Made by a program: the position numbers and the translations under genes
Notes under the pieces: generated by a model
What the model was told of the DNA's origin: nothing
Seen by the model: the letters and a program-made list of their open reading frames with translations, nothing else
The model's database searches: none
Source of the DNA: an uncultured Bacteroidales bacterium
Lineage (GTDB): Bacteria; Bacteroidota; Bacteroidia; Bacteroidales; UBA932
Direction: 5' to 3'
Length of the DNA stretch: 64,000 bases
Assembly (NCBI GenBank): GCA_963931055.1
Contig: OZ006987.1
Span: 1,003,652-1,067,651 of the forward strand
Part shown: piece by piece, positions 1 to 64,000 of the stretch
Position numbering within the stretch: the first letter of the stretch is position 1
Layout of the letters: each line of letters begins with the position of its first letter

Positions 1-1207
<1,207 letters not shown>

Positions 1208-1295
1208 AATCAATCCTTGCTTATTGCAAAAGTCGGACCGCAAAGATGATGATTTTTTCGCTATCTTTGAAGCGTTAACCTTAAAATGTCGTTAT

Positions 1296-1817
1296 ATGAA
1301 AAAAGTCCTTTTTGTCTTATCCGTTCTGATTATGATGTCTCTCAGAGCTGCTGCCCAGCATATACCGCAAGATGCGACTTTATATTATAAAGCCGGCAAC
1401 GTCTACACCACCGATGGCGACATCAAGCTGACCAAAGCCAACGCCCTGAACTATTTCCCGCTTCTGGACGACTACGAAAACTATTGGCTTAAAGGCAAGA
1501 GACTCTTCACTGCCGGTATTGTGGTCAGTTCTGTCGGAGCGGGTCTGGCTTTGGGTGGCTATCTTTTCGATGTCATCAACTTTTCATTTTTCTGGGAAAA
1601 TGATCCGGAGGCTCCTCAGATGTATGTCCCCATTCCGTCATTTGCCGGATGGATTTTCGGAGGAGCAATGTTAGTGGCTAGCGTGCCTTTATATTGGGTC
1701 GGTACGGTAAAGCTGAAGAAGGCTGCGGCAGCAGGAGGACCCAAAGACCTGGCATTTGAACCGGAACTGTCCTTCGTCACTCAGTCAGGCGGCATCGGCC
1801 TCGCCATCAACTTCTGA
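1296..1817 (+). CDS. hypothetical exported/membrane protein
   Basis: The in-frame ATG at 1296 inside track ORF 1158..1817 gives a signal-peptide-like MKKVLFVLSVLIMMSLRAAAQ. Two Gly-rich hydrophobic segments follow. No family recognised. Confidence 0.5.
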   Translation: MKKVLFVLSVLIMMSLRAAAQHIPQDATLYYKAGNVYTTDGDIKLTKANALNYFPLLDDYENYWLKGKRLFTAGIVVSSVGAGLALGGYLFDVINFSFFWENDPEAPQMYVPIPSFAGWIFGGAMLVASVPLYWVGTVKLKKAAAAGGPKDLAFEPELSFVTQSGGIGLAINF

Positions 1818-1883
1818 CAAGATTCAAACTGCCGCTTTGCCATGCAAGCAGAATGACACAACCGATGCCGCCTCATTCAGAAA

Positions 1884-3113
1884 TCAGTCGAAATGCTCCT
1901 GCAGGTAGCTTTTGACAGAGGCGATGTCCGTGACCTTTTCAACGATACGTCCGTTACTGCCGATAAGGAAGATACCTCCTCCGCCTCCGGCAATATCGTA
2001 AAGTTGCCAGATACCCTCGGCCCTGTCCAGGTCGTAGAGCTGAATCCAGGGATACCCGTCACTCTCTACGGCACGGCGCATGTCGTCCAAAGAGCCGAAT
2101 TCTCCGGCCACACCTATCACTGTAAAACCTTTGTCCTTATATTGCTCATAGACAGGTATCAGCTCTATGGAATGCTTCCTGCACGGCGTACACCAGGATG
2201 CCCAGCAGTCCAATACGGCTATTTTACCCTCAATCAGCTCCGAAAGCATATACCTGTCTCCGTCTAAAGCCGGCGCGCTGAAATCCGGAGCCGGCATACC
2301 GGGACGAACCCGCTCTATAGCCGCCAGTTCTGCCTCAACGCCGCTTATCATATCATTGCCTAGGAACTTCTTCTTATACTCTTCCAGCAGACTGAAACAA
2401 GAAGCGTCTATGGAATCTATCCTGCCGGACTTATACAGTTGTATCTGATATGATATGTCATCCGTAAGCTCTGCCAGACCGGCAAGCGTCTTGTGCGTGC
2501 GCATCCTCTCAGCCTTCCATTGCGGATAGTCCGAAGATGCCTTTATGCTGTCATAAACCTTATTGACCCGGTCATACATGGCCATCACAGCCCTTTCTCC
2601 CTCAGATCCTTCCTCAGGCCAGCCATCTTCTCCGTAATGTTCCGCTATCCAAAGATCAATCATATAGTACATGCTGTCGACAACATCATACCCCTCAGAT
2701 TGTTTTCTACTATACAGATACATCTCCTCATTGTCACTGCTTCCGCTTACCACGGCATTTGCCATTCCGTACTTGGTGCTGAACTGAAAATGCAGAGGAG
2801 CTCTGTCCGAGAGCAGTTTGAAGACCTGAAATGAACCATCTGAGAAATCAGTCTCGAAAATCATATTGTATCTCCTCGACACAGAATCCTGGAAAGACAT
2901 GTAGAAAGAGCCCTTGTCCAGTCTGTCGTAAGCGACCGGCTCGTCAAAACGTGGATCCGCACCGTCTCTGTAGATAAGTACCAGCGAGCTGTCCGGATAA
3001 AAATCCGCGCCCTCACCGCTGACATTGACAGTATATACCTTGGAGTTCTCACAGGATGCGGCCATGAGCATCACCCCCGCCGCGCATAATAGCATCTGAA
3101 TAGTCTTTTTCAT
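1884..3113 (-). CDS. TlpA/AhpC-TSA family thiol:disulfide oxidoreductase lipoprotein
   Basis: C-terminal thioredoxin fold with the CxxC motif VLDCWASWCTPCRKH. N-terminus MKKTIQMLLCAAGVMLMAASC is lipoprotein-like. I prefer the ATG at 3113 because the track start at 3134 is a TTG. Confidence 0.8.
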   Translation of the reverse strand: MKKTIQMLLCAAGVMLMAASCENSKVYTVNVSGEGADFYPDSSLVLIYRDGADPRFDEPVAYDRLDKGSFYMSFQDSVSRRYNMIFETDFSDGSFQVFKLLSDRAPLHFQFSTKYGMANAVVSGSSDNEEMYLYSRKQSEGYDVVDSMYYMIDLWIAEHYGEDGWPEEGSEGERAVMAMYDRVNKVYDSIKASSDYPQWKAERMRTHKTLAGLAELTDDISYQIQLYKSGRIDSIDASCFSLLEEYKKKFLGNDMISGVEAELAAIERVRPGMPAPDFSAPALDGDRYMLSELIEGKIAVLDCWASWCTPCRKHSIELIPVYEQYKDKGFTVIGVAGEFGSLDDMRRAVESDGYPWIQLYDLDRAEGIWQLYDIAGGGGGIFLIGSNGRIVEKVTDIASVKSYLQEHFD

Positions 3114-3171
3114 AAAGAAATTAATTTTTAACAAATCTAAAAAAATTCAGACATATTTGTTATATTGCGGA

Positions 3172-4836
3172 ATGTTTATACAAACTCTGATAATGCTTGC
3201 AGCATCTCTATCCGTCCAGACAGCGGAAGACACACTTGCGCAAATTTCCAGAATAAACGGAGCGGACATGACTCTTTACGCCCTGTACCGTGATTATGCC
3301 GACAGTGATAAAAACAAAGCTATGGAATACGCGGAACTGTTCCTGGAACGGATAGATTCGTCATCCAGAAGCCCGTATCTCGGTCCTGTCTACCTGGAGC
3401 TGTCGGATTGGTACGAAAACGACAGATACCGCTTTTCAACCGCTATATACTACAGAAACATAGCTCTTGACATATACGAAAAGGCTAATGACAAATATCA
3501 TGAAGCTGAATGCAAATACATACTGGCCAGACTGTACCTTAAGACTGGACAATACAACAACACTCTCAGATATGCTTCTGATGCAGTGACATTTTTCGAA
3601 AAAACAAGAGATTCCGTACAGATGATGGAATGCTACGAACTATTGGGAATAGTATATGAAGCCTGCAGGGAATACGTCAAATCCGACAGATATCTGCAGA
3701 CATATGCGGCCATGGCAAGAAAACTCAAGGACAGCACCAGAATACTCATCGGCCTCAACAACTCGGCTGTATTCGCCAGCCTTACAGGTGATACTGCAAA
3801 AACTGTCACTCTACTTAATGAAGCCATTTCCCTGTCCAGACACACCAAAGACACATCTCTGCTCTGCAATTTGTATATCAATGCAGCTGCGGCATCCACA
3901 CAGGCCGGACATTATCAGTCTGCCCGTGCTTATCTGGATTCCTCCAGTTCATTGCTTACAGGTACTGACCTTTACGGTCAATATTGGCTGTACTATGGAG
4001 ACCTGTATATGAAAACCGGAAACAACGCAAGAGCCGCAGAGGCCTTCAAAAAGGCGGCAGACTATTACTCACAGGGAGAATTCGAGATGATACTCAAAAA
4101 CATATATGCTTCTCTGAACGACATATACAGAAGCATGGGCGACACTGCCAAAGCCTACCACTATCTACAAAACATGTACAACATAGAACAAGGGCTCAAT
4201 AGAGAGGACATGATGCTTGAACTGTTCAAGGCACAAAACGAGATCGAGATGTCCCGTGAGCAGGAGGCCCTGAAAACCAGCAGATCACGACAGCAAACAC
4301 TCATACTGTCAACACTATTCCTCATTATACTGGCTTCACTGATCACCGCATTTATACTACGTCGCAGAGCCTTCGATATAAAGCAGAAAGAATTACAGGT
4401 AGAGCGAGACAGAGAGATCTCCGAAATCAAAAAAAACCAACAGTTCCGTACCGACAAGATACTATGCAACGCAATAAGCCGGCTGCAAACACTCTCGGAA
4501 GAATCCAGATCCACCGCGATGCGAAACAAGATAAACTCTATCTGCGACGACTTGCGCGGGTCAAAAGACGTGGACGCATGGAAAGAGATCGAACAGTATA
4601 TCCCTGACGCAAACAGCACTTTTTTCAGGAATCTGACTGCGGCCTATCCCAACCTGACCGTCAACGAAAGCCGCCTGTGCGTATTTCTGAACCGCAACCT
4701 GTCCACCAAGCAGATATCCGAGATAACCCGCCAGTCGCCCGAGAGCATCAACGTGGCACGCACCCGCCTGCGCAAGAAACTGGGGATTACAGGAAGCGAC
4801 ACCTCCATGCAGGAATTCCTGAGAAAGTACAATTGA
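3172..4836 (+). CDS. membrane-anchored TPR-repeat regulator with C-terminal LuxR-type HTH
   Basis: The N-terminal half is TPR-like (repeated A..Y...G.Y..A helices). It has one hydrophobic segment (LILSTLFLIILASLITAFIL). The C-terminus ESRLCVFLNRNLSTKQISEITRQSPESINVARTRLRKKLGI matches the LuxR/GerE HTH pattern. ATG at 3172 preferred over the TTG at 3157. Confidence 0.7.
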   Translation: MFIQTLIMLAASLSVQTAEDTLAQISRINGADMTLYALYRDYADSDKNKAMEYAELFLERIDSSSRSPYLGPVYLELSDWYENDRYRFSTAIYYRNIALDIYEKANDKYHEAECKYILARLYLKTGQYNNTLRYASDAVTFFEKTRDSVQMMECYELLGIVYEACREYVKSDRYLQTYAAMARKLKDSTRILIGLNNSAVFASLTGDTAKTVTLLNEAISLSRHTKDTSLLCNLYINAAAASTQAGHYQSARAYLDSSSSLLTGTDLYGQYWLYYGDLYMKTGNNARAAEAFKKAADYYSQGEFEMILKNIYASLNDIYRSMGDTAKAYHYLQNMYNIEQGLNREDMMLELFKAQNEIEMSREQEALKTSRSRQQTLILSTLFLIILASLITAFILRRRAFDIKQKELQVERDREISEIKKNQQFRTDKILCNAISRLQTLSEESRSTAMRNKINSICDDLRGSKDVDAWKEIEQYIPDANSTFFRNLTAAYPNLTVNESRLCVFLNRNLSTKQISEITRQSPESINVARTRLRKKLGITGSDTSMQEFLRKYN

Positions 4837-4892
4837 TACCGTCTTCCAACATCAAGATTTCCAGGATTTAAAGCAGCATTGTATCTATATTG

Positions 4893-4908
4893 TTACAATA
4901 CATTGTAA
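4893..4908. promoter_or_regulatory. 16 bp palindrome TTACAAT-AC-ATTGTAA between the regulator and the GLUG gene (candidate operator)
   Basis: Perfect 7 bp arms read directly. Additional ATTGTA copies lie just upstream (4878-4883) and inside the palindrome. Confidence 0.25.
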
Positions 4909-4961
4909 TGTATGTATTACGCATGTTCGGTACGCAAATTTTGATTATTTTCTCCATAATA

Positions 4962-4969
4962 TAATTTTG
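4962..4969 (+). promoter_or_regulatory. candidate Bacteroidetes -7 promoter box (TAATTTTG)
   Basis: Matches the TAnnTTTG consensus, 30 nt upstream of the ATG at 4999. Confidence 0.3.
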
Positions 4970-4998
4970 AATCCGAAAAATCTCTAATACTTAATAAT

Positions 4999-7602
4999 AT
5001 GAAATCATTACTGACGTTATCAGCGGCCTCACTGCTTTTGATAGGAGGCATCGCATCATGCTCCCTTGAAGAGCGGATCAATGATCTGGATGACCGTGTC
5101 AGCACACTGGAAAAACAGATTCAGGATGTCAAGTCCGACATGTCATCCCTCCGGGAGATTGTGGATAAACTGCAGTCCTCAGTCACTATCGACAATATCG
5201 TAGAGGACGAGAACGGGTACACCATCAATTTCTCTGACGGGACTTCCGTCACTATCACCAACGGAAGCGACGGTGTCACTCCTCCGACCATTACCGTTAT
5301 GGAAATTGACGGAGAATACTACTGGGGACTTGAATATCCTGACGGCAGCATAGTGCCCATCACTGACGGGGAAGGAAACAACATCCCGGTGACCGGAGGT
5401 ATGCCCGATATCCGTATCAATCCTGAGACTGGTAACTGGGAAATATCAACTGACGGAGGTGAGCACTGGAATGATACAGGCATGCCCTCTGCCGGTGAGG
5501 GCGACTCCATTTTCAATCAGGTTACTCAGGATGAAAACAATGTGTATTTTGAACTGCGTGGAGGAACAATCATTACAGTTCCCAAGACAAAAGAAGTCAT
5601 TTTCGAATTCGGAACAAACGAAGATACACTTACATTTTCCTATGGTGAGAGCAAGACCCTGGAAAACTATAGACTGAGTGGTGCGGACAAAGTGAGCATC
5701 ACAAAACCTGACGGATGGAGAGCCTCCATCGAACCGACCGGTTTTATAATAACCGCACCTGTCGCAGAGAATAAGTTCGCGGAGACAGAGGGAGTTATCT
5801 GCGTCATACTGGTATCTTCCAACGGACAGAGTTTCATGGCAGAGCAGAAAGTCTCTGTAGAAGATGGATTCGCATCAGGAAACGGCTCCGCCACAGATCC
5901 TTATATTATAGACAACACGTCTCAGCTGACACTTTTCTCCGAGAGAGTCAACTCCGGTGACTCAACTTACATATCCGCGCATTATATGCTGAATAATGAC
6001 ATAGACCTGTCCGGCATTGACTGGCAACCTATAGGAGCGGGCATTGGCAATACCGATCTGACACTTGCCGAGAACAACTGCTTTGAGGGTTCTTTTAACG
6101 GCAATGGCCATAAAATCACAGGTTTGTCCATAAAGGCAACTGTTACCGATGATATAAGTTTCTACGGCCTGTTCGGACTCTGCCGCAACAGCACCATCTC
6201 CAATCTGAATGTTGAGGGTGATATCGAAATATCCGACACTCCGGAAAGCCAAACAGGGATGGTCGCCGCCGGAGGCATTATTGGCAGCGGAAGCGGTGTT
6301 ACAGTCAGCAACTGCTCATTTTCCGGTTCTATAAAAGCCTCATGTCCCAACTCTCCAAACGCCAGTATCGCAGTAGGCGGCATAGTCGGGAATCTGATTG
6401 GAAGCATGGAAGGCTGCTCAGTCACTGTGCCAGAAGGAGGCAGCATATCCTCATCTGCATCTTTCTCCACTTCCGGAGCTGTAGCAGGCTATGTCAATTC
6501 GGGAACAATAACCTCATGCAATGCTGATATTTACGGGATCATCTCCTCGGAGTGCCCCGAGACAGCAGTCAATGCATTAAGCCCGACAGCAATTGCCGGC
6601 GGACTGATCGGAAGCTCGTTCGGAGGCTCAATAGGAAATTGCAGAATCCTGATAAGCGGAGACATTATTGCACTGTGCGAACATGCCGACACTGATGATA
6701 TAGGAAGCGCACTGGCTGGAGGCATCTCAGGCAGTTACGCAGCAGATGCATTCGGGAACAACAATGTGGAGATCTCCGGCAACATAACTGCAAGAGGTGT
6801 CAATTCTGCATCAGCAGGTGGAGCTGTAGGAAGCCAAAATAACGCAGGATATGGTGCCAGTCAGTTGGATGTCAACCTTTCCGGAAATATCTCCTCTGAA
6901 ACATTTGGGAACGGACTCTCAGATGCGGCTTACTCTGGAGGTATCTACGGCAGGGCATCATTCCAGATGGGAGACATTTCTGACTCATACGCTGTCATAT
7001 CGGGTTCCATATCTGCAAAATCAACCGTATTCGCCGGCACCGGAGGAGTGGCAGGTACTTCCTCAACAGTGACAAGGAGTTGGGCAATATGCAGCGAATC
7101 AGGCATGCTGTCAGCAGAGTCCGACAATAACGATGCTGTAACAGGTGGTGTTTCAGGCATCATCACCTCCGGCAATATTGTCGGCTGCTACTCAATCTTA
7201 GATGGAGATATGAGAGCAGTATCCAGCAACGGAGGCGGATATATCGGAGGTATTGCAGGTGCCATGTCCGGCAATATGATGCGGGCCAAATACGCAATAA
7301 GCTGTTATTCCCTGTCTGACTGCACAGTCTCATTATCCGGGACTCCTGCCATGACAGGAGCCATAGTCGGGCTCAACAATAGATACGGGACATTGAACAC
7401 TTGCTACTGGCATAGTGGCAACGACTCATTCACAGGACACTCCGGAGCAGAAGGCGCGTCTGACCTATATAAACTCGCAGATCGTTCACAAGCCTCTTTG
7501 GAAGAAGCGGCCGCCGCAATGAATGAGATTCTCACAGGATACAGTTCTCAGTACACTTATGACAACAGCACCGGCTGGCTTACAGTATACCGCATAGAAT
7601 AG
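4999..7602 (+). CDS. large surface lipoprotein: coiled-coil N-terminus, Ig-like region, GLUG-like repeat domain (adhesin/protease-like architecture)
   Basis: Lipobox LLLIGGIASC. A heptad-like stretch (RINDLDDRVSTLEKQIQDVKSDMSSLREIVDKLQ) is followed by GYTINFSDGTSVTITNG, which I recall as DUF4988-like. Then FEGSFNGNGHKITGLSI and at least 9 GG[IVL][IVS]G repeats (AGGIIGS, VGGIVGN, AGGLIGS, AGGISGS, AGGAVGS, TGGVAGT, TGGVSGI, IGGIAGA). Confidence 0.65.
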   Translation: MKSLLTLSAASLLLIGGIASCSLEERINDLDDRVSTLEKQIQDVKSDMSSLREIVDKLQSSVTIDNIVEDENGYTINFSDGTSVTITNGSDGVTPPTITVMEIDGEYYWGLEYPDGSIVPITDGEGNNIPVTGGMPDIRINPETGNWEISTDGGEHWNDTGMPSAGEGDSIFNQVTQDENNVYFELRGGTIITVPKTKEVIFEFGTNEDTLTFSYGESKTLENYRLSGADKVSITKPDGWRASIEPTGFIITAPVAENKFAETEGVICVILVSSNGQSFMAEQKVSVEDGFASGNGSATDPYIIDNTSQLTLFSERVNSGDSTYISAHYMLNNDIDLSGIDWQPIGAGIGNTDLTLAENNCFEGSFNGNGHKITGLSIKATVTDDISFYGLFGLCRNSTISNLNVEGDIEISDTPESQTGMVAAGGIIGSGSGVTVSNCSFSGSIKASCPNSPNASIAVGGIVGNLIGSMEGCSVTVPEGGSISSSASFSTSGAVAGYVNSGTITSCNADIYGIISSECPETAVNALSPTAIAGGLIGSSFGGSIGNCRILISGDIIALCEHADTDDIGSALAGGISGSYAADAFGNNNVEISGNITARGVNSASAGGAVGSQNNAGYGASQLDVNLSGNISSETFGNGLSDAAYSGGIYGRASFQMGDISDSYAVISGSISAKSTVFAGTGGVAGTSSTVTRSWAICSESGMLSAESDNNDAVTGGVSGIITSGNIVGCYSILDGDMRAVSSNGGGYIGGIAGAMSGNMMRAKYAISCYSLSDCTVSLSGTPAMTGAIVGLNNRYGTLNTCYWHSGNDSFTGHSGAEGASDLYKLADRSQASLEEAAAAMNEILTGYSSQYTYDNSTGWLTVYRIE

Positions 7603-7718
7603 CAGCACTGCAGACCCGCCTTCCATCCAACTAAGCAATAGGGATGTACCGATATTTTAATCCGGTGCATCCTTGTTTTATTTAAAAATGTTATCTTTGA
7701 CATCATCAAAGAAAAAAT

Positions 7719-8723
7719 ATGGCAACGGAAATATCAGCAATAGGCAAGCAGGCCCTGATGTCGCGGCTCTTCGAGGGCAGCGGTTTCGTGAATGGGCGGG
7801 GCTGCGCGTTCTCCGGGGACGGGGACTTCGGCACGGTACACAAGGTATTCATGGAAAAGGTGGATTTCGACCTGACGTACAATCCTCTGCAGCATCTCGG
7901 GCACAAGCTGGCCCTGAATGTCATCGGGGAGCTATACGCGGGCATGTATTCCCCTGTGGGCATGGATGTGGTGGTGGCTCTGTCCAACCGCTTCTCGGCC
8001 GAGGATGTGCAGGATCTCTGGGAGGGCATCTCCGCTGCAGCCAAGGAACACGGCGCGGGGCATCTGGCCCTGGACTTGATTCCCTCGGCGGCCGGAATGG
8101 TGGTGAGCATCGCGGCCTGGGGCTCCACCGCTAAGGAGGTGACTGAAATGCGGAAGAAGGCTCAGTCAAAGGACCTTCTGGTGCTCAGCGGCGACTTGGG
8201 CGCGGCCTATATGGGGCTGCACGTATTAGAGAGGGAGAAAGCCGCATTCGAGGGTACTCCTGCCGGGGCGCAGCCCAAGCAGCCGGACCTGACACAGTAC
8301 AAATACATTGTAGGCGAATACCTCAGCCCCTATCTCAAGCCAGGTATTCCGGGACGTTTCACCGAGGCGGGAATCATCCCCTGCGGCGGTTATTTCATCA
8401 GCCGCGGCCTGGGTGACACCGCCAAGCGCATAGCTGCTGATACGGGCCTCGGAGTCAAGATCTACGTAGGGAAGATCCCGATTGCCTCCAAGACATTCGA
8501 GATGGCGCAGGAGCTGAACCTCGACCCCATCACTGCCGCCGTCAACGGTGGGGATGACTACCGCCTCCTGTATATTGTCCCCCTCGAGTTCCACGAGACC
8601 CTCCGCCATGACTTCCAGGACTGGGACATCATCGGCCACCTCGCCCACTCCGACGTGGGCGAGGTCCTCGTCACCCCCGAAGGAGCCGAAATCGGCATCC
8701 ACGCCCAAGGCTATGAACAATAA
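7719..8723 (+). CDS. AIR synthase-related / thiamine-monophosphate kinase (ThiL)-like protein
   Basis: Length and layout resemble the PurM/ThiL superfamily (N-terminal dimerisation region, C-terminal GGDDYRLLY-type motif NGGDDYRLLYIVP). The N-terminal metal-binding motif is not canonical, so the function is uncertain. Confidence 0.5.
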   Translation: MATEISAIGKQALMSRLFEGSGFVNGRGCAFSGDGDFGTVHKVFMEKVDFDLTYNPLQHLGHKLALNVIGELYAGMYSPVGMDVVVALSNRFSAEDVQDLWEGISAAAKEHGAGHLALDLIPSAAGMVVSIAAWGSTAKEVTEMRKKAQSKDLLVLSGDLGAAYMGLHVLEREKAAFEGTPAGAQPKQPDLTQYKYIVGEYLSPYLKPGIPGRFTEAGIIPCGGYFISRGLGDTAKRIAADTGLGVKIYVGKIPIASKTFEMAQELNLDPITAAVNGGDDYRLLYIVPLEFHETLRHDFQDWDIIGHLAHSDVGEVLVTPEGAEIGIHAQGYEQ

Positions 8724-9924
8724 GAAGATTATGAAGAATACAAAATATACACACGTAGACTGTTTCGCTGGGCCGGGTGGTTTCTGCACCGGACTGACAG
8801 CCAGCGGTTTTAATACAAAAGTAGCCGTTGAATACATACGCAGTTGCTGTGACACATATTCCCACAATCATCCTGACGTTCACATGATATGCAATGACAT
8901 AAGGAAAGTACAGGCTGACGATATATTGCCGTACATACCTGATGAGGGAGTTGATCTGGTAACGTCCGGGATGCCATGCGAGACATTCTCCACAGCCGGT
9001 AATTCTTCCAGGTCTTTTTATGATGACCGCCAGGTACTGTTCCGGGAGGGAATAAGAATAGCTCAGATTTGCAGGGCTAAGTTGATTCTTTTTGAAAATG
9101 TGCCTGGGATAACTAGCAAGAAGATAGACAAATCATCAGAAAAACTGGTTATTACTCTGCTAAAAGAGGAGCTGCGCGAAGCCGGATACGGCAATTTTGT
9201 AGAAGTAATACTGGATGCGGCTTCTTTCGGAGTCCCACAGCATAGAAGACGTTTTTTTATACTGGCCGCAAAGGACGGGACATGGGAACTGACCGTTCCT
9301 CAAGAGGAGACAGACAGGCATACCGTCACGGTACAGGAGGCTCTTTGCGGTCTTCCGGATGTAGTGGCAAACAGCAATGAAGAACAGACTGAATATCTTT
9401 CCTGTGAATCAGATTACTCTTTACTGATGAAGAATGACAAGTTCTGGAGCAGACAGAACTTGCACTACGACAGGGGCATTCTGAATCACCTTCCGATGAA
9501 GCACCGTGAATGCACATTGAAAAGATTTGCACTTATACAACAAGGAGAAAGCCTGAAGACACTGTTTGAGAAATATCAGGGCAAGGAAAGACAGAATCTG
9601 CAGGAACAGCGCATATTGCCTAAAAAAATGTTCATCAAACGTAATTACAGACTCGTATCGGATGAACCGGCCCCCACAGTAACCAGTCATTGTCTGGATG
9701 AATTTATCCATCCTGACTCCAACAGGGCACTCACTGTCAGGGAATGTGCGCGGCTGCAGTCATTTCCTGATTCCTACAATTTTACAGGCGGACCATATAT
9801 TGTGCCTCATATAAACAGAGAAGTACAGGATAAATACGAACAGATCGGAGACGCTGTTCCGCCATTGCTGGCATACGCATGGGGAGAGAATATCAAATCA
9901 ATTTTAAATAAATACAGATTATGA
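8713..9924 (+). CDS. DNA (cytosine-5)-methyltransferase
   Basis: Canonical C5-MTase motifs are present. Motif I is DCFAGPGGF, IV is GMPCETFS, VI is ENVPG, VIII is QHRRRFF, IX is TVRECARLQSFPDSY and X is GDAVPPLL. The start is taken at MNNKKIMKNTKY (8713). The longer track ORF from 8548 overlaps the thiL-like gene in another frame. Confidence 0.9.
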   Translation: MNNKKIMKNTKYTHVDCFAGPGGFCTGLTASGFNTKVAVEYIRSCCDTYSHNHPDVHMICNDIRKVQADDILPYIPDEGVDLVTSGMPCETFSTAGNSSRSFYDDRQVLFREGIRIAQICRAKLILFENVPGITSKKIDKSSEKLVITLLKEELREAGYGNFVEVILDAASFGVPQHRRRFFILAAKDGTWELTVPQEETDRHTVTVQEALCGLPDVVANSNEEQTEYLSCESDYSLLMKNDKFWSRQNLHYDRGILNHLPMKHRECTLKRFALIQQGESLKTLFEKYQGKERQNLQEQRILPKKMFIKRNYRLVSDEPAPTVTSHCLDEFIHPDSNRALTVRECARLQSFPDSYNFTGGPYIVPHINREVQDKYEQIGDAVPPLLAYAWGENIKSILNKYRL

Positions 9925-10808
9925 AAGAAGGGATGAAAGAAAAACAAGTTGGAGAATTCTGTAAAGAAGTGTACACTGATGCGTATAATCAGCTACTGGA
10001 AAGCCTCCTTGCTGAAAACGGGACAAATTTGGAACAAACTCCCAAAAACAAACTGGAAGCATTTGAGGCCATCGCTCAGAAATATGCAATCAAACATTCA
10101 ATTATAAGCAGTCTTGAATCGTATCCGGACTCTGACCCTGCATCGGTATGGAAGTCCATTTATGGAGCCCATGTACATAGGAAGAGCGGCGTTGAGGACA
10201 TACGGACAATAACTAATGTAATCAGTGCCGATCAAAGTTGGAAGAAATCCAGTGGACATGCATTTGAGGAAATGATAAAAGACATATCGGCAGAGGTACT
10301 TCAAAAAGAAAATATAAACTTTGTACTGCAGAGAGATTTGACCAAGATGCTTGATGGACATATTCTTGCAAATGAAAAGAGGGACTTGGAATGGCTAAGG
10401 AAAAGGGTGGATGAAAGTGTCTTTGATCTGTACGCAATAACTGAACATAACAACAAAAGTTATTGTTTTGGCTGCATTCAGTGCAAAACTAGCATTAGGG
10501 ACAGAGTTACCCGCGACAGAGAGCCTTCAATAGATGCAATGGGAGCATTTTTCTGGAGTATTGCTATAGTATTGGACGGTAGTTTTCTTAAAATGCCTAA
10601 ATTTATTTCTATGGTTAACGGCGGCGGAACTGAACACCGCACTAATGGCTGGCACGGTCTGTATGTTTTCACATCGGAAAAGGAAACAGGCAGAATATAT
10701 AGGACTGACATCACTTTTAAAAAGCTTAAAGACCACGCAGTGAAGGCCGGCAGACAATGGTTGACTCAGCGTCAATGGCTTGATTCAACTTGGAATCCTG
10801 AAATCTAA
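9921..10808 (+). CDS. putative type II restriction endonuclease (PD-(D/E)xK-like), partner of the C5 methyltransferase
   Basis: ATGA start/stop overlap with the methyltransferase. Candidate nuclease core VFDLYAI...GCIQCKTSIRDRVTRDRE (D-x18-QxK followed by an acidic residue). The K-x3-R-D-R segment resembles the CCGG-reading R-(D/E)-R motif of the Cfr10I/NgoMIV/EcoRII group. No other family motif recognised. Confidence 0.55.
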   Translation: MKEGMKEKQVGEFCKEVYTDAYNQLLESLLAENGTNLEQTPKNKLEAFEAIAQKYAIKHSIISSLESYPDSDPASVWKSIYGAHVHRKSGVEDIRTITNVISADQSWKKSSGHAFEEMIKDISAEVLQKENINFVLQRDLTKMLDGHILANEKRDLEWLRKRVDESVFDLYAITEHNNKSYCFGCIQCKTSIRDRVTRDREPSIDAMGAFFWSIAIVLDGSFLKMPKFISMVNGGGTEHRTNGWHGLYVFTSEKETGRIYRTDITFKKLKDHAVKAGRQWLTQRQWLDSTWNPEI

Positions 10809-10819
10809 ATTGTTATTAT

Positions 10820-12166
10820 ATGAAACGTATTGTAAAAAGTATTTTAGCGGCAACACTGCTGGCAGCAGCCGCCTCTTCTGCCTCGGCGCAGGAGAACTAC
10901 CGGCCTTCGCCCGAGATTGTGGCGTCGCAGGAGCAGTTCCGTGAGAACCGTTTCGGAATTTTCATCCACTGGGGTATTTACTCCATGTACGGCCAGGGCG
11001 AGTGGGCCTTGAACTACAACGGACTGACCCACGAGGAGTACAGCAAGATGGCCGGGGGCTTCTATCCCGCCGATTTCGACGCAGCCGAATGGGTGAGTGC
11101 CATCAAAGCCTCCGGAGCCAGGTACATCTGCATCACTACCCGTCACCACGACGGCTTCTCGATGTTCGACAGCAAATGCACTGACTATGACATCGTAGAC
11201 GCGACCCCGTTCAAGCGCGACATCATCGCCGAGCTGGCCGAGGAGTGCGAGCGTCAGGGAATAGCCCTGCATCTGTATTATTCGCTCATCGACTGGGGAC
11301 GCAATGACGCGCCGCGCGGACGCACCGGACAGGAGACGGGCCGTCCAGAGGCCACCGACCCGGACACCTATTTCGACTTCATGAAATGCCAGCTGACAGA
11401 GCTGCTGACCCGTTACGGGGATGTGGGCTGCATCTGGTTCGACGGCAACTGGGACCACGAGGACGGCGAGCAGCCCTACGACTTCCGCTATGACGAGCTG
11501 TATCCGCTTATTCACGGACTGCAACCCTCCTGCCTGATCGGCAACAACCACCATATCACGCCTTATCCCGGAGAGGACATCCAGATCTTCGAGCGGGACA
11601 TCCCCGGGGAGAATACCGCCGGCTGGCATAGCGGCGGAGTCAGCACGACGCTTCCGCTGGAGACCTGCCAGACCATGAACGGCTCCTGGGGTTACCGGAT
11701 GCGGGACCAGGACTATAAGAGTACGGATGAACTTATCCGTTATCTTGTGTCCACAGCCGGACGCGACGCCAACCTGCTGCTCAACGTGGGACCTCAGCCG
11801 GACGGCAATATTCCCGCAGCGGCCCTTGAGCGCCTGGCCGCGATGGGCGAGTGGCTCGCAGTCAACGGCGAGACCATCTACGGTACCCGCAGCACCCTCG
11901 TGAAACCCCAGCCATGGGGCGTGACCACCAATAAGGACGACCGGATGTGGTTGCACGTCTTCCCCGCCGACGCCTTCAAGACCGCCTCTGACGGACAGAT
12001 CTACGTGCCCTACAAGGCCGGACGCAAAGTGGCCTCAGTCACTCCTTTCGGCTCGCCTGACGTGAAGCTCAGCTTCAAGCAGTACAAGGAAGGCCTCTTC
12101 GTGACCCTACCCTCCGACATGCCTGCCGACGTACCGGACTATATCGTCGAAGTGACCTTCAGATAG
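10820..12166 (+). CDS. alpha-L-fucosidase, glycoside hydrolase family 29
   Basis: Signal peptide, then FGIFIHWGIYS, TRHHDGFSMFDS and CIWFDGNW, the characteristic GH29 blocks. Confidence 0.85.
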   Translation: MKRIVKSILAATLLAAAASSASAQENYRPSPEIVASQEQFRENRFGIFIHWGIYSMYGQGEWALNYNGLTHEEYSKMAGGFYPADFDAAEWVSAIKASGARYICITTRHHDGFSMFDSKCTDYDIVDATPFKRDIIAELAEECERQGIALHLYYSLIDWGRNDAPRGRTGQETGRPEATDPDTYFDFMKCQLTELLTRYGDVGCIWFDGNWDHEDGEQPYDFRYDELYPLIHGLQPSCLIGNNHHITPYPGEDIQIFERDIPGENTAGWHSGGVSTTLPLETCQTMNGSWGYRMRDQDYKSTDELIRYLVSTAGRDANLLLNVGPQPDGNIPAAALERLAAMGEWLAVNGETIYGTRSTLVKPQPWGVTTNKDDRMWLHVFPADAFKTASDGQIYVPYKAGRKVASVTPFGSPDVKLSFKQYKEGLFVTLPSDMPADVPDYIVEVTFR

Positions 12167-12340
12167 TTGTCAGTTGCGCCCTGCTCTGTAGTAATCAAGT
12201 ATCCGCGCAGACATACTTGCCAAGTGGCGCAATATCTTGACCATTATTGATTCAACCATTTACATTCTGCAACAAAAGTCTTTTTTAGATTTTTCCGTTT
12301 GTTTTATTAAAAAGTTGTTGCATCATATAGGTTTTATTAT

Positions 12341-12348
12341 TAACTTTG
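12341..12348 (+). promoter_or_regulatory. candidate -7 promoter box (TAACTTTG) for the pilus-like operon
   Basis: TAnnTTTG match 27 nt upstream of the ATG at 12375. Confidence 0.3.
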
Positions 12349-12488
12349 GACGTAAATACTAAACTTAACTGCTTATGAGCAAAAGAAAACTATTTTTATT
12401 TTTAATATTTGCGTCTGTATTCACTTCCTGCGCTTTTTACACATACGGCCAGAACTCCCCCTGCGATTCAATTACCGTTTATTTTGAC

Positions 12489-14080
12489 CCTTAATTCCGC
12501 AACACTATAGTTTAACATTATTTATAAGTGCCTGAGCAACAAAAAGTTGCCCAGGATTTTGCCATGTCAGAATTTTCACTTACCTTAGTGTTGCGAAAAG
12601 AAGACAAGCAAAACTCTAATATGACATGGCAAAGATACAAATAAAATCTGAGAAACTCACTCCTTTTGGAGGAATTTTTTCTATTATGGAGCAATTTGAT
12701 GCTCTTTTAGCTCAAACCATAGATTCCACCTTGGGATTGAGATGCACTATGTTTGGTTATCAATATAGCGAAATTCTACGCTCTCTGATGTGCGTATATC
12801 TTTGTGGCGGCTCATGTATTGAGGATGTTACAACTCACTTGATGAAACATTTGTCTCTTCATCCAACTCTTCGCACTTGCAGCGCAGACACCATATTGCG
12901 TGCTATCGAAGAACTGACTTGTAAGAACATCACCTATAAATCTGCTTCTGGCAACTCCTATGATTTCAATACTGCAGACAAGATGAACTGCTTATTGATC
13001 AAAGCCCTGCTTGCTACTGGTCAATTGAAATCCGGTCAAGAGTATGATTTTGACTTTGACCATCAGTTCATTGAAACAGAGAAGCATGATGCAAAACCAA
13101 CCTACAAGAAGTTCCTGGGCTATAGTCCAGGTGTGGCAGTCATTAACGACATGATTGTCGGTATTGAAAATAGAGACGGCAACACAAACGTGCGCTTCAA
13201 CCAAAGAGAGACTTTGGAAAGAATCTTCAAGCGACTGGAGGCATCAGAAGTATATATATCCCGTGCCCGCATGGATTGCGGCTCATGCTCGGAGGAAATC
13301 GTAGATATGGTAGAGGCTCATTGCAGGCATTTTTATATTCGTGCCAACAGATGCTCTTCCTTCTACGATTCCATGTTTGCCTTGACTGGATGGAAAACTG
13401 TTGAAATCAACGGTATTGAATTTGAGCTGAATTCCATCCTTGTTGAGAAATGGAAAGGAAAACCGTATCGTCTTGTCATACAGAGACAAAGGCGAATAGA
13501 TGGAGACCTTGACATTTGGGAAGGCGAATATACCTACAGATGTATACTGACTAACGATTACAAGTCGAGTGCAAGAGACATCGTGGAATTCTACAATCTT
13601 CGTGGTGGCAAGGAACGCATCTTCGATGACATGAACAATGGCTTTGGCTGGAATCGATTGCCAAAATCGTTCATGGCACAGAATACTGTATTCCTGCTTA
13701 TGACAGCTCTCATCAGAAACTTCTACAAAGCTATTATGCAGAGATTGAAAACCCATGAATTTGGATTGCGTGCCACCAGCAGAATCAAGACCTTTGTTTT
13801 CAAGTTCATCTCTGTTCCTGCGAAATGGATTAAGACATCACGTAGGCATGTATTGAATATTTACTCAGACAACAATGCTTATGCCAACCTGTTCAAGACA
13901 GACTTTGGTTAAAGACCATGCTTTTCTGGTTAAACCAGCGTATTACCTCAAGTCGCTTTATGGGGTAAGGGGATTTTGTGTCTGCGACATTTCTGTTGTG
14001 CAAGAAATATGTACAATAAAATGAATTTTGTCGCTTTGCAAGCAAAATCCCACTAAACCCTATAGGTTGCGGATTTGAGG
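12489..14080 (+). mobile_element. IS1380-family insertion sequence (about 1.59 kb) with imperfect terminal inverted repeats and a 5 bp target-site duplication
   Basis: IRL is CCTTAATTCCGCAACACTATAG (12489-12510). The reverse complement of the right end (14058-14080) is CCTCAAATCCGCAACCTATAGGG. TTGAC is duplicated at 12484-12488 and 14081-14085. A single transposase ORF lies inside. Confidence 0.85.
12626..13912 (+). CDS. IS1380-family DDE transposase
   Basis: The N-terminus MAKIQIKSEKLTPFGGIFSIMEQF is typical of IS1380-family transposases. The Y-x2-R-x3-E block YNLRGGKERIFDDMNNGFGWNRLP is typical of IS4/IS1380-type DDE enzymes. Confidence 0.85.
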   Translation: MAKIQIKSEKLTPFGGIFSIMEQFDALLAQTIDSTLGLRCTMFGYQYSEILRSLMCVYLCGGSCIEDVTTHLMKHLSLHPTLRTCSADTILRAIEELTCKNITYKSASGNSYDFNTADKMNCLLIKALLATGQLKSGQEYDFDFDHQFIETEKHDAKPTYKKFLGYSPGVAVINDMIVGIENRDGNTNVRFNQRETLERIFKRLEASEVYISRARMDCGSCSEEIVDMVEAHCRHFYIRANRCSSFYDSMFALTGWKTVEINGIEFELNSILVEKWKGKPYRLVIQRQRRIDGDLDIWEGEYTYRCILTNDYKSSARDIVEFYNLRGGKERIFDDMNNGFGWNRLPKSFMAQNTVFLLMTALIRNFYKAIMQRLKTHEFGLRATSRIKTFVFKFISVPAKWIKTSRRHVLNIYSDNNAYANLFKTDFG

Positions 14081-15276
14081 TTGACCTGAATTCTGTAGAA
14101 ATTCAAAAAAACACTATTTCTTCCAATGAATTAATGCAATTCATTGAATCAGTTAAAAACGCCTATAATGACGGCAGACTACAGCATGTCTGTATTTATG
14201 GATCTTCCTGCCTTATGGGCAATAGCGTCATCTGCGAAGCTTCAGCACTCAGACGTGCGGAAAGCCTGCGTAATTACATCATTCAAAACGCAGACATCCC
14301 GGACGGACTGGTAACAATAACGGATGCAGGCATAGACTGGAACCTGCTTGCGACGCTTGTGAGCAGTGATTCCAGGACTCCGAAAAGGGATATCGTTGTC
14401 AAAACCATAAAGGAGATACCCGTGTGGATTTTTGATTCCAATAACCATGTGGTTGACGGAAGAAAAAAACAGTTAATGGAGATATACTACGGCCGGTCCT
14501 TCGCATATATGCGGGAGCATTTTTTCTCTGACATGAGATATGCATCCGCCCGTCTTTACTGCGGTGTAAAAGACAATGAAGCACCTGTAGCCGAAGCAGA
14601 AACTATGACTGAAAATTCCGGAGTTTCCAAAGCCGACACGGCTCATATGGAACGTATTGCCGTTGAAGACACCGGCACGTATGCGGTTACGGATACAACG
14701 GAGGCAGAAGAAACCGATACGGCATATTCCGGACCGGTGACTATCCCGGCACATGCAAAGAAAGAGATGACCTGGGAGGGTTCTAATGTATGGCTGAAAA
14801 CCGATATTCCATACTGGGCTCTCCTGGTGGCGAACCTAGGCGTGGAGGTCAGGCTTTCCGATCACTGGTCTCTGGACATCCCGGTAATGTACAGTCCATA
14901 TACAGTGTCTCCATCATTCAGGTTCAGAATATTCGCTGTACAGCCATCGGCTAGATACTGGCTGAGAGCGGACATGACAGGCCACTTCTTCGGCATACAC
15001 GCCATGGGAGGTATGTTCAATCTGTCTGTAAATGACAGCAGGCGCTTTCAGGATATAAACGGTGCATGGGGAGGTGGAATTGACTACGGCTATACCCTCA
15101 GATTCTCAAAACACTGGGGGATGGAATTCAACATTGGCGTCGGATATCTATGGAGTAAATATGAGACATTCTACAATATAGAAAACGGCGCGTCCTACAA
15201 CAGGACTACGCTCAATTATTTCGGCATAACCCGTCTTGGGATATCCCTGATATATAAGCTATAGGAGGGCCCGACT

Positions 15277-16299
15277 ATGATAACAATCAATAAAACAATC
15301 ATTTCCGACATTGCCTTATATGCCGTTCTATCTGCTGCAGTCACTTTATCAGCTACGGCTTGCATTAAAGAGTATCCTGATGAGGAGCAGGCAGTAGACC
15401 CCACAGAGATAGAACTGACTGTCAATCTCAGTACCGACCCTTCGGTAACAGCGGCATCTGCCGTATCCAAAAGTGAGACATCTACAGGCTATGCTTATTT
15501 TGTCATTGAACTTTATAAGGATGAATTCGGAGGAGACAGCGTTTTCCGCAAAGAGCTCTGCGCTCCAGTGGATGACAACGGGAGCGCATCCATTACTTTC
15601 ACTGAAAAGATGCACGCCGGCTCGTACCGCCTTGCGGCTTTTGCCGCACGCACGGAAAATGAGGATGGAAGCGGATGTGCCTATGACATTTCTGATCTCA
15701 GTAATATCGTATTCCCGGAGAATGGAAATGCAGGCTCCAGCCCCATGAAAGAGTGCTATGACATCCGCATGGACATAGATCTGCCGCATAACCGGTGGTT
15801 CGGCACGGACAGTGTGAGCGGCGTACTTACTTCCCCTGTTGGCAGAGTTGAGGTGATATCCGAAGACGCTCCCGAATTCATCGATGACAATGACCTAAAA
15901 GCCAAAGCCGCTGAAGACGATTTCTGGCAGAACTACGAGGTCCGCTGGGATTACGCGATGTACTTCCCTACCGGATACAACGCCATCACCGGCCTGCCCA
16001 ACAAAGCTGAGACAGATATCGGATTCGTCTCCGACTTAACCCCTCTTGAAGACAACGAGGTGCTGATGGGCTACGACTACGTGTTCGTCAACGGCGACAA
16101 CACCGAAGTATCCATCACCCTCAGTGTCTACGACCGTACCACAGGCGAATGCCTGAACACCTACTCCGGCCTGAATGCCGGAATATACAAGGGACAGACC
16201 ACCGTCATCCGGGGCAAATACCTCACCACCGAAAAGAAACCGGGTGTGAATATTGATACAGACTTTGACGGCGATATCAACATAGACCTGAACCTATAA
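15277..16299 (+). CDS. lipoprotein, candidate FimB/Mfa2-like fimbrial anchor/accessory subunit
   Basis: Lipoprotein-type signal (AAVTLSATAC), about 340 aa, and position directly after the DUF3575 gene and before a fimbrillin-like gene. The call rests mainly on operon context. Confidence 0.35.
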   Translation: MITINKTIISDIALYAVLSAAVTLSATACIKEYPDEEQAVDPTEIELTVNLSTDPSVTAASAVSKSETSTGYAYFVIELYKDEFGGDSVFRKELCAPVDDNGSASITFTEKMHAGSYRLAAFAARTENEDGSGCAYDISDLSNIVFPENGNAGSSPMKECYDIRMDIDLPHNRWFGTDSVSGVLTSPVGRVEVISEDAPEFIDDNDLKAKAAEDDFWQNYEVRWDYAMYFPTGYNAITGLPNKAETDIGFVSDLTPLEDNEVLMGYDYVFVNGDNTEVSITLSVYDRTTGECLNTYSGLNAGIYKGQTTVIRGKYLTTEKKPGVNIDTDFDGDINIDLNL

Positions 16300-16349
16300 A
16301 TAATAAACAGGAAATGAACATCAACATTTTAACTAAATTTCAGACTTTT

Positions 16350-18626
16350 ATGAGAAAACAGATTCTTTCCGGTCTGCTCATGACAGCAGCCTTGGCATTC
16401 TCTCTTTCTTCTTGCCAGAGAGAAGAAGTACTCAACGGAGGAACCTCACAGGAGGTATCCATCTCCGTGCTCGTTCCTGACAACCGGCTCGTAAAGAGCA
16501 ATGCAGACCCCGGCAACGCAAGTGAGGTCAACCGCTGTATCCTTGAAATCTATGACAGCGAAGGTCAGATAGTCGGTTCACGCCAGACTGTGGCCGTAAC
16601 CGACAATTCGGCTGATTTTACTGCCACACTTACAATCGGAAACAGCTACAGATTCGTATTCTGGGCCGACCACGTAGCGGATGCCGCTGATTTGACAGCA
16701 GATCTCAACTACAGCACAACCGATCTCAGGGCCATCACCTATGCCGGGAACGCTTTTACAAACAACAACGACCAGCTGGATGCATTCTTCCTCAGCGAGA
16801 CCAAAGCCGTAGAGGCAGCGATGTCATTCACTCTAAAGCGTCCATTCGGACAGGTCCGAATAATCTCTACCTCCGGTATTGATACAGACCTGAGCAACGC
16901 CTCTGTAAAAGTCAGTTTTGACAACGCGCCGACAATCTTCAATGCGATTGACGGCACGATTGGCAGTGAGACAGCATCCCTTTCACCTGCCGGATTCACA
17001 GATTTCGCAAACGTTACCGCCACTGTTCAGGGAGAAAGGCAACTTACATTTGACTACATCTTCGCCGCTCCTGAAGACCAGACACTTGTCGGTATCACAT
17101 TGGAGACAGAAGGTATTGCCGGACTTGATCCCATTTCCGTAGCCAACGTTCCCGTTCAGCGCAACTACCGCACCAACATCAGGGGCAACATCCTTCCGGA
17201 TCAGACAGGAACGGAAGTCAATATAGAGGTCTCCATACAACCCGGCTTTGACGGTGACGACATCAACGTCGGGGACGCACCGTATGATCCGGGAGACATA
17301 GAGCCGACACCCGTAGATGTCAATAATGCAGCACTGAACTATTACGGAACCTTAAACGGAACCAGCAATTACTATTACAACCTTATAGTCAGCAACCAAG
17401 ATGCTTCCGGATGGACTACTGACAGATTCGGCCTCGGTATCTACTCCTCTGTTGAGAATCACGGAAGCATACCTGCCGGAACTTACAGATTCAGTAGTGA
17501 AACTGATGTCGAGAATACTTTCTGCCTTACAGAATGCATGATAAACAACGTAACCGTTACTGAGAGCATTACAGACGGAGTACTCACCATAGACAATTCC
17601 GGCAATCTTACCGTATCCCTTGATATCATCTCCGACGAAGCGAGATACACGCTGACATACACGGGCGAAGCCGACTTCATGGACTACACTGCTCCAAATC
17701 CGGATTTTCCTGAATCAGCGACAATGACATCCCCGGTGATAAAAATCGGCTCCTACAGTCAGTATGAGATTGTCGTAGGCAACCTATATCACTTTACTCT
17801 GGAAATCAACGATACTGACGGCACAGGATACAATGCATCCCTCGATCTGTACGCCGGCCTGGACTTTGACAACGGAACGATAAGTTTCAGCGATGACGAA
17901 TTTTCATTCTCTGACGGAGAAGGTGATAATACAGCCGGTACCATAAGGCTTGGTGAGTGGAACTCATACATTAAGAACGGCAACGGTGCCCAGACAGACA
18001 TCAAGGGGGGAACATTGTCCGTAAGCGGAGGCACTGTTTCCGGAGCCCTCCTCTTACAAGGCAATGTAGAAATCTCATTCAGCACCGACAACGGGCTTGA
18101 CCTAAACGGACAGTCTGTTCCTATGCCGGGTTCAAATGTCACCGGCGATGTGAATCTGACTTATGACGGTGACGTAAACGCCTATGCCTATTTACATCAG
18201 GACTGCTGGCATATTACAATAGCACCTGTATACCAGAATCAGGGACCTGCTCTCTCTCTGGATTTATTGCACGGCGGCAACGGCTCGCTGGAAGACATCA
18301 GCGGAACTTACACATGCGCCGCAACAGGTGAGGCCAATACTTTCTATCCCGGCTGTATGTACCCTGAATCCTACCCCACAATATACGGCGTAGCTTATTA
18401 CAATTGTGTCAGCGCGTCATTCCAAGGAGATTATGCCACTATCAGTGAAGGAAGCGTCACAATCACACAGACAAACAGAGAAGAGATAGACCAGTGGACA
18501 ATAAAAGCCACCTGCGATGTAGTACTTTCCGGTAATGATCCGAACGGCAATGCCATAAATATCACCTATTCCGGGATTACGGTAAACATCAACGACAATC
18601 AGGGAAGCAGCTACTACAACCTCTAA
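16350..18626 (+). CDS. large fimbrillin-like (type V pilin fold) lipoprotein with a long C-terminal extension
   Basis: Lipobox LAFSLSSC. The N-terminal region VSISVLVPDNRLVKSNADPGNASEVNRCILEIYDSEGQIVG...YRFVFWADH resembles FimA/Mfa1-type pilin N-terminal domains. About 450 further residues have no recognised motif. ATG at 16350 preferred. Confidence 0.45.
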   Translation: MRKQILSGLLMTAALAFSLSSCQREEVLNGGTSQEVSISVLVPDNRLVKSNADPGNASEVNRCILEIYDSEGQIVGSRQTVAVTDNSADFTATLTIGNSYRFVFWADHVADAADLTADLNYSTTDLRAITYAGNAFTNNNDQLDAFFLSETKAVEAAMSFTLKRPFGQVRIISTSGIDTDLSNASVKVSFDNAPTIFNAIDGTIGSETASLSPAGFTDFANVTATVQGERQLTFDYIFAAPEDQTLVGITLETEGIAGLDPISVANVPVQRNYRTNIRGNILPDQTGTEVNIEVSIQPGFDGDDINVGDAPYDPGDIEPTPVDVNNAALNYYGTLNGTSNYYYNLIVSNQDASGWTTDRFGLGIYSSVENHGSIPAGTYRFSSETDVENTFCLTECMINNVTVTESITDGVLTIDNSGNLTVSLDIISDEARYTLTYTGEADFMDYTAPNPDFPESATMTSPVIKIGSYSQYEIVVGNLYHFTLEINDTDGTGYNASLDLYAGLDFDNGTISFSDDEFSFSDGEGDNTAGTIRLGEWNSYIKNGNGAQTDIKGGTLSVSGGTVSGALLLQGNVEISFSTDNGLDLNGQSVPMPGSNVTGDVNLTYDGDVNAYAYLHQDCWHITIAPVYQNQGPALSLDLLHGGNGSLEDISGTYTCAATGEANTFYPGCMYPESYPTIYGVAYYNCVSASFQGDYATISEGSVTITQTNREEIDQWTIKATCDVVLSGNDPNGNAINITYSGITVNINDNQGSSYYNL

Positions 18627-18751
18627 GTCAGCCTGAGGAGATACCGCAACCCTGGAAAACTTACAAACGGCAGTATCTTTTATGACCCAAAAGAGGGTGA
18701 ATTCTAAGTTAAAACCAAATTTATTTTAACTTTTTTCGTTGTCTACGATTT

Positions 18752-18790
18752 AGAAGAGTGATTCGTTCAATGGAATCACTCTTCTTTTTT
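18752..18790 (+). terminator. rho-independent terminator after the pilus-like operon
   Basis: AGAAGAGTGATTC (18752-18764), loop GTTCAATG, GAATCACTCTTCT (18773-18785), then a T run to 18790. Confidence 0.8.
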
Positions 18791-18948
18791 ATATTAACTA
18801 GTCGCCATTGTCGGGAGCTTGGCTGCCGGACTCGGAGCCTTGCTCAACAGCGTCTTGTGATTACAGACAAGATACCCTGCATTTTTGGAGCATCGGTGCA
18901 GCACGGAATACAAATCCACAGAAAATCAACAAATTAAATTTCAAAGCT

Positions 18949-18984
18949 GCACATTTGACCACTTTTAAACCCGGTCAAATGTGC
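18949..18984 (+). repeat. orphan 12 bp-stem hairpin GCACATTTGACC-N12-GGTCAAATGTGC followed by GGTCCTTTTTG
   Basis: A perfect inverted repeat read directly. It lies in an ~800 bp stretch with no credible ORF. Confidence 0.6.
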
Positions 18985-19339
18985 GGTCCTTTTTGTAACT
19001 CACTGATAATCAAAAGTGCTTACACGCACACTGCACCCGAGTTTCAAAACCGGACATTCATCTAATGGCAATTCATATTTCCTTAATCCGGCTACAGCAG
19101 GAAGTCCTCGATGTTGTCAGTGGTGATGACATTGAGGATGCTGCCGGGGTCTGCTGTCAATTCGTTGAATGCCCTTGCTGATTTTGCCCGTTTTTTTATA
19201 TTTTTGCACCCGCTTTCAAACCGAATGCATAGTATGCGTATTCTTATTCAGACTTTCTTTATCGTCCGCTATGCGAACAAGATTCACGACTTCCATGCCT
19301 GGGGAGCCGCGGCTCTGATTTAGTTTTCTGAACATATTG

Positions 19340-19365
19340 CCGCACGGTCGTGTGCGGAGTTTTTT
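19340..19365 (+). terminator. orphan terminator-like hairpin CCGCAC-GGTCGT-GTGCGG plus T6
   Basis: A 6 bp GC-rich stem followed by AGTTTTTT. There is no intact upstream + strand gene. Confidence 0.4.
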
Positions 19366-19438
19366 GCCTTTCCGGTGCAATTCCGGGACGGGCGGTATTC
19401 TTATTTTTTCCCTGACTGAAAAATTAAAACGAATCGTT

Positions 19439-19960
19439 ATGAGTGTAAAATCTTTTATGCGCAAGTGTACGGTGACGGCAGCGGCAGTATCGTGCTTTGT
19501 TTTCCTGTGCACTGCACAACAGAATGGAGGCGGGAGGATGGTGATGAGTATCGGCGACATATTCGCCATTGCCGACAGTGCGAGCAGCATCCGGGTGTTC
19601 CAGACCGGAGTAAGTGCGGCGGAGGAGGCTCTGAGCGCTGCCAGGTCGCAGCGGTTGCCGGATATCAGCGTCTCGGCCTCGGTCAGCTATCTGGGCGACG
19701 GGATACTGTGGGACCGTAATTTCGGCAATCCTCAGAAAATCGGCATCCCGCATTTCGGGAACAATCTGGCTATTGAGGCGCAGCAGGTGATTTACGCCGG
19801 AGGTGCCGTCAGCAGCGGTATAGAGATCGCCCGTCTGGAGCATCAGAAAGCCGGTCTGGACTTGGAGCAGCACCGGCAGGATGTCCGGTTCATGTTGGTG
19901 GGCTACTATCTGGAACTGTACCGGCAGTACAATCTGCTGGAGGTTATGCGGAGACTGTGA
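19439..19960 (+). pseudogene. N-terminal ~170 codon remnant of a TolC-family outer-membrane efflux protein
   Basis: MSVKSFMRKCTVTAAAVSCFVFLCTAQQ signal, then a TolC-like first repeat (SAARSQRLPDISVSASVSYLGD...QQVIYAGGAVSSGIEIARLEHQ...). It stops after about 174 aa, whereas the intact TolC in this window has 458 aa. Confidence 0.7.
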
Positions 19961-20592
19961 CTGTCCGGCTGGACTGGCCGGTGCTGGCAGGGATACTCGC
20001 CGGATGCCTGTTCTCGCTGTGGTGGATGCACATCCGGAAGCTGCCGTACATCCGGCTGATAATCGTGGGGTTGGCGGCTCTGGCCTGCTATCTGGCGGGA
20101 TTCTATTTCACCATATCCATGGACATCCATATCTCGCAGCTCTATCTGCCCGTGGCCCTCAGGGGCTTTGCGTACGCTGTGCTGAGCGCGACTTTCATGA
20201 CGTGCCTGGAGGAGATCATGACGTTCCAGCATTTCTTCCAAGCCCTGAGTATCTTCAACATGCTGCACATGGTGGTCGGCGGGGTCATGGGCTCAGCTCT
20301 CTATGCACGAGGGATGGCATGGCTGATGCCGGACAATATCGCCCGCTACGGGGACGTGCTCAATCCGGTGACAGTGACGCGGGAGGGCGTCAATGCAGGG
20401 CAGTACATGGACATGCTTATCCCGGCGGTGATGGAGATGAGCATCAAGCAGATATACGGCTGGGTACTCTACGCCTGCATCCTGCTGCTGTTGCTCTTCC
20501 TGCTCTACGACGCGCCAATCCGCCGTCAGTTCAAGGCCATGCCCCGCTGGCAGACCCTCCGCCGCAATATCGCGCGGTCGTGGCACCTGTAG
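19957..20592 (+). pseudogene. C-terminal ~210 codon remnant of an MFS (DHA2/EmrB-like) efflux permease
   Basis: It has only about 5 hydrophobic helices and a GTG start that overlaps the TolC-fragment stop. The tail LLLLLFLLYDAPIRRQFKAMPRW resembles the C-terminal part of 14-TMS MFS pumps. Confidence 0.6.
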
Positions 20593-20614
20593 TGCCTGTC
20601 AGCCGAATGTTGGC

Positions 20615-22282
20615 TCAATCGATATGCAGGTCGCGGATGAGGGTGAGCTCGGTGGACTGCTCGCCGGTCCAGCCGCCCTTGGCCTGTACTCCGCACTGTA
20701 TCTTGACGAAATCGATGTAGGTCAGGTCGGCGGGCTCTCCGTCCCAGCGGACTGCATCGGAGATGCGGAACTTGTCGATGTCGGGATCCGTCCCGCTCCA
20801 GTTGTCGGCGTAGCCCCAGTCGAAAGGGTGACCGATCCAAAGGGAGCCGTTGCCGTTCTCGTCGACGAGGCGGTCTTCGAGGCGGGTGCCGCGCAGGGTA
20901 TAGCTGTCAACTGTAATCCAGAGCGGGAAATATGTCTCCTGACTGTGGTATGCGGGGATATAGTCCACGATGCCTGAGCTGCCCCTGTTGTCCGTCCATT
21001 CGATGCTCGTTCCGTTGGAAGAAGGCCGGTAGTAGGTGACGGCATAGTCCTGCCATGTCTCCGGCTTGCCGTATTCGGAGCCGCGCAGCTCGTACCAGGT
21101 GTCGTCGGGCAGACCGTTGCCGTTCTCGTCCTGACTCACCCAGATGATACCCGGCTCGGATGAGGAACTGTGGGCGTTGCCGGTAATCTGCAGGTCGAAG
21201 CCTCCGTCCGTGCTGCTCTCCACACTATGGTCGAAGCCTGCGGTGAGGTAGCCTCCGAAGGCCCCGAGGGAGACGAACTGACCCTGGGACAGCCGCTCGA
21301 AAGCGTAGGAGCAGGCTTCTTCCTGGGTGGTGAGGGTGACTCCGTCGTTGATGAACTGTCCCGGTGCCGGGGTGTATTCGTAGACTTTGGATATTGACGC
21401 ACTGCTCGAGGCGTCAGCTGCCCGGAAATACGTTCCTTCGGCAGGCAGCACTGTCACCGTCAGCTCCTGTGAGGCGGCGGTATAGGAGTTCCTCATGGTC
21501 ACGCTCACGGTATAGAAGCCTTCGGCGGTAAGGTCAAATACGTATTCGGAGCTTTCCCCGCTCTGCACTTCGTTCCCGTCCACACTCCAGGTGTACACGG
21601 CATCGAAAGGATACTTGATATCCAGCGGCCGCAGCAGCAGGCTCCGTCCGGAACTTATGCCGTATTCCGTCCGGTCAAATGTCCAGGAGAACGCATCCCC
21701 GGGGCTGAGCACCTCTACGGTAAACTCTATCTCGTCAGCACCGTCGCGGTTCTCCGCGCTGAAACTTACCTCAAACAGCCCCGTCTCATCGGTAGGGAAT
21801 GTCAGGACAGAATCAGCGGAGACAGGCTTTCCGCCAATACTCCACGAATATGTGACAGGCAGAGCAGACCGGACTTCCGGAGCCAGAACCAGGGACGAAT
21901 CTTTCAAGACCGAGAATCCGGCAGCCGCTCCAGGCAAGGATATCTCGGGAGGAGCTACGTCATAGACATCGATACGGATCTCCGCCCTGTCCTCTCCGGC
22001 GGAATTGCCGACAGTGATCATTATGTAGTATTCGCCCGCTTCTTCCCGGGTAAATATCAGGGACGGCTCAGCGGACAATGCCTCTCCGTCACAGGTCCAA
22101 AGGTACACTGTCCCTTCACCACAGTTCTCATACTCCGGAGAGACTGTTATCTCCTCCCCGACAGTAGTGCTGTATATCTGGCTGTCCAATACAATTACCG
22201 GAGGCAGGGAGTCACGCTGGTCCCTGCACCCGGTAAAAACAAGAACTATTGAAAATATGAATGCAGAAAAATTATTTCTCAT
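20615..22282 (-). CDS. surface lipoprotein with three PKD/Ig-like repeats and an uncharacterised C-terminal domain (last gene of the B12 locus)
   Basis: Lipobox LVFTGC. Three repeats follow the pattern Y.W..DG....S...L.F.....G.Y.V.V...N. The C-terminal ~270 aa (YEYTPAPGQFINDG...GGFDLQITGNA...WGYADNW) are not recognised. Confidence 0.6.
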   Translation of the reverse strand: MRNNFSAFIFSIVLVFTGCRDQRDSLPPVIVLDSQIYSTTVGEEITVSPEYENCGEGTVYLWTCDGEALSAEPSLIFTREEAGEYYIMITVGNSAGEDRAEIRIDVYDVAPPEISLPGAAAGFSVLKDSSLVLAPEVRSALPVTYSWSIGGKPVSADSVLTFPTDETGLFEVSFSAENRDGADEIEFTVEVLSPGDAFSWTFDRTEYGISSGRSLLLRPLDIKYPFDAVYTWSVDGNEVQSGESSEYVFDLTAEGFYTVSVTMRNSYTAASQELTVTVLPAEGTYFRAADASSSASISKVYEYTPAPGQFINDGVTLTTQEEACSYAFERLSQGQFVSLGAFGGYLTAGFDHSVESSTDGGFDLQITGNAHSSSSEPGIIWVSQDENGNGLPDDTWYELRGSEYGKPETWQDYAVTYYRPSSNGTSIEWTDNRGSSGIVDYIPAYHSQETYFPLWITVDSYTLRGTRLEDRLVDENGNGSLWIGHPFDWGYADNWSGTDPDIDKFRISDAVRWDGEPADLTYIDFVKIQCGVQAKGGWTGEQSTELTLIRDLHID

Positions 22283-22292
22283 CAGGAGCCGG

Positions 22293-23276
22293 TTACATTC
22301 TGACGGTCACGTCATCGTAGGCAAAGTAGCCCGGTGCAGCCATGCCGTATTCGTTCTGGATCGAGGAGGTGATGTCGAACTCTACCTTTACGGGAGCTCC
22401 TAGCCCTGTAAGATCCCACAGGGTCCAGGCGTTGATGCTCTGGCCGTTCTCAGTTAGGTAGAACTCGCTGGTACCAGTAACGGTTCCGGCTGCATCGTAT
22501 CCTGTGGCAGTCACTTTGGTCCAGTCGTCTGCCCCCGCCAGAGTCTCTACTGTTCCGAGATAGTAGGAGGTGTTGGTCACGTACATGCTCTCAATAGTAC
22601 GTCCTACCCCGTCCTTGAAGTAAAAATATCCGACATTCTTGGAGTACTCGCTTTTAAATCCGTTGTGTACGCAGAAGTTGCTGCCGGAGTGACCTCCGCT
22701 CAGGGGAATGGCCAGCTGGAGAGTGTAGTCTGTGGTCGCAGCCTGGTCAGTGTAGTTGGAGACTGCGTGGCCGCCGTTCCAGTAGATTGCAGCACCGTTG
22801 CTCTCGCAGAGTTCCGATGCCAGCTCCGTATTGTCCTGATCGTGCCAGCTGTAGTCGGTTCCGGTCACCATGTCTCCGTAAAGCAGCGGTCCGCCGTACT
22901 GAGGATCATCGATAAGAGCATCCCAATACTCGCCCTCGAATGTCAGGACAGCGGTATTCTCTTTTACCTTGACATTAGTGGAAGCCTGTGCGTTGCCTCC
23001 TTCCGTCTCAACGCTCACTGACACAGCGAAATCTCCTGCTTCCGGGAATGTATAAACGAGACTGGCCTCATTGCCTATGACTTGCTCATTGAGTGTCCAC
23101 GTATAGACTGCTCCTTCGCTGTTCTTGTAGACAGGAGTTATTGTCAGTTCTTCACCTACCACAATCTCGTAACTGCTTTCAATGGTTACTGAAGGTGCGG
23201 GAATCTCTTTCTGGCAGGATGCGGCCAGTACAACTGCGGCGGCGGCCGCAATGGAAATTTTAAGAATCTGTCTCAT
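22293..23276 (-). CDS. lipoprotein with one PKD/Ig-like repeat plus a DUF4465-like domain (possible cobamide-binding BtuH-like protein)
   Basis: Lipobox VLAASC and an Ig-like repeat (VYTWTLNEQVIGNEASLVYTFPEAGDFAVSVSVE). The C-terminal part, with YWNGGHAVSNYTD...NFCVHNG...MYVTNTSYY...APGYFAYDDVTV, matches my recollection of DUF4465. Confidence 0.55.
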   Translation of the reverse strand: MRQILKISIAAAAAVVLAASCQKEIPAPSVTIESSYEIVVGEELTITPVYKNSEGAVYTWTLNEQVIGNEASLVYTFPEAGDFAVSVSVETEGGNAQASTNVKVKENTAVLTFEGEYWDALIDDPQYGGPLLYGDMVTGTDYSWHDQDNTELASELCESNGAAIYWNGGHAVSNYTDQAATTDYTLQLAIPLSGGHSGSNFCVHNGFKSEYSKNVGYFYFKDGVGRTIESMYVTNTSYYLGTVETLAGADDWTKVTATGYDAAGTVTGTSEFYLTENGQSINAWTLWDLTGLGAPVKVEFDITSSIQNEYGMAAPGYFAYDDVTVRM

Positions 23277-23301
23277 TTTTAAAAATATTTTAAATCAAGA
23301 T

Positions 23302-24474
23302 TTATTCCAATGGTTTTAACTGTTTGCGGGTAAATACGATATGAGCGGGTATATCACCTGTCCGCGCAGACCATTTCCGGACACCGTCCTGCCCGTAACA
23401 GTGTATATAGCCCGGAGTGACATGATCCTTGGCATCAGTAAGGAAAATGTCACCGTTAACCGGATTGACCGCTATACAATAAGGAGTGGTTATCTCATCC
23501 TCCGTACCGTCCGTAATGAAGTTTCGGGTCTCAGTCACCCTGTCACGGGTATCAAAAACCGCATAGCCGGTCTGATAGTCCAGCGACACATTGCTCCACG
23601 AGTGGGCGATAACGTACAAGTAATCACCGTAGACAGCCATATCACTGTTCTGCAGCAGTTCCAGTTCCTCCACAACTTCGTCAGTGGAAGGGTCGATGAT
23701 GTATGTGGAGGACTGAAGGCCGTAATAATCTCCGCGTGAAGACACGTAAAGCATCCCGTCTCCCCCCAGCTTTACCTGATGCAGGTTGGGAGCCACCTCT
23801 ATCTCATTGATCACCTCAAATGTGGCCAGGTCTATGACCGACACCGTACTGTCGTAGTCCGGAGCCATATATCCGCCGGAGTTGGCCACATAGAGCCGGC
23901 CCGACACCACAGCCATCTCCTCCGGCTGATAACCCACTCCACAGGTATCGACCACCTGCATTGTCACCGTATCTATCTTTGCCACATATCCCCGCCGGTA
24001 CTCAGGGTCGAACTCCACGGCTCCGGCATAGGAACTCACATATGCATAACCGCCGTCAAAGACTATGTACCGGCAATTGGGCAGGGGTATTTCCGCTACA
24101 TGCACGGCTGTCTCCGCATCCATGACCTCCACGAAGTTCGAGCAGTTGATGACTGCATAGAGCTTACCGCCGTAGATGCCCAGGTCATTGCCCACGTCCC
24201 CGAGCTCCAGGGCCACACCCGGATTGCGCTCGGGATAGATATTGCGCGTATAGTCCCCCGTCCCGTAGTCGTAATAGTCCAGCGTGGCCTTGTTGCTGCC
24301 CATATTGCCCTCGTTGAGCAGGAAGAATCCCTTGATCTCTCCGCTCTCTCCGCCTCCGACATGGTCGCCCTCGCCCCGCAGGACAGGATCTTCCTTACGG
24401 CAGGAGGACAGACATCCGGCAAGACAGACGGACAGCAGTCCGATAAAAACGATATTCGCTGTGTTTATTCTCAT
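23302..24474 (-). CDS. YncE-like beta-propeller surface lipoprotein (BtuG-like candidate)
   Basis: Lipobox LAGCLSSC. FFLLNEGNMGSNKATLDYYD and repeated hydrophobic-x-V/Y-V-S/A-N blade strands (LYAVINCSN, AYVSSYAG, LYVANSGG, LYVSSRGD, LYVIAHSW, IFLTDAKD). ATGA overlap with btuB. Confidence 0.6.
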   Translation of the reverse strand: MRINTANIVFIGLLSVCLAGCLSSCRKEDPVLRGEGDHVGGGESGEIKGFFLLNEGNMGSNKATLDYYDYGTGDYTRNIYPERNPGVALELGDVGNDLGIYGGKLYAVINCSNFVEVMDAETAVHVAEIPLPNCRYIVFDGGYAYVSSYAGAVEFDPEYRRGYVAKIDTVTMQVVDTCGVGYQPEEMAVVSGRLYVANSGGYMAPDYDSTVSVIDLATFEVINEIEVAPNLHQVKLGGDGMLYVSSRGDYYGLQSSTYIIDPSTDEVVEELELLQNSDMAVYGDYLYVIAHSWSNVSLDYQTGYAVFDTRDRVTETRNFITDGTEDEITTPYCIAVNPVNGDIFLTDAKDHVTPGYIHCYGQDGVRKWSARTGDIPAHIVFTRKQLKPLE

Positions 24475-26582
24475 ATTATGAAATTGACTTTAATCATGAA
24501 ATTGGTGCCCGGCATCGGGTAGCACTGGACCACCTCGTACTGCTGGTTGAGTATGTTGTTTATCAGAAGCGTGGCCCTCAGTTCCCAGCCGTTGAACTCA
24601 AACGACTTGGTCAGGGATACATCGTGGGTATACCAGGGCTGGGAATAATTCTCCGGGATGTTGGCGACGGACTCATACCGTTCTCCGGTGTAGATGAAGC
24701 TGTAGTTGAGCGACCAGCTGCGCAGGGCCGCACCCACAGTCACCGAACAGCTGTGCAGGGGTATGTAAGGCACCTGTCCGCCGTACCACTCCGATGAGGG
24801 ATCCGACAGGTCCCGGGCCCGCTGAAAAGTGTAGCTCACCCTCGGAGACACATCCACCGGCCCGAAGCGGAAATAGCCCTGGGCCGCGATGTCCGCACCC
24901 AGTATCTCCACATACCCGAGATTCATCATCGTCCAGCGGAACTGGTTGGAGGTGGGCATGGCCACTATCTTATTGTCTATCTGGTTGAAATAAAAGTCAC
25001 CCTGCACGTCCACGCCTCTGAACCATCCGCTGCGGCGTATCAGCGACCAGGTGGCCCCGAAATCGTACTGGACGGTCTCCTCCGGCTCCAGCCATTTAGG
25101 CACCTCAGTGGTATAATACATATCGTTAAATGTGGGCATACGGTAGGACTTTTTGTAAAACGCCCTGAGTTCCAGGTCTATGTTGCGGAACGGCTTCCAT
25201 GAGGCAATGACCGACGGTGACAGATTGTGCCTGTCATCCACCCTGCCGCTGCCCGAGCGCAGCACGTCGTGGACGAATATGTACAGAAGCGAGGCCGACA
25301 GCTTGAAGCCCCCGAATTCAAAGGCCGTCGCTGCCGCTCCGTATGCCGACCAGCGCATGGGATAAACGAAGTCGCGCATATCGGCATCCAGACTGTTCCA
25401 CTGAAAGTCCGTCGCCAGGGACAGTTCCCACCACTTGAAAGGCTTGAACCGATGCGCAGCGGAAAAATACGCCTCCTGCTGGTAGTAACGGTTGTCCACA
25501 TACATAGTAGTCACATCCAGACGCGGATCTGAAAGGAAATGCAGATAGTCGTATGCGTATTTGCCGTTGAGCAGCAGGGAATACCACGAAGTGAAATCCT
25601 TCTTGAAAGAGCCCTGTACGAAAAGATTGTCATCCCACTGCCGGTCCTGATTCTTGACTTCTCCTTTGACTTCTCTAACTACGGCTCCGGGATAGCCGCG
25701 TTCGGAGTCGTAGAAATAGGCCTTGGCTTTCCACCAGCCGTTCTCGATGTCTCCGAAGAGGGCCACCTCGGCCCTGGTCATGCGGATATCCCCGTTCTGC
25801 CTGATACCTGTCGTGTCGTAACCGTTCTGCTTGGCATACGTGAACTTATACCGGCCCGAGGTATAGAGGAACTCCGTACTGGCCGAGAGCGATACCCGGT
25901 CCGATATCCTGTGTTCCCACAGCACTGACGGATTGACAGTTGCAAAAGAGCCGCCCTTTAGGCCGAAGTTCCAGTTGTTGCGCTTACCGTCCTCGAAGCG
26001 GGGCTTCTTGGTCTGCAGATAGACCGCCGTCGCCGAGGCATAGTCCTTGGCCGACTGGAGAGTCGAGCTCTTCTGGCCGTTGTACAGGGATACTGACTCC
26101 ATATTGTCTAAGGAGAACCGCCCCAGGTCCACTATTCCGTTCTGCGCATTGCCCAGCTCCACACCGTCGTAGAACACTCCCACATGCTGGCTGCCTAGGC
26201 TGCGGACATTTATCGTCTTGAGCCCGCCGATACCGCCGTAGTCCTTGATCTGCACACCCGAGAAATACCGTATGGCATCGGCTATGGAATGTGTGCCCAG
26301 AGTGCGCAGCTTCTCTCCCGAGAGCATCTGCACCGGCACTATCTCCTGCGAGGTGCGGGTCGCCACCACCATCAGCTCGTCCAATGCGTAGACCGTATCC
26401 ACTTCCGGAATCGTATCCACCGCACTTGCAGGCATATCGTATACGGCAGCTGCCCGGGCTCTCTCAGCCGGGCTCACCCGCGCTCCGTACGCTACAGGAG
26501 CTGCCGACAACAGAAATGCCGTCAGGGCCGACACCGTCAGCACTACAGGAAACATCATTCTATCTATGAATCGCACTGCCAT
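24471..26582 (-). CDS. btuB: TonB-dependent outer-membrane receptor, cobalamin type
   Basis: Plug-domain start DELMVVATRTSQE, a 703 aa barrel and a C-terminal aromatic residue. It lies directly downstream of a cobalamin riboswitch. Confidence 0.85.
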   Translation of the reverse strand: MAVRFIDRMMFPVVLTVSALTAFLLSAAPVAYGARVSPAERARAAAVYDMPASAVDTIPEVDTVYALDELMVVATRTSQEIVPVQMLSGEKLRTLGTHSIADAIRYFSGVQIKDYGGIGGLKTINVRSLGSQHVGVFYDGVELGNAQNGIVDLGRFSLDNMESVSLYNGQKSSTLQSAKDYASATAVYLQTKKPRFEDGKRNNWNFGLKGGSFATVNPSVLWEHRISDRVSLSASTEFLYTSGRYKFTYAKQNGYDTTGIRQNGDIRMTRAEVALFGDIENGWWKAKAYFYDSERGYPGAVVREVKGEVKNQDRQWDDNLFVQGSFKKDFTSWYSLLLNGKYAYDYLHFLSDPRLDVTTMYVDNRYYQQEAYFSAAHRFKPFKWWELSLATDFQWNSLDADMRDFVYPMRWSAYGAAATAFEFGGFKLSASLLYIFVHDVLRSGSGRVDDRHNLSPSVIASWKPFRNIDLELRAFYKKSYRMPTFNDMYYTTEVPKWLEPEETVQYDFGATWSLIRRSGWFRGVDVQGDFYFNQIDNKIVAMPTSNQFRWTMMNLGYVEILGADIAAQGYFRFGPVDVSPRVSYTFQRARDLSDPSSEWYGGQVPYIPLHSCSVTVGAALRSWSLNYSFIYTGERYESVANIPENYSQPWYTHDVSLTKSFEFNGWELRATLLINNILNQQYEVVQCYPMPGTNFMIKVNFII

Positions 26583-26639
26583 ATTCTTTTCCTAAAATGG
26601 ACAGCAGCTTGAAGGGCAGAAACGCCGCGAAGACCTCTA

Positions 26640-26855
26640 GAGTCCGGAGCCTAAACACCCGTAGGCCGCTGATCCGTGTCGCAAGGCAGGTCTTCTGACT
26701 CGTTCCGTTCCGGACGCCTTCCCGAATCCCGGCAGACGGTCTATCTCCCAGGGCATCAGTGGCAAAAGTGCCGGAACATCATTGGAACTCACAGCAGCGG
26801 GAACTGTCCGGGACTCTCACCCGGTTCCCTTTTAATCCTATACGGAACCGTTGCG
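26640..26855 (-). promoter_or_regulatory. cobalamin (B12) riboswitch
   Basis: The minus strand reads ...AAAAGGGAACCGGGTGAGAGTCCCGGACAGTTCCCGCTGCTGTGAG...GCCACTG...GGGAAGGCG...AGTCAGAAGACCTGCC (B12 box at 26685-26700). All conserved blocks of the cobalamin aptamer appear in the right order. Confidence 0.9.
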
Positions 26856-26859
26856 CCCG

Positions 26860-26867
26860 CAAATATA
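26860..26867 (-). promoter_or_regulatory. candidate -7 promoter box (TATATTTG) for the riboswitch-btuB transcript
   Basis: TAnnTTTG match on the minus strand a few nt upstream of the aptamer 5' end. Confidence 0.4.
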
Positions 26868-27014
26868 TGCATTTTTTCAATATCCATACAATATCCGTCT
26901 GCAACCACTCCGGCGGGACGGCAGTATTGATTGTAGCGGGGCAAGCTTGCAAGTCCGTATATCGCTGACTGTCTTTTAGTTAGTTTAGCAACATATCCTT
27001 TTCCCATAACTCAC

Positions 27015-27491
27015 TCAGAAAAGATGACCGCCGGTAAAGGCAATGAGGTCAGCGGGAGAGATTTTGAGCTGGAGACCGCGTATACCCGCACTGACATAGA
27101 CATACGGCAAGTCTGCGATTGAGGCCTGGTAATAGGTGGGAAACGGCTTTTTCATACCAACCGGAGAACAGCCGCCGCGTATGTAGCCGGTCAAAGGCAG
27201 GAGTTCCTTGACATGAATCAGTTCGGCCCGCTTATTGCCGGAGATACGGGCTGCTTCCTTGAGGTCTATCTCACTGTCTCCCCGCACCACACACACGAAG
27301 TATCCGTTACGGTCACCGCGCAGGACAATAGTCTTATAGACATAGGCAATATCTTCACCCAACTTTGCTGCCACCTCATCAGCCGACAGGTGATTCTCAT
27401 CCACCTCATAGGGTATCAGTTCATAATGAATTCCGGCCTGATCCAGCAGGCGGGCGGCATTGGTTTTTCTCGCACTCTCTGACTTTTTCAT
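27015..27491 (-). CDS. ybaK: Cys-tRNA(Pro)/Cys-tRNA(Cys) deacylase YbaK
   Basis: 158 aa. KTNAARLLDQAGIHYELIPYEVD...YKTIVLRG...GYIRGGCSPVG is typical of YbaK. Confidence 0.8.
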   Translation of the reverse strand: MKKSESARKTNAARLLDQAGIHYELIPYEVDENHLSADEVAAKLGEDIAYVYKTIVLRGDRNGYFVCVVRGDSEIDLKEAARISGNKRAELIHVKELLPLTGYIRGGCSPVGMKKPFPTYYQASIADLPYVYVSAGIRGLQLKISPADLIAFTGGHLF

Positions 27492-27633
27492 ATCTCACTG
27501 ATTTTCCCTGCAAAGGTACACTATTCACACCGAATACCCTTACCACTTCCGTAAAAACTTCACGCCACCATCAAGATTTTCCGAGAGGGTGAATGCAGAC
27601 AGAGTATGGCCGTAAGTTCCCGATGTCCGCTTA

Positions 27634-28536
27634 CTAAATACTTACCCAGTCAATGTGGATGCCGCGGCGTTCCATACCCCGGAACCAGGTCATTTGCCGC
27701 TTGGCGAACTGATGAATGGCTATAGCCAGACGGGCCCGCATCTCGTCGTAGCTCATCTGCCCTGTAAGATACAGGGTCACGAACTTATATTCAAGACCGT
27801 AATAGATAAGATCATCGGGTGAGAGACCGCTGTCGAGCAGACGGCGCACCTCATCCACCATTCCTTCCTTAAGCCTGGCATCCAGACGGCGGTCAATACG
27901 GGCATTGCGTTCATCCCGGCTGACAGACAGACCTATATAATGCACCTCGTCCGGAGCGAACTCCACCATGCTCTTGCCGAACACTCCGGTATCCTCAGGA
28001 TGCTCCTTTTGATACACGGCTATCTCTATGGCCCGTATGAGCCGCTTGCGCGTATCGTAGTCCGTCGTGTTGTGCGGAGTCGTCAGGGACTTGAGCATAT
28101 CTATCAGATATTCGTCGGAGTGCTGCTCCAACTCGGCGCGGAGAGCCGGATTGGAAGGCACCTCGGGAATGGCGTAATTGCGGGTCACAGACTCGATGTA
28201 CAGACCCGAGCCTCCGCAGAGTATGACCGGACGGCCACGGGACACGATGTCATTGTACGCAGCCGCAAAATCTCTCTGGTAACGGAAGATATCGTAGCGC
28301 ACCCCGGCATCCACGATGTCTATCAGATGATAGGGCACCGGCGTCCCCTCGTACACGTACTCGCCGAGGTCCTTCCCGGTACCGATATCCATTCCGCGGT
28401 ATATCTGCCGTGAATCAGCCGAGATAATCTCAGCTCCTGTCTTTCCGGCCAACTGCACCGCATAGCGGGTCTTGCCCGAAGCCGTAGGCCCCAGGACTAC
28501 TGTAAGCCTGTATTTTTCCACATCGTTCATATTCAC
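27634..28536 (-). CDS. miaA: tRNA dimethylallyltransferase
   Basis: P-loop VVLGPTASGKT, SADSRQIYRGMDIGT, and about 300 aa. GTG start. Confidence 0.9.
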   Translation of the reverse strand: MNMNDVEKYRLTVVLGPTASGKTRYAVQLAGKTGAEIISADSRQIYRGMDIGTGKDLGEYVYEGTPVPYHLIDIVDAGVRYDIFRYQRDFAAAYNDIVSRGRPVILCGGSGLYIESVTRNYAIPEVPSNPALRAELEQHSDEYLIDMLKSLTTPHNTTDYDTRKRLIRAIEIAVYQKEHPEDTGVFGKSMVEFAPDEVHYIGLSVSRDERNARIDRRLDARLKEGMVDEVRRLLDSGLSPDDLIYYGLEYKFVTLYLTGQMSYDEMRARLAIAIHQFAKRQMTWFRGMERRGIHIDWVSI

Positions 28537-29387
28537 TGTTGTTCTCGTTTCAACCTGTACTCCTTAGGAGACATACCGGTATTGCGCTTGAAGAAACGGC
28601 TCATGGAAGTATGCTCGGGAAAATTAAAATACTCGGCTATTTCACTTACGGTAAGCATAGGGTTGTCCAGCTGCACCTTTATCTCCGCTGTCAGCTGAGC
28701 GTCTATCAGCTGCTTGGGTGTCTTCCCGTCAAAATTCTCAGCTACTATTCCGTTCAGATACCTGGGCGATATTCCGAGTTTGCCGGCATAAAACGGCAGC
28801 ATATGCTCTTTCGCGCTGTTCTCCCTAACAAGCCGCACAAACTGGTGGCTTATAAGGCTCTTACGTTCATTTCTCCGGGCCTCGGCCATACGCTTGAGCG
28901 GGATGGAGCTGTGCAGGCACATAAGCAGACTCTGGAGAAAATTCTGTTCTATGTACTTGCGGAAGCGGGGCATCGGACGGGAAAACAGCATCGCCGCCAT
29001 ATCCATCCACAACATGACTCCTTTCCATTCATCAGGTTCAGCTCCGGCATCCAGATGGTCAAAATAAGGATATTCGTGCAGATAATTGAGGAAATCCGTA
29101 TCCAGCGGGATCAATACTTTCATCATCAGGTCTTTCGGATACAGCAGCATCCTGACCCTGAAGTCCGGTGACGGCTCCACCACCTGCACAAGACCGCCGC
29201 CGAGCAGAAACAGGCCGGTCCCCCTCCGCATACTGTAACTCTGTATCCCGGTAGATATCACGGCACTGCCATGAGTACACACGATCTGGATATGACAACC
29301 GAAACGGCAGGGATTGCGCACCAGTTCCGCCATATCCGTCTCTCCGTATTGTATTTCAGGAGTATCTGAATAAAATGATTTCCTCAT
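28533..29387 (-). CDS. AraC-family transcriptional regulator
   Basis: C-terminal double HTH (LTVSEIAEYFNFPEHTSMSRFFKRNTGMSPKEYR). 4 bp overlap with the miaA start. Confidence 0.85.
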   Translation of the reverse strand: MRKSFYSDTPEIQYGETDMAELVRNPCRFGCHIQIVCTHGSAVISTGIQSYSMRRGTGLFLLGGGLVQVVEPSPDFRVRMLLYPKDLMMKVLIPLDTDFLNYLHEYPYFDHLDAGAEPDEWKGVMLWMDMAAMLFSRPMPRFRKYIEQNFLQSLLMCLHSSIPLKRMAEARRNERKSLISHQFVRLVRENSAKEHMLPFYAGKLGISPRYLNGIVAENFDGKTPKQLIDAQLTAEIKVQLDNPMLTVSEIAEYFNFPEHTSMSRFFKRNTGMSPKEYRLKREQQ

Positions 29388-29437
29388 CAGTCAAAACTTT
29401 TCACAATCTGGTTTACTGCAAACATTCACAGATAACC

Positions 29438-30229
29438 TTATATTAAATCCGGATGATGGTAGCGGCCCTGGCCCTGAGTAATACCGCCGTAATCAATCGC
29501 ACGTACAGGGCACCGGTTGATGCAGGCCGTACACTGCACGCAGCCGCGTCCCCACTCCGGCCTCCCGTCCTTCATCGTCACCGTGCCGGTCGGACAGACG
29601 CGCTCACACAGACCGCAGCCGATACAGGCCTCGTTGACACGGAACTTAGTCCGGCTGTCAGGCCCGGCCAGAAAACGGCGGAAAAGCGGACTGATCAGTC
29701 TGCTTTTCAACCAGGGCTGAGTGCCCACGGTCAGATGGACACCCGTATCGCCATTCCGTATGGCTGCAGCCACAGCGTCCACCGCAGCCGGAGCCGCTGC
29801 CAGCTTGACCTCACGCACATCGTCGGGATCCACTCCGAAACCCTTCATCAGTATGTAGTTGTTCGGCATCCGCACCGACCAGCAGCCGGTAAGGGGCAGA
29901 TGACGCTTTCTCAAAGCCTCTCCGAGTATCCGGTCCGTCCAGCCGCAGGTATCTCCGCAGGTGCAGACGGCATAGACTTTCTGACCGGCATAATCCCGTA
30001 CACTCAGACGGGACACGAATCGCAGCATCATCTCCGCAGGCCCCCACGAATGTACCGGAAATACCAGTATCAACGGTTCGTCCTGACGCAGGGCATATTC
30101 ACACACCGCATCACCGGCATGTCTTCTGAGTTCATCCGCCACAGACACAGGCTTTGCCTGACCCAGGGCCTGGGAAAGCCGCCCGGCAACCCAAAGAGAA
30201 TTGCCTGTTCCTGAAAAATATAGAATCAT
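29438..30229 (-). CDS. EFR1-family ferredoxin (flavodoxin-like N-domain plus 2x[4Fe-4S])
   Basis: MILYFSGTGNS flavodoxin-like start and two cluster motifs, CIGCGLCERVCP and CVQCTACINRCP. Confidence 0.75.
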   Translation of the reverse strand: MILYFSGTGNSLWVAGRLSQALGQAKPVSVADELRRHAGDAVCEYALRQDEPLILVFPVHSWGPAEMMLRFVSRLSVRDYAGQKVYAVCTCGDTCGWTDRILGEALRKRHLPLTGCWSVRMPNNYILMKGFGVDPDDVREVKLAAAPAAVDAVAAAIRNGDTGVHLTVGTQPWLKSRLISPLFRRFLAGPDSRTKFRVNEACIGCGLCERVCPTGTVTMKDGRPEWGRGCVQCTACINRCPVRAIDYGGITQGQGRYHHPDLI

Positions 30230-31365
30230 ACCCGGAAATTATATAAGGCAAACAACACATTGACCAGATTACAGAAGACCATCTTGGCATTGACATTGGA
30301 CTCCACCGCCGTCCTGGCTCCCTCAAAAGCCGCAAAGGCCTTCTCATAGAAACTCTCCGGCAAAGCTGACGAGAAACGCATGACAGCGTCTTTCTCAGAA
30401 GGGAGTACGTCGGCAATAGAGCCCAGTCCGCGGCTGTGCATCATAGCCTTGCGCAGAAACGCCTCCGAATACAGACAGAAGTCCTTCTGCCGCTCCCGGC
30501 CCAGAGCCAGCACGGCATCATTGCCCTCCAGCAGAGCCGGCAGATCCTTTCCGACCACACTTTCCAGCATCGATGTCAGCAAAGGCAGATAGGCCTCCGA
30601 TGCGGAACTGCCCTGTATCATATTGAGAGCCAGGCCCGGACTGCCTCCGCTGGTCCTGGCATACAACACGGCCTCATCAGGCGTCACTCCGGTCCGGACG
30701 GACAGAAACGGAGCCAGTTCCCCTTGGGAGACAGGATAAAGCCGTATCATCTGGGAACGGGAACGTATCGTGGAGATTATCCGCTCAGGCGCATGAGTCA
30801 CGAATATGAAATAGGTATCCGGGGACGGCTCCTCCACTATCTTCAGCAGTCTGTTCGCCGCCTCGGCGTTCATCCTCTCCGGCAGCCACACCAGCATGAA
30901 CTTGCTGTAGCCCTCGTATGACTTAAGGCTCAGCGAGTCCAGTATCTCCTTGGCCTCCGCCACGCTTATCACGCCCACCTTGTCGGCTATGCCTATCCGC
31001 TCGTAAAGGTCCGGTTCCGTAAAATAAGGATTGGCCTTGTAGAGTTCCCGCCACTGCTGCATGAAAGAGCCGCTGAGCGGCTTGCCCGAGCCGGACTTTG
31101 AAGCCGAGTTGACCGGAAAGGCGAAATGAATATCGGGATGCATCATCTCCGATACCCTGCGGCAGGAAGGACATACTCCGCAGGAATCCTCCCCGGCTTT
31201 CCGGTTACGGCACATCATGTACTGAATCAAGGCCATGGCCAAAGGCAGGGCACCGTATCCGTCTTTCTCCACAAACATGAGGGAATGTCCGGTACGTCCG
31301 CTGTCCACCATATTGATCAGACGGGACTTAAGTTCTCCGTTTCCTAATACTTCTTTAAATTGCAT
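30226..31365 (-). CDS. holB: DNA polymerase III subunit delta'
   Basis: Clamp-loader AAA+ N-domain (GHSLMFVEKDGYGALPLA), zinc module CGVCPSCRRV, SRSQ sensor motif (TIRSRSQ). ATG at 31365 preferred over the TTG at 31377. Confidence 0.8.
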   Translation of the reverse strand: MQFKEVLGNGELKSRLINMVDSGRTGHSLMFVEKDGYGALPLAMALIQYMMCRNRKAGEDSCGVCPSCRRVSEMMHPDIHFAFPVNSASKSGSGKPLSGSFMQQWRELYKANPYFTEPDLYERIGIADKVGVISVAEAKEILDSLSLKSYEGYSKFMLVWLPERMNAEAANRLLKIVEEPSPDTYFIFVTHAPERIISTIRSRSQMIRLYPVSQGELAPFLSVRTGVTPDEAVLYARTSGGSPGLALNMIQGSSASEAYLPLLTSMLESVVGKDLPALLEGNDAVLALGRERQKDFCLYSEAFLRKAMMHSRGLGSIADVLPSEKDAVMRFSSALPESFYEKAFAAFEGARTAVESNVNAKMVFCNLVNVLFALYNFRV

Positions 31366-31411
31366 ATCCAGATTCAAAGATAAATAATTATCTTTGTAAT
31401 TTATCTACAAT

Positions 31412-32587
31412 ATGGAAGAAAAAAACACAATATACGACTGTTCCAGGGGTTGTCTCACGGAGAGAGCCGAGAACGGAGAACTTATCTGCAATTACAGCCG
31501 GGGCTGCTGCAAGCTGGCCGACTTCGACTGGCTGGAGGGCATATCCGACCCGAAATTCAGCAACATATACGAAGTACGTTTCAAGAATACCCGAAAGGGA
31601 TTCTATGAGAACACATCCCACCTGCTTCTGAAAGCCGGCGACCTTGTCGTAGTAGAGGCCGCCACCGGACATGACGTAGGCATCATAACCCTGAGCGGTC
31701 CTGTGGTCAGCAGACAGATGGCCCGGAACCATTTTGACATGGAGACCAAGGAGCTCAAGAAGATATACCGGAAGGCCCGCCCGCTGGATCTGGAGAAATG
31801 GCAGGAAGCCATAGCCCGGGAGAACAGCACCATGATAAGGGCCAGACAGATCGCCGCCGATCTCGGACTGGATATGAAGATAGGCGACGTAGAGTTCCAG
31901 GGAGACGGGACGAAGGCTATCTTCTACTATATCGCTGACGAGAGGGTGGATTTCCGCCAGCTCATCAAGGTATTCGCCGAGGAGTTCCGCATCAGGATAG
32001 AGATGAAGCAGATCGGAGCCCGCCAGGAGGCCGGCCTCATAGGCGGTCTGGGAGTCTGCGGAAGAGCCCTGTGCTGCGCCAAGTTCATCACCAACTTCCA
32101 GTCCATATCCACTCAGGCCGCCCGCTGCCAGGATCTGTCGCTGAACCCGCAGAAGCTCGCCGGCCAGTGCGGCAAACTCAAGTGCTGCATCAATTACGAG
32201 GTGCCTGTATACGTGGACGCTCACAACCGCATACCGCAGGTCAACGCTCCGCTGGAATTCATGGACGGACAGGCATGGCTGGTCAAGACCGATGTACTGA
32301 AAGGCATCATGTGGTTCTCCTACGAGCAGGGCAATGCCTCAAAGGTCTCTCCTCTGACAGTTGAAGAAGTGCGCAGGATCAAGGCTGCCAATCAGAAAGG
32401 CAGCAAGCCGGCGACGATGCTGAAAGACACGGATGAGAGTGAGGCCATAGACTTCGTGTCCTCCATAGGCGACGACAGCATTGACCGCTTCGACAAAAAG
32501 AAGAAAAGGAAAAAGAAAAAAAGACCGGTCCGCAATACCGGTGACAAGGAAAAGCCCAACGGTAATAAAAAACCTGAACGGAAATGA
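31412..32587 (+). CDS. PSP1 domain protein (RicT/YaaT-like) with a Lys-rich tail
   Basis: PSP1-type core (GDLVVVEAATGHDVG...KIGDVEFQGDGTKAIFYY...RIEMKQIGARQEAG...CGRALCC...CGKLKCC). Confidence 0.8.
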   Translation: MEEKNTIYDCSRGCLTERAENGELICNYSRGCCKLADFDWLEGISDPKFSNIYEVRFKNTRKGFYENTSHLLLKAGDLVVVEAATGHDVGIITLSGPVVSRQMARNHFDMETKELKKIYRKARPLDLEKWQEAIARENSTMIRARQIAADLGLDMKIGDVEFQGDGTKAIFYYIADERVDFRQLIKVFAEEFRIRIEMKQIGARQEAGLIGGLGVCGRALCCAKFITNFQSISTQAARCQDLSLNPQKLAGQCGKLKCCINYEVPVYVDAHNRIPQVNAPLEFMDGQAWLVKTDVLKGIMWFSYEQGNASKVSPLTVEEVRRIKAANQKGSKPATMLKDTDESEAIDFVSSIGDDSIDRFDKKKKRKKKKRPVRNTGDKEKPNGNKKPERK

Positions 32588-33099
32588 ACTTGCGTACCGT
32601 AACGGCACTTCTGACGGTCACGGCCTGCATGATAATGGTCTCATGTTCCGGCAAGGGACGCAGCGATGATCAGGATTTCTATTTCACTACCATGAAGACC
32701 GGCGGGGAAGACCAAGTCTCCTTTGACATCGACCTGAGCGATACCACGCGCGTATACGCCATCAGCCTGGTCTCCAGATTCAAGAAAGACGCAGAATGCA
32801 GGAACGTGACATTCACCGTCAGCCTGACATCTCCGTCAGGACAGTCAGGTTCAGAGAGGGTCACACTTCCCTCTGACTACCGCACTGTCAAGGACTATAT
32901 CAAGAACAGCCCTGAGGACGGCAGGATACAAGCCGCCTCCGCACCGGGATATTACGATATAAGCTGGCTGTACCGCAGCAATATCCGGCCTCAGGAATAT
33001 GGAGAATGGACAATGACTGTATCCGCTGTCCCGGAAGCCGGCGCCGGAATCATCGGAATAGGAGTCATCATCAATAAGATACCGCTGGCAGGACAATAA
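32584..33099 (+). CDS. gldH: GldH-like lipoprotein
   Basis: 171 aa lipoprotein (MIMVSCSG). The call rests on the conserved Bacteroidetes PSP1-gldH arrangement and the ATGA overlap with the PSP1 gene. No strong motif was read. Confidence 0.5.
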   Translation: MNLRTVTALLTVTACMIMVSCSGKGRSDDQDFYFTTMKTGGEDQVSFDIDLSDTTRVYAISLVSRFKKDAECRNVTFTVSLTSPSGQSGSERVTLPSDYRTVKDYIKNSPEDGRIQAASAPGYYDISWLYRSNIRPQEYGEWTMTVSAVPEAGAGIIGIGVIINKIPLAGQ

Positions 33100-33103
33100 A
33101 CTT

Positions 33104-33769
33104 ATGGGCAAGGACAAAATACGCAAATTCAAGGAAAACGAGACTTTCAGATGCCTCATCCAGCCCCCGATGGACGAGGTGCTGGGCAAGGAGCATCCGC
33201 TGAAAGGCAACTGGGACAAAGAAGTATTTCACAACGGCAACCCGATAGTGCTGGAGCTGGGCTGCGGCAAGGGAGAGTACACCATCGCCCTGGCTGAGCG
33301 GTTCCCGGAGAAGAACTTCATCGGTGTGGACATCAAGGGTGCCAGGCTCTGGAAAGGAGCGAAATACGCCCACGAGCACAATATGCCGAATGTGGCGTTT
33401 CTCCGTACACGGATAGACTTCATAGACTCGCTGTTCGGGCCGGACGAGGTGTCGGAGATATGGCTGACCTTCTCGGACCCCCAGCCCAAGAAACCCAACA
33501 AGAGACTTTCCAGTCCCATATTCCTGGAGCGGTACTCTCATTTCCTTAAAAAGGACGGCATAATGCACCTTAAGACCGACAGCCAGCTCCTGCACGAATC
33601 CACTCTGGAAGTCATAAAGGAAGGCGGTCACATCCTGCTGGAAGCCGACAATGACATCTACGGCTCCGGCCTGGCCGAGAGAGAGCCGCTGCTGTCCATA
33701 AAGACATTCTACGAGTCGATGTTCCTTGCCGAAGGCAAGCCGATTACATATGTAAGGTGGAGACTATAG
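33104..33769 (+). CDS. trmB: tRNA (guanine46-N7)-methyltransferase
   Basis: SAM motif VLELGCGKGEY, then FIGVDIKGARLW and WLTFSDPQPKK. Confidence 0.85.
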   Translation: MGKDKIRKFKENETFRCLIQPPMDEVLGKEHPLKGNWDKEVFHNGNPIVLELGCGKGEYTIALAERFPEKNFIGVDIKGARLWKGAKYAHEHNMPNVAFLRTRIDFIDSLFGPDEVSEIWLTFSDPQPKKPNKRLSSPIFLERYSHFLKKDGIMHLKTDSQLLHESTLEVIKEGGHILLEADNDIYGSGLAEREPLLSIKTFYESMFLAEGKPITYVRWRL

Positions 33770-34756
33770 GCCGCCGACGTATGCGGCTATGGACATGAGA
33801 CCGTCCCTGCACTGGGAGGGCTGAAGTACTTTAAGATATTCCTGAGCCTTAAGGGTATAGTCCCGCAGTACTCCACGGGCCGAGTCAAGTCCGCCGTGAG
33901 AGAGGACAAAACTGCGTATCTCTGCGGCGACTTCCCTGTCCTGCTCCACTCTGGACGGGTCACAGGTAATGTCACCCATACGGCGGCGGATACGCTCTTC
34001 CTCTTCCGGAGCGTTACGCATGGCACAGAGCAGAGGCATGGTGATCTTGCGTTCCATGATATCACAGTCGCTGTCCTTGCCGGTCTCGGACGTAGGACGA
34101 TAATCCAGTATGTCGTCCCTTATCTGGAAACTGCATCCCAGCCAGTAGGCGTACTGCTCCATGGCAGATACCACCTTGTCAGAGGCACCGGATACTATGG
34201 CCGGTCCCTTGACCGAAGCTATGAACAAGGATGCCGTCTTACGCCGGATAATCTGAATATAGTCTTCCTCCGTCGTCTTCAGGCTGTCAGCCAGCTCCAT
34301 CTGGATGATCTCGCCCTCGGAGAGCTCCTCCAGGGACTTGGAATAGATACTAAGCACTTCATAAGGACAGCCGTATGTGATAAGCAGATGAATAGCCCTG
34401 GTCAGCCAGTAATCCCCCATAAGCAGAGATGCCCCGGAAGAAAAGAGTTTTCTGACCGTCAGCTGTCCTCTTCGGTGGTCACTGCCGTCCACCACATCGT
34501 CGTGCAGAAGAGTCGCCGTGTGTATCAGTTCGGATACAGCCGCACAGGCCACGGCTTTCGGATTAATGGAACCGCTGCAGGCCTTCGCGGTTACGAGGGC
34601 CAGCAGCGGTCTGAGTTTCTTGCCCGAAGCCCCGAGCAGATAGCCGTTGATACGGTTCAAGAGGTCACTGCGGGAGGTAAGCGAGTCGGCCATAAGCCTC
34701 TCGAATCCTTCCCACTCCGTAGCTACCGCACTTTTGAGTTCCTCGGTCAATGTCAT
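33764..34756 (-). CDS. polyprenyl diphosphate synthase (IspB/octaprenyl type)
   Basis: First and second Asp-rich motifs, LLHDDVVD and FQIRDDILD. Confidence 0.85.
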   Translation of the reverse strand: MTLTEELKSAVATEWEGFERLMADSLTSRSDLLNRINGYLLGASGKKLRPLLALVTAKACSGSINPKAVACAAVSELIHTATLLHDDVVDGSDHRRGQLTVRKLFSSGASLLMGDYWLTRAIHLLITYGCPYEVLSIYSKSLEELSEGEIIQMELADSLKTTEEDYIQIIRRKTASLFIASVKGPAIVSGASDKVVSAMEQYAYWLGCSFQIRDDILDYRPTSETGKDSDCDIMERKITMPLLCAMRNAPEEEERIRRRMGDITCDPSRVEQDREVAAEIRSFVLSHGGLDSARGVLRDYTLKAQEYLKVLQPSQCRDGLMSIAAYVGGL

Positions 34757-34759
34757 CTG

Positions 34760-35431
34760 CTAAAAGAAGTAAGCTATGGACAGTTCCCCTCCGTTGAACT
34801 TCTTGTTATCGGCCTTTATAGCATCTCCGACAGCTCCGACAAACGAGCCGTTGTCCTTGAATGTGGGGTTAAGATCCCAGTTCCACTTGAATGACACCTG
34901 GAAGTTCCAGATATAGATACCGGCACCCACTCCTATACCGTACTGAAAACGGTTCAGATAGCTATTGACGCTCTCGCTGTCAAAATCCACGTTGAGGATG
35001 CTTCCATTTCCAAACAAAACGGCACCGACATAGGGCGACACTACTACATACGGCTTGATGAAATCATTAAACAGCCCTATACCCCACTGGACGTTTATCG
35101 GCACTCTTATCGAACCGGTCTTGAACGAACCGCCATTTATATCCGCTCCGGAAATACTATAGTCCTTTGTCCTCTGCCCTGACTGTACATACAGCACCTC
35201 GGGATTAAGCTCAAACCCCAGAGGCAAATTAAAATTGAACACCATTCCGGCATTGAATCCGGTATATGTCTTCAGGAAATCCTGCTGTCCGAAATCCTTA
35301 AGTCCAGACATATTGGTGAAGTTCAGGCCGGCTTTTATTCCGAAATTGAAGATACCGTCCCTCGCCTGACTGCTGACAGACGCAGTCATCATTAGTGCCG
35401 CAAAAGACACAATTGCAAAAATCTTTTTCAT
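34760..35431 (-). CDS. small outer-membrane beta-barrel protein (porin-family/PorT-like)
   Basis: Signal peptide, alternating hydrophobic beta-strand pattern, C-terminal ...SIAYFF. Confidence 0.65.
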   Translation of the reverse strand: MKKIFAIVSFAALMMTASVSSQARDGIFNFGIKAGLNFTNMSGLKDFGQQDFLKTYTGFNAGMVFNFNLPLGFELNPEVLYVQSGQRTKDYSISGADINGGSFKTGSIRVPINVQWGIGLFNDFIKPYVVVSPYVGAVLFGNGSILNVDFDSESVNSYLNRFQYGIGVGAGIYIWNFQVSFKWNWDLNPTFKDNGSFVGAVGDAIKADNKKFNGGELSIAYFF

Positions 35432-35451
35432 AACTTTACTTTTTCTGTGTG

Positions 35452-35772
35452 TTACATATTCTCAACCTCATTCATCTTGGCAACAATAGCTGCCTTTGTA
35501 GTAGAACCTACCAGCTTGGCCTTCATCTCACCGCCCTTGAAGAAAAGCAGTGTAGGGATATTGCGTATACCGAACTTCATGGGGACATCGGTAGCCTCGT
35601 CCACATTGCACTTTGCGATGAGCCATTTGCCCTCATACTCACCTGCAAGCTCTTCCACGATGGGAGAGATCATGCGGCAGGGGCCGCACCATGTTGCCCA
35701 GAAATCCAGAAGTACGGGAACCTGAGAGTTCACTACGAGTTCTTCGAAATTAGAATCATTAATCGCTAACAT
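35452..35772 (-). CDS. trxA: thioredoxin
   Basis: 106 aa with VLLDFWATWCGPCRM. Confidence 0.95.
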   Translation of the reverse strand: MLAINDSNFEELVVNSQVPVLLDFWATWCGPCRMISPIVEELAGEYEGKWLIAKCNVDEATDVPMKFGIRNIPTLLFFKGGEMKAKLVGSTTKAAIVAKMNEVENM

Positions 35773-35816
35773 AATTTTAAAATTTTATTGTTGTTTATAT
35801 TACTTGATAATTGTTC

Positions 35817-36491
35817 TCAGAAGAAAAATACCAGATTGACCTCCAGACCGCGGTAGTTGCCCATACGTACCGGTCCCTCGGCGTCAATGCTGTCTGTATT
35901 GCGTGCCAACTGGCCTATGTTCCAGTTGTACTTGACCTGCAGCTGGAATTTCCAGAAATCCACACCGCCTCCGATGCCTATTCCGTACTCGAAGCGGTTG
36001 GTATTGTCCCAGGAGACTATCCCGGGCTCCTTATACACCGCATATCCGATATAAGGGGATACCATCAGATAAGGACGGAGCAGTATTAAATCCAGACCGA
36101 ACTGGAAATTGACCGGAACTTCTATATAGTCCGTTCTGAACCGGGCATTCTCAGAACCGCCTTCAAGATTTTTCCCTCTGTACATCGTACCTTTTGAGAC
36201 ATAGTTGAGTTCCGGCTGTATCGTCATCCCCCTCAGCGGCATGTCGAAACTGAATGCCACGCCGGCGGTAAAGCCCGTGTAGTTGCTCACCGATTCGGAT
36301 ATATATCCCAGTTCAAAGCGGCTCATGGATATGAAGTCTATACCGCCCTTGACTCCGACCTTGAAGAAAGACGAGGCATAGGACCTGTCCTTATTGCCGT
36401 CTCCTTTTCCGTCCTGGGCCGATGCAGGCACCGGTCCGGCAACTGCCAGCATAAGAACTGCTGCGGAAAATATTTCTGCAAAACGTTTCAT
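35817..36491 (-). CDS. small outer-membrane beta-barrel protein, paralog of 34760..35431
   Basis: Same length and pattern (YTGFTAGVAFSF versus YTGFNAGMVFNF; RFEYGIGIGGG versus RFQYGIGVGAG; C-terminal LVFFF). Confidence 0.65.
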   Translation of the reverse strand: MKRFAEIFSAAVLMLAVAGPVPASAQDGKGDGNKDRSYASSFFKVGVKGGIDFISMSRFELGYISESVSNYTGFTAGVAFSFDMPLRGMTIQPELNYVSKGTMYRGKNLEGGSENARFRTDYIEVPVNFQFGLDLILLRPYLMVSPYIGYAVYKEPGIVSWDNTNRFEYGIGIGGGVDFWKFQLQVKYNWNIGQLARNTDSIDAEGPVRMGNYRGLEVNLVFFF

Positions 36492-36509
36492 CTTGCGAAG
36501 ATACTAAAT

Positions 36510-37721
36510 TTATCGTTTATTGTGTATCAAATTGGCCAGGCCGCCCTCGGATGTCTCCTTATAAAGGCTGGGCAGGTCGTGGCCGGTCTGCTTCATCGCC
36601 TCTATTACTGCGTCAAACGGCACAATGTGACTTCCGTCCGACATCAGCGCGTACTGAGCCGCATCCATCGCCCTCGCAGCTGCTATCGCATTGCGTTCTA
36701 TGCAGGGTATCTGCACCAGACCGCAGACAGGATCGCAGGTCAGTCCGAGGCAATGCTCCATACCCATTGAGGCCGCGCACTCTATCTGGGGAGGAGTCCC
36801 GCCGAGAATCCTCGTCGCAGCCGCACAAGCCATGGCACAGGCCGTGCCGACCTCTCCCTGACAACCCACTTCCGCGCCCGATATCGATGCATTCTCCTTG
36901 ATGAGGGCCCCGACCAGTCCTGCCGTCGCCATCGCATTGACTATCTTGTTCTCCGTAACTCCATACGAGGTATGGAAGAGATACAGCACCGCCGGCAGCA
37001 CACCGCAGGAGCCGCAGGTCGGAGCCGTGACTATAGTACCGCCGGAGGCATTCTCCTCCGAGACGGCCAGCGCGTATGCGAACAGCAGTCCGCGCCGCTG
37101 CATGGAACTGTTGTAGCTCTTGGCGTGCTGATAATAGGCATAGGCCTTACGGCGCACGTTAAGTCCACCGGGCAGCACGCCCTCATGGTCCAGGCCGCGG
37201 GCGATGGAGCCCTTCATGACCTCCCAGCGCTCAGCCAGATAGTCCCAGATGTCCGGATCCTCGTATTTCGCCACATACTCCCAGAAATAGGAATTGTTGT
37301 CATTGCACCAGCCCAGGATATCCTTCATCTTGCTGAACGGATAGACATCCTTATGCGCATCCCGCCGGCCGGTCTCGCTGATATCGCCGCCGCCCACACT
37401 GAAATAGGTCTTCTCGCACAGCATTTCGCCCTGCGCATTGTAAGCCTTGAAATTCATACCGTTGGGATGCTGGGGCAGGAACTCCTTGGGCTTCCAGACT
37501 ATCTCTATGCCCGTATCTGAGCCCCCGGTCAGGGCCTCCTTCAACGCCACGTCGGTCAAGTGCCCCTTGCCGGTGGCCGCCAGACTTCCGTACAGGGTAA
37601 CGACAAACGAAGATGCCCCGGGGCACAGGCCCTTGAACATCTCCGCCGCTTTCTTGGGGCCCATCGTATGACTGCTCGACGGTCCCTTGCCTATCTTGTA
37701 TATCTCCTTAATGCTCTCCAT
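36510..37721 (-). CDS. sdaA: L-serine ammonia-lyase (iron-sulfur dependent, single chain)
   Basis: IGKGPSSSHTMGP signature, plus PTCGSCGVLPAV and GAEVGCQGEVG. Confidence 0.9.
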   Translation of the reverse strand: MESIKEIYKIGKGPSSSHTMGPKKAAEMFKGLCPGASSFVVTLYGSLAATGKGHLTDVALKEALTGGSDTGIEIVWKPKEFLPQHPNGMNFKAYNAQGEMLCEKTYFSVGGGDISETGRRDAHKDVYPFSKMKDILGWCNDNNSYFWEYVAKYEDPDIWDYLAERWEVMKGSIARGLDHEGVLPGGLNVRRKAYAYYQHAKSYNSSMQRRGLLFAYALAVSEENASGGTIVTAPTCGSCGVLPAVLYLFHTSYGVTENKIVNAMATAGLVGALIKENASISGAEVGCQGEVGTACAMACAAATRILGGTPPQIECAASMGMEHCLGLTCDPVCGLVQIPCIERNAIAAARAMDAAQYALMSDGSHIVPFDAVIEAMKQTGHDLPSLYKETSEGGLANLIHNKR

Positions 37722-37752
37722 CGCAGTATGTGCAGTAACTCAAATGAAGGCA

Positions 37753-37760
37753 CAAAGATA
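37753..37760 (-). promoter_or_regulatory. candidate -7 promoter box (TATCTTTG) for sdaA
   Basis: TAnnTTTG on the minus strand about 32 nt upstream of the ATG at 37721. The same TTTTGTATATCTTTG string recurs upstream of rplM. Confidence 0.35.
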
Positions 37761-37788
37761 TACAAAATCAAAAATTGTATTTAAAAAA

Positions 37789-38082
37789 TCAGACTGTCTG
37801 CTCGATATTCCAGACGAAGGCCCGCACGCCCACCTCGCGGTTGCGGTTGTCAAGCTTGCGGACGGTCTGAAGCAGCTCCTCGACGCGGTCATCCTCCACG
37901 ACGGTCATCATCGCGGAATTCATCTCCGGCCAGGTATGCGTGCCGCGGCGGGGCTCACCGTCCCTGCTGCCGCGTCCCTGCACCTGCTCGAAGAAGGTAA
38001 AGCCACGGATACCCAGCTCGTCCAGCATGTACTCCACCCTCTCGGTATTGGCCTGGTTATATACGATAAACACACATTTCAT
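37789..38082 (-). CDS. PG0541-family transporter-associated small protein (P-II-like fold)
   Basis: 97 aa, MKCVFIVYNQANTERVEYMLDELGIRGFTFFEQVQGRG..., at the 3' end of an RND operon, as I recall for this family. Confidence 0.6.
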   Translation of the reverse strand: MKCVFIVYNQANTERVEYMLDELGIRGFTFFEQVQGRGSRDGEPRRGTHTWPEMNSAMMTVVEDDRVEELLQTVRKLDNRNREVGVRAFVWNIEQTV

Positions 38083-38099
38083 ACTTCGTTCCTCCTTCT

Positions 38100-41000
38100 T
38101 TACTGATTAAGTTCCCTGCTCCGGCGCACCTCGGGATCCTCTCCCTCGGGATTGGGCGAGAGCTGCATGAATATGAACTGGGCACGGGTCTTCTTGTCCT
38201 TATTCCTCTCACCGTGACGCGAGAGAAGGGCGTAGAAGACAGGCACCACCACGAGGGTCACGATCGTAGACACCAGCAGGCCGCCGATAACTACGATACC
38301 CATGGGCTTCCACATCTCGGCACCCTCACCGTTGCTCATGGCCATAGGCAGCATACCGAGGAAGGTAGTGATGGCCGTCATCAGCACGGGACGCAGACGG
38401 GAGGCTCCGGAGAGGGCGATGGCCTCGTTGAGCTCGTATCCGCGATCGCGCATCAGGTTGGTATAGTCCACCAGCACGATGGCGTTCTTGGTGGCGATAC
38501 CCACCAGCATGATGAATCCGAGCGAGCCGATCATGTCGAGGGTAGTACCGGTAATCCACAGGGCCAGCACCACGCCGGAGAGGGCGAAAGGCACGGCTGT
38601 CATGATCATCACCGGCTTGACAAAGGATTCGAACTGAGATGCCAGCACGATGTATATCAGCATGATGATCAAGGCCAACAGCAGCAGCAAATCCTGGAAG
38701 GTATCTTGCTGGTCCTCGTAATTACCGGCCAGACGGACAGTGATGCCGCTCGGCACGCCCATCTGATCGATGGTCTGCTGGATACCGGCAGCCAGCTCTC
38801 CGAGGGATGTCTCATAAGGAGTCACCGATACCGTGACTACCCTCTGACGGCTCTTGCGCTCGATGGTAGGTGGTGCGAAATACTCCTCTATCCTGCCCAG
38901 TTCCTTTATCTTGATCATGGAGCCGGTCGCGGTAGGAATAGTCATGTTCTCGATATCAGAGATAGAGTTGCGGTCCTCCTCCTGCAGGCGCACCACTATG
39001 TCGTACTCGTCTCCGTCCTCCTTGAGGTAGCCCGAGGCCATACCGTTCACGCGGTTGCGCACGTATGTGGAAACGGTCGATGAGTTGAGGCCGTGGTAGG
39101 CCAGTTTCTCCTTGTCTAGATTGATTTTTATCTCCGGGCGGTCCTTCTCGCGGCTGATGTCGATGTCGCGGGCCCCGTAAACGTTGTCGCGGATGGCCGC
39201 CCTCACCTCCTGGGCGAAGGCATTGGTCTCATCGAAGCTGTAGCCATAGATCTCCACATCTACAGTGGACGAGGCTCCGCCCATGAAGCTGGAGACACCG
39301 CACTGGAAGTCGATAATCTCAGGATAGGAGGCCAGTTCCTGACGCAGCACCTCGGCTATCTCGAAGATGGAGCGGTCACGCTCGTTCTTCTTGTTGCAGA
39401 CCACGGTCATGGACATGGTGTTGTTCATGGTGGTGGAGAACATGGCCGAGACACCGTCGTCGTCCGTAGTACCGGCGGATGTGGATATCAGCTCTATCTC
39501 GGGTACCAGCTCGTAGAAACGGCTCTCGATATAGCGGGCCATCTTGGCTGTCTCCTCAATACGGTAGCCGGTAGCCAGCTCTATGTCCACTGTCAGACGG
39601 CCGTTGTCGGTCTCCTGAATGAAGTCCGTACCGACCTTGCCCATGAGGAACGGCATGATGGACGCTATGAAGAACAGCGATATCGCAACCAGAGTCCAGG
39701 CCTTGTGCCGCAGGCAGAAGCGCAGCAGACGGGCGTAGGCCTTGTCCAGACGGTCCAGCAGGGGAATAACATACCGCTGATACCAGTTGCGCCTGGGCGG
39801 GATGTTCTCGATCACTCCACGCTCGTTGACACGCACGGGACGGGCCTTGAGCAGCTTCGAGCAGAGCATGGGAGTCAGTGAGATGGCCACTACGGTAGAG
39901 GTACATACCATGATGGTCACCAGCCAGCCGAGCTCCTTGAACATGATGCCGGCCATACCGGTGAGCATGGTCAGAGGCACGAACACCACCACTATCACCA
40001 GGGTCGTGGCGATGACCGACACCCACACCTCGTTGGTCGCATAGATGGACGCCTCCCTCGGCGACGAGCCCCTCTCGATATGCTTGGTTATGTTCTCCAG
40101 CACCACGATGGCATCGTCCACCACCATACCGATGGCAACGGTCAGGGAGCTGAGCGATATGATGTTCAGCGAGCTGTCCGCCAGCATCAGGTAGATGAAG
40201 GCCACTATCAGGGATATGGGGATCGTCAGGGAAATAATCAGGGTCGAACGCCACTCTCCCAGGAAGAAAAGCACCACGAGCACCACGAAGAGCAGAGCGT
40301 ACAGAATCGACTCCTCTAGAGAGTTGATGGAGTTGACGATATCCTCCGACGAGTCGTAGATTACCTCTATCTTGATATCGTTGGGCAGAGTCCGCTCGAT
40401 ACGGGCCATCTCCTCCTCCAGGTCCTCGCATATCTGCACGGTATTGGCTCCGGTCTGCTTGGTCACCATCAGGCGGACGCTCTCACGGCCGTTGGTCTTC
40501 TCGTCCAGGCTCAGGTCCTTGATCGTGTCGCGCACTGTGGCAAGGTCCCGCACGAAGACCTGCCGGCCCTCGGGAGTCACCGTCACCACTATGTCGTTGA
40601 TCTCGGAGCTCTCGACATACTCGCTGCGCACCTCCAGCTGATACTGTTCCTTGTTCATCTTGACGGTACCGGAGGAGAGGTTCAGGTTGTTGGCGGCTAT
40701 CGCGCTGCCGACAGTCTCCAGCGGAAGACCGTAGGCATCCAGCTTCTGCTGGTCGATGTCCACGTACACATAACGCTCCGGGGAGCCGGAAAGGGTAAGG
40801 TTTCCGATACCGTTCACCATGCTCAGCTGAGGGATAATCTCATCGTTGAGCAGCTTGTCCAGACCGGGATAGCTCTCGTCCGCAGTAATCGAATACTGGA
40901 GGATAGGCATGGAGCTGGTGCTGAACTTGAAGATGAAGGGATTGGTACAGCCGTCGGGCAGCTCGTCCTTCACCATGTCTATATAGGACCGGACATCGTT

Positions 41001-41315
41001 AATGATCTCGTCCAGGTCCGTACCCCACTCCAACTCGAGCAGCACCACGGAGATATTGTCCTTTGTAGTGGAGGTTATCTCCTTGAGGTAATCGACGGAG
41101 TTGAGGTTGTTCTCTATGATCTTGGTCACGTTGGTCTCTATCTCGGAGGCACTGGCACCCGGATATACCGTAAGTACGGAGATGTACGGCGGGTCCATCT
41201 CCGGGAACTGGTCGATAGGCAGCCTCAGGAAGGAGAACACGCCTATCACTATCACGGCGACGAACACCAGGAGGGTCGTCACCGGACGGTTGATCGCTGA
41301 TTTGTAGATACTCAT
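38100..41315 (-). CDS. RND efflux transporter permease (AcrB/HAE1 type)
   Basis: 1071 aa. N-terminus MSIYKSAINRPVTTLLVFVAVIVIG, duplicated 6-TMS halves, and the VVDDAIVVLENI motif. Confidence 0.9.
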   Translation of the reverse strand: MSIYKSAINRPVTTLLVFVAVIVIGVFSFLRLPIDQFPEMDPPYISVLTVYPGASASEIETNVTKIIENNLNSVDYLKEITSTTKDNISVVLLELEWGTDLDEIINDVRSYIDMVKDELPDGCTNPFIFKFSTSSMPILQYSITADESYPGLDKLLNDEIIPQLSMVNGIGNLTLSGSPERYVYVDIDQQKLDAYGLPLETVGSAIAANNLNLSSGTVKMNKEQYQLEVRSEYVESSEINDIVVTVTPEGRQVFVRDLATVRDTIKDLSLDEKTNGRESVRLMVTKQTGANTVQICEDLEEEMARIERTLPNDIKIEVIYDSSEDIVNSINSLEESILYALLFVVLVVLFFLGEWRSTLIISLTIPISLIVAFIYLMLADSSLNIISLSSLTVAIGMVVDDAIVVLENITKHIERGSSPREASIYATNEVWVSVIATTLVIVVVFVPLTMLTGMAGIMFKELGWLVTIMVCTSTVVAISLTPMLCSKLLKARPVRVNERGVIENIPPRRNWYQRYVIPLLDRLDKAYARLLRFCLRHKAWTLVAISLFFIASIMPFLMGKVGTDFIQETDNGRLTVDIELATGYRIEETAKMARYIESRFYELVPEIELISTSAGTTDDDGVSAMFSTTMNNTMSMTVVCNKKNERDRSIFEIAEVLRQELASYPEIIDFQCGVSSFMGGASSTVDVEIYGYSFDETNAFAQEVRAAIRDNVYGARDIDISREKDRPEIKINLDKEKLAYHGLNSSTVSTYVRNRVNGMASGYLKEDGDEYDIVVRLQEEDRNSISDIENMTIPTATGSMIKIKELGRIEEYFAPPTIERKSRQRVVTVSVTPYETSLGELAAGIQQTIDQMGVPSGITVRLAGNYEDQQDTFQDLLLLLALIIMLIYIVLASQFESFVKPVMIMTAVPFALSGVVLALWITGTTLDMIGSLGFIMLVGIATKNAIVLVDYTNLMRDRGYELNEAIALSGASRLRPVLMTAITTFLGMLPMAMSNGEGAEMWKPMGIVVIGGLLVSTIVTLVVVPVFYALLSRHGERNKDKKTRAQFIFMQLSPNPEGEDPEVRRSRELNQ

Positions 41316-41327
41316 CGCGGACTGTCT

Positions 41328-42341
41328 TTATTTTACCACATTAAGTCTGACTCCGTCCACGAGCTTGGCCTGCCCGGTAGTCACTATAGGATCGCCCACC
41401 TTAAGGCTGTCGCTGGATATCTCGATGGTCTGGTCGTGACGCTCGCCTATCTCCACGAATACGCGCTTGGCCACACCGTCCTCGTCCACGAAGACATAGC
41501 GGTTGTTGGAGCCGATGAGCCTGAGCACCGCCTGATAAGGCACCACCAGAGCCTCGGTCCGGCCCAGGTCAAGCACGGTGCTGACATACATGCCCGGACG
41601 AATCAGCTCGCTGCTGTTGGGAATCCTCAGCTTAAGGGTAAATGTATGCGAAGCCGGGTCAATGGTCGGATATACTATCTCTATCGTAGCCGGGAACACC
41701 TTGTCGGGATAGATGTCGGAGTAGACATTGACCTTCATGCCCTTCTTGACCAGGGGAAAATAAGTCTCGGGGACATTGACATAGGCTTTCAGTTCATTAA
41801 TCTGGGTCAGACGGAGAATGGGCTGCGCTCCGGCGTACAGCTCCCCGTCCTCGTAGCTCTTGGCCGAGATGACTCCGTCGTACTGGGCGAGCACAAATGT
41901 GTTCTCCTCCAGAAAGCGCAGGGACTCGGCGGTCTGGTCGAAGCTCAGTTTGGTCTGGTCGTAGGTCTGCTGCGAGATGGCCTCGCTTTCCAGCAGCATC
42001 CGGACGCGGTTCATCTCTATCTGCAGATTGGCGTATGCCAGACGGGTGGTATTGAGCTGGTTCTGGTCCATCCGCACCAGAGTGTCGCCCTTACGGACCC
42101 TGTCGCCCACCTCCACGTATATTTTCTCGATAATACCCGTAAGCGAGGGCGAGATGTTCATCTCCTCGTAACCCTGAAGGGTCGTCGAAAGTTCTATCTG
42201 CCGCGACACCTCCTGATAAGCCAGCGGAGTGGTCCGCACCTGCTCCACCCTGTCCTGGGAGACTTCCTCCGTGTTGGCTCCGCAGCCGCTCAGCAGCGCG
42301 GCGGCCGTGATAATAGCGATTGCCTTTATTTTCATATCCAT
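41328..42341 (-). CDS. RND periplasmic adaptor (membrane fusion protein) lipoprotein
   Basis: Lipobox LLSGCG, a lipoyl-like motif (GIIEKIYVEVGDRVRKGDTLVRMD), a coiled-coil hairpin and a beta-barrel domain. Confidence 0.85.
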   Translation of the reverse strand: MDMKIKAIAIITAAALLSGCGANTEEVSQDRVEQVRTTPLAYQEVSRQIELSTTLQGYEEMNISPSLTGIIEKIYVEVGDRVRKGDTLVRMDQNQLNTTRLAYANLQIEMNRVRMLLESEAISQQTYDQTKLSFDQTAESLRFLEENTFVLAQYDGVISAKSYEDGELYAGAQPILRLTQINELKAYVNVPETYFPLVKKGMKVNVYSDIYPDKVFPATIEIVYPTIDPASHTFTLKLRIPNSSELIRPGMYVSTVLDLGRTEALVVPYQAVLRLIGSNNRYVFVDEDGVAKRVFVEIGERHDQTIEISSDSLKVGDPIVTTGQAKLVDGVRLNVVK

Positions 42342-42344
42342 AAT

Positions 42345-43721
42345 TTATTTCTGTTCCTGTGTTGATTGTCCGTAAGTATTCTTGTTGAGGAGCTTCTCCA
42401 GCTCGATCTGGGCCGTCACGTAGTCCAGGGCGGCCTGCACGTAGGTGCTCTGGGCCGTGATGAGGGTTGTGGCGGCGTTAGTCACGTCCAGACTGGAAGC
42501 GTGACCGAACTCGTATTTCTTGCCGATATTGTCAAATACGGCCTGGGAGACCTCCACATTCTTCACCTGTGTCTGATAACGCTCGTATGCGGAGGAGAGG
42601 TTGTACTTGAGCTGACGGTGCTGGATATTCAGGGCCATCTTGGTGTTCTCCAAGGTGTTGAGCTGCTTCTGATAATCCAGTTTAGCCTTCTGGAAAGAAG
42701 TATAGTTGCGGCCCGAGGAAAATATGGGGATGGACAGAGTCAGGCCGATCATGTTCGGGGGAGTCATGTTCATGGTCATCTCGTCGGAGAAATACTTCCT
42801 GCCCGTGTACTGGTAGAATGCGCTCAGGGTAGGTCCGTAGGCCCATCCCGCAAGGTTTTTCTGCTTCCTGTACAGTTCGGTGCTCTGCAGGGCCAGCTGA
42901 TAGGAGAAATTGTTCTCCAGGATAAAGTCATCGTAGAGCAGGTCCAGCGAATGCTCCACATCCATCAGATCGTCCAGGGTCTGGGTCAGGACTATCTCCT
43001 TGTCAAAACCGACGTTCATCTGCAGGCGCATGGAGTTGTAGATCATCTCCAGTCCGCGCTCGGCCTCGTTGATGGAAGTTTCCAGAGTGGAGACCTGTAC
43101 CAGAATCTGGTCTGCGTCCACCTGCTCGGCAACACCCGCGTCCACCGACTTCTGGGACAGCTCGTGCAGCTTGCGCACGGTACCGAGGTTGCGCCGGAGC
43201 AGCTCCACCGTCTGCGTACTGACCAGTGCGGAAAAATACAGCAGCCGCACCTGCTCGGCCACCTCCTGCTGCGACTGACGGTGCGAGACATCCGCCATCT
43301 CTATCGACAGCTTGCCTATAAGCGTACTTATAATCTGGGCTCCGCTCACAGACATTGAGGCATTGACACCTATTGAACCGTAAGGTGGCATGGCTATGGC
43401 CAGTCCGGTCTCACCGAACTCCATCTCATACCCCATGTAGTTGGAATAGTCCAATGTTCCATTAACTTGCGGAAGCATGGTCGCAATCGCTCCCCAGCGG
43501 TCAGCCTCCGCCTGACGCATGGCCAGCGAGGAGTTCTGCAGGTCCCAGTTATGCTCCAGCGCGTAGCTCATGGCCTCGTCCAGTGTGAAATACATCACCG
43601 AGGTATCCGCATCCGGCACTGACGGAGCCTGAGCGGCAGCCTTGAACGGAACAGCCCCGGCAATCAGGAAGAGAGCCGAGGCACAGCATACAACTACCGC
43701 TGTTTCTAATTGTTTTCTCAT
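42345..43721 (-). CDS. TolC-family outer-membrane efflux protein
   Basis: 458 aa with two internal repeats and LDEAMSYALEHNWDLQNSSL near the N-terminus. Confidence 0.85.
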   Translation of the reverse strand: MRKQLETAVVVCCASALFLIAGAVPFKAAAQAPSVPDADTSVMYFTLDEAMSYALEHNWDLQNSSLAMRQAEADRWGAIATMLPQVNGTLDYSNYMGYEMEFGETGLAIAMPPYGSIGVNASMSVSGAQIISTLIGKLSIEMADVSHRQSQQEVAEQVRLLYFSALVSTQTVELLRRNLGTVRKLHELSQKSVDAGVAEQVDADQILVQVSTLETSINEAERGLEMIYNSMRLQMNVGFDKEIVLTQTLDDLMDVEHSLDLLYDDFILENNFSYQLALQSTELYRKQKNLAGWAYGPTLSAFYQYTGRKYFSDEMTMNMTPPNMIGLTLSIPIFSSGRNYTSFQKAKLDYQKQLNTLENTKMALNIQHRQLKYNLSSAYERYQTQVKNVEVSQAVFDNIGKKYEFGHASSLDVTNAATTLITAQSTYVQAALDYVTAQIELEKLLNKNTYGQSTQEQK

Positions 43722-44344
43722 TATCGTAACAGTGATTTATTATTTTTCAGATATTCGTCTATATACTCCCGGCCCTTCTCTGTAGCAATACCTCTTATAA
43801 GGAAAAGCATCAGGAAGTCCGAGCCACGGTCATGCTTGATCTCCAGATAATTGCGCACCGCCCTGTCCGTAACCGCCACGGAAAGCTCGAAAAGCTGCAG
43901 GGACAACTGATGCGCGTCCAGGATATCCGTTATGAACAGGCCTTCCTTCTGCCCCTGCCTGATTACTCTCTCCAGCAGTTCACAGTGCCATCTGTTCACA
44001 TCCTGCACCACATTCATGAACACCTCCGGATAATACCGCTTGACCTCCGTAAAGAAGTCATAATAGAAACTCATGCGCTTCTCGTCTTTGTTCTCCAGCG
44101 AGAGCATGAACCACTCAAGGACATTGCCTGATTTTGCGAACTCCTCTTCCGACCGGGTCATATTGTCCTTGTGCATCAGAAGGATACATTCCCTCAACAG
44201 ACCTGCCTTGTCGTGAAACATCTCGTACAGCGTGCGCTTGGACATACCGTTGGCCGAAGCCACATCATCCATTGTCAGCGACTTGCAGCCACGCTCCAGA
44301 AAAAGCGCGGAGGTATTTCTCAGTATTTGCTCCCTGTTCGTCAT
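43721..44344 (-). CDS. TetR/AcrR-family repressor
   Basis: N-terminal HTH LFLERGCKSLTMDDVASANGMSKRTLYEMFHDK. Its stop and the TolC start share one base. Confidence 0.85.
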   Translation of the reverse strand: MTNREQILRNTSALFLERGCKSLTMDDVASANGMSKRTLYEMFHDKAGLLRECILLMHKDNMTRSEEEFAKSGNVLEWFMLSLENKDEKRMSFYYDFFTEVKRYYPEVFMNVVQDVNRWHCELLERVIRQGQKEGLFITDILDAHQLSLQLFELSVAVTDRAVRNYLEIKHDRGSDFLMLFLIRGIATEKGREYIDEYLKNNKSLLR

Positions 44345-44414
44345 AATCAGGTTGCAAACCTAAAAAAACTTCCGCAGTTTCCAAATTTTTATCACAACTG
44401 AACGGCTTATTTAC

Positions 44415-44422
44415 TAACTTTG
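44415..44422 (+). promoter_or_regulatory. candidate -7 promoter box (TAACTTTG) for kbl
   Basis: TAnnTTTG 25 nt upstream of the ATG at 44447. Confidence 0.35.
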
Positions 44423-44446
44423 CGTCCAAACTAAATACACAGCATT

Positions 44447-45637
44447 ATGTACAAAGATTTTCAAGCCTATCTTCAGAACGAGCTGAACAGCATCAAGGAA
44501 GCAGGACTGTACAAGGAAGAGCGCGTAATCGTGTCTCCCCAGGGTCCTGAGATTACCCTTCAGGACGGCACCAAAGCCCTGAACTTCTGTGCCAACAACT
44601 ACCTCGGACTTGCCGACAGCAAGGAACTCGTAAAGGCCGCCAAGGATGCCATGGACACCCACGGCTACGGTATGGCCAGCGTGCGTTTCATCTGCGGTAC
44701 CGGCGACCTGCAGAAGACCCTCGAGGCCAAGATCGCAGAGTTCTTCGGCACTGAGGACACCATCCTCTACGCTGCATGCTTCGACGCCAACGGTGGTGTG
44801 TTCGAGCCCCTTCTGAACGAGCAGGACGCCATCATATCCGATTCCCTCAACCACGCCTCCATCATCGACGGAGTGCGTCTGTGCAAGGCCAAGAGATACC
44901 GTTACGCCAACGCCGACATGGCCGAGTTGGAGAAATGCCTTCAGGAGGCCCAGACCCAGCGTCACCGCATCATCGTCACCGACGGTGTATTCTCAATGGA
45001 CGGCAACGTATGCCCTCTGGACAAGATCCACGCCCTCGCCGAGAAGTACAACGCCATGGTCATGGTCGATGAGTCACACTCAGCCGGCGTCGTAGGCAAG
45101 ACCGGACGCGGCGTCACAGAGCGCTACAATCTCCGTGGCCAGATTGAGATCATCACAGGCACCCTCGGAAAGGCATTCGGCGGCTCCGTCGGCGGATTCA
45201 CCACCGGTAAGAAGGAGATCATCGCCATGCTGCGCCAGAGATCAAGGCCTTATCTGTTCTCCAACTCCATACCTCCCATGATTGCAGCCGCAGGTATCCG
45301 CATGTTCGACATGATGAAGGAGTCCAACGAGCTTCAGGACCGTCTGCACGAGAACACCGACTACTTCATCAGCAGGATGAAGGCCGCCGGCTTCGACATC
45401 AAGCCCACCGAGTCAGCTATCTGCGCCGTCATGCTGTATGACGCCAAGCTGTCCCAGGAGATGGCAGCCCGCCTGCAGGACGAGGGCATCTTCGTAACCG
45501 GCTTCTACTATCCTGTAGTGCCTAAAGACCAGGCCCGTATCCGTGTACAGGTATCTGCCGGCCACAAGAAGGAGCACCTTGACAGATGCGTCGCAGCCTT
45601 CACCAAGATCGGCAAGGAACTCGGCGTCCTGAAATAG
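44447..45637 (+). CDS. kbl: glycine C-acetyltransferase (2-amino-3-ketobutyrate CoA ligase)
   Basis: PLP class II aminotransferase fold. NNYLGL, DESHSAG and the lysine block TGTLGKAFGG. 396 aa. Confidence 0.85.
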   Translation: MYKDFQAYLQNELNSIKEAGLYKEERVIVSPQGPEITLQDGTKALNFCANNYLGLADSKELVKAAKDAMDTHGYGMASVRFICGTGDLQKTLEAKIAEFFGTEDTILYAACFDANGGVFEPLLNEQDAIISDSLNHASIIDGVRLCKAKRYRYANADMAELEKCLQEAQTQRHRIIVTDGVFSMDGNVCPLDKIHALAEKYNAMVMVDESHSAGVVGKTGRGVTERYNLRGQIEIITGTLGKAFGGSVGGFTTGKKEIIAMLRQRSRPYLFSNSIPPMIAAAGIRMFDMMKESNELQDRLHENTDYFISRMKAAGFDIKPTESAICAVMLYDAKLSQEMAARLQDEGIFVTGFYYPVVPKDQARIRVQVSAGHKKEHLDRCVAAFTKIGKELGVLK

Positions 45638-45668
45638 GCCCGCCCTGCTCCACAACACACAAAACCAC

Positions 45669-45704
45669 AAAAGACCGCGTCCTTTCCCGGACCCGGTCTT
45701 TTTC
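45669..45704 (+). terminator. rho-independent terminator after kbl
   Basis: AAAAGACCG...CGGTCTTTT stem with an inner GTCC/GGAC pairing, followed by a T run. Confidence 0.6.
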
Positions 45705-45834
45705 ATTTCCCATCCATTAGATTGCCGTTCCCGTTTTCTTCATATTTTCCGTCCTTTATCTGATTCCCGCCCAATTTCCTCCCTAGCCTTCATCCCCCAT
45801 CCCCTCAAAGTTTCCATATTCTACCCTCTGCCAT

Positions 45835-46181
45835 CGGAGAGTGTACCATTCCTCCACATTATCCGTACACCCTCGCCCATAGATTCTATACGCACCACAC
45901 TCATAAGCACTTCTTGGCGGGCATATCCTACTCCTCCCCCACGAGAGTGTACCATTTTTCCATGCTTCACGTACACTCTCCATCTTGCCAGCCATCCACA
46001 AGCCACTACAAACGGCACAGCATCCATTTCCCAAATGAGAGTGTACCCTTTTCCCACCCTCGTGGTACACTCTCGTGGAGAGGGGAGATGTAGATGCCGA
46101 CGAGAATGGGTTGCGGAGGCGACAAGACAGGATAGCCTCTACGAGGGTGTACCGATATTTCGGGGAAATGGTACACTCCCG
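45835..46181. repeat. cluster of four REP-like palindromic units (each two inverted ~12 nt arms CG(R)GAGTGTACC around a 16-17 nt variable spacer)
   Basis: The units lie at 45837-45874, 45942-45980, 46037-46075 and 46142-46181, spaced about 94-106 bp apart. Arms were read directly, for example GAGAGTGTACC...GGTACACTCTC at 46037/46064. Confidence 0.8.
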
Positions 46182-46206
46182 CATCATCAGTCTCCACAAA
46201 ACAAAA

Positions 46207-47133
46207 CTAAGAATACGGCAAACACCTCTCCAACTGCCCCTGCGATACCCGTAACGCATCTGCAAGGCTCTGACGCACATCATCCACCTCGGAATGGGAA
46301 AGCTGCACATAACTAACTTTCCCATAACGCGGTACACACTGATGGTCTATAATATCGCACAACTCAATATCCGAAACACGTTTCTCGTTGACCCAATGCT
46401 GATTCTGCTTCAAAATCAGCTGCACCTCACTATCCGGCAGAAAAGCCTCTACAGTTCCCAACGTAACCGGCGGCAGACCATCGTCATCTTCCTCCTGCTC
46501 CCGCATCCATCGCTCATAGTCATTACGGTTAAGACCGAACAGAAAAGCGCGGTACGATCCGAAATAACCCTCTACCAAAACACTGTCTACCACATCGTCA
46601 TATGAGATCATGCCGGTTGACCTCAAAACATCAACGTCATCGGGCAGATGATTTTTTATCCGGATAATATCCGACTTTTTCCTTCGAAACACAGCTTCCG
46701 TTACGGGTGAAAAGGATTGTATTTTATTCTTAAAATACTGATTGACGGAAGAGAACGGATAGGAGTAAAGGTTTGCGCACACTTCGTGATGGTAGGGATT
46801 GCGTATGACATAACTTATCGCGGCTGCAATATGACGCCGTCCCTCAAGCTTACTGCAGAAGAAAGCCTTGTCCCCCAATGCTCCCTTGCGCTTGTAACGG
46901 TGATTGAACATCTGTGTATACGAAGTTCTTATCCGCATTACCAGATTGGACGGATCAGCACATACGGCAATCATGTGTACGTGCGTAGACATTATGGCAT
47001 GAGCCAACAGACTGCTGCCAGTCTTGAACACAGCCTGTGCAATGCAGTTGAACATCATGCAGTAATCCTTATAACTTCGGCAAAGTACCTCATTGTGAGA
47101 GGTAAAACAGATATGATACAATCTCCTGCCCAT
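46207..47133 (-). CDS. HUH/Y1 transposase-like protein (RAYT-like) with an unrecognised ~170 aa C-terminal extension
   Basis: HUH motif in AIMSTHVHMIAV and the tyrosine motif AAISYVIRNPYHHEV (Y-x3-NP as in IS200/RAYT enzymes). ATG at 47133 is preceded by AAGGAGGAG. The track start at 47175 is a TTG. Confidence 0.7.
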   Translation of the reverse strand: MGRRLYHICFTSHNEVLCRSYKDYCMMFNCIAQAVFKTGSSLLAHAIMSTHVHMIAVCADPSNLVMRIRTSYTQMFNHRYKRKGALGDKAFFCSKLEGRRHIAAAISYVIRNPYHHEVCANLYSYPFSSVNQYFKNKIQSFSPVTEAVFRRKKSDIIRIKNHLPDDVDVLRSTGMISYDDVVDSVLVEGYFGSYRAFLFGLNRNDYERWMREQEEDDDGLPPVTLGTVEAFLPDSEVQLILKQNQHWVNEKRVSDIELCDIIDHQCVPRYGKVSYVQLSHSEVDDVRQSLADALRVSQGQLERCLPYS

Positions 47134-47230
47134 GTCTCTCTCCTCCTTGTAATCATTTAATGAAAGTCTTTGCAAATATACTAAGAAGCCGAGAGGAGAA
47201 CAAATTTATTTGCTCTACGAAGTTTCAGTT

Positions 47231-47355
47231 CGGAGAGTGTACCTTCTTTTCTGAAAAATAGTACACACTCCTAGTAAAAACATTCCTATTTGGGGCAAAT
47301 ACCGCAAAATCCCTCGAAGAGTGTACTACTATCAAGCATCTGTGGTACACTCTCG
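47231..47355. repeat. two further REP-like palindromic units on the 5' side of the RAYT-like gene
   Basis: 47231-47271 reads CGGAGAGTGTACC...AGTACACACTCC. 47315-47355 reads CGAAGAGTGTAC...GGTACACTCTCG. Confidence 0.75.
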
Positions 47356-47471
47356 CGATGTAGCGAAATACAGGAAAGAAAGCATCTAGAATGCGGGAAA
47401 ATACAACTATTTTTTTTGGTTATGTTGATTTTTTCTATCTTTGACAGCGCAAAACACTAACTTCTAGTACC

Positions 47472-48653
47472 ATGAGAACAAAATCGCACTTACTGAAAGT
47501 ACTTGCCGCAGGAGCGGCCGCCGTCATCGCAACCGCATGCGGACAGAAAAATGACGGAGAACTCATCAGCGTCAATTTCAACCGGGTCAGCCAGGCCCCG
47601 GCAATGAATATCTCCGAACTGGCAGGAGAGCCTGAGTTCATAGCCCTGGACAGCAGGGTCGAGGCATTCGCCACCGGCTACACCTACGCATTCAGCGACC
47701 ACTACATCTGCATCGGCGCATCCATGCGCGGCCCGGCCAAGCTCTACGACCGCGCGACCGGCAAATTCCTCCGTGACGTAGGAGCCATCGGACGCGGCCC
47801 GGGCGAATACCTCAACACCTACGGCTCTCCGAGGATAGACGAGGAGGACGGCACCGTCTGGCTCCTGCCCTGGCAGACCAAGACTCTCCTGGGCTTCGAC
47901 ATCGCTACCGGCAAGTTCAAAAAGGAGGTTCCTCTGAAATACGGCGTGCCCAAAGGACAGTTCCAGGTAGACTCGAAGGCCGGCACAGTAACCGTCGCCG
48001 CTCTGCCGTTCAGGGATATGGTACCGGTGATTGCATGGCAGCAGGACATGCAGGGCAATGTACTCTGGGAGATACCTGCCGGCCACCTGACCATGACACC
48101 CGAATTCAGCAATGAGATAGAGAGCAGCGGCAACGTGGAAGAAATCTTTGACCTGTCGCTCATAACCTGGGGCGGCGGACAGGACTCACTGTATGTAATC
48201 AATAAGGGTGCCGTCAATCCGGTCTACACTATAGACTTCCACACCAAGGAGGTGGAATCCGAGGACTACAACCTCAACGTCAACGAGGATGCCCCCATCC
48301 ACTCCTATATCATGCTGCCCGGACACTTCATCACCAGCGTAAGCTACCCCGTACAGACTGAATGGGGATTCAGCACCGGCAAGCCCGAATACGTCATCAC
48401 CGACCGGCGCACGGGAGAAAGCATCAGAACGACATTCTACAACGACTACCTGGCCAAAGAAACCGACTACGTATCCTTCACCGGCGGCTACTGGTACACT
48501 GTCCTCGACCCGGAGACCTTTATCGAAGTTGCGGAGAACGCTCTGAAAGAAGGCAATCTCTCCGAGGAGAACAAGGCCCGCATCCAGGAAATCCTCGACG
48601 GCCTCACCCCCGAGAGCAACAACATCCTGATGCTCGCACCTATAAAAAAATAA
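47472..48653 (+). CDS. 6-bladed beta-propeller lipoprotein (BF3164-like family)
   Basis: Lipobox VIATAC. The GRGPGEY motif (DVGAIGRGPGEYLN) and the length are typical of this Bacteroidales lipoprotein family, as I recall it. Confidence 0.55.
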   Translation: MRTKSHLLKVLAAGAAAVIATACGQKNDGELISVNFNRVSQAPAMNISELAGEPEFIALDSRVEAFATGYTYAFSDHYICIGASMRGPAKLYDRATGKFLRDVGAIGRGPGEYLNTYGSPRIDEEDGTVWLLPWQTKTLLGFDIATGKFKKEVPLKYGVPKGQFQVDSKAGTVTVAALPFRDMVPVIAWQQDMQGNVLWEIPAGHLTMTPEFSNEIESSGNVEEIFDLSLITWGGGQDSLYVINKGAVNPVYTIDFHTKEVESEDYNLNVNEDAPIHSYIMLPGHFITSVSYPVQTEWGFSTGKPEYVITDRRTGESIRTTFYNDYLAKETDYVSFTGGYWYTVLDPETFIEVAENALKEGNLSEENKARIQEILDGLTPESNNILMLAPIKK

Positions 48654-48743
48654 AATGTTCCGCCGTTATTTGGCGGTTTCCCGCATTTTTATATTAACTT
48701 TGGTTCGTTAAGCGAATTATTAATCTTCTAAAATCAAAATTTC

Positions 48744-50948
48744 ATGAAGAAACTACCCTATCTTCCCCTGCTGTTCACAGCACTTCTATCATTTTTTGTT
48801 ATCGCTGGATGCGAGGAACAGATTAAGCCTGACGAGCCTGCATTCCTGGAACTCGACCCCTCTGACGAGATAGTCTTTGAAGCAGCGGGCGGCACCGAGA
48901 CCGTAAGGGTTGTCTCTAACAGGAACTGGGAGGTGAGTGCCGAAAAGTCCGGACACTTCTCCGTCCAGACACTGACAGACACCACGTTCTCGATTACAGC
49001 CGCGCCCAATGAAAGCGAGGAAGACATCCCGGCCGTCACCGTCACAGTTACAGCCGGTGAAGGAGATGATTCCGTCACCGAAACCATTCTGGTGAGCCAG
49101 AAAGGCCGGTCAGCCGTAACATTGACACTTGACCCCTCTGAAGACATCGTGTTCGGAGCCGAGGGCGGCACAGAGACAATAACCGTCACATCCAATGCCG
49201 AATGGACCGTAGAATCGGACAATCCTGAGCATTTCCCTGTGGAAAAGATCAGTGAGACACAGTTTACGGTAAGCGCTGCCGCCAATTCCGATGCAGAGAA
49301 ACTTCCCACAGCGACCGTCACCGTCACTGCCGGAGAAGACGGGGCAGTTCAGACCGCGACACTGAAAGTAAGCCAGCTGGGTCCCGACCCTCTGGTGCTG
49401 ACCATAGTTCTGGAGAATATTACGGCGACATCGACGGACATGACCGTAACACCTTCTGTAGAGACGGCCAGATATTATTTCGATGTAATCCAGAAAAGTA
49501 TCCTGAACGAGCATCACTCCGGAGATCTCGCCGTCTACATGGAGAACATGATGGCGGAGGCGATTAATAATTACGGAAGTGTGGAGGAAGCCATGAATGT
49601 TCTGTGCGACACAGGGACGCAGAGCTTGACATTCGACAACCTGAGACCTGAGACAGAGTATGTGGCTTTCGCCGCCGGATTGAACGACGAGGGCAAGGTG
49701 TCTTCCGAGATAGCATCAGAGGAATACGCCACACTTGAAATGCCCGGAACATCCTTCGAGGTAGAGTTCAGCAACACCACTTACGACGGAACCGACTATA
49801 CGGTGACACCCAGCAATGACTCTGTTTTATACTATCACTGCGTACGTCCCGTGGCCGAATATGAGGCCCTCACCGACGAAGAGATTATGGACGCGATCCT
49901 GACCGAGGACGGATTCGTCATCCCCTTCTACTCCACAAGCGGGGTCAGCGAATACACCAATGAGCACGTGAACCTGGCCGGCACAAGATACATGGTACTG
50001 ATATTCGGAGTCTCGGGCGGATACTACGACGTAGTGCCCACCACAGAGATATTCCGGTTTGATTACACTACCCTGTCTCCTGAAACCGATCCACAGGACT
50101 GCACATTCGATTTTGAATTCACCAACATCACGGCAAAGAGCGCGGACGTGAAGATAACCCCTTCCGATGAGTACGTACCCTACATCTACGACCTGATTGC
50201 CGAAGAGGATTATCTGGCCTACAAGGACGACATGGCGGGATATGTGGCCGAGTACATCGAGAATAACGTTACAAGCATCGACTATGCCCGCCACGACGGA
50301 GTGCAGACCTACATGTATTACCAGACTCTTGAGCCCGGCACCACCTACTACAACTGGGTCGCCTGCATCGACGAGTACGGCGACCTTACAGCCGATGTTG
50401 TAATCAGCCCGTCTTTCTCCACAATACCCAGACAGGAGAGTACCGCCACTGTCACGGCAGTAGTGAACCAGTACTTTGACGGAGACGAACTGCACGAGAT
50501 GTATCCCGATGATTATCCTGACGGACAGGGCAAAGTATATGTATCCGTGACATTCACCGCCAGCGAGGATGCCAAGACATGGTATGGCGAGATGGTGGAG
50601 GAAGACCCGAATGATCCCACTTCGGCAATCTCCGATCAGGAAATAGCGGAGACCCTCAGCTACAGCGGTTCATGGTGCCCTACAGAGAAACTTTACTGGG
50701 CCAACTGGGACACCGAGCACACCATCCTGGCCGTAGCCATCGGTCCCGATGAGAACTACAGCAAGGTATTCCGCCTTACCACCACCTTCACAAAAGAAGG
50801 AGCCAATGACATCTCCGAATTTGAAAAACCGGAATACCCCTACTACGCCCCCGGACATTCCAGGACAGAACTCGACAGCCCCGTCCACATGCCCAAGGTC
50901 GTAATGTACAAATCCGTTGACAGCGAACCCAAAAAGGCATCCCGATGA
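48744..50948 (+). CDS. surface lipoprotein: two BACON-like domains plus four ~110-130 aa repeated modules
   Basis: Lipobox FVIAGC. Two BACON-like units (LELDPSDEIVFEAAGGTETVRVVSNRNWEV...TILVSQ and TLDPSEDIVFGAEGGTETITVTSNAEWTV...LKVSQ). The modules start at ITATSTDMTVTPS..ARYYFDV, FSNTTYDGTDYTVTPSNDSVLYYHCV and FTNITAKSADVKITPSDEYVPYIYDL. Confidence 0.6.
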   Translation: MKKLPYLPLLFTALLSFFVIAGCEEQIKPDEPAFLELDPSDEIVFEAAGGTETVRVVSNRNWEVSAEKSGHFSVQTLTDTTFSITAAPNESEEDIPAVTVTVTAGEGDDSVTETILVSQKGRSAVTLTLDPSEDIVFGAEGGTETITVTSNAEWTVESDNPEHFPVEKISETQFTVSAAANSDAEKLPTATVTVTAGEDGAVQTATLKVSQLGPDPLVLTIVLENITATSTDMTVTPSVETARYYFDVIQKSILNEHHSGDLAVYMENMMAEAINNYGSVEEAMNVLCDTGTQSLTFDNLRPETEYVAFAAGLNDEGKVSSEIASEEYATLEMPGTSFEVEFSNTTYDGTDYTVTPSNDSVLYYHCVRPVAEYEALTDEEIMDAILTEDGFVIPFYSTSGVSEYTNEHVNLAGTRYMVLIFGVSGGYYDVVPTTEIFRFDYTTLSPETDPQDCTFDFEFTNITAKSADVKITPSDEYVPYIYDLIAEEDYLAYKDDMAGYVAEYIENNVTSIDYARHDGVQTYMYYQTLEPGTTYYNWVACIDEYGDLTADVVISPSFSTIPRQESTATVTAVVNQYFDGDELHEMYPDDYPDGQGKVYVSVTFTASEDAKTWYGEMVEEDPNDPTSAISDQEIAETLSYSGSWCPTEKLYWANWDTEHTILAVAIGPDENYSKVFRLTTTFTKEGANDISEFEKPEYPYYAPGHSRTELDSPVHMPKVVMYKSVDSEPKKASR

Positions 50949-52843
50949 AAACTGCCCGTATCAATGGAATAATATTGTTCTGCGCACTTCTGCCGATGCT
51001 CGCCGCATTGGCAGGATGCGTGGACAAGACCCCGGCAACGCCGGATCCGGTCATTTCTGTCGCAGACCCTTCCCCGATAGCACCCGAAGGCGGAACCTTT
51101 GAACTGGCAGTCAACGTAACCAATCCGGTCGAAGGAGTGACGCTGGAAGCAGTATGCTCCGAGACATGGCTCCATATCGAATCCGTGACTGACGGCAGGA
51201 TGACTGCGGAAGTGGAGGCGAACGGCTCCGCCACGGAAAGAACTGCCGAAATCACTTTTACGTATGAAGGAGCAGAGCCCGTAAATGTCACCGCACTGCA
51301 ATACGGCACGTCCGTTCCGTTTGTCCTGACACCCGGTGCTGCTTACTACGACACACTCAGCGTACACGTGACTCCTGCCGATCCAGAGATGACATATCTG
51401 GTAATGGCGCAGCCGTCAGATGAGTTTGCAGCTGACAGTGCCGAAGAATGGACTATCGGATACGTGGAGAATCTCGCGGACATCAACGGAATGACCTTCG
51501 CAGATGTCCTGAGTCTCTACTCCTATCAGGGAGAGCAGGATGCCGCAGTCTACGGTCTCTACCCCAACACTGAGCACACCGTCTATGTATATAGTCCGGA
51601 CGCATCCGGCAATGCACTCACCGATATCTTCACATGCACGATGGAGACGCTTCCGGTACCCGACGGCCAGCCCAGCGGATGTACGATCGACATTACGGTG
51701 TCCGGTGTGACAGACAACAGCGCGGCTGTGACTTTCCGGCCCTCCGACGAATCGGTATACTACTATTATGAAGTATTCGACGAGGCAGGATACGGAGAAG
51801 TCAGCCAGGACTGGAACGCCTACATCTACAACTACATGACCTCGCGCGTCATCCATCCGCTGACACTTGAGGAGACCATAAGGGTAATCTGCACCTACGG
51901 AGAGTACACCCAGTATGCATCCGGTCTGACTGAGGAAACCAGACACTACGCCTGCGCCGTAGGGGTGGACATGACGGCCCTGACCATCACCGATGTGACA
52001 GTCGAGGAGTTCACTACGACAGAATTCATAGAGATAGACTATACGCTGGACTTCAGCGTAAAAGACGTGACTTCCAGAACTGCCGTAATAACGGCTCAGG
52101 CCAGGGACTCAAGAGCATTCTACTACTGGAACGTAATGACTTCAGAGCAGTATCTGGAGCTCGGGGGTGACGAAGAGACTATCAGCCGGTGGTTTCTGGA
52201 CATGATGAATGAGAGAAGAATCGAGCAGTACGGAGAATATGCGTACTTAATCTCTCTGCCTGACTACATCTACATGCAGTGTACACGCGGAGCTGAGCCC
52301 GATGAGTACTCATTCACCTCCCTGACCGGCGACACCGAGTATTATGTCTACGGATTCTGGATTGACGAGACCACAGGAGAAAAGGCATCCGCTTCCTCAT
52401 TCAGCGAGCCGTTCACTACTCCGGAGGTCGTGACATCCTCAGCTACAGTGACAGCAGAGGCCATCCTGACCGACGGTGACGACTGGAGAGAACTCAACCT
52501 GATGGCTTTCGGACACTACGGCGGATACGCAATTCTCGGAGCAGAACTTACCTACAGCGACAATGCCGTAAAATGGTACTCGAATATCTACGACATCTCC
52601 CAGCTTTCCTTTTCTGACGATGAACTTATAACCTCTCTTCTGCAGCAAGGTTACTACAACAAGGACCGCTACCACCTTTCCTACGGAGCGGAATGGGACA
52701 AGGAATATGTAATCCTCAGTGTTGCGGTAGACGCGGACGGAAATGTCGGGGAACTGCACAAATGCAGGTTCACAGCGACCAAAGACGATGCGCTGCCTAT
52801 CGACAGCATCCCGGAGCTTTTCCCCGAGGACTTCGAGATGTAG
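50945..52843 (+). CDS. surface lipoprotein paralog: one BACON-like domain plus the same repeated modules
   Basis: ATGA overlap with the previous gene. Lipobox ALAGC. BACON-like ISVADPSPIAPEGGTFELAVNVTNP...NVTALQ. Modules VSGVTDNSAAVTFRPSDESVYYYYEV and FSVKDVTSRTAVITAQARDSRAFYYWNV. The terminal module parallels that of the upstream protein. Confidence 0.6.
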   Translation: MKTARINGIILFCALLPMLAALAGCVDKTPATPDPVISVADPSPIAPEGGTFELAVNVTNPVEGVTLEAVCSETWLHIESVTDGRMTAEVEANGSATERTAEITFTYEGAEPVNVTALQYGTSVPFVLTPGAAYYDTLSVHVTPADPEMTYLVMAQPSDEFAADSAEEWTIGYVENLADINGMTFADVLSLYSYQGEQDAAVYGLYPNTEHTVYVYSPDASGNALTDIFTCTMETLPVPDGQPSGCTIDITVSGVTDNSAAVTFRPSDESVYYYYEVFDEAGYGEVSQDWNAYIYNYMTSRVIHPLTLEETIRVICTYGEYTQYASGLTEETRHYACAVGVDMTALTITDVTVEEFTTTEFIEIDYTLDFSVKDVTSRTAVITAQARDSRAFYYWNVMTSEQYLELGGDEETISRWFLDMMNERRIEQYGEYAYLISLPDYIYMQCTRGAEPDEYSFTSLTGDTEYYVYGFWIDETTGEKASASSFSEPFTTPEVVTSSATVTAEAILTDGDDWRELNLMAFGHYGGYAILGAELTYSDNAVKWYSNIYDISQLSFSDDELITSLLQQGYYNKDRYHLSYGAEWDKEYVILSVAVDADGNVGELHKCRFTATKDDALPIDSIPELFPEDFEM

Positions 52844-52870
52844 GCCATCATACGGCCCAACCAACAAAAA

Positions 52871-52906
52871 GGCCGGAGGGGACACGATGTCCTTCCGGCC
52901 TTTTCT
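52871..52906. terminator. bidirectional terminator hairpin between the BACON pair and tsf
   Basis: GGCCGGAGGGGACA-CGA-TGTCCTTCCGGCC, flanked by an A run upstream and a T run downstream. Confidence 0.7.
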
Positions 52907-52933
52907 ATGTGAGTGCCCTTTAAGGGCGGGGGA

Positions 52934-53929
52934 TTAGTCTACGAGGGAGATGCGCTTGAAGACGGTCACCTTGGCATCCTTGTCTACGGCTGCGATAGCG
53001 GCCTTGACGGAAGTCTTGCCGTCGCCCATCTGGTACTCCTGCTCCTCGAGGGTGTTCTCCTTGAAGAACTTGTTCAGACGGCCGTTGGCGATGTTGTTGA
53101 CCATGGCTTCCTGGAGATTGGCGGCCTTCTCAGCTGAGACGGTCTTGATGATCTCGCGGGCCTGATCAGCCTGCTCGGGGGTGAGCCAGCCTTTGGCGGT
53201 ATTGGACTGGATGTGGTCCTCGCTGTCAACGTGGGCGGGATTGATACCGGCCTTGCTGAGAGCGGCGTCCACAGCCTTCTTTACGAGTTCCTCCTTGGTC
53301 TTCTCCACGGCCACCTTGAGCTCCTCGTCAACAACACTCTGAGGCACGGCCTCCTTGTTGACTGCGACGGGATTCATGGATGCTACCTGCATGGCTACGC
53401 CCTTGGCGAGCTCTACGGGCACTTCCTTGTTGAAGCCGACGATTGCGCCGAGCTTACCGTTGATGGTGTGGATGTAGGAGATGATATAGGGAGCCTCGAC
53501 TTTCTCGTAAGCTACGAGGGAGTGCTTCTCACCGGTCTTGCCGATCTGTTCTGTGATGGCGGCCTCTACTGTGCGGCCGTCAGCGATGGTGCAGGCCTTG
53601 AGGGCCTCCATATCGGCGGGCATAGCCTTGATGGCTGCATCGGCGATGGCGTTTGCAAGAGCCTGGAACTCCTCGTTCTTGGCCACGAAGTCAGTCTCGC
53701 AGCCGAGGCACAGGAGGATACCCTTGCTGCCGTCCACCTTGGCTACGACAGCACCCTCGGAAGTCTCGCGGTCAGCTCTCTTGGCAGCCACGAGCTTGCC
53801 TTTCTCACGGATGATTTCCTTTGCTCTCTCATAGTCACCATTGGCCTCTACGAGAGCCTTCTTGCAGTCCATCATACCGGCTCCGGTCATCTTGCGGAGC
53901 TTCTGAACGTCTATTGCTTTAATTTCCAT
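52934..53929 (-). CDS. tsf: translation elongation factor Ts
   Basis: [27 protein letters not shown]-terminal UBA-like domain. 331 aa. Confidence 0.95.
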
Positions 53930-53946
53930 GGTTACCTTATTTTAAA

Positions 53947-54804
53947 TTACTCCTTTACTTCTGCGGGCTCAGCGGGAGCTGCGGGAGCCTCTTCTGCCAC
54001 AGGCTCAGCTGCAGGTGCGGCCTCTGCCTTGGGAGCGGCACCCTTGCGGGGACGCATCTTCTTGCCGGAAGCGGCATTGTCAGCCTCGCGGGCCTCCTCC
54101 TCTTTGTCCTTCTCGAGCTTTCTCTCTTCCAGTCCCTCCTTGATGGCTCCGCAAAGAGCATCGAGGATCACTGATACGGACTTGGCGGCGTCGTCGTTAC
54201 CGGGAATCACATAATCAATAGGTGTGGGATCGCAACATGTATCAACAACTGCGATAACCGGGATGTTGAGACGATTGGCCTCCTTTACGGCGTTCATCTC
54301 TTTCTGTACGTCCACTACGAAAAGGGCTGCAGGAAGACGGTTGAGGTCAGCTATGGAACCGAGGTTCTTCTCAAGCTTGGCTCTCTGACGGGTAATCTGG
54401 AGACGCTCACGCTTTGCGAGGGTCTCGAAGGTACCGTTGGTCATCATCTCGTCGATGGTGTGCATCTTCTTGACAGCTTTACGGATGGTGGGGAAGTTGG
54501 TGAGCATTCCACCGGGCCATCTCTCTGTCACATAAGGCATACCGACACCCTGCGCATATTCTGCGACGATGTCCTTAGCCTGTTTCTTGGTAGCCACGAA
54601 GAGGATACGGCGGCCCGCACGGGCAAGCTGCTTCATTACGTTCGCGGCCTCGTCTATCTTGACAACAGTCTTATGCAGGTCTATGATATGGATTCCGTTC
54701 TTCTCCATAAAGATGTAAGGAGCCATCTTGGGATTCCATTTTCTCTTCAGGTGACCGAAGTGAACACCTGCATCAAGTAAATCTTGGAAATTTGTTCTGG
54801 GCAT
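53947..54804 (-). CDS. rpsB: 30S ribosomal protein S2 with an Ala/Glu/Pro-rich C-terminal tail
   Basis: MPRTNFQDLLDAGVHFGHLKRKWNPKM. ATG at 54804 preferred because the track start at 54837 is a TTG. Confidence 0.95.
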   Translation of the reverse strand: MPRTNFQDLLDAGVHFGHLKRKWNPKMAPYIFMEKNGIHIIDLHKTVVKIDEAANVMKQLARAGRRILFVATKKQAKDIVAEYAQGVGMPYVTERWPGGMLTNFPTIRKAVKKMHTIDEMMTNGTFETLAKRERLQITRQRAKLEKNLGSIADLNRLPAALFVVDVQKEMNAVKEANRLNIPVIAVVDTCCDPTPIDYVIPGNDDAAKSVSVILDALCGAIKEGLEERKLEKDKEEEAREADNAASGKKMRPRKGAAPKAEAAPAAEPVAEEAPAAPAEPAEVKE

Positions 54805-54979
54805 TGTTTTGTTAAATTTTGTCTCTGTTTTATACAAGAGTTCTCTTTGTTAATCTCGAAGTAGCGGCCATGCTGCCGGTCTTCCAAATTTCTCGCAGCA
54901 GGACAAACGCGCAGTAACCTTTACAGGGGTCTGTCCGTTTTGAATCCTGACTGTGCATTCTGAATGTTCTACGTAAATA

Positions 54980-55369
54980 CTAACGTTTGCTGAACTGGAA
55001 GCGTCTACGTGCACCGGGCTGTCCGGGTTTCTTCCTCTCGACCTCGCGGGCATCGCGGGTGAGGAAACCGTTGGACTTCAGAACCGGACGATAGGCCTCC
55101 TTGTTGATCTCGCAGAGTGCGCGGGATATGGCAAGGCGGAGTGCCTCGGCCTGACCTTTGATGCCACCGCCGTCAAGATTGACTTTGATGTCGAAATCGG
55201 TCAGAGTCTCAGTCACATTCAGAGGCTGTCTCACGATATAACGGAGAGTCTCCTCCTTGAAGTACTCCTCAAGGGTACGGCCGTTGATGGTGATGTTGCC
55301 TTTGCCTGTAGTCACATAAACGCGAGCGACAGCAGATTTACGTCTTCCAAGGGCGTTGATTACTTCCAT
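54980..55369 (-). CDS. rpsI: 30S ribosomal protein S9
   Basis: [10 protein letters not shown] near the N-terminus and a C-terminal [10 protein letters not shown]. Confidence 0.95.
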
Positions 55370-55376
55370 GCTCTGT

Positions 55377-55832
55377 TTACTTTTGTTCGTTAATGTTGAT
55401 TAATACTGGTGATTGAGCCTGATGAGGATGCTCGGGACCTGCGTATACATGAAGGTTCCTGTACATCTTGGCACCCAGGCGGGTCTTGGGGAGCATCTTG
55501 CGGATGGCCTCCCTCACTACGGCTTCCGGCTTGCGTGCGAGAAGCTCCTTGGGAGTAGCGAAACGCTGACCTCCGGGATAGCCGGTGTGACGTACATAGA
55601 CCTTATCTGTGAGCTTCTTCCCGGTGAAACGGACTTTCTCGGCGTTGATTATGATGACATAATCGCCGCAGTCCATGTTCGGGGTGTAGTACACCTTGTT
55701 CTTGCCGCGCAGCATGATAGCCACTTTGGAAGCAAGGCGACCCACGATCTGGTCTGTTGCATCAACCACTACCCATTTCTTCTCGATCATGTTCGGGTTA
55801 GCCGACACTGTTTTGTAGCTTAATGTGTCCAC
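55377..55832 (-). CDS. rplM: 50S ribosomal protein L13
   Basis: (M)[24 protein letters not shown]...[17 protein letters not shown] start. Confidence 0.95.
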
Positions 55833-55893
55833 TGTGTTGATTTTTAAGTTAATACATTAAATTTTGTTGCAATCCCCCTATTATAAGGGGGTG

Positions 55894-55901
55894 CAAAGAT
55901 A
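55894..55901 (-). promoter_or_regulatory. candidate -7 promoter box (TATCTTTG) for rplM-rpsI
   Basis: TAnnTTTG on the minus strand. A short CCCCT/AGGGG hairpin (55875-55892) follows in the leader. Confidence 0.35.
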
Positions 55902-55939
55902 TACAAAATTTTCAACCCAGCAAAACAATCTACAGAGAA

Positions 55940-57022
55940 TCAGAAGATACGATAGCTCAGAATTGACAGATGCGTCATATCCGAATCCACGCTGGAGGCA
56001 TAAACAACACCATCTCCATCGCCGACACTAAGCACAGAATAAGATGTCAGCCCCTGAGGTCGGAAAGCCTTAACCAAAGCTCCTTCCCAGTTCAGGACAA
56101 CCAGCAGCAGGTCTTTCTCCTCACCGTCAGCCTCATACATATAGGTCTGCGGTCTTTCCACTTTCTGGTCATCCTTTATCCCGTTCCAAAGAAGGTATAT
56201 ATAATCATCGTCGGCACAGGCAGACTGCCACGTGGTCAGCGGAAGTTCTTCCCATACAATATTGATATCGCCGTTCTGCCTGTACAGGGGCATCTCAGTA
56301 CCCGGTCCAAAGACCTTACGGACAAGACCAAGGGTATCATCATAGATTTCTACCAGCGGACAATACCTGTCCACGTATGCAATCCTGCCATTGGGAGAGG
56401 AGCACAGCAAGTCAGCATCCATAGCGGTATTGGAACGCAATTTCGTATCATCATAGCATATTTCCATCCCGTCAGAAAAGAACAGTCTGGGCTCACCGTT
56501 ACTTATACCCAAACGCTCATCCTCAAACCAGTAAGGATTGAGTGCCACAAAGCCGTCTCCATATGGCAATACCTCATTGGACGTGAACGCATACTTTCTG
56601 TCAATAAGATTTCCTCCAACAGGCACATCCGTACACGGCATCTGATAAACAACACTGTTGATGCGATCATGCACAACCATTCTTCCATCCGTAATCTCCA
56701 CTGACGCTCCAAGCACCTCATACGGCCCGTTTCCATAATGCAGATAATCAGTCACAGGCATCATGGTCTCTGTGTCATATACCTTTAAAAAGTACGATGT
56801 ACGGTCATCCATGCTCAGTACGGCATACCTTCCGTCAATCATCAAGGCATGTGAGGAAAGGACAGTATCCGAGAATATGCATACTGTATCCGGAAACACT
56901 TTCTGTGCTGTATCATAGATTGATTCATCCAAAACAACTGCGTCATTATCGAGTGTTTCTGTACAAGACAAATGCGTAATAAGAGCAATTGACAAGACAA
57001 CAAGAATAAGCCCTTTTTTCAT
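55940..57022 (-). CDS. 6-bladed beta-propeller lipoprotein (BF3164-like), second copy in the window
   Basis: Lipobox ITHLSC. YGNGPYEV parallels the GPGEY motif of 47472..48653. Similar length. Confidence 0.5.
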   Translation of the reverse strand: MKKGLILVVLSIALITHLSCTETLDNDAVVLDESIYDTAQKVFPDTVCIFSDTVLSSHALMIDGRYAVLSMDDRTSYFLKVYDTETMMPVTDYLHYGNGPYEVLGASVEITDGRMVVHDRINSVVYQMPCTDVPVGGNLIDRKYAFTSNEVLPYGDGFVALNPYWFEDERLGISNGEPRLFFSDGMEICYDDTKLRSNTAMDADLLCSSPNGRIAYVDRYCPLVEIYDDTLGLVRKVFGPGTEMPLYRQNGDINIVWEELPLTTWQSACADDDYIYLLWNGIKDDQKVERPQTYMYEADGEEKDLLLVVLNWEGALVKAFRPQGLTSYSVLSVGDGDGVVYASSVDSDMTHLSILSYRIF

Positions 57023-57102
57023 ACTTCCTGAATTTTATTTTCTGACAAATTTAGGATTTTTGCTATATTTGAGGCACAAAACCTATTAACCTTGTATCCG
57101 TT

Positions 57103-57327
57103 ATGAAGAAAATCGAAATCTCTCTGCAAAGAAAAATAGCCGCAGTGGCTATCTGCATCGCACTCGCAGTAGTGACATACATCCTGATCTCATACATATG
57201 CCGCGAGTGGCTGCACATGAACTCCGACTTCCTGCGCATCTTCAGCAGCCTGGTAATAGCCGTTCCCGTAGGAGCCGTCGCCTGCAAGGCCCTTATAGAG
57301 TCGTGGACAGGGGAGAAGATTGAGTAG
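57103..57327 (+). CDS. hypothetical small two-TMS membrane protein
   Basis: 74 aa with two clear hydrophobic helices. It overlaps the dusB 3' end by 35 bp (convergent). No homology recognised. Confidence 0.3.
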   Translation: MKKIEISLQRKIAAVAICIALAVVTYILISYICREWLHMNSDFLRIFSSLVIAVPVGAVACKALIESWTGEKIE

Positions 57328-58312
57328 GCCCGTCCGCTCCGCCCCAGCGCTCACCTATATAGTCAAGTATCTCCAGCACTCTGGCCGGATCGTTCTCGGT
57401 CACCAGACGCAGTCTTGTCTCCTTGAAGTCCGGAAGCCCCTTGAAATAGCAGGACAGATGCCTGCGCATCTCCAGCACTCCCGTCCGCTCGCCCTTGAAT
57501 TCCAGTGATTTGGCAAAATGTTCCTTTGCCAGGGCTACCCGCTCGCCTACACTCATGGGCGGAAGTTCCTCCCCTGTATCCAGATAGTGCCTCATCTCCC
57601 GGAAGATCCACGGATGCCCGAAGCTGGCGCGTCCCACCATCACACCGTCCACCCCATACCGTTCAAAGGCATTGGCCGCATCCTGAGGAGTCTTGATGTC
57701 ACCGTTGCCGATGACCGGTATCCTCATCCTCGGATTGCGCTTGACCTCCCCTATCAGAGTCCAGTCCGCCTCGCCTTTGTACATCTGGCAGCGTGTCCGG
57801 CCGTGTATCGTTATAGCCTTGATGCCTACGTCCTGAAGCCGCTCCGCCAGCTCCACGATGATTTTGCTGTCCTCGTCCCAGCCCAGACGGGTCTTGACCG
57901 TAACAGGCAGCTTGACCGCATCCACCACCCTGCGGGTAATCTCCACCATCTTGTCCGGCTCGCGCATCATGCCGGAGCCTGCGCCGCGACGGGCTATCTT
58001 GTTGACCGGACAGCCGAAATTGATGTCTATCACATCAGGACGGGCAGCCTCCACCCTCAGGGCCGACTCCACCATCGCCTCCGGTATGTGGCCGTATATC
58101 TGCATACCGATCGGACGCTCATAGTCAAAGATTCTCAGCTTATACAGCGACCCCGGCACATCGCGTATCAGTCCGTCCGAGGATATGAACTCCGTGTACA
58201 TCATATCCGCTCCGAACTTCTTGCAGACATATCTGAAAGAAAGATCGGTCACGTCCTCCATGGGTGCCAGCAGCAGGGGCCTGTCCCCGAGATCAAGGTC
58301 TCCTATCTTCAT
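57293..58312 (-). CDS. dusB: tRNA dihydrouridine synthase B
   Basis: LLLAPMEDVTDLSFR, DINFGCP, TVKTRLGW, ITIHGRT. Confidence 0.9.
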   Translation of the reverse strand: MKIGDLDLGDRPLLLAPMEDVTDLSFRYVCKKFGADMMYTEFISSDGLIRDVPGSLYKLRIFDYERPIGMQIYGHIPEAMVESALRVEAARPDVIDINFGCPVNKIARRGAGSGMMREPDKMVEITRRVVDAVKLPVTVKTRLGWDEDSKIIVELAERLQDVGIKAITIHGRTRCQMYKGEADWTLIGEVKRNPRMRIPVIGNGDIKTPQDAANAFERYGVDGVMVGRASFGHPWIFREMRHYLDTGEELPPMSVGERVALAKEHFAKSLEFKGERTGVLEMRRHLSCYFKGLPDFKETRLRLVTENDPARVLEILDYIGERWGGADGPTQSSPLSTTL

Positions 58313-58413
58313 TCTGTAATCTTATTGTAACTTAAAAAACAGTGACAAAAGTAAAAATAATTACAGAAAACCATATCTTTGCGCGGAATTTAACATTTTG
58401 AGGAAATATAAAT

Positions 58414-59403
58414 ATGGCAATCAAGAGTAAAATCAACCGAATCGGCGTACTGACATCAGGAGGAGACGCGCCGGGTATGAACGCAGCCATCAGAGCGGTA
58501 GTAAGAACGGCCATTTTCAACGGAAAGGAGATCTACGGATTCTATCAGGGATATGAGGGCATAGTAAACAAGAACTTCGTGCCCATGCAGTCCCACTCCG
58601 TATCCAAGATTATATCACAGGGAGGCACGATACTCAAATCCTCCCGTTTCCCCGAGTTCAAGGACAGACTCGTAAGGGAAAAGGCCTACAAGAATCTCAG
58701 GGAACTGGGCATCGACGGACTGGTAGTCATCGGAGGCGACGGTTCGTTCCGCGGCGCAGACCTATTATATAAGGAGTACGGACTCCCCATAGTCGGAGTT
58801 CCCGGCACCATAGACAACGACATCTACGGAACCGACTTCACCATCGGTTTCGACACGGCGATAAACACTGCCGTACAGGCCATAGACAAGCTGCGCGACA
58901 CGGCCGACAGCCACAACCTGGCCTTCTTCGTGGAGGTAATGGGACGTGACGCCGGCTTCATCGCCCTCAACACGGCTATCGCGACCGGCGCAGAGGCCAC
59001 TCTGATACCGGAGATACCCACCACCATCGAGAGCCTGTGCGAATACCTCCAGTTCGAGAGGCGCAAGAACAAGACCTCCGGCATCATCATCGTAGCCGAG
59101 GGAGGCGACCTGGGCAGCGCGATGGACATAGCCGCCAAGGTCAAGGAGCGCATACCTGACTACGAGACCCGCGTCACGACTCTCGGACATATCCAGAGGG
59201 GCGGCTCGCCGACCTGCAACGACCGCGTTCTGGCCAGCGTCCTGGGATGCGAGGCCGTAAAGGCCCTGCTCGAGGGACGCACAGCCGTCATGGTCGGCCA
59301 GATGCAGAACGAGACAGTCTTCACGCCTTTCGCCGAGGCATGCAGCCGCCACAACGAGATCAACACCAAGTGGTACGACATCTCGCACATCCTTTCGATA
59401 TAA
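58414..59403 (+). CDS. pfkA: ATP-dependent 6-phosphofructokinase
   Basis: RIGVLTSGGDAPGMNAAIRAVVR, IGGDGSF, PGTIDND, MGR. Confidence 0.95.
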   Translation: MAIKSKINRIGVLTSGGDAPGMNAAIRAVVRTAIFNGKEIYGFYQGYEGIVNKNFVPMQSHSVSKIISQGGTILKSSRFPEFKDRLVREKAYKNLRELGIDGLVVIGGDGSFRGADLLYKEYGLPIVGVPGTIDNDIYGTDFTIGFDTAINTAVQAIDKLRDTADSHNLAFFVEVMGRDAGFIALNTAIATGAEATLIPEIPTTIESLCEYLQFERRKNKTSGIIIVAEGGDLGSAMDIAAKVKERIPDYETRVTTLGHIQRGGSPTCNDRVLASVLGCEAVKALLEGRTAVMVGQMQNETVFTPFAEACSRHNEINTKWYDISHILSI

Positions 59404-59501
59404 GATTTATATAAAATCCGTGTCACATATCGCCCTGCTCTGCAATAATTGATGTCTGAAACATGAAGTAGATATATTGAACAGGGTTAATGATTAGTCA
59501 A

Positions 59502-59540
59502 AGCAGCCGGAGTGTCGTGACGACAGCCCGGCTGCTCCTG
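59502..59540 (+). repeat. structured hairpin repeat, copy A (also the 3' terminator position of the ATPase gene)
   Basis: AGCAGCCGGAGTGTCGTGACGACAGCCCGGCTGCTCCTG. Outer stem GCAGCCGG/CCGGCTGC, inner stem TGTCG/CGACA. Confidence 0.8.
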
Positions 59541-59542
59541 TT

Positions 59543-60931
59543 TCATACCAACAGACTTAAATCAATATCCGGGATAATGACATCCGCAAGTTTATCCTTG
59601 ACAAGGAATCCCATGTAAAGCGGAACTGTGAGCACCTCTCCATCTCGTCCTACACTGTATTGACCCAACTTGATTGCGCTATTGACATGATAGACATCCT
59701 TGTTCCTGAGAACTGTCGCCATGCTTTTTGACTTGCCAGTCCTGGCCTTGACCTCAAGGACAACACATTCACCGTTGAGTCTCACCAGAAAGTCCAGTTC
59801 AAGACCGCTGTCCTTATGGAAATAATACAGTTTCTGCCCGGACTTGCACAGGAAATCAGCCATAAGGTTCTCGAATACAGCCCCTTTGTATCCAAGAAGA
59901 TTACCTTTCAGAATATCCGCCTGAGTGCCATAGTCAAGCATGGCTACAAGGATACCGATATCCGTGACGTACACTTTAAAGCAATCCTCAACGGCATTGC
60001 CGTCTAACGGAAGTTCCGTAATCCGCGTATTATAGCACCTGCGGACTATCCCTGCATCCTCCAGCCATTGAATGCTGCCGGCATACTGCGAGGCCCGTCC
60101 TCCTTTCCTGACCACCGAATACTGAAATTTCTTGTTCTCCTTCGCCAACTGCTTCGGGATAGACTCAAAACATTCCCGGATATGAGGTTTATCGGCCTCA
60201 TCCGCATATTTTACCATATCCTCCTCGTATTCAGTTATCAGACTACGTTGGAGCTTGTATATCTGCTCAATGTTCCTGGTTTCAAGGAAACAGTTCACCA
60301 CTTCCGGCAGTCCCCCGACAATGATATATCTGTACAACAGATCCATCATCACTTTGTGAATACCGTCCGGGACTGCTTTCTCACTCTCAAAGCATGACCT
60401 GACGGCATCAATGACCGCATCACTGATTCCGTTTGCCCATAGAAACTCCTCGAAATCCAGTGGATACATGTCTATCACAGTCTCATATCCCACCGGGACA
60501 GAGTCCTGTCCTTCACTCTCATCCTTTTTCTTCCTGCTTTTACCATAGCCTTTCACTCCTAAAAGCGAGCCTGTGGCTATGATGTCGAAACGACCGTCTA
60601 TCTGAAATGACTTCAATGCCGTCCTCGCCTCCCTGCATTCCTGAATCTCATCAAGTATGATACAGGTCTTTCCCTCTATAAAGCGACTGCCTTTAATCAT
60701 AGCGGAAAGATTGAGAATGATGGTATCGACATCAATATTGCCTGTAAAAGCGGATTTCTTGTCCGGCTCCAGAATAAAATTCACATACACCACATTCTCG
60801 TAATTCTCATTTGCGAATTTCCGTACAATGTATGTCTTTCCGCATTGGCGCATACCTTTTATCACAAGTGGCTTTCTAGTCTCCGACTTCTTCCACTCGG
60901 CCAGATACGTTTCTATTTTTCTCTTAAGCAT
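59543..60931 (-). CDS. AAA-family ATPase with a C-terminal DUF4143/PD-(D/E)xK-like domain
   Basis: Walker A GMRQCGKTYIV and Walker B CIILDEIQE. The C-terminal LELDFLVRLNGECVVLEVKA has a nuclease-fold-like D...ExK pattern. ATG at 60931 preferred over the TTG at 60958. Confidence 0.75.
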   Translation of the reverse strand: MLKRKIETYLAEWKKSETRKPLVIKGMRQCGKTYIVRKFANENYENVVYVNFILEPDKKSAFTGNIDVDTIILNLSAMIKGSRFIEGKTCIILDEIQECREARTALKSFQIDGRFDIIATGSLLGVKGYGKSRKKKDESEGQDSVPVGYETVIDMYPLDFEEFLWANGISDAVIDAVRSCFESEKAVPDGIHKVMMDLLYRYIIVGGLPEVVNCFLETRNIEQIYKLQRSLITEYEEDMVKYADEADKPHIRECFESIPKQLAKENKKFQYSVVRKGGRASQYAGSIQWLEDAGIVRRCYNTRITELPLDGNAVEDCFKVYVTDIGILVAMLDYGTQADILKGNLLGYKGAVFENLMADFLCKSGQKLYYFHKDSGLELDFLVRLNGECVVLEVKARTGKSKSMATVLRNKDVYHVNSAIKLGQYSVGRDGEVLTVPLYMGFLVKDKLADVIIPDIDLSLLV

Positions 60932-60955
60932 AGGCTTATTCCGTTCTTCCGACAG

Positions 60956-60963
60956 CAAAATTA
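60956..60963 (-). promoter_or_regulatory. candidate -7 promoter box (TAATTTTG) for the ATPase gene
   Basis: TAnnTTTG on the minus strand about 25 nt upstream of the ATG at 60931, abutting the first 19 bp direct repeat. Confidence 0.35.
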
Positions 60964-61047
60964 CATTTTTTCAAGCGAATAAACAATAATTACTACATTT
61001 TTTCAAGCGAATGCCGCCCCTATTGCTACACTTTTTCGACGGAAAAT
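60962..61047. repeat. phased direct repeats: 2 perfect copies of TACATTTTTTCAAGCGAAT plus a degenerate third copy
   Basis: Perfect copies lie at 60962-60980 and 60994-61012 (32 bp period). A degenerate copy, TACACTTTTTCGACGGAAAAT, lies at 61027-61047 (33 bp period). Confidence 0.8.
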
Positions 61048-61090
61048 GAAAACAGCCGGACCGTCACCACGACAGCCCGGCTGCTCCTGC
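61037..61090 (+). repeat. structured hairpin repeat, copy B (diverged inner stem)
   Basis: TCGACGGAAAATGAAAACAGCCGGACCGTCACCACGACAGCCCGGCTGCTCCTGC. The left flank is shared with copy C and the right flank with copy A. Confidence 0.75.
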
Positions 61091-61180
61091 TTTACCACTT
61101 TCGTAAAAACTTTCTGTCTGACAGGCAGTTTTTATTGGATGTCCGATGAATAATCCCTACTTTTGTGCAGAACAGAATCA

Positions 61181-61432
61181 ATGACGGGCATGAGTAAGTG
61201 GGCAGAAGAGCAGGAACGCAGGAGGGACGGCAAAGAGAGGCGGAGGGTCAGCCGCGAGACGATGGGCAAATTTTTCTACGACCTCGCAAAACTCGCATTT
61301 GCAGCCATGTCATTGACCGGAGGGATATCGTTGATAATTAACGAAGTGCAGATCAGACAGATTGTATTGCTGGCCAGCGGTATAGGACTGACATACATCT
61401 GTGCGTTGATCGGCCACAGAATACTGAAATAA
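61181..61432 (+). CDS. hypothetical small membrane protein with an Arg/Glu-rich N-terminus and two TMS
   Basis: MTGMSKWAEEQERRRDGKERRRVSRETMGKFFYDLAKLAFAAMSLTGGISLII...LLASGIGLTYICALIGHRILK. No family recognised. Confidence 0.4.
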   Translation: MTGMSKWAEEQERRRDGKERRRVSRETMGKFFYDLAKLAFAAMSLTGGISLIINEVQIRQIVLLASGIGLTYICALIGHRILK

Positions 61433-61435
61433 GAT

Positions 61436-61540
61436 ATGGACTTTTTAATAATATTTTTTGGAGCCAATTTAGTGATTGCCATAATTTTCCTCCTTTGGCT
61501 AAAATCCAAACGGGGTAAGAAATGGCTTGCCGACCTATAA
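61436..61540 (+). CDS. unannotated 34 aa single-TMS peptide (below the ORF-track length cut-off)
   Basis: My own translation is MDFLIIFFGANLVIAIIFLLWLKSKRGKKWLADL-stop. The ATG is 4 nt after the stop of 61181..61432. It has a hydrophobic helix and then a basic tail. Confidence 0.3.
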   Translation: MDFLIIFFGANLVIAIIFLLWLKSKRGKKWLADL

Positions 61541-61555
61541 CAAGCAGAGATGGCT

Positions 61556-61611
61556 CGACGGAAAATGAAAGCAGCCGGAGTGTCGTGACGACAGCCCGGC
61601 TGTTTCATTTC
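61556..61611 (+). repeat. structured hairpin repeat, copy C (extended palindrome; terminator position of pepP)
   Basis: CGACGGAAAATGAAAGCAGCCGGAGTGTCGTGACGACAGCCCGGCTGTTTCATTTC. The stem extends through GAAA(A)TGAAA(G)CAGCCGG / CCGGCTGTTTCATTTC. Confidence 0.8.
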
Positions 61612-61627
61612 TGCGTGAGATCCGCTG

Positions 61628-63031
61628 TTACAGAGAATTGTCGGCCATCTCGCGCTCCACATCCTCTGTGGTGATGGGAAGACGCTTGGAGCCGAGCAGA
61701 CGGCAGCCCTTCTCGGTGATGAGGATATCGTCCTCCAGACGGATACCGCCGAAATCGTAATACTCTTTCTCCAGCAGAGGGAAGTTGATGTACTGAGTGT
61801 TGATGCCCTCCTTCTTCCATTTCTCAATCAGGGCAGGTATGAAGTAGATACCCGGCTCGTCTGTAACCACATGACCGGGCTCAAGCATCTTGCCCATGCG
61901 GAGCGAGCCGAGACCGAACTGCTTGCTGCGCCTGTAGGTATCGTCATAACCTACGTAATCCTCTCCGAGATCCTCCATATCGTGTACGTCCATACCCATA
62001 TTGTGGCCCAGACCGTGAGGCATGAACACCGAGTGAGCTCCTGCCGCCACTATCTCGTCCGGATCGCCCTTGAGAATACCGAGATTGATCAGCCCCTGAG
62101 CCATAAGACGGGACACTGCCTGATGTACCTCAGTGTAGGTGATGCCGGGCCGCGCCACGCTCTGCGTCAGATTGTTGGCCGCCGACACTATGTCGTATAT
62201 CTCCTTCTGCTTCGTAGTGAACTTGCCTGAAGACGGTATCGTCCTGGTAAAATCCGAACAGTAATTGGTATTGGACTCCGCACCCGCGTCTATGACTATC
62301 AGTTTCCCGTCTGTCAGGACACCGTCGTGCTTGTGGTTGTGCAGGGTCTCGCCGTGCTGCGAGAGAATCGTCGGGAAAGACGGCATAAGTCCCTCGGAGA
62401 CAGCGATGCCCTCCATCACACCGACCAGCTGCTGCTCCACCATGCCCAGCCTGGCCATCTTCATGGCCGTAAAGTGCATCGCATAGCCGATGTTGCAGGC
62501 CTTGTCTATCTCCTCTATCTCGCGCTGCTCCTTGATGAGCCTCATGGACACCACCGCCTTGATGAACTCCTCCGAAGCCTCTGCGCGCATCCTGTCGAAA
62601 GGTACTCCGAGCATCTGGTTGAGGAGAATCATATTGCGGTAACGGTACGGGGGCAGGAAGTGCACCCTGCGGCCCTGAGCCTTCGCCCTGGAGACATATT
62701 TCTCCAGTTCCGCGAACGGGAATGACTTGGAGACACCCACCGAGGCAGCCTTGTCGCTGATCAGCGGCTGAGGTCCCATCCAGATGATATCGTCGATATC
62801 GACATCATTGCCGAAAATAGTCTCCTCGCCGGACTCCAGGTCGATAATAGCGGCCAGATCAGGATCCGTCAGGCCGAAATAATAATTAAAGGTACTGTCC
62901 TGACGGTAGCGGTAGGCATTGCCGGCATAGTTTACGGCAGCCTCGCCTGTGCCCAGGAATAAAAGAATACCGGAGCCGACCTTGGTCTTCAGGACATTCC
63001 TCCGGTTGATATAAACTTCTTTTGCGAACAT
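61628..63031 (-). CDS. pepP: Xaa-Pro aminopeptidase (M24B family)
   Basis: Metal-ligand blocks VIDAGAE, HGLGHNMGMDVHD, EPGIYF, IRLEDDI. Confidence 0.85.
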   Translation of the reverse strand: MFAKEVYINRRNVLKTKVGSGILLFLGTGEAAVNYAGNAYRYRQDSTFNYYFGLTDPDLAAIIDLESGEETIFGNDVDIDDIIWMGPQPLISDKAASVGVSKSFPFAELEKYVSRAKAQGRRVHFLPPYRYRNMILLNQMLGVPFDRMRAEASEEFIKAVVSMRLIKEQREIEEIDKACNIGYAMHFTAMKMARLGMVEQQLVGVMEGIAVSEGLMPSFPTILSQHGETLHNHKHDGVLTDGKLIVIDAGAESNTNYCSDFTRTIPSSGKFTTKQKEIYDIVSAANNLTQSVARPGITYTEVHQAVSRLMAQGLINLGILKGDPDEIVAAGAHSVFMPHGLGHNMGMDVHDMEDLGEDYVGYDDTYRRSKQFGLGSLRMGKMLEPGHVVTDEPGIYFIPALIEKWKKEGINTQYINFPLLEKEYYDFGGIRLEDDILITEKGCRLLGSKRLPITTEDVEREMADNSL

Positions 63032-63107
63032 TTTGCTGTGGCTTTTTAAAATTCAATCGTCAAAATTAACTCATATTCCCCACAAAAACAACCCCTATTT
63101 ATAGTGA

Positions 63108-63872
63108 TTACCGCAGAAGGTAGAAACAGGAAGTGGTGTAGAAGTTGCGCAGCCAGGGTATGCCGGCAGGAAGACGGAACAGCCGGCGCGGCCTGAGTCC
63201 GAACTTGGCCTCATAATGAGGGTTTATCAGCCATAGACGCCTGTCCACCTTCTGAAAGCCTCCGTCCCGTATTATCCTCTCGAAACGCTCTATGGGCGTA
63301 GCTGTCTGCTTGATCTCCAACAGTTCCTTTATGGCTTCAGGAGACTCACCGCCGCGTTTGAGGACCCATCTGTATATGTTTTTCGGAAGAAGGTGAAAAT
63401 AAGGCAAGTGCGAAAGCACTCTGCTGCGGCAGTTCTGCTGATGACCGCCGAAGGGCATCTGCCAGGCCGGGAAAGCGAAGAACGCCAGGCCGTCCGGTGC
63501 AAGATAGAGTCTTACCCTGCGCATGAACTCCTCCTTGTCCATGATATGCTCTATCACATCATGGCAGATTATCAGGTCGAACCGCCCTTCCATCTCCTTT
63601 ACCTCAAAGATATCCGAAGCCAGGAAGCGGCCCGGTGTACCTTCCTCCGCGAAGAACTGCTCCGCTGCCCGTATTTTGCCCTCAGCCAGGTCCACGCCCA
63701 GAACTGAGCATCCCGCCTGGGCAAAGGGGAGCAGATTGCCGCCCTCACCACAGCCTATCTCCAGAACACTTATGCCCTCGTCTATCCTCATATAGGAAGA
63801 CAGCCAGGGCATATAATATTTCCGGCTGGTAGCGGCCAGCTGGTCAAAATATCTACGGCGGTCCTTAGACAT
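63108..63872 (-). CDS. class I SAM-dependent methyltransferase
   Basis: Motif I VLEIGCGEGGN and post-I GVDL, plus DLIICHDVIEHI. ATG at 63872 (MSKDRRRYF) overlaps the upstream stop as ATGTCTAA. Confidence 0.75.
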   Translation of the reverse strand: MSKDRRRYFDQLAATSRKYYMPWLSSYMRIDEGISVLEIGCGEGGNLLPFAQAGCSVLGVDLAEGKIRAAEQFFAEEGTPGRFLASDIFEVKEMEGRFDLIICHDVIEHIMDKEEFMRRVRLYLAPDGLAFFAFPAWQMPFGGHQQNCRSRVLSHLPYFHLLPKNIYRWVLKRGGESPEAIKELLEIKQTATPIERFERIIRDGGFQKVDRRLWLINPHYEAKFGLRPRRLFRLPAGIPWLRNFYTTSCFYLLR

Positions 63873-64000
63873 AACGCACATAATCCGACTTGCGGGGAGC
63901 GGCCTGAGGCTCCTTTCCGTCCTTCGAGTAGCCGAGTACACAGTGACCTATCCCCTCATAGTCTCCCTCTACGCCCCACTGTTTCAGCAAGTCGCGGCCC
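63865..64000 (-). CDS. C-terminal 44 codons of a nitroreductase-family protein (5' part beyond the right window edge)
   Basis: My translation is GRDLLKQWGVEGDYEGIGHCVLGYSKDGKEPQAAPRKSDYVRYV-stop. The ...G.CVLGY....P.R+ ending is typical of the nitroreductase family. Confidence 0.5.
   Translation of the reverse strand, partial: GRDLLKQWGVEGDYEGIGHCVLGYSKDGKEPQAAPRKSDYVRYV

Follow-up and report, generated by a model that had tools for sequence, protein, structure and literature searches.

REP-associated tyrosine transposases (RAYTs) are the standard example of bacterial transposases that have been domesticated and persist alongside miniature repeats of their own, and to our knowledge their study rests almost entirely on Proteobacteria. 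A gene flanked by six palindromes, found in a 64 kb stretch of DNA that we analyzed in full (the window), raises the question of whether such a partnership occurs in Bacteroidales as well. The first-pass annotation of this DNA had read the locus as a RAYT/REP-type module in a Bacteroidales genome; the host is indeed a Bacteroidales MAG, and we ask here what the enzyme is, how it relates to its palindromes and whether the pair behaves as that reading would have it.

The gene lies on the minus strand where it was originally placed and encodes 308 rather than the estimated 310 or so residues, with H51-V-H53 and Y108 in position (Table 1). Its start is the ATG at 47133, as indicated by translation and by the alignment of homologs; a longer TTG start at 47175, called by the ORF tool, finds no support in that alignment. 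A candidate promoter box, resembling the Bacteroides -7 consensus TAnnTTTG, sits 40 nt upstream of the ATG, between unit u5 and the gene. The locus has neither tnpB nor a second conserved ORF, in line with the initial reading. A 184-aa ORF that spans the array (45783-46337, minus strand) was rejected as coding, since it is broken by frameshifting indels of 7 and 22 nt in sister genomes.

Table 1. Positions in the window of the HUH gene, its protein regions and the flanking palindromic units
Feature	Position	Strand	Basis
Gene for 308-aa two-domain Y1 HUH protein	46207-47133	-	ORF and translation
Stop codon of the HUH gene	46207-46209	-	
N-terminal Y1 HUH (IS200/RAYT-type) catalytic domain, residues 1-135 (predicted)	46729-47133	-	Foldseek, Pfam, NCBIfam, pLDDT
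HUH motif, H51-V52-H53	46975-46983	-	direct reading of sequence
Catalytic-tyrosine helix Y108-V-I-R-N112-P113, class-2 Y---NP signature	46795-46812	-	direct reading of sequence
Family-specific C-terminal region, residues 136-308	46210-46728	-	conservation, pLDDT
Helical bundle, last ~50 residues (confidently predicted)	46222-46371	-	pLDDT
Candidate Bacteroides-type -7 promoter box, TAtaTTTG	47173-47180	-	sequence reading; inference
Unit u1, furthest 3' of the gene, CGGAGAGTGTACC N16 (C)GTACACCCTCG	45836-45875	+	covariance model, 49.9 bits on +
Unit u2	45942-45981	+	51.3 bits on +
Unit u3	46036-46075	+	51.4 bits on +
Unit u4	46142-46181	-	54 bits on -, 28.6 on +
Unit u5, about 100 nt upstream of the ATG	47232-47271	+	50.7 bits on +
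Unit u6	47316-47355	-	46.3 bits on -, 21.9 on +

The protein is about double the size of a minimal Y1 transposase, as noted at the outset, with the Y1 domain confined to its first 135 residues. Structural modeling predicts that this domain adopts the IS200/TnpA-REP fold with an intact HUH motif and catalytic tyrosine. The best 30 Foldseek matches of the model in the PDB are all IS200, IS608 or ISDra2 TnpA or the E. coli TnpA-REP 4er8 (E 3e-5 to 4e-4, probability 1.0, TM about 0.6 on the target for the N-terminal domain), and AlphaFold2 pLDDT is 83-96 over residues 1-100. H51-V-H53 aligns with the HmH of 4er8, Y108-VIR-NP with its YiyiNP, and the YPFSS extension of the window protein with its WPFST. 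Conservation extends over the full length of the protein in 44 homologs (29-64% identity), giving a family consensus of (S/T)HVH / FF / YV[IVLM]RNP in 304-320 aa. H51, H53, Y108 and N112 are invariant among 44 family sequences; that the HUH motif, the tyrosine and N112 persist down to 29% identity argues for retained catalysis. Y---NP is the class-2 tyrosine signature, class 1 having Y---Q (PMC6006769), and by this motif together with the YPFSS extension, the enzyme appears nearer to RAYTs than to IS200 transposases.

The suggested Y1_Tnp search (PF01797) did return a match, at 20.6 bits (E = 4.9e-4) and with the catalytic tyrosine intact, but under the gathering threshold of 23; all 18 family members tested match the same model (best E = 6.5e-7). 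The NCBIfam RAYT model REP_Tyr_transpos (NF047646) scores the window protein higher than Y1_Tnp does (34.7 bits, E = 1.4e-8), below its equivalog cut-off of 80. The W[QE] motif of beta4, which is associated with the reading of GTAG in those subclasses that have typical REPs, is absent; throughout the family this position reads F-F or F-Y (…AFFCS…).

The remainder of the protein is a conserved region of unmatched fold. That the last ~170 aa match nothing recognizable was an early observation, and it has withstood both sequence-database and predicted-structure searches: residues 136-308 have no match in Pfam, NCBIfam, PADLOC or PHROG, phmmer and profile searches against PDB sequences likewise find nothing for the C-terminal region, and when residues 151-308 were modeled on their own with AlphaFold2, Foldseek retrieved no PDB fold match (best E = 5). 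Invariant positions include E188, R203, Q213, E229, D255, C259, D263, Q300, R303, C304 and L305. Model confidence is high at residues 251-308 (pLDDT 78-95) and low at 114-145, 194-205 and 244-251. We also considered a C-terminus resembling the DnaA domain IV HTH, as in TnpA-Y1 subclass 2.1. Neither the sequence nor the fold searches support it, and a Pfam search of 18 members at E <= 5 gave no HTH match.

Six palindromic units surround the gene, four on its 3' side and two on its 5' side, as first described. The pattern GTGTAC-N16-20-GTACAC occurs 6 times in 64 kb, compared with 0.01 expected from shuffles, and every occurrence is at the HUH locus; all six units fit the form with N18. Likewise, 9 of the 10 window copies of the octamer GAGTGTAC are at this locus (1.4 expected). 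We also derived a covariance model from the six units and searched the complete window with it, filtering disabled. It recovered only these six, at 46-54 bits, and its next match, at 14 bits, is an ordinary terminator at 18750. The arms read CGRGAGTGTACC, and in each unit the second arm starts 26 nt after the first. Compared in pairs, the units agree well in their arms (identity 0.93) and far less in their spacers (0.39) and in the flanks and linkers (0.35). The spacer, first described as non-conserved, is not wholly so: its arm-proximal part (ATTTTYCC) sets the orientation of each unit. The resulting order is u1>, u2>, u3>, u4<, gene<, u5>, u6<, with u4 inverted relative to u1-u3 and located 26 nt past the stop codon. 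Inverted doublets are formed by u3/u4 (56 nt between) and u5/u6 (44 nt between); u4 shows 84% complementarity to u1 along a 37 nt stretch that takes in the spacer, and u6 is complementary to u2 over 38 nt.

Comparison of three sister genomes places 1 variable site in 144 arm positions and 37 in 675 positions outside the arms (Fisher p = 0.008). The arms are thus clearly constrained while the sequence between them has decayed, and with nothing but the arms preserved, the window arrays escape Tandem Repeats Finder. As single-stranded DNA the units form weak hairpins (-4 to -10 kcal/mol, loops of 16-18 nt): u2 folds at -7.3 kcal/mol (z = -5.9) and u3 at -9.9 kcal/mol, and u1 folds no better than shuffles (z = -1.8). 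No GTAG/CGTC foot or guide tetranucleotide is conserved beside the units. In the window, u3 and u4 are the only units with GT[AG]G after them, and among 416 distinct family units no single one of GTAG, GTGG, CGTC or their complements occurs beside more than 15, on either flank. The plus strand here is also compositionally skewed; the pyrimidine richness reported near 45700-46030 corresponds to a strongly C-rich stretch at 45675-45900, where GC skew falls to -0.6.

Homologous loci in other genomes tie the palindromes to the enzyme. A scan of a genome collection gave 97 matches, of which we kept 80, in Bacteroidales genomes, and a repeated palindrome family is present at 78 of these loci, in most cases on both sides of the gene and with clade-specific arms. 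In all, the enzyme and its palindromes occur together in more than a hundred gut genomes of Bacteroidales. Where downstream units exist (70 loci), they begin 3-201 bp past the stop codon in 62. Arm similarity follows protein identity (Spearman 0.51; Mantel test, a value reached in 0 of 999 permutations): arm 7-mers are common to every pair with more than 80% protein identity, compared with 5% of pairs below 35%. Paralogs within one genome carry different arms, so that a single genome can hold two or three orthogonal enzyme-palindrome pairs. The same intergenic region holds 1, 2 or 3 units in sister species, and tandem copies at two loci (L081 and L021) are 90-99% identical. Each enzyme lineage therefore has its own arm sequence, and array copy number differs between sister species. 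This pairing at 78 of 80 loci of the gene with arrays whose arms follow the protein lineage greatly strengthens the analogy with RAYTs and REPs.

The arrangement of the arrays varies between clades. Spacers range from 9 to 34 nt, and unit spacings, which fall close to multiples of 10.5, cluster at 41-42, 84, 94, 104-107 and 127 bp. In a rumen clade the arms alternate every 41-42 bp, and the doublets upstream and downstream point the same way; at loci L006-L013 the individual arms are perfect palindromes of 15-17 bp in their own right. At about half of the loci, the upstream array is 0.7-2.8 kb from the gene with other genes, including housekeeping genes, in between. We rejected these as a second component of the system since they differ by clade (cutC, an EEP nuclease, MATE and MBL genes, a methyltransferase with DUF262, a nitroreductase, or hflX). 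Family members occur in gut and rumen Bacteroidales (Muribaculaceae, Alistipes-like and Cryptobacteroides lineages, among others), where databases label them hypothetical proteins; RefSeq labels one fragment a transposase.

In its inheritance the gene resembles a housekeeping gene. Among the kept matches, the window's genome has one HUH locus. Paralogs within a genome are only 35-60% identical, orthologs are 85-98% identical and syntenic (trpS-cutC-HUH), and the locus occupies the same site in different species. We found no copies on plasmids (PLSDB) or viral contigs (IMG/VR) and no near-identical copies with defined ends at different sites. The gene thus behaves as a domesticated REP-associated enzyme and not as an active insertion sequence (IS), which bears out the first-pass view that this is no ordinary multi-copy IS200. 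Dispersal of the repeats is another matter. Within the 64 kb window, neither the pattern nor the covariance model finds any unit except those beside the gene, and the 15-21 kb contexts of five relatives (L081, L085, L088, L089 and L091) hold no off-gene units, leaving "repetitive extragenic" dispersal unsupported for the window lineage. Additional clusters lie 1-3 kb away at four loci (L010, L064, L071 and L073). A metagenome scan for AGAGTGTAC N17-19 GTACACTCT returned more than 120 stretches; none of the 80 examined has the HUH gene, and these are unrelated terminator-like hairpins or another palindrome family.

Among described systems, the locus most invites comparison with the REPtrons of E. 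coli (yafM/rayT, 4er8), Pseudomonas, Stenotrophomonas and Marinomonas (Ma and Mb). Shared features are the Y1 HUH fold, the HUH and tyrosine residues, Y---NP and a [WY]PFS[ST] extension; one or few divergent, chromosomal and syntenic copies per genome; and a gene bracketed by palindromes, some as inverted doublets, with a separate palindrome for each lineage or paralog. In Marinomonas Ma and Mb, REPs are concentrated beside tnpA-REP (PMC8266576). Unlike REPtron enzymes of about 150-180 aa, the window protein has 308, with the conserved extra ~170; its family has S/T-H-V-H in place of D/N-H-x-H and lacks W[QE], and the protein falls below the NCBIfam RAYT cut-off (34.7 versus 80). The palindromes differ as well, in their long loops (16-18 nt in the window, 9-34 nt family-wide), in the absence of a GTAG foot and in their tandem arrays with periods of about 84-106 bp.

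TnpA-Y1 subclass 2.6, or RAYT group 5, belongs to Bacteroidetes (PMC6006769; PMC5581495), and shares with our family the phylum, the class-2 assignment, "atypical secondary structures" in place of GTAG REPs and low copy number. Its signature is NH[LIV]H / WQ / YIH[QN]NP at a mean length of 179 aa (PMC6006769); compared by published signature only, the window family differs (THVH / FF / YV[IV]RNP, 304-320 aa). Moreover, copies of the subclass 2.6 structures are reported elsewhere in the genome, and none were seen here in 64 kb or in five 15-21 kb contexts. Long C-terminal extensions are known in subclasses 2.1 (TIRYT) and 2.3 (Quentin et al. 2018, PMC6006769), which average 238 and 325 aa and, like our protein, carry a conserved extension after the Y1 core. 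TIR families have low to moderate abundance and can be self-complementary and clustered. However, subclass 2.1 C-termini match Bac_DnaA_C, HTH_23 or HTH_28, whereas 18 members of the window family have no Pfam HTH; subclass 2.3 has a 55-aa insertion in the core; both are reported without the REP-like flanks seen here; and the GGGGWSAS TIR motif of TIRYTs is absent from the window units. Finally, the IS200/IS605 elements IS608 and ISDra2 have the same catalytic fold and are bordered by hairpins recognized as single-stranded DNA, but they carry Y---Q, have defined ends, exist in many identical copies and spread horizontally, and we observed none of these traits for the window gene. Judged by published signatures, the enzyme probably represents a new, unannotated class-2 Y1 subfamily.

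With moderate confidence, we favor the reading that the locus is a REPtron-like module: a single-copy, vertically inherited, chromosomal class-2 Y1 HUH enzyme together with the palindromes that it recognizes, arrayed on both sides. Flanking cognate palindromes and Y---NP uphold the RAYT/REP-type designation in this respect; scores below the RAYT and Pfam cut-offs, the missing W[QE] and GTAG/CGTC foot and the lack of dispersal in 15-64 kb depart from it. By homology with IS608 TnpA and the TnpA-REP enzymes of E. coli, Stenotrophomonas and Marinomonas, we infer that the units would fold into hairpins wherever the replication fork or transcription exposes single-stranded DNA. The N-terminal domain would bind the hairpin stem and foot, and Y108, with a metal held by H51 and H53, would cut and rejoin the strand beside the hairpin. 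Such reactions could create, homogenize or maintain the local arrays and, in some lineages, may seed unit copies into neighboring intergenic regions. We propose that the conserved C-terminal 170 residues, ending in the predicted small helical bundle, add DNA binding or oligomerization, and speculate that they may replace the GTAG-foot recognition that the family lacks.

Several observations count against the REPtron-like reading. The hairpins are weak with 16-18 nt loops, no conserved foot or guide tetranucleotide is found beside the units, and the mobilization half of the REPtron model lacks direct support in the window lineage. Stem mismatches show no bias of G·T over A·C (132 versus 122), in a test confounded by mixed unit orientations. 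The correlation of arms with proteins could come from co-inheritance of the locus alone, and tandem copy number can change by slippage without an enzyme. Lastly, the near-10.5-bp-multiple spacing and the self-palindromic arms of L006-L013 point to duplex recognition.

This last point underlies a competing explanation that we consider possible but unlikely, namely that the units are duplex-DNA sites (operators or iterons) and that the protein, using its helical C-terminal domain and acting as a dimer or oligomer, coats helically phased arrays flanking its gene for autoregulation or as a nucleoprotein structure, with strand cleavage absent or secondary. The fixed 26 bp between arms in 6 of 6 units, the recurrence of near-10.5 multiples in clades with unrelated linkers and the perfectly palindromic arms of L006-L013, a form typical of dimer sites, are all in keeping with it, as are the weak hairpins, the adjacency of u5 to the candidate promoter and the conserved C-terminal bundle that the model predicts. 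However, the invariant catalytic residues argue for retained catalysis, the C-terminal region matches neither an HTH nor any other known family or fold that binds DNA, and four units 3' of the gene would not be expected of an autoregulatory operator. The extra clusters in neighboring intergenic regions (L010, L073 and L071) resemble spread rather than regulation. Half-site spacing also varies between clades over the full spacer range, which a hairpin binder could accommodate more easily than a duplex dimer site; for this reason we lean toward the hairpin model.

Also improbable, and somewhat more so, is that the system is no REP mobilizer at all but a Bacteroidales-specific two-domain HUH system maintaining helically phased arrays (about 42, 84 or 105 bp) at its own locus, in which the new C-terminal domain and the Y1 core would jointly maintain the palindromes.

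We regard it as very improbable that the palindromes work at the RNA level or as generic elements (terminators, mRNA stabilizers or small RNAs) that are co-inherited with the protein and functionally unlinked to it. Most units do lie directly 3' of a stop codon, a role as RNA elements is established for classical REPs (PMC3733652), and the arm-protein correlation could reflect phylogenetic inertia. Yet the units flank the gene on either side and point in either direction, have no T-tract and no Rfam match, and accompany the gene family at 78 of 80 loci with unrelated arms that differ per paralog even in one genome. Generic terminators co-inherited by chance do not predict unrelated arms for each lineage and paralog and are disfavored accordingly. 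Least credible of all is an ordinary active IS200/IS605-type element with the units as subterminal hairpins, which the order of hairpins, tnpA-like gene and hairpins, the co-oriented rumen-clade doublets (like left and right ends) and the RefSeq label would suggest, but which is contradicted by the divergent paralogs without near-identical copies, the same locus in different species, the absence from plasmids and viral contigs, several hairpins per side in variable number, the class-2 rather than class-1 motif, and the housekeeping genes lying between upstream array and gene at about half of the loci.

The combination was initially not known to have been characterized. The general idea is not new, because Bacteroidetes RAYT-like enzymes with atypical flanks (subclass 2.6) and, in other subclasses (2.1 and 2.3), long C-terminal extensions have been described (Quentin et al. 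2018, PMC6006769); we did not find this family, or its combination of features, described in the literature cited here. If the locus-confined reading were true, the family would be a self-contained DNA-processing or chromosome-structuring device with an output other than repeat dispersal, possibly a nucleoprotein array, programmed nicking or the production of single-stranded DNA. The family comprises at least 159 clusters at 50% identity (E < 1e-30), and its recognition offers a direct annotation fix for hundreds of MAGs. Its useful traits include a conserved extra domain of unmatched fold, a clean correspondence of one enzyme to one palindrome, and apparently locus-confined arrays whose copy number varies between sister species. 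It thereby provides a natural set of specificity variants for studying hairpin recognition by Y1 enzymes that have no GTAG to guide them, and allows one to ask what keeps a RAYT-like gene selected when its repeats seem not to have spread.

The best-supported reading of the HUH gene and its palindromes is a REPtron-like module, that is, a domesticated class-2 Y1 HUH enzyme with the palindromes it recognises. The analysis itself shows an HUH fold, catalytic residues that are intact, arms under constraint, a pairing of arms and enzyme that is specific to each lineage, behavior as a resident gene, and dynamic arrays. The window sequence is part of CALVDI010000003.1, from the uncultured Bacteroidales MAG BRZ_BB__bin35. 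Homolog alignment sets the start codon at ATG 47133, not at an upstream TTG. A TAtaTTTG box 40 nt 5' of this ATG, between the gene and palindromic unit u5, fits the Bacteroides -7 promoter consensus and is a candidate promoter.

Features of the window and of related loci, with arm sequences by clade
Feature	Position	Strand	Remark
HUH gene	46207-47133	-	308 aa, N-terminus MGRRLYHICF
kbl-type aminotransferase gene	44447-45637	+	one neighbor of the HUH gene
Lipoprotein gene	47472-48653	+	other neighbor
TAtaTTTG box	47173-47180	-	candidate promoter
kbl terminator hairpin	45669-45702		
C-rich tract	45675-45900	+	
Unit u1	45836-45875		3' of gene
Unit u2	45942-45981		3' of gene
Unit u3	46036-46075		3' of gene
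Unit u4	46142-46181		3' of gene
Unit u5	47232-47271		5' of gene
Unit u6	47316-47355		5' of gene
Cobalamin riboswitch	26668-26868	-	Rfam RF00174, 95.8 bits; no relation to HUH module
Self-palindromic arms, L013	1549-1838		
Large array, L044	1440-4540		
Methyltransferase-like and DUF262-like genes, L047, L052, L058, L075	about 170-2630		rumen
Region of P0022 and the type III-A (Csm) operon, L089	10128-14996		
Arm, window			GAGAGTGTACC
Arm, L005 / L081			GGGGAAAGTG
Arm, L018 / L088			GAAGGTGCCG
Arm, L021			CGCAGGTGAACC
Arm, L022			CCACAACGCCCAC
Arm, L091			AAAGTGCACC
Arm, L026 / L030			GGTATGTACA
Arm, rumen clade			GCCGCGTTGACA and variants at one or two bases; both arms change together
caAGAGTGTACA-N17-19-TGTACACTCTtg loci			L120, L133, L155 (ODUK01000075/9/12); L145, L153 (OBVF01000002/42)

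Sequence models give a weak Y1 signal for the HUH protein, yet its predicted fold is clear. The Y1_Tnp match anticipated in the first-pass annotation was obtained only below the Pfam gathering threshold (20.6 versus 23 bits), NCBIfam REP_Tyr_transpos scored 34.7 bits against a cut-off of 80, and a profile search of PDB sequences found 4er8 (TnpA-REP) at E = 0.2. The AlphaFold2 model has a pLDDT of 83-96 over residues 1-100, and its 30 best PDB matches by Foldseek are all IS200/IS608/ISDra2 TnpA or E. coli TnpA-REP (E 3e-5 to 4e-4, probability 1.0). The catalytic tyrosine proved intact: H51, H53, Y108 and N112 are invariant in a 44-sequence alignment with identity down to 29%. The tyrosine motif, Y-VIR-NP, has the class-2 (RAYT-type) form 'Y---NP', not the class-1 form 'Y---Q' (Quentin et al. 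2018, PMC6006769). It is followed by YPFSS, which aligns with WPFST of TnpA-REP, and FF stands in place of W[QE], the motif of REP-associated subclasses.

Conservation across residues 136-308 equals that of the core (invariants E188, R203, Q213, E229, D255, C259, D263, Q300, R303, C304 and L305), and this region closes with a helical bundle that AlphaFold2 predicts confidently; the model is less certain, with low confidence, at residues 114-145, 194-205 and 244-251. The initial impression that the C-terminal ~170 aa match nothing recognised held across Pfam, NCBIfam, PADLOC and PHROG, and in a Foldseek search of PDB folds. Any role assigned to this domain would be guesswork.

Searched with a family profile, 1.84 billion representatives gave 159 clusters below E = 1e-30 and 1696 below E = 1e-10, nearly all full-length members being 300-325 aa. 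Where databases name them, it is as 'hypothetical protein [Bacteroidales bacterium]' or, for a fragment, 'transposase'. Of the 97 loci found by scanning one genome per species, 80 were retained; all their hosts are Bacteroidales or Bacteroidia, from bird, mouse, human and ruminant guts. The family behaves as a resident gene, and the alternative of an active insertion sequence is poorly supported. Two or three paralogs occur in 11 genomes and are only 35-60% identical in the 10 with both copies intact; orthologs are 85-98% identical between species and keep the same gene order (e.g., trpS-cutC-HUH-lipoprotein); and PLSDB plasmids and IMG/VR viral contigs contain no member. The first-pass distinction from an ordinary multi-copy IS200 thus stands. 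One distant member, P0022 (34% identity; locus L089), has a type III-A CRISPR-Cas operon at a distance of ~5 kb and a WYL-domain gene at 2 kb; its proximity to CRISPR-Cas is probably coincidence.

All six palindromic units listed initially are present in the window. Six matches to the relaxed pattern GTGTAC-N16-20-GTACAC exist in the 64 kb (0.01 expected), all of them at the HUH locus, and arm starts are 26 nt apart in every unit. With filters off, a covariance model of the six recovers only those six from the whole window (46-54 bits); the next-best match is an ordinary terminator that scores 14 bits. The six ~100-bp repeat segments, once aligned, have an identity of 0.93 over the arms, 0.39 over the spacers and 0.35 over the flanks, which shows that the arms are the sole surviving part. 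Across three sister genomes (protein 99% identical, same neighbors), 1 of 144 arm sites varies versus 37 of 675 other non-coding sites (p = 0.008). The spacer, first described as non-conserved, is so overall but not in its arm-proximal part, ATTTTYCC, which orients the units (u1>, u2>, u3>, u4<, gene<, u5>, u6<), so that u3/u4 and u5/u6 form inverted doublets. This orientation rests partly on a model built from hand-oriented units and is supported independently by the window repeat comparison. The pyrimidine-rich plus strand reported earlier was also confirmed, as a C-rich tract that lies between u1 and the kbl terminator hairpin and whose GC skew falls to -0.6. The tract has 7- and 22-nt indels among sister genomes, resembles the units' T/C-rich spacer motif and may be a decayed array.

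Across the family, a repeated palindrome family lies beside the gene in 78 of 80 loci. Among the 70 with downstream units, the first is 3-201 bp past the stop codon in 62. Upstream palindromes lie within 20-300 bp or past one or two unrelated housekeeping genes, so no partner gene is conserved. In four rumen loci, DNA methyltransferase-like and DUF262-like genes separate an upstream palindrome doublet from the HUH gene. Arm sequence differs by clade and between paralogs of one genome, and spacers span 9-34 nt among clades while staying constant inside each. Proteins of higher identity have more similar arms (Spearman 0.51; none of 999 permutations as high), a correlation for which plain co-inheritance must account in part. 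The family's units have no conserved GTAG or CGTC foot; neither motif, nor its complement, occurs on either flank in more than 15 of 416 distinct units.

All units in the window, and in five relatives whose context spans 15-21 kb, fall within ~650 bp of the gene. Were copies scattered at random in a genome of assumed size ~2.5 Mb, their absence from the other ~62 kb would imply a total of less than ~120 at 95% confidence. Extra clusters occur 1-3 kb off, in the next intergenic regions, at L010, L064, L071 and L073. A metagenome scan for the window-type unit matched more than 120 stretches, and the 80 retrieved from these all proved to be unrelated palindromes. Another palindrome family, caAGAGTGTACA-N17-19-TGTACACTCTtg, recurs within individual human-gut assemblies, on several large contigs that are separate from one another, and looks like a dispersed REP-like repeat; the fetched flanks contain no HUH-protein homolog. 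REPs concentrated beside tnpA-REP have a precedent in Marinomonas (PMC8266576), and very abundant repeats go only with RAYT groups 2 and 3 (PMC5581495).

Array content is dynamic. Identity between tandem copies is 99% in L021 and 90% in L081, and the trpS-cutC spacer holds one, two or three units depending on the sister species. An exceptionally large array, at L044, has 37 palindromic pairings in 7 kb round the gene, mostly 41-42 bp apart. By the biochemistry of IS608 and TnpA-REP, the units would form hairpins on single-stranded DNA and the N-terminal domain would bind them; Tyr108 would cut and rejoin DNA beside the stem, and arrays could thereby be generated or homogenised. A comparison of stem mismatches meant to reveal strand-specific pairing counted 132 G·T against 122 A·C, with mixed unit orientations as a confounder.

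The main rival is duplex recognition, in which a dimer or oligomer would bind the arrays as operators or iterons. Points for it are the strict 26-bp arm spacing, the only modest stability of the single-stranded hairpins, and unit periods of which many lie close to multiples of 10.5 bp. Alternating arms of the rumen clade repeat every 41-42 bp, and the window has periods of 84, 94 and 106 bp. A period of 104-107 bp is shared by at least eight clades whose arms and linkers are unrelated, while L006/L007 have 127-128 bp and L008-L013 have 117-118 bp. A further point comes from L006-L013, where each arm alone is a perfect 15-17 bp palindrome (CACCTTCsGAAGGTG, ACTCCTTCGGAAGGAGT) and can therefore pair with either neighbor or serve as a duplex dimer site. 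That the palindromes are a coincidental RNA element is poorly supported.

Taken as REPtron-like, the module would by analogy work as REPtrons do, and class-2 TnpA-Y1 is the closest known group. It falls outside the curated RAYT family by score cut-off, W[QE] and GTAG foot. Published signatures also separate it from the Bacteroidetes subclass 2.6 (NH[LIV]H / WQ / YIH[QN]NP, 179 aa) and from the long subclasses 2.3 and 2.1, the latter with its own HTH or DnaA_C C-terminus and no REPs. Di Nocera et al. (2013) forecast many more REPtron- and TIRtron-like entities, of which this module is one. What is new is a large unannotated Bacteroidales subfamily, set apart from the reference subclasses by published signatures, whose C-terminal domain is new and whose palindromes are atypical and form local arrays.

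What the first reader, a model, noticed from the sequence alone, without database searches (positions are those of the whole stretch)
59502..61611. Three direct copies of a structured hairpin bracket an AAA/DUF4143 ATPase and a pair of tiny membrane ORFs (cassette-like layout)
Seen in the sequence: the core GCAGCCGG-AG-TGTCG-TGA-CGACA-GC-CCGGCTGC occurs at 59503-59535 (copy A) and 61571-61602 (copy C). A version with a diverged inner stem occurs at 61053-61083 (copy B). All three are in the same orientation. The flanks are mosaic. B and C share the left flank TCGACGGAAAATGAAA. A and B share the right flank CTCCTG(T/C)TT. A and C share the identical inner stem. Copies A and B enclose the ATPase gene with its promoter repeats, and copies B and C enclose the 84 aa and 34 aa ORFs. 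The enclosed DNA looks AT-richer than the flanking pfkA and pepP, although I did not compute this. Copy C sits exactly where a pepP terminator is expected. Inference: two gene modules were inserted by recombination at or within a pre-existing terminator hairpin, duplicating it each time. This is reminiscent of attC-bounded cassettes or hairpin-targeting mobile modules, but no integrase or transposase is present in the window.
Basis: partly seen in the sequence, partly recalled or inferred. Interest (0 to 1): 0.65.

Follow-up and report, generated by a model that had tools for sequence, protein, structure and literature searches.

The report
Terminator hairpin repeats bracket swappable genes
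The transcription-terminator hairpin between two housekeeping genes (pfkA and pepP) of a gut Bacteroidales bacterium is repeated at the borders of small accessory gene modules that differ between strains, most likely because recombination runs through the hairpin copies themselves, and the same layout occurs at an unrelated hotspot in another genus.

Summary
Three direct copies of a 31-nt hairpin core sit at 59504-59534, 61053-61083 and 61572-61602, and nowhere else in the window.

Close and more distant relatives (Ca. Coprenecus clade, Rikenellaceae) have an empty site with pfkA, one hairpin and pepP. Strains with an identical PfkA carry at least five different contents between the same hairpins:
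- small ORFs only
- ATPase plus small ORFs
- ATPase plus a caspase-like gene plus small ORFs
- a three-gene lipoprotein operon plus small ORFs
- nothing (an empty site at 98% nucleotide identity, 100% PfkA)

The hairpin is the native bidirectional terminator of the convergent pair. It occurs only at this locus in 185,579 species genomes.

Copy B is a hybrid (left flank of C, right flank of A). Its diverged inner stem still pairs only in the minus-strand RNA, through G-U pairs.

Cross-species sequence identity jumps exactly at hairpin A: pfkA is 87-90% identical, the ATPase 98-99%.

No integrase, no attC motifs and no shared junction motif were found.

The ATPase is the untested defence candidate PDC-S01. 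It is horizontally spread with its own iteron-like promoter array. Direct repeats of local DNA flank it at 22% of other loci, against 1% for neighbouring genes.

A Phocaeicola plebeius hotspot shows the same rule: local terminator segments equal cassettes plus one.

Best reading: a minimal-mobile-element-type hotspot whose reiterated terminator serves as insulator and as portable homology. How the first duplication arises is unresolved.

The parts
59500..59543 (.). Hairpin copy A. It consists of AAAG, the 31-nt core (59504-59534; outer stem CAGCCGG/CCGGCTG, inner stem TGTCG/CGACA, loop TGA) and CTCCTGTTT. It keeps the native left flank of the empty site. It lies 100 nt after the pfkA stop and overlaps the ATPase stop codon (TCA at 59543-59545). 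It reads as a bidirectional terminator for pfkA (+) and the ATPase (-).
   Evidence: Folds: -30.3 (+) and -31.2 (-) kcal/mol as RNA, z about -4.7. The same left flank occurs in empty sites L001, L004 and L010. Cross-species identity switches at this position.
61036..61092 (-). Hairpin copy B. It consists of TCGACGGAAAATGAAAA, the core with the diverged inner stem (61053-61083, 'CORE2') and CTCCTGCTT. It is a hybrid: left flank as in C, right flank as in A. It forms a continuous stem only in the minus-strand transcript, through G-U pairs, followed by UUUUCAUUUUCC. It reads as a one-directional terminator or insulator upstream of the ATPase promoter. In strains with the caspase-like gene it sits directly after that gene's stop codon.
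   Evidence: RNA fold -32.1 (-) against -19.3 (+) kcal/mol. DNA fold -13.5 (-) against -9.4 (+). It is the first-listed terminator-like site, with the longest stem (18 pairs), in 57000-64000. In L095, B (9640-9670) follows the Peptidase_C14 stop at 9697.
61555..61616 (.). Hairpin copy C. It consists of TCGACGGAAAATGAAAG, a core identical to A (61572-61602) and TTTCATTTCTGCGT. The flanks pair with each other, giving a palindrome of about 60 nt. It reads as a bidirectional terminator for pepP (-; stop 25 nt away) and the small ORFs (+). It keeps the native right (pepP-side) flank.
   Evidence: Folds -36.0 (+) and -35.6 (-) kcal/mol. The right flank is identical to that of empty site L001.
59543..60931 (-). 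AAA_14 + DUF4143 (PD-(D/E)XK) ATPase gene, 462 aa from the ATG (471 aa from a TTG at 60958). It matches PADLOC candidate single-gene defence system PDC-S01. This is cassette 1.
   Evidence: Pfam E = 1.3e-30 and 3.7e-24. PADLOC PDC-S01 E = 1.9e-155. DUF4143 is listed in the PD-(D/E)XK superfamily (PMC3424549). PDC-S01 is untested (PMC12988326). It is 80-87% aa identical across Bacteroidales families, while PfkA is 53-77%. GC3 is 0.53.
60962..61045 (-). Upstream repeat ('iteron-like') array of the ATPase. There are two exact copies of ATTCGCTTGAAAAAATGTA (60962-60980, 60994-61012) and a degenerate third copy (61027-61045) that is cut by the TCGACGG flank of hairpin B. The period is 32-33 nt. The innermost copy abuts a TAATTTTG, which matches a Bacteroidetes -7 box from my own knowledge.
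   Evidence: (family D2). Across 70 loci there are 2-6 copies (mode 3), spacing 32/33 nt, consensus ATTCGCTTGAAAAAGTGTA.
61163..61432 (+). Small ORF 1: 89 aa from a TTG, 84 aa from the ATG as called in related contigs. It has a charged N-terminus and two hydrophobic stretches, and is DUF6722-like. It is part of cassette 2.
   Evidence: Pfam DUF6722 E = 1.6e-4, below the curated cut-off. The other allele scores 26.7 bits against a cut-off of 27. Precomputed DUF6722 hits are on record. Two alleles 60% identical both keep the ORF. Gene callers sometimes call an overlapping 68-aa minus-strand ORF instead, so the coding assignment is probable, not certain.
61436..61540 (+). Small ORF 2: 34 aa, hydrophobic with a basic tail. 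It is part of cassette 2.
   Evidence: It is conserved as an ORF in two alleles (97% and 52% identity) in L003, L005, L006 and L009. No family match.
58414..59403 (+). pfkA (6-phosphofructokinase), the conserved left border gene of the hotspot.
   Evidence: Pfam PFK E = 2.5e-112. The identical protein occurs in contigs with at least 4 different contents downstream.
61628..63031 (-). pepP (Xaa-Pro aminopeptidase, M24), the conserved right border gene, convergent with pfkA.
   Evidence: Pfam Peptidase_M24 and AMP_N. It is adjacent to pfkA across a single hairpin in L001, L004 and L010.

Best explanation
What it is. The hairpin is the native Rho-independent, bidirectional terminator shared by the convergent genes pfkA and pepP in a Ca. 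Coprenecus-like Rikenellaceae bacterium. The intergenic site is a strain-variable cassette hotspot of the 'minimal mobile element' type: two conserved genes with different whole-gene cassettes between them.

Layout. A copy of the terminator unit (AAAG, 31-nt core, CTYCTGYTT, about 43 nt) stands at the outer borders of the insert and at most internal module borders; the caspase/small-ORF border has none. Copy number therefore tracks the number of repeat-bounded cassettes plus one.

Two roles for the copies.
1. They are terminators or insulators for each module. A and C work in both directions. B works only for minus-strand transcripts.
2. They are 43-56 bp blocks of portable homology. Through them modules are lost (A x B, A x C), joined in tandem (giving hybrid copies such as B) and moved between lineages and species at this same locus. 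This happens by unequal or Campbell-type homologous recombination, without a dedicated recombinase.

Contents. The inserted modules are foreign (AT-rich). One is a PDC-S01 ATPase-nuclease gene that travels with its own iteron-like promoter array.

Shown: single-copy empty sites; the 43-nt duplication; many population states; hybrid copies; breakpoints at the hairpin; strand-specific pairing of B.

Inferred: that the exchange is homology-driven, and how the very first duplication of the target arose. My preferred guess for the latter is aberrant excision that captures flanking DNA, followed by re-integration through homology, or template switching at the hairpin.
For: 1. Empty sites with one hairpin exist at 98%, about 90% and 83-84% identity. 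The hairpin is found only at this locus in the genome, metagenome and viral collections.
2. L009 equals L010 plus the insert plus a 43-nt direct repeat.
3. Contigs encoding the identical PfkA show A-ATPase-B-small-C, the same with another small-ORF allele, A-ATPase-B-caspase-small-C, A-(318 aa, 171 aa, caspase operon)-small-C and A-small-C.
4. Twenty-two junction configurations are recombinants of a few flank and core types. L001 is A-left plus C-right. L101 is A-left plus B-right. B is C-left plus A-right. CORE2 sits at the A position in L007. The C/T and A/G variants in the 16-17-nt flank are shared between B and C copies.
5. Identity to the window jumps at hairpin A. In L006, pfkA is 89.5% and the ATPase 99.0%. 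In L007 the figures are 86.8% and 98.3%. In L097, pfkA is 100% and pepP 87.7%.
6. Terminator function. The positions relative to stop codons fit. Folds are strong. B is the top consensus terminator. B's five substitutions keep pairing only in the minus-strand RNA.
7. No recombinase. A Pfam survey of about 45 window ORFs found none nearby. attC boxes are absent. Rfam gives nothing. No junction motif is shared with other loci.
8. Generality. Direct repeats of local DNA, 22-300 nt and of unrelated sequence, flank 14 of 63 ATPase units against 1 of 93 neighbouring genes, p = 1.2e-5. L067 has a duplicated terminator hairpin between convergent genes. The P. plebeius GT4/wza hotspot has 1, 2 or 3 copies of its own terminator segment for 0, 1 or 2 cassettes. 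Variable repeat length and sequence fit homology better than one site-specific enzyme.
Against: 1. All right-hand junctions at this locus fall within 1-2 nt of the same point (CTYCTGYYT|) for five different neighbours: ATPase, small ORFs, caspase gene, lipoprotein operon and native DNA. That precision looks more site-specific than random. Only some of these junctions can be explained by CCTGYTT microhomology.
2. Forty-three bp is near the lower limit for RecA-dependent exchange. In L007 the inferred crossover interval left of the inner stem is 17 nt or less.
3. Homology-driven exchange cannot create the first duplication. That step is unobserved.
4. The rest of the genome could not be searched for a trans-acting recombinase.
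5. No read-level evidence for circles or ongoing excision was available.
6. The empty sites could be deletion products rather than ancestral states.
Confidence: 0.55

Rival explanations
1. Site-specific cassette system acting in trans. The hairpin plus CTCCTG|YTT is the recombination site of an unlinked recombinase, either an integron-integrase-like enzyme acting on folded hairpins or a tyrosine integrase of a helper element. Cassettes are circles carrying TCGAYGGAAAATGAAAR-hairpin as an attC/attP-like site. The array A-cassette1-B-cassette2-C is an accretion array (attL-attI-attR) of integrase-less, cis-mobilizable modules.
For: Three direct repeats with a hybrid middle copy is exactly the accretion pattern described for CIMEs (PMC5704250). 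Both cassette-borne copies share a 16-17-nt left arm that is absent from the native site. Five different right-hand neighbours join at the same position. The core can be read as 12-bp inverted arms around a 7-bp spacer (my reading of the sequence).
Against: No integrase or HUH gene lies in 64 kb. The hairpin and its cassettes are never seen at another locus or on viral contigs. attC boxes are absent. CORE1 and CORE2 differ in the putative spacer yet appear to exchange (L007 against the window). Analogous arrays elsewhere use unrelated repeats of 31-300 nt with no common motif. The shared left arm adjoins a truncated ATPase iteron, which suggests descent rather than a designed site.
Confidence: 0.17
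2. The PDC-S01 ATPase-nuclease is itself the mobilising enzyme. This AAA+ protein with a PD-(D/E)XK nuclease domain would bind its upstream iterons, cut target DNA with a long, variable stagger (often at terminators) and insert its own gene. Gap repair would then duplicate the target. Other cassettes would hitch-hike on the repeats it creates.
For: Direct repeats of local DNA are about 20-fold enriched around ATPase units. The conserved unit is gene-sized, ending at the stop codon and 51-111 nt upstream of the ATG, and always includes the iteron array. The gene is 80-87% identical across families, so it is horizontally mobile. PDC-S01 was nominated as 'defence' because it is found embedded inside other systems, which an insertion-prone selfish gene would also produce.
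Against: The distance from the stop codon to the repeat varies from 0 to 160 nt, so there are no defined ends. There is usually one copy per genome. The identical protein is found only at the one locus. The small-ORF cassette has the hairpin repeat without any ATPase (L003, L009, L101), and the P. plebeius TA and HTH/M78 cassettes likewise, although iteron remnants there hint at a former ATPase. Part of the family rides on a larger element predicted as viral, which suffices for transfer. There are no terminal repeats. There is no precedent for strand transfer by this fold alone.
Confidence: 0.1
3. Deletion-only history. A larger island (lipoprotein operon plus small ORFs, later the ATPase) with its own terminators is old at this site. 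The repeats are kept alike by gene conversion, and all 'empty' and shorter states are deletions between repeats or microhomologies. Nothing is being inserted now.
For: Every shorter state can be derived from longer ones by repeat-by-repeat or CCTGYTT microhomology deletion. L001 (98% identical) equals an A x C deletion product.
Against: The ATPase is 98-99% identical between species whose pfkA differs by 10-13%, so it has moved recently. The most distant relatives are empty. The inserts are AT-rich and foreign. The ATPase family is clearly acquired.
Confidence: 0.1
4. The three hairpins are unrelated members of a generic abundant terminator or REP-like family and sit next to these genes by chance.
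For: They look like ordinary GC-rich terminators.
Against: Only three copies occur in 64 kb. Across 185,579 species genomes, all matches lie at this one locus. Identity extends into the flanks in a mosaic pattern.
Confidence: 0.02

Closest known systems
Minimal mobile elements (Neisseria) and core-gene-flanked integration hotspots
   Same: Two conserved genes (pfkA, pepP) have different whole-gene cassettes between them in different strains, and no mobility genes. Flank identities are mosaic, which shows exchange by homologous recombination. This matches the definition quoted in PMC3082526 and the data.
   Different: Here the cassettes are individually separated by reiterated copies of the site's own terminator. 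This gives internal recombination points and hybrid repeats, which are not part of the MME definition. The transformation route known for Neisseria is not known for these Bacteroidales.
Tandem accretion arrays of integrative elements and cis-mobilizable elements (attL-attI-attR)
   Same: There are three direct repeats, the middle one a hybrid of the outer two. The modules lack their own integrase. Excision between any pair of repeats gives the observed shorter states (PMC5704250).
   Different: No integrase is visible. The modules are only 0.5-3.8 kb. The repeat is the host terminator, not a tRNA or gene 3' end paired with an element-borne attP. Crossover positions appear to vary. Analogous arrays use unrelated repeats of very different length.
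Integron gene cassettes, attC sites and CALINs
   Same: Imperfect palindromes lie in direct orientation at cassette borders, and the array content is variable.
   Different: There is no IntI, attI or Pc. R'/R'' boxes are absent. The repeats are near-identical and derived from the locus rather than cassette-specific. The cassettes have their own promoters and lie in both orientations. There is a single locus.
Intrinsic bidirectional terminators between convergent genes
   Same: A GC-rich stem-loop is flanked by A-rich and T-rich tracts, 25-100 nt after the stop codons. There is a single copy in the empty site.
   Different: It is reiterated three times with cassettes between the copies. One copy (B) has become strand-specific.
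CRISPR repeat duplication on spacer integration (analogy only)
   Same: A palindromic repeat is duplicated so that each insert is bracketed by identical repeats. The number of repeats equals the number of inserts plus one.
   Different: The inserts are genes of 0.5-3.8 kb of irregular size. There is no cas1/cas2 and no leader.
PDC-S01 (PADLOC phage-defence candidate; AAA_14 + DUF4143)
   Same: The enclosed ATPase matches the PDC-S01 models over their full length, E = 1.9e-155.
   Different: The family has no tested function. The iteron-like array and the flanking target repeats reported here are not part of its description as far as the searched literature shows.

Membership tests
Intrinsic (Rho-independent) terminator | A stable GC-rich stem-loop in the transcript | tested here: met
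   RNA folds range from -19 to -36 kcal/mol, with z from -3.3 to -5.1 against shuffles.
Intrinsic (Rho-independent) terminator | A U-rich tail directly 3' of the stem | tested here: inconclusive
   B on the minus strand passes the consensus scan with tail TTTTCATTTTCC. On the minus strand, C has CTTTCATTTTCC; on the plus strand, C has TTTCATTTCTGC and A has CTCCTGTTTCAT. A and C as whole hairpins fail the rule of 5 T in 8; only an inner sub-stem of C on the + strand (61590-61604) is listed. From my own knowledge, Bacteroidetes terminators often have weak U tracts.
Intrinsic (Rho-independent) terminator | Position just downstream of stop codons, and actual transcript 3' ends there | tested here: inconclusive
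   The position criterion is met. A overlaps the ATPase stop and lies 100 nt after the pfkA stop. C lies 25 nt after the pepP stop and 30 nt after the 34-aa ORF. Transcript ends cannot be tested without RNA data.
Integron gene cassette / attC | An IntI integrase with attI and Pc next to the array | tested here: not met
   A Pfam survey of the window found no tyrosine recombinase. The flanking genes are dus/pfkA and pepP/methyltransferase.
Integron gene cassette / attC | R'' (RYYYAAC) and R' (GTTRRRY) boxes at the foot of the palindrome | tested here: not met
   Neither motif occurs on either strand within 40 nt of A, B or C.
Integron gene cassette / attC | attC sequence is cassette-specific (structure conserved, sequence variable), and cassettes are mostly promoterless and co-oriented | tested here: not met
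   A and C cores are identical and equal the native site. The ATPase has its own promoter and iteron region and is opposite in orientation to the small ORFs.
REP/BIME with RAYT, or IS200/IS605-type hairpin elements | Many dispersed copies per genome | tested here: not met
   There are three copies in 64 kb, all at one site. In all genome and metagenome collections the matches lie only at this locus.
REP/BIME with RAYT, or IS200/IS605-type hairpin elements | An associated Y1 HUH transposase (TnpA/RAYT) or TnpB | tested here: not met
   None lies in the window. The rest of the genome could not be tested.
MITE or ordinary transposon | Terminal inverted repeats and a short fixed target-site duplication | tested here: not met
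   The module ends (TTACCAC... / ...GGAAAATG; CATACC... / ...ACACTTTT) are not inverted repeats. The duplication is 43 nt here and 22-300 nt at other ATPase loci.
Minimal mobile element / core-flanked hotspot | Two conserved genes with different whole-gene cassettes between them in different strains | tested here: met
   At least four contents occur among contigs with identical PfkA, plus empty sites in the species representative (100% PfkA) and in more distant relatives.
Minimal mobile element / core-flanked hotspot | Incorporation by homologous recombination, with no mobility genes of its own | tested here: inconclusive
   Flank identities are mosaic with breakpoints at the hairpins, and there are no mobility genes. 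The recombination pathway itself cannot be tested in silico.
Accretion array of cis-mobilizable elements | Direct att repeats at both ends and between the elements, with the middle site a hybrid | tested here: met
   B equals C's left flank plus A's right flank.
Accretion array of cis-mobilizable elements | A cognate site-specific integrase, present or in a helper element, with a fixed crossover point | not testable with these tools
   None lies in the window. The complete genome is not available. CORE2 at A in L007 against B in the window argues against a single fixed point if both derive from one cassette.
PDC-S01 (PADLOC) | Full-length match to the PDC-S01 profile (AAA_14 ATPase plus DUF4143/PD-(D/E)XK) | tested here: met
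   E = 1.9e-155, residues 1-446 of the protein against profile positions 1-434 of 439. Pfam AAA_14 and DUF4143 also match.
PDC-S01 (PADLOC) | Demonstrated anti-phage activity | not testable with these tools
CRISPR array | Regularly spaced short repeats with 25-50-nt spacers and cas genes | tested here: not met
   The spacings are 1549 and 519 nt and hold genes. No cas genes are present.

The most novel reading that the evidence does not exclude
Gut Bacteroidales may have an undescribed way of building gene-cassette arrays at transcription terminators. Insertion of small defence or toxin-antitoxin-type modules would duplicate a stretch of the target containing the terminator (tens to hundreds of nt). 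The agent would be either the ubiquitous PDC-S01 ATPase-nuclease acting on its iteron array (making 'PDC-S01' a selfish insertion module rather than, or as well as, a defence gene) or an unlinked hairpin-recognising recombinase. The duplicated terminators would then make the cassettes excisable and transferable.
Probability: 0.15. Interest if true: 0.85.

Novelty: new variant of a known kind. Interest (0 to 1): 0.6.

Why it matters
Small variable islets between core genes are where many defence and toxin-antitoxin genes reside. How genes without any mobility function get in and out of them is poorly understood.

This locus gives an unusually clean natural series: empty, one, two and three modules among strains with identical border genes. 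The site's own terminator is reiterated at most module borders, and recombination breakpoints map to it. A second, unrelated hotspot in Phocaeicola plebeius follows the same rule.

If the repeats are both insulators and the homology that makes modules portable, this is a simple, general route for recombinase-free cassette exchange in gut Bacteroidales.

PDC-S01 is reported as one of the most common 'defence' calls in prokaryotes. The results show that in this Bacteroidales subfamily it carries a conserved iteron-like array and is preferentially flanked by duplicated target DNA. Both facts bear directly on whether it is a defence gene, a selfish element or both, and both are experimentally testable.

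Tried and rejected
-. My first spaced pattern had the wrong number of Ns and found nothing. This was an error, corrected.
- Generic repeat family. Rejected: the hairpin matches only this locus.
- Known RNA family. Rfam gave no hit at E <= 1.
- attC. The core boxes are absent.
- A junction motif shared with other ATPase loci. CTYCTGYT occurs 9 times in about 160 kb, which I estimate is about the chance number (about 10). A CTGTTTACC resemblance in L076, L081 and L082 did not generalise.
- The small ORFs as partners of the ATPase. There are no homologues near any of 77 other ATPase loci.
- Recent transposition of the ATPase. The identical protein is found only at this locus.
- More outgroups for the pfkA/pepP site. 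A PfkA-based scan returned 80 loci, but only the L001 genome has pepP next to pfkA. The arrangement is therefore clade-specific.
- An exact-PepP look-up gave only window-type states.
- An empty site for the L067 terminator duplication. The pattern scan found only that genome plus chance hits. This used the last genome scan.
- Solved structures for the ATPase: none by sequence.
- Covariation statistics on the hairpin were not run. Only five core variants exist, so the strand-specific pairing of B rests on folding energies and on reading the pairs.

Full report
**1. Observation**

- The exact 32-mer occurs at 59503-59534 and 61571-61602, with none expected by chance.
- The looser pattern CAGCCGG-N(8-30)-CCGGCTG adds 61053-61083 and nothing else in the 64-kb window.
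- All three copies are on the + strand.

The mosaic flanks are real.
- B and C share TCGACGGAAAATGAAA(A/G) on the left.
- A and B share CTCCTG(T/C)TT on the right.
- A and C share the inner stem. B differs at 5 of 10 inner positions.

The gene layout is as follows.

| Gene | Coordinates | Strand |
|---|---|---|
| dus | 57293-58312 | - |
| pfkA | 58414-59403 | + |
| AAA_14/DUF4143 ATPase | 59543-60931 | - |
| DUF6722-like small ORF | 61163-61432 | + |
| 34-aa ORF | 61436-61540 | + |
| pepP | 61628-63031 | - |
| methyltransferase | 63108-63941 | - |

The enclosed DNA is AT-richer: GC 0.45 against 0.55-0.57, and GC3 0.53 against 0.72-0.75.

**2. The hairpin is the native terminator of a convergent gene pair**

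A pattern that matches all three copies (25 specified bases) was scanned across one genome for each of 185,579 species. It hit seven stretches, all of them this same pfkA/pepP locus in Ca. Coprenecus and related uncultured Bacteroidales MAGs (taxonomy). A metagenome scan added four more loci. A viral scan found none.

Three kinds of relative have an empty site, with pfkA, one hairpin and pepP:
- L001/L106, 98% identical;
- L010, about 90%;
- L004/L008, 83-84%.

The single copy carries A's left flank and a pepP-side right flank. It lies a few tens of nucleotides after both stop codons.

All copies fold strongly as RNA and as DNA. Copy B on the minus strand is the first-listed terminator-like site, with the longest stem, in the region. 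Rfam has no family for it.

**3. The site is a cassette hotspot**

Contigs that encode the identical PfkA protein show several contents between the hairpins:
- ATPase plus small ORFs, with two small-ORF alleles that are only 60% and 52% identical;
- ATPase plus a caspase-like Peptidase_C14 lipoprotein gene plus small ORFs (L095, L005);
- a three-gene lipoprotein operon (Peptidase_C14, a DUF6567-like gene and a Lipoprotein_16-like gene) plus small ORFs, with no ATPase and only two hairpins (L099);
- small ORFs alone (L101, L097).

The cleanest pair is L010 against L009. The filled site equals the empty site plus about 450 nt of insert plus a 43-nt direct repeat, AAAG + 31-nt core + CTTCTGTT.

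This meets the published definition of a minimal mobile element: two conserved genes with different whole-gene cassettes between them (PMC3082526).

**4. Anatomy of the junctions**

Twenty-two distinct flank/core/flank configurations were catalogued.

On the right side of a hairpin, every junction falls at CTYCTGYYT|.

| Right-hand neighbour | Junction |
|---|---|
| ATPase | ...TTT\|CATACC |
| small ORFs | ...YTTT\|ACCAC |
| caspase-like gene | ...CTT\|AAACAA |
| lipoprotein operon | ...TCTT\|ACCGG |
| native DNA | ...GTT\|ATGCTG |

On the left side only three flanks exist.
- The native one (..GATTAGTCAAAG).
- Two cassette-borne ones that share TCGAYGGAAAATGAAAR. In the ATPase cassette this flank cuts the third copy of the ATPase's upstream repeat (TACACTTTT|TCGACGG). 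In the window lineage it is also an imperfect inverted copy of C's right flank, which makes C a palindrome of about 60 nt.

The caspase/small-ORF junction has no hairpin, only the microhomology CCTGYTT.

The copies are recombinants of one another.
- B is C-left plus A-right.
- L001 is A-left plus C-right.
- L101 is A-left plus B-right.
- CORE2, B's inner stem, sits at the A position in L007.
- The C/T and A/G variants of the 16-17-nt flank are shared between B and C copies.

These are the products expected from recombination between repeat copies: deletion, tandem joining and gene conversion.

**5. Breakpoints of recent transfer map to the hairpin**

Against the window:
- L006 has dus and pfkA at about 89.5-89.8% identity, but the ATPase at 99.0%, the small module at 97.7% and pepP at 97.0%;
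- L007 has pfkA at 86.8% and the ATPase at 98.3%;
- L097 has pfkA at 100% and pepP at 87.7%.

Mismatch profiles drop from 7-20 per 100 nt to 0-4 per 100 nt exactly at position 59500, which is hairpin A. The cassette has therefore crossed species boundaries recently, at this same locus, with one crossover in or at the hairpin.

**6. Function of the copies now**

A and C pair equally well on both strands. B's five substitutions repair one mismatch and convert two Watson-Crick pairs into G-U pairs in the minus-strand transcript. In the plus strand they become C-A mismatches. The RNA fold energies are -32.1 against -19.3 kcal/mol.

That asymmetry is what selection on an RNA terminator produces, not what selection on a double-stranded DNA site produces. 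B is followed by UUUUCAUUUUCC. In caspase-bearing strains it sits directly after that gene's stop codon. In the window it shields the ATPase promoter from minus-strand read-through.

**7. No dedicated recombinase is visible**

A Pfam survey of about 45 ORFs of the window found no tyrosine or serine recombinase and no HUH enzyme. It found one DDE_Tnp_1 transposase 46 kb away (12626-13912) and a C5-methylase/BsaWI-like restriction-modification pair. attC boxes are absent.

**8. The ATPase cassette**

The protein matches the PADLOC candidate PDC-S01 over its full length, E = 1.9e-155. It consists of AAA_14 plus DUF4143, and DUF4143 is a PD-(D/E)XK family (PMC3424549). PDC-S01 is described as the fourth most common 'defence' call in prokaryotes and is still unvalidated (PMC12988326). 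It was nominated because it is found embedded in other systems.

Relatives 80-87% identical occur in Bacteroides, Phocaeicola, Prevotella, Parabacteroides, Muribaculaceae and Rikenellaceae. PfkA between such groups is only 53-77% identical. The ATPase is therefore horizontally spread.

In about 3000 pairwise comparisons, nucleotide homology ends at the stop codon (median -14 nt, 95th percentile +2) and 51-111 nt upstream of the ATG.

That upstream part always holds 2-6 copies (mode 3) of ATTCGCTTGAAAAAGTGTA at a 32/33-nt period. The window has two exact copies and one truncated copy.

Some relatives ride on a larger shared element that IMG/VR predicts as viral. The identical protein is seen only at the pfkA/pepP locus.

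**9. The pattern recurs elsewhere with unrelated repeats**

Direct repeats of local sequence (22-300 nt) flank 14 of 63 ATPase units. The comparison figures are 4 of 223 randomly placed pseudo-units and 1 of 93 neighbouring genes (Fisher p = 1.2e-5).

In L067 (Muribaculaceae) the ATPase sits between convergent genes and is bracketed by two copies of a 46-nt classical terminator.

In Phocaeicola plebeius the GT4/wza intergenic region behaves like the window's site. Among contigs with the identical GT4 protein:
- the empty site has one copy of the local terminator segment;
- ATPase-only strains have two copies of its marker;
- a strain with MNT/HepT plus HTH/M78/DUF3368 modules has three;
- L022 (ATPase plus toxin-antitoxin plus HTH) has at least three.

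An iteron remnant after the first unit in the ATPase-less strain marks a former ATPase. No junction motif is shared between loci.

**10. Mechanism**

Shown:
- a native terminator exists as a single copy in empty sites;
- it is reiterated at the borders of most foreign cassettes;
- the copies are hybrids and shuffled versions of one another;
- transfer breakpoints lie at the hairpin;
- one copy pairs in an RNA-specific, strand-specific way.

Inferred (about 55%): the repeats work as terminators or insulators and as short portable homology. Unequal or Campbell-type recombination through them deletes, stacks and transfers cassettes without a dedicated enzyme. The very different repeat lengths and sequences at other loci fit this better than one site-specific recombinase.

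Unresolved:
- how a target segment is first duplicated; candidate routes are aberrant excision that captures flanking DNA followed by homologous re-integration, template switching at the hairpin, or a staggered cut;
- why five different right-hand junctions coincide at CTYCTGYYT|.

That coincidence keeps two alternatives alive: a trans-acting recombinase (about 17%) and self-insertion by the ATPase-nuclease (about 10%).

**11. Verdict**

The attC analogy fails as membership.

The feature is a new variant of a known kind: a minimal-mobile-element-type hotspot organised by a reiterated terminator. A second independent example was found, together with a family-wide association between PDC-S01 genes and flanking target repeats. 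Both deserve follow-up.

Noticed in passing
window 60962-61045; loci L015-L091 upstream of the ATPase gene: This subfamily of PDC-S01 (AAA_14/DUF4143) genes in Bacteroidales carries 2-6 tandem copies (mode 3) of ATTCGCTTGAAAAAGTGTA at a strict 32/33-nt period just upstream of the start codon. The array is conserved across families. It looks like an iteron or operator array, perhaps bound by the protein itself. I found no description of it in the searched literature.
   Followed up: partly
L022, L208-L215 (Phocaeicola plebeius, between a GT4/WecA-like gene and a wza-like Poly_export gene): This is an independent cassette hotspot. Its states are empty, ATPase only, MNT/HepT plus HTH/M78/DUF3368, and ATPase plus toxin-antitoxin. 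They carry 1, 2, 3 and at least 3 copies of the local terminator-containing segment. An iteron remnant marks a lost ATPase.
   Followed up: yes
L067 3785-3830 and 5434-5479 (uncultured Muribaculaceae): The ATPase lies between convergent genes and is bracketed by two copies of a 46-nt classical terminator hairpin (AAAGCCTCGGCC...GGCCGAGGCTTTTT). No related genome was available to show the empty site.
   Followed up: partly
L030 3547-3844, 5490-5787, 5789-6020 (Bacteroides sp. Marseille-P3684): There are three copies of a repeat of up to 298 nt (99% identical). It includes the 5' part of a neighbouring gene. One copy lies upstream of the ATPase and two lie in tandem downstream.
   Followed up: no
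L099 8146-11107 and L095 9697-11139 (same species as the window): Alternative cassette content: an operon of three lipoprotein-like genes (caspase-like Peptidase_C14 of 480 aa, a DUF6567-like gene of 171 aa and a Lipoprotein_16-like gene of 318 aa), divergent from the small ORFs. In L095 and L005 only the caspase gene remains, and hairpin B serves as its terminator.
   Followed up: partly
window 61163-61540; L005, L009, L094: The two small membrane ORFs exist as two old alleles (60% and 52% amino-acid identity). The N-terminus is conserved and the transmembrane part has diverged. Some gene callers pick an overlapping 68-aa minus-strand ORF (window 61276-61482) instead.
   Followed up: partly
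window 61104-61134: A second small hairpin (AAAAACTTTCTGTC-T-GACAGGCAGTTTTTA, terminator-like on the + strand) lies at the left end of the small-ORF module. It is conserved wherever that module occurs.
   Followed up: no
window 12626-13912: A DDE_Tnp_1 (IS4/IS5-type) transposase gene.
   Followed up: no
window 8548-10808: A type II restriction-modification pair: a C-5 cytosine methylase (8548-9924) and a BsaWI-like endonuclease (9921-10808).
   Followed up: no
window 55940-57022: The TolB-like beta-propeller gene between rplM and dus is itself variable among strains with identical PfkA or ATPase. It is intact (360 aa), of different length (343 aa), split (258 + 73 aa) or absent.
   Followed up: no
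L020, L021, L024, L025, L027, L036, L038, L051, L054, L055; IMG/VR loci L216-L220 and L222: In at least 10 genomes of several Bacteroidales families the ATPase shares 590 nt or more of downstream sequence (80-99% identity). Near-identical copies lie on contigs that IMG/VR predicts as viral. Part of the family therefore travels on a larger mobile element.
   Followed up: partly
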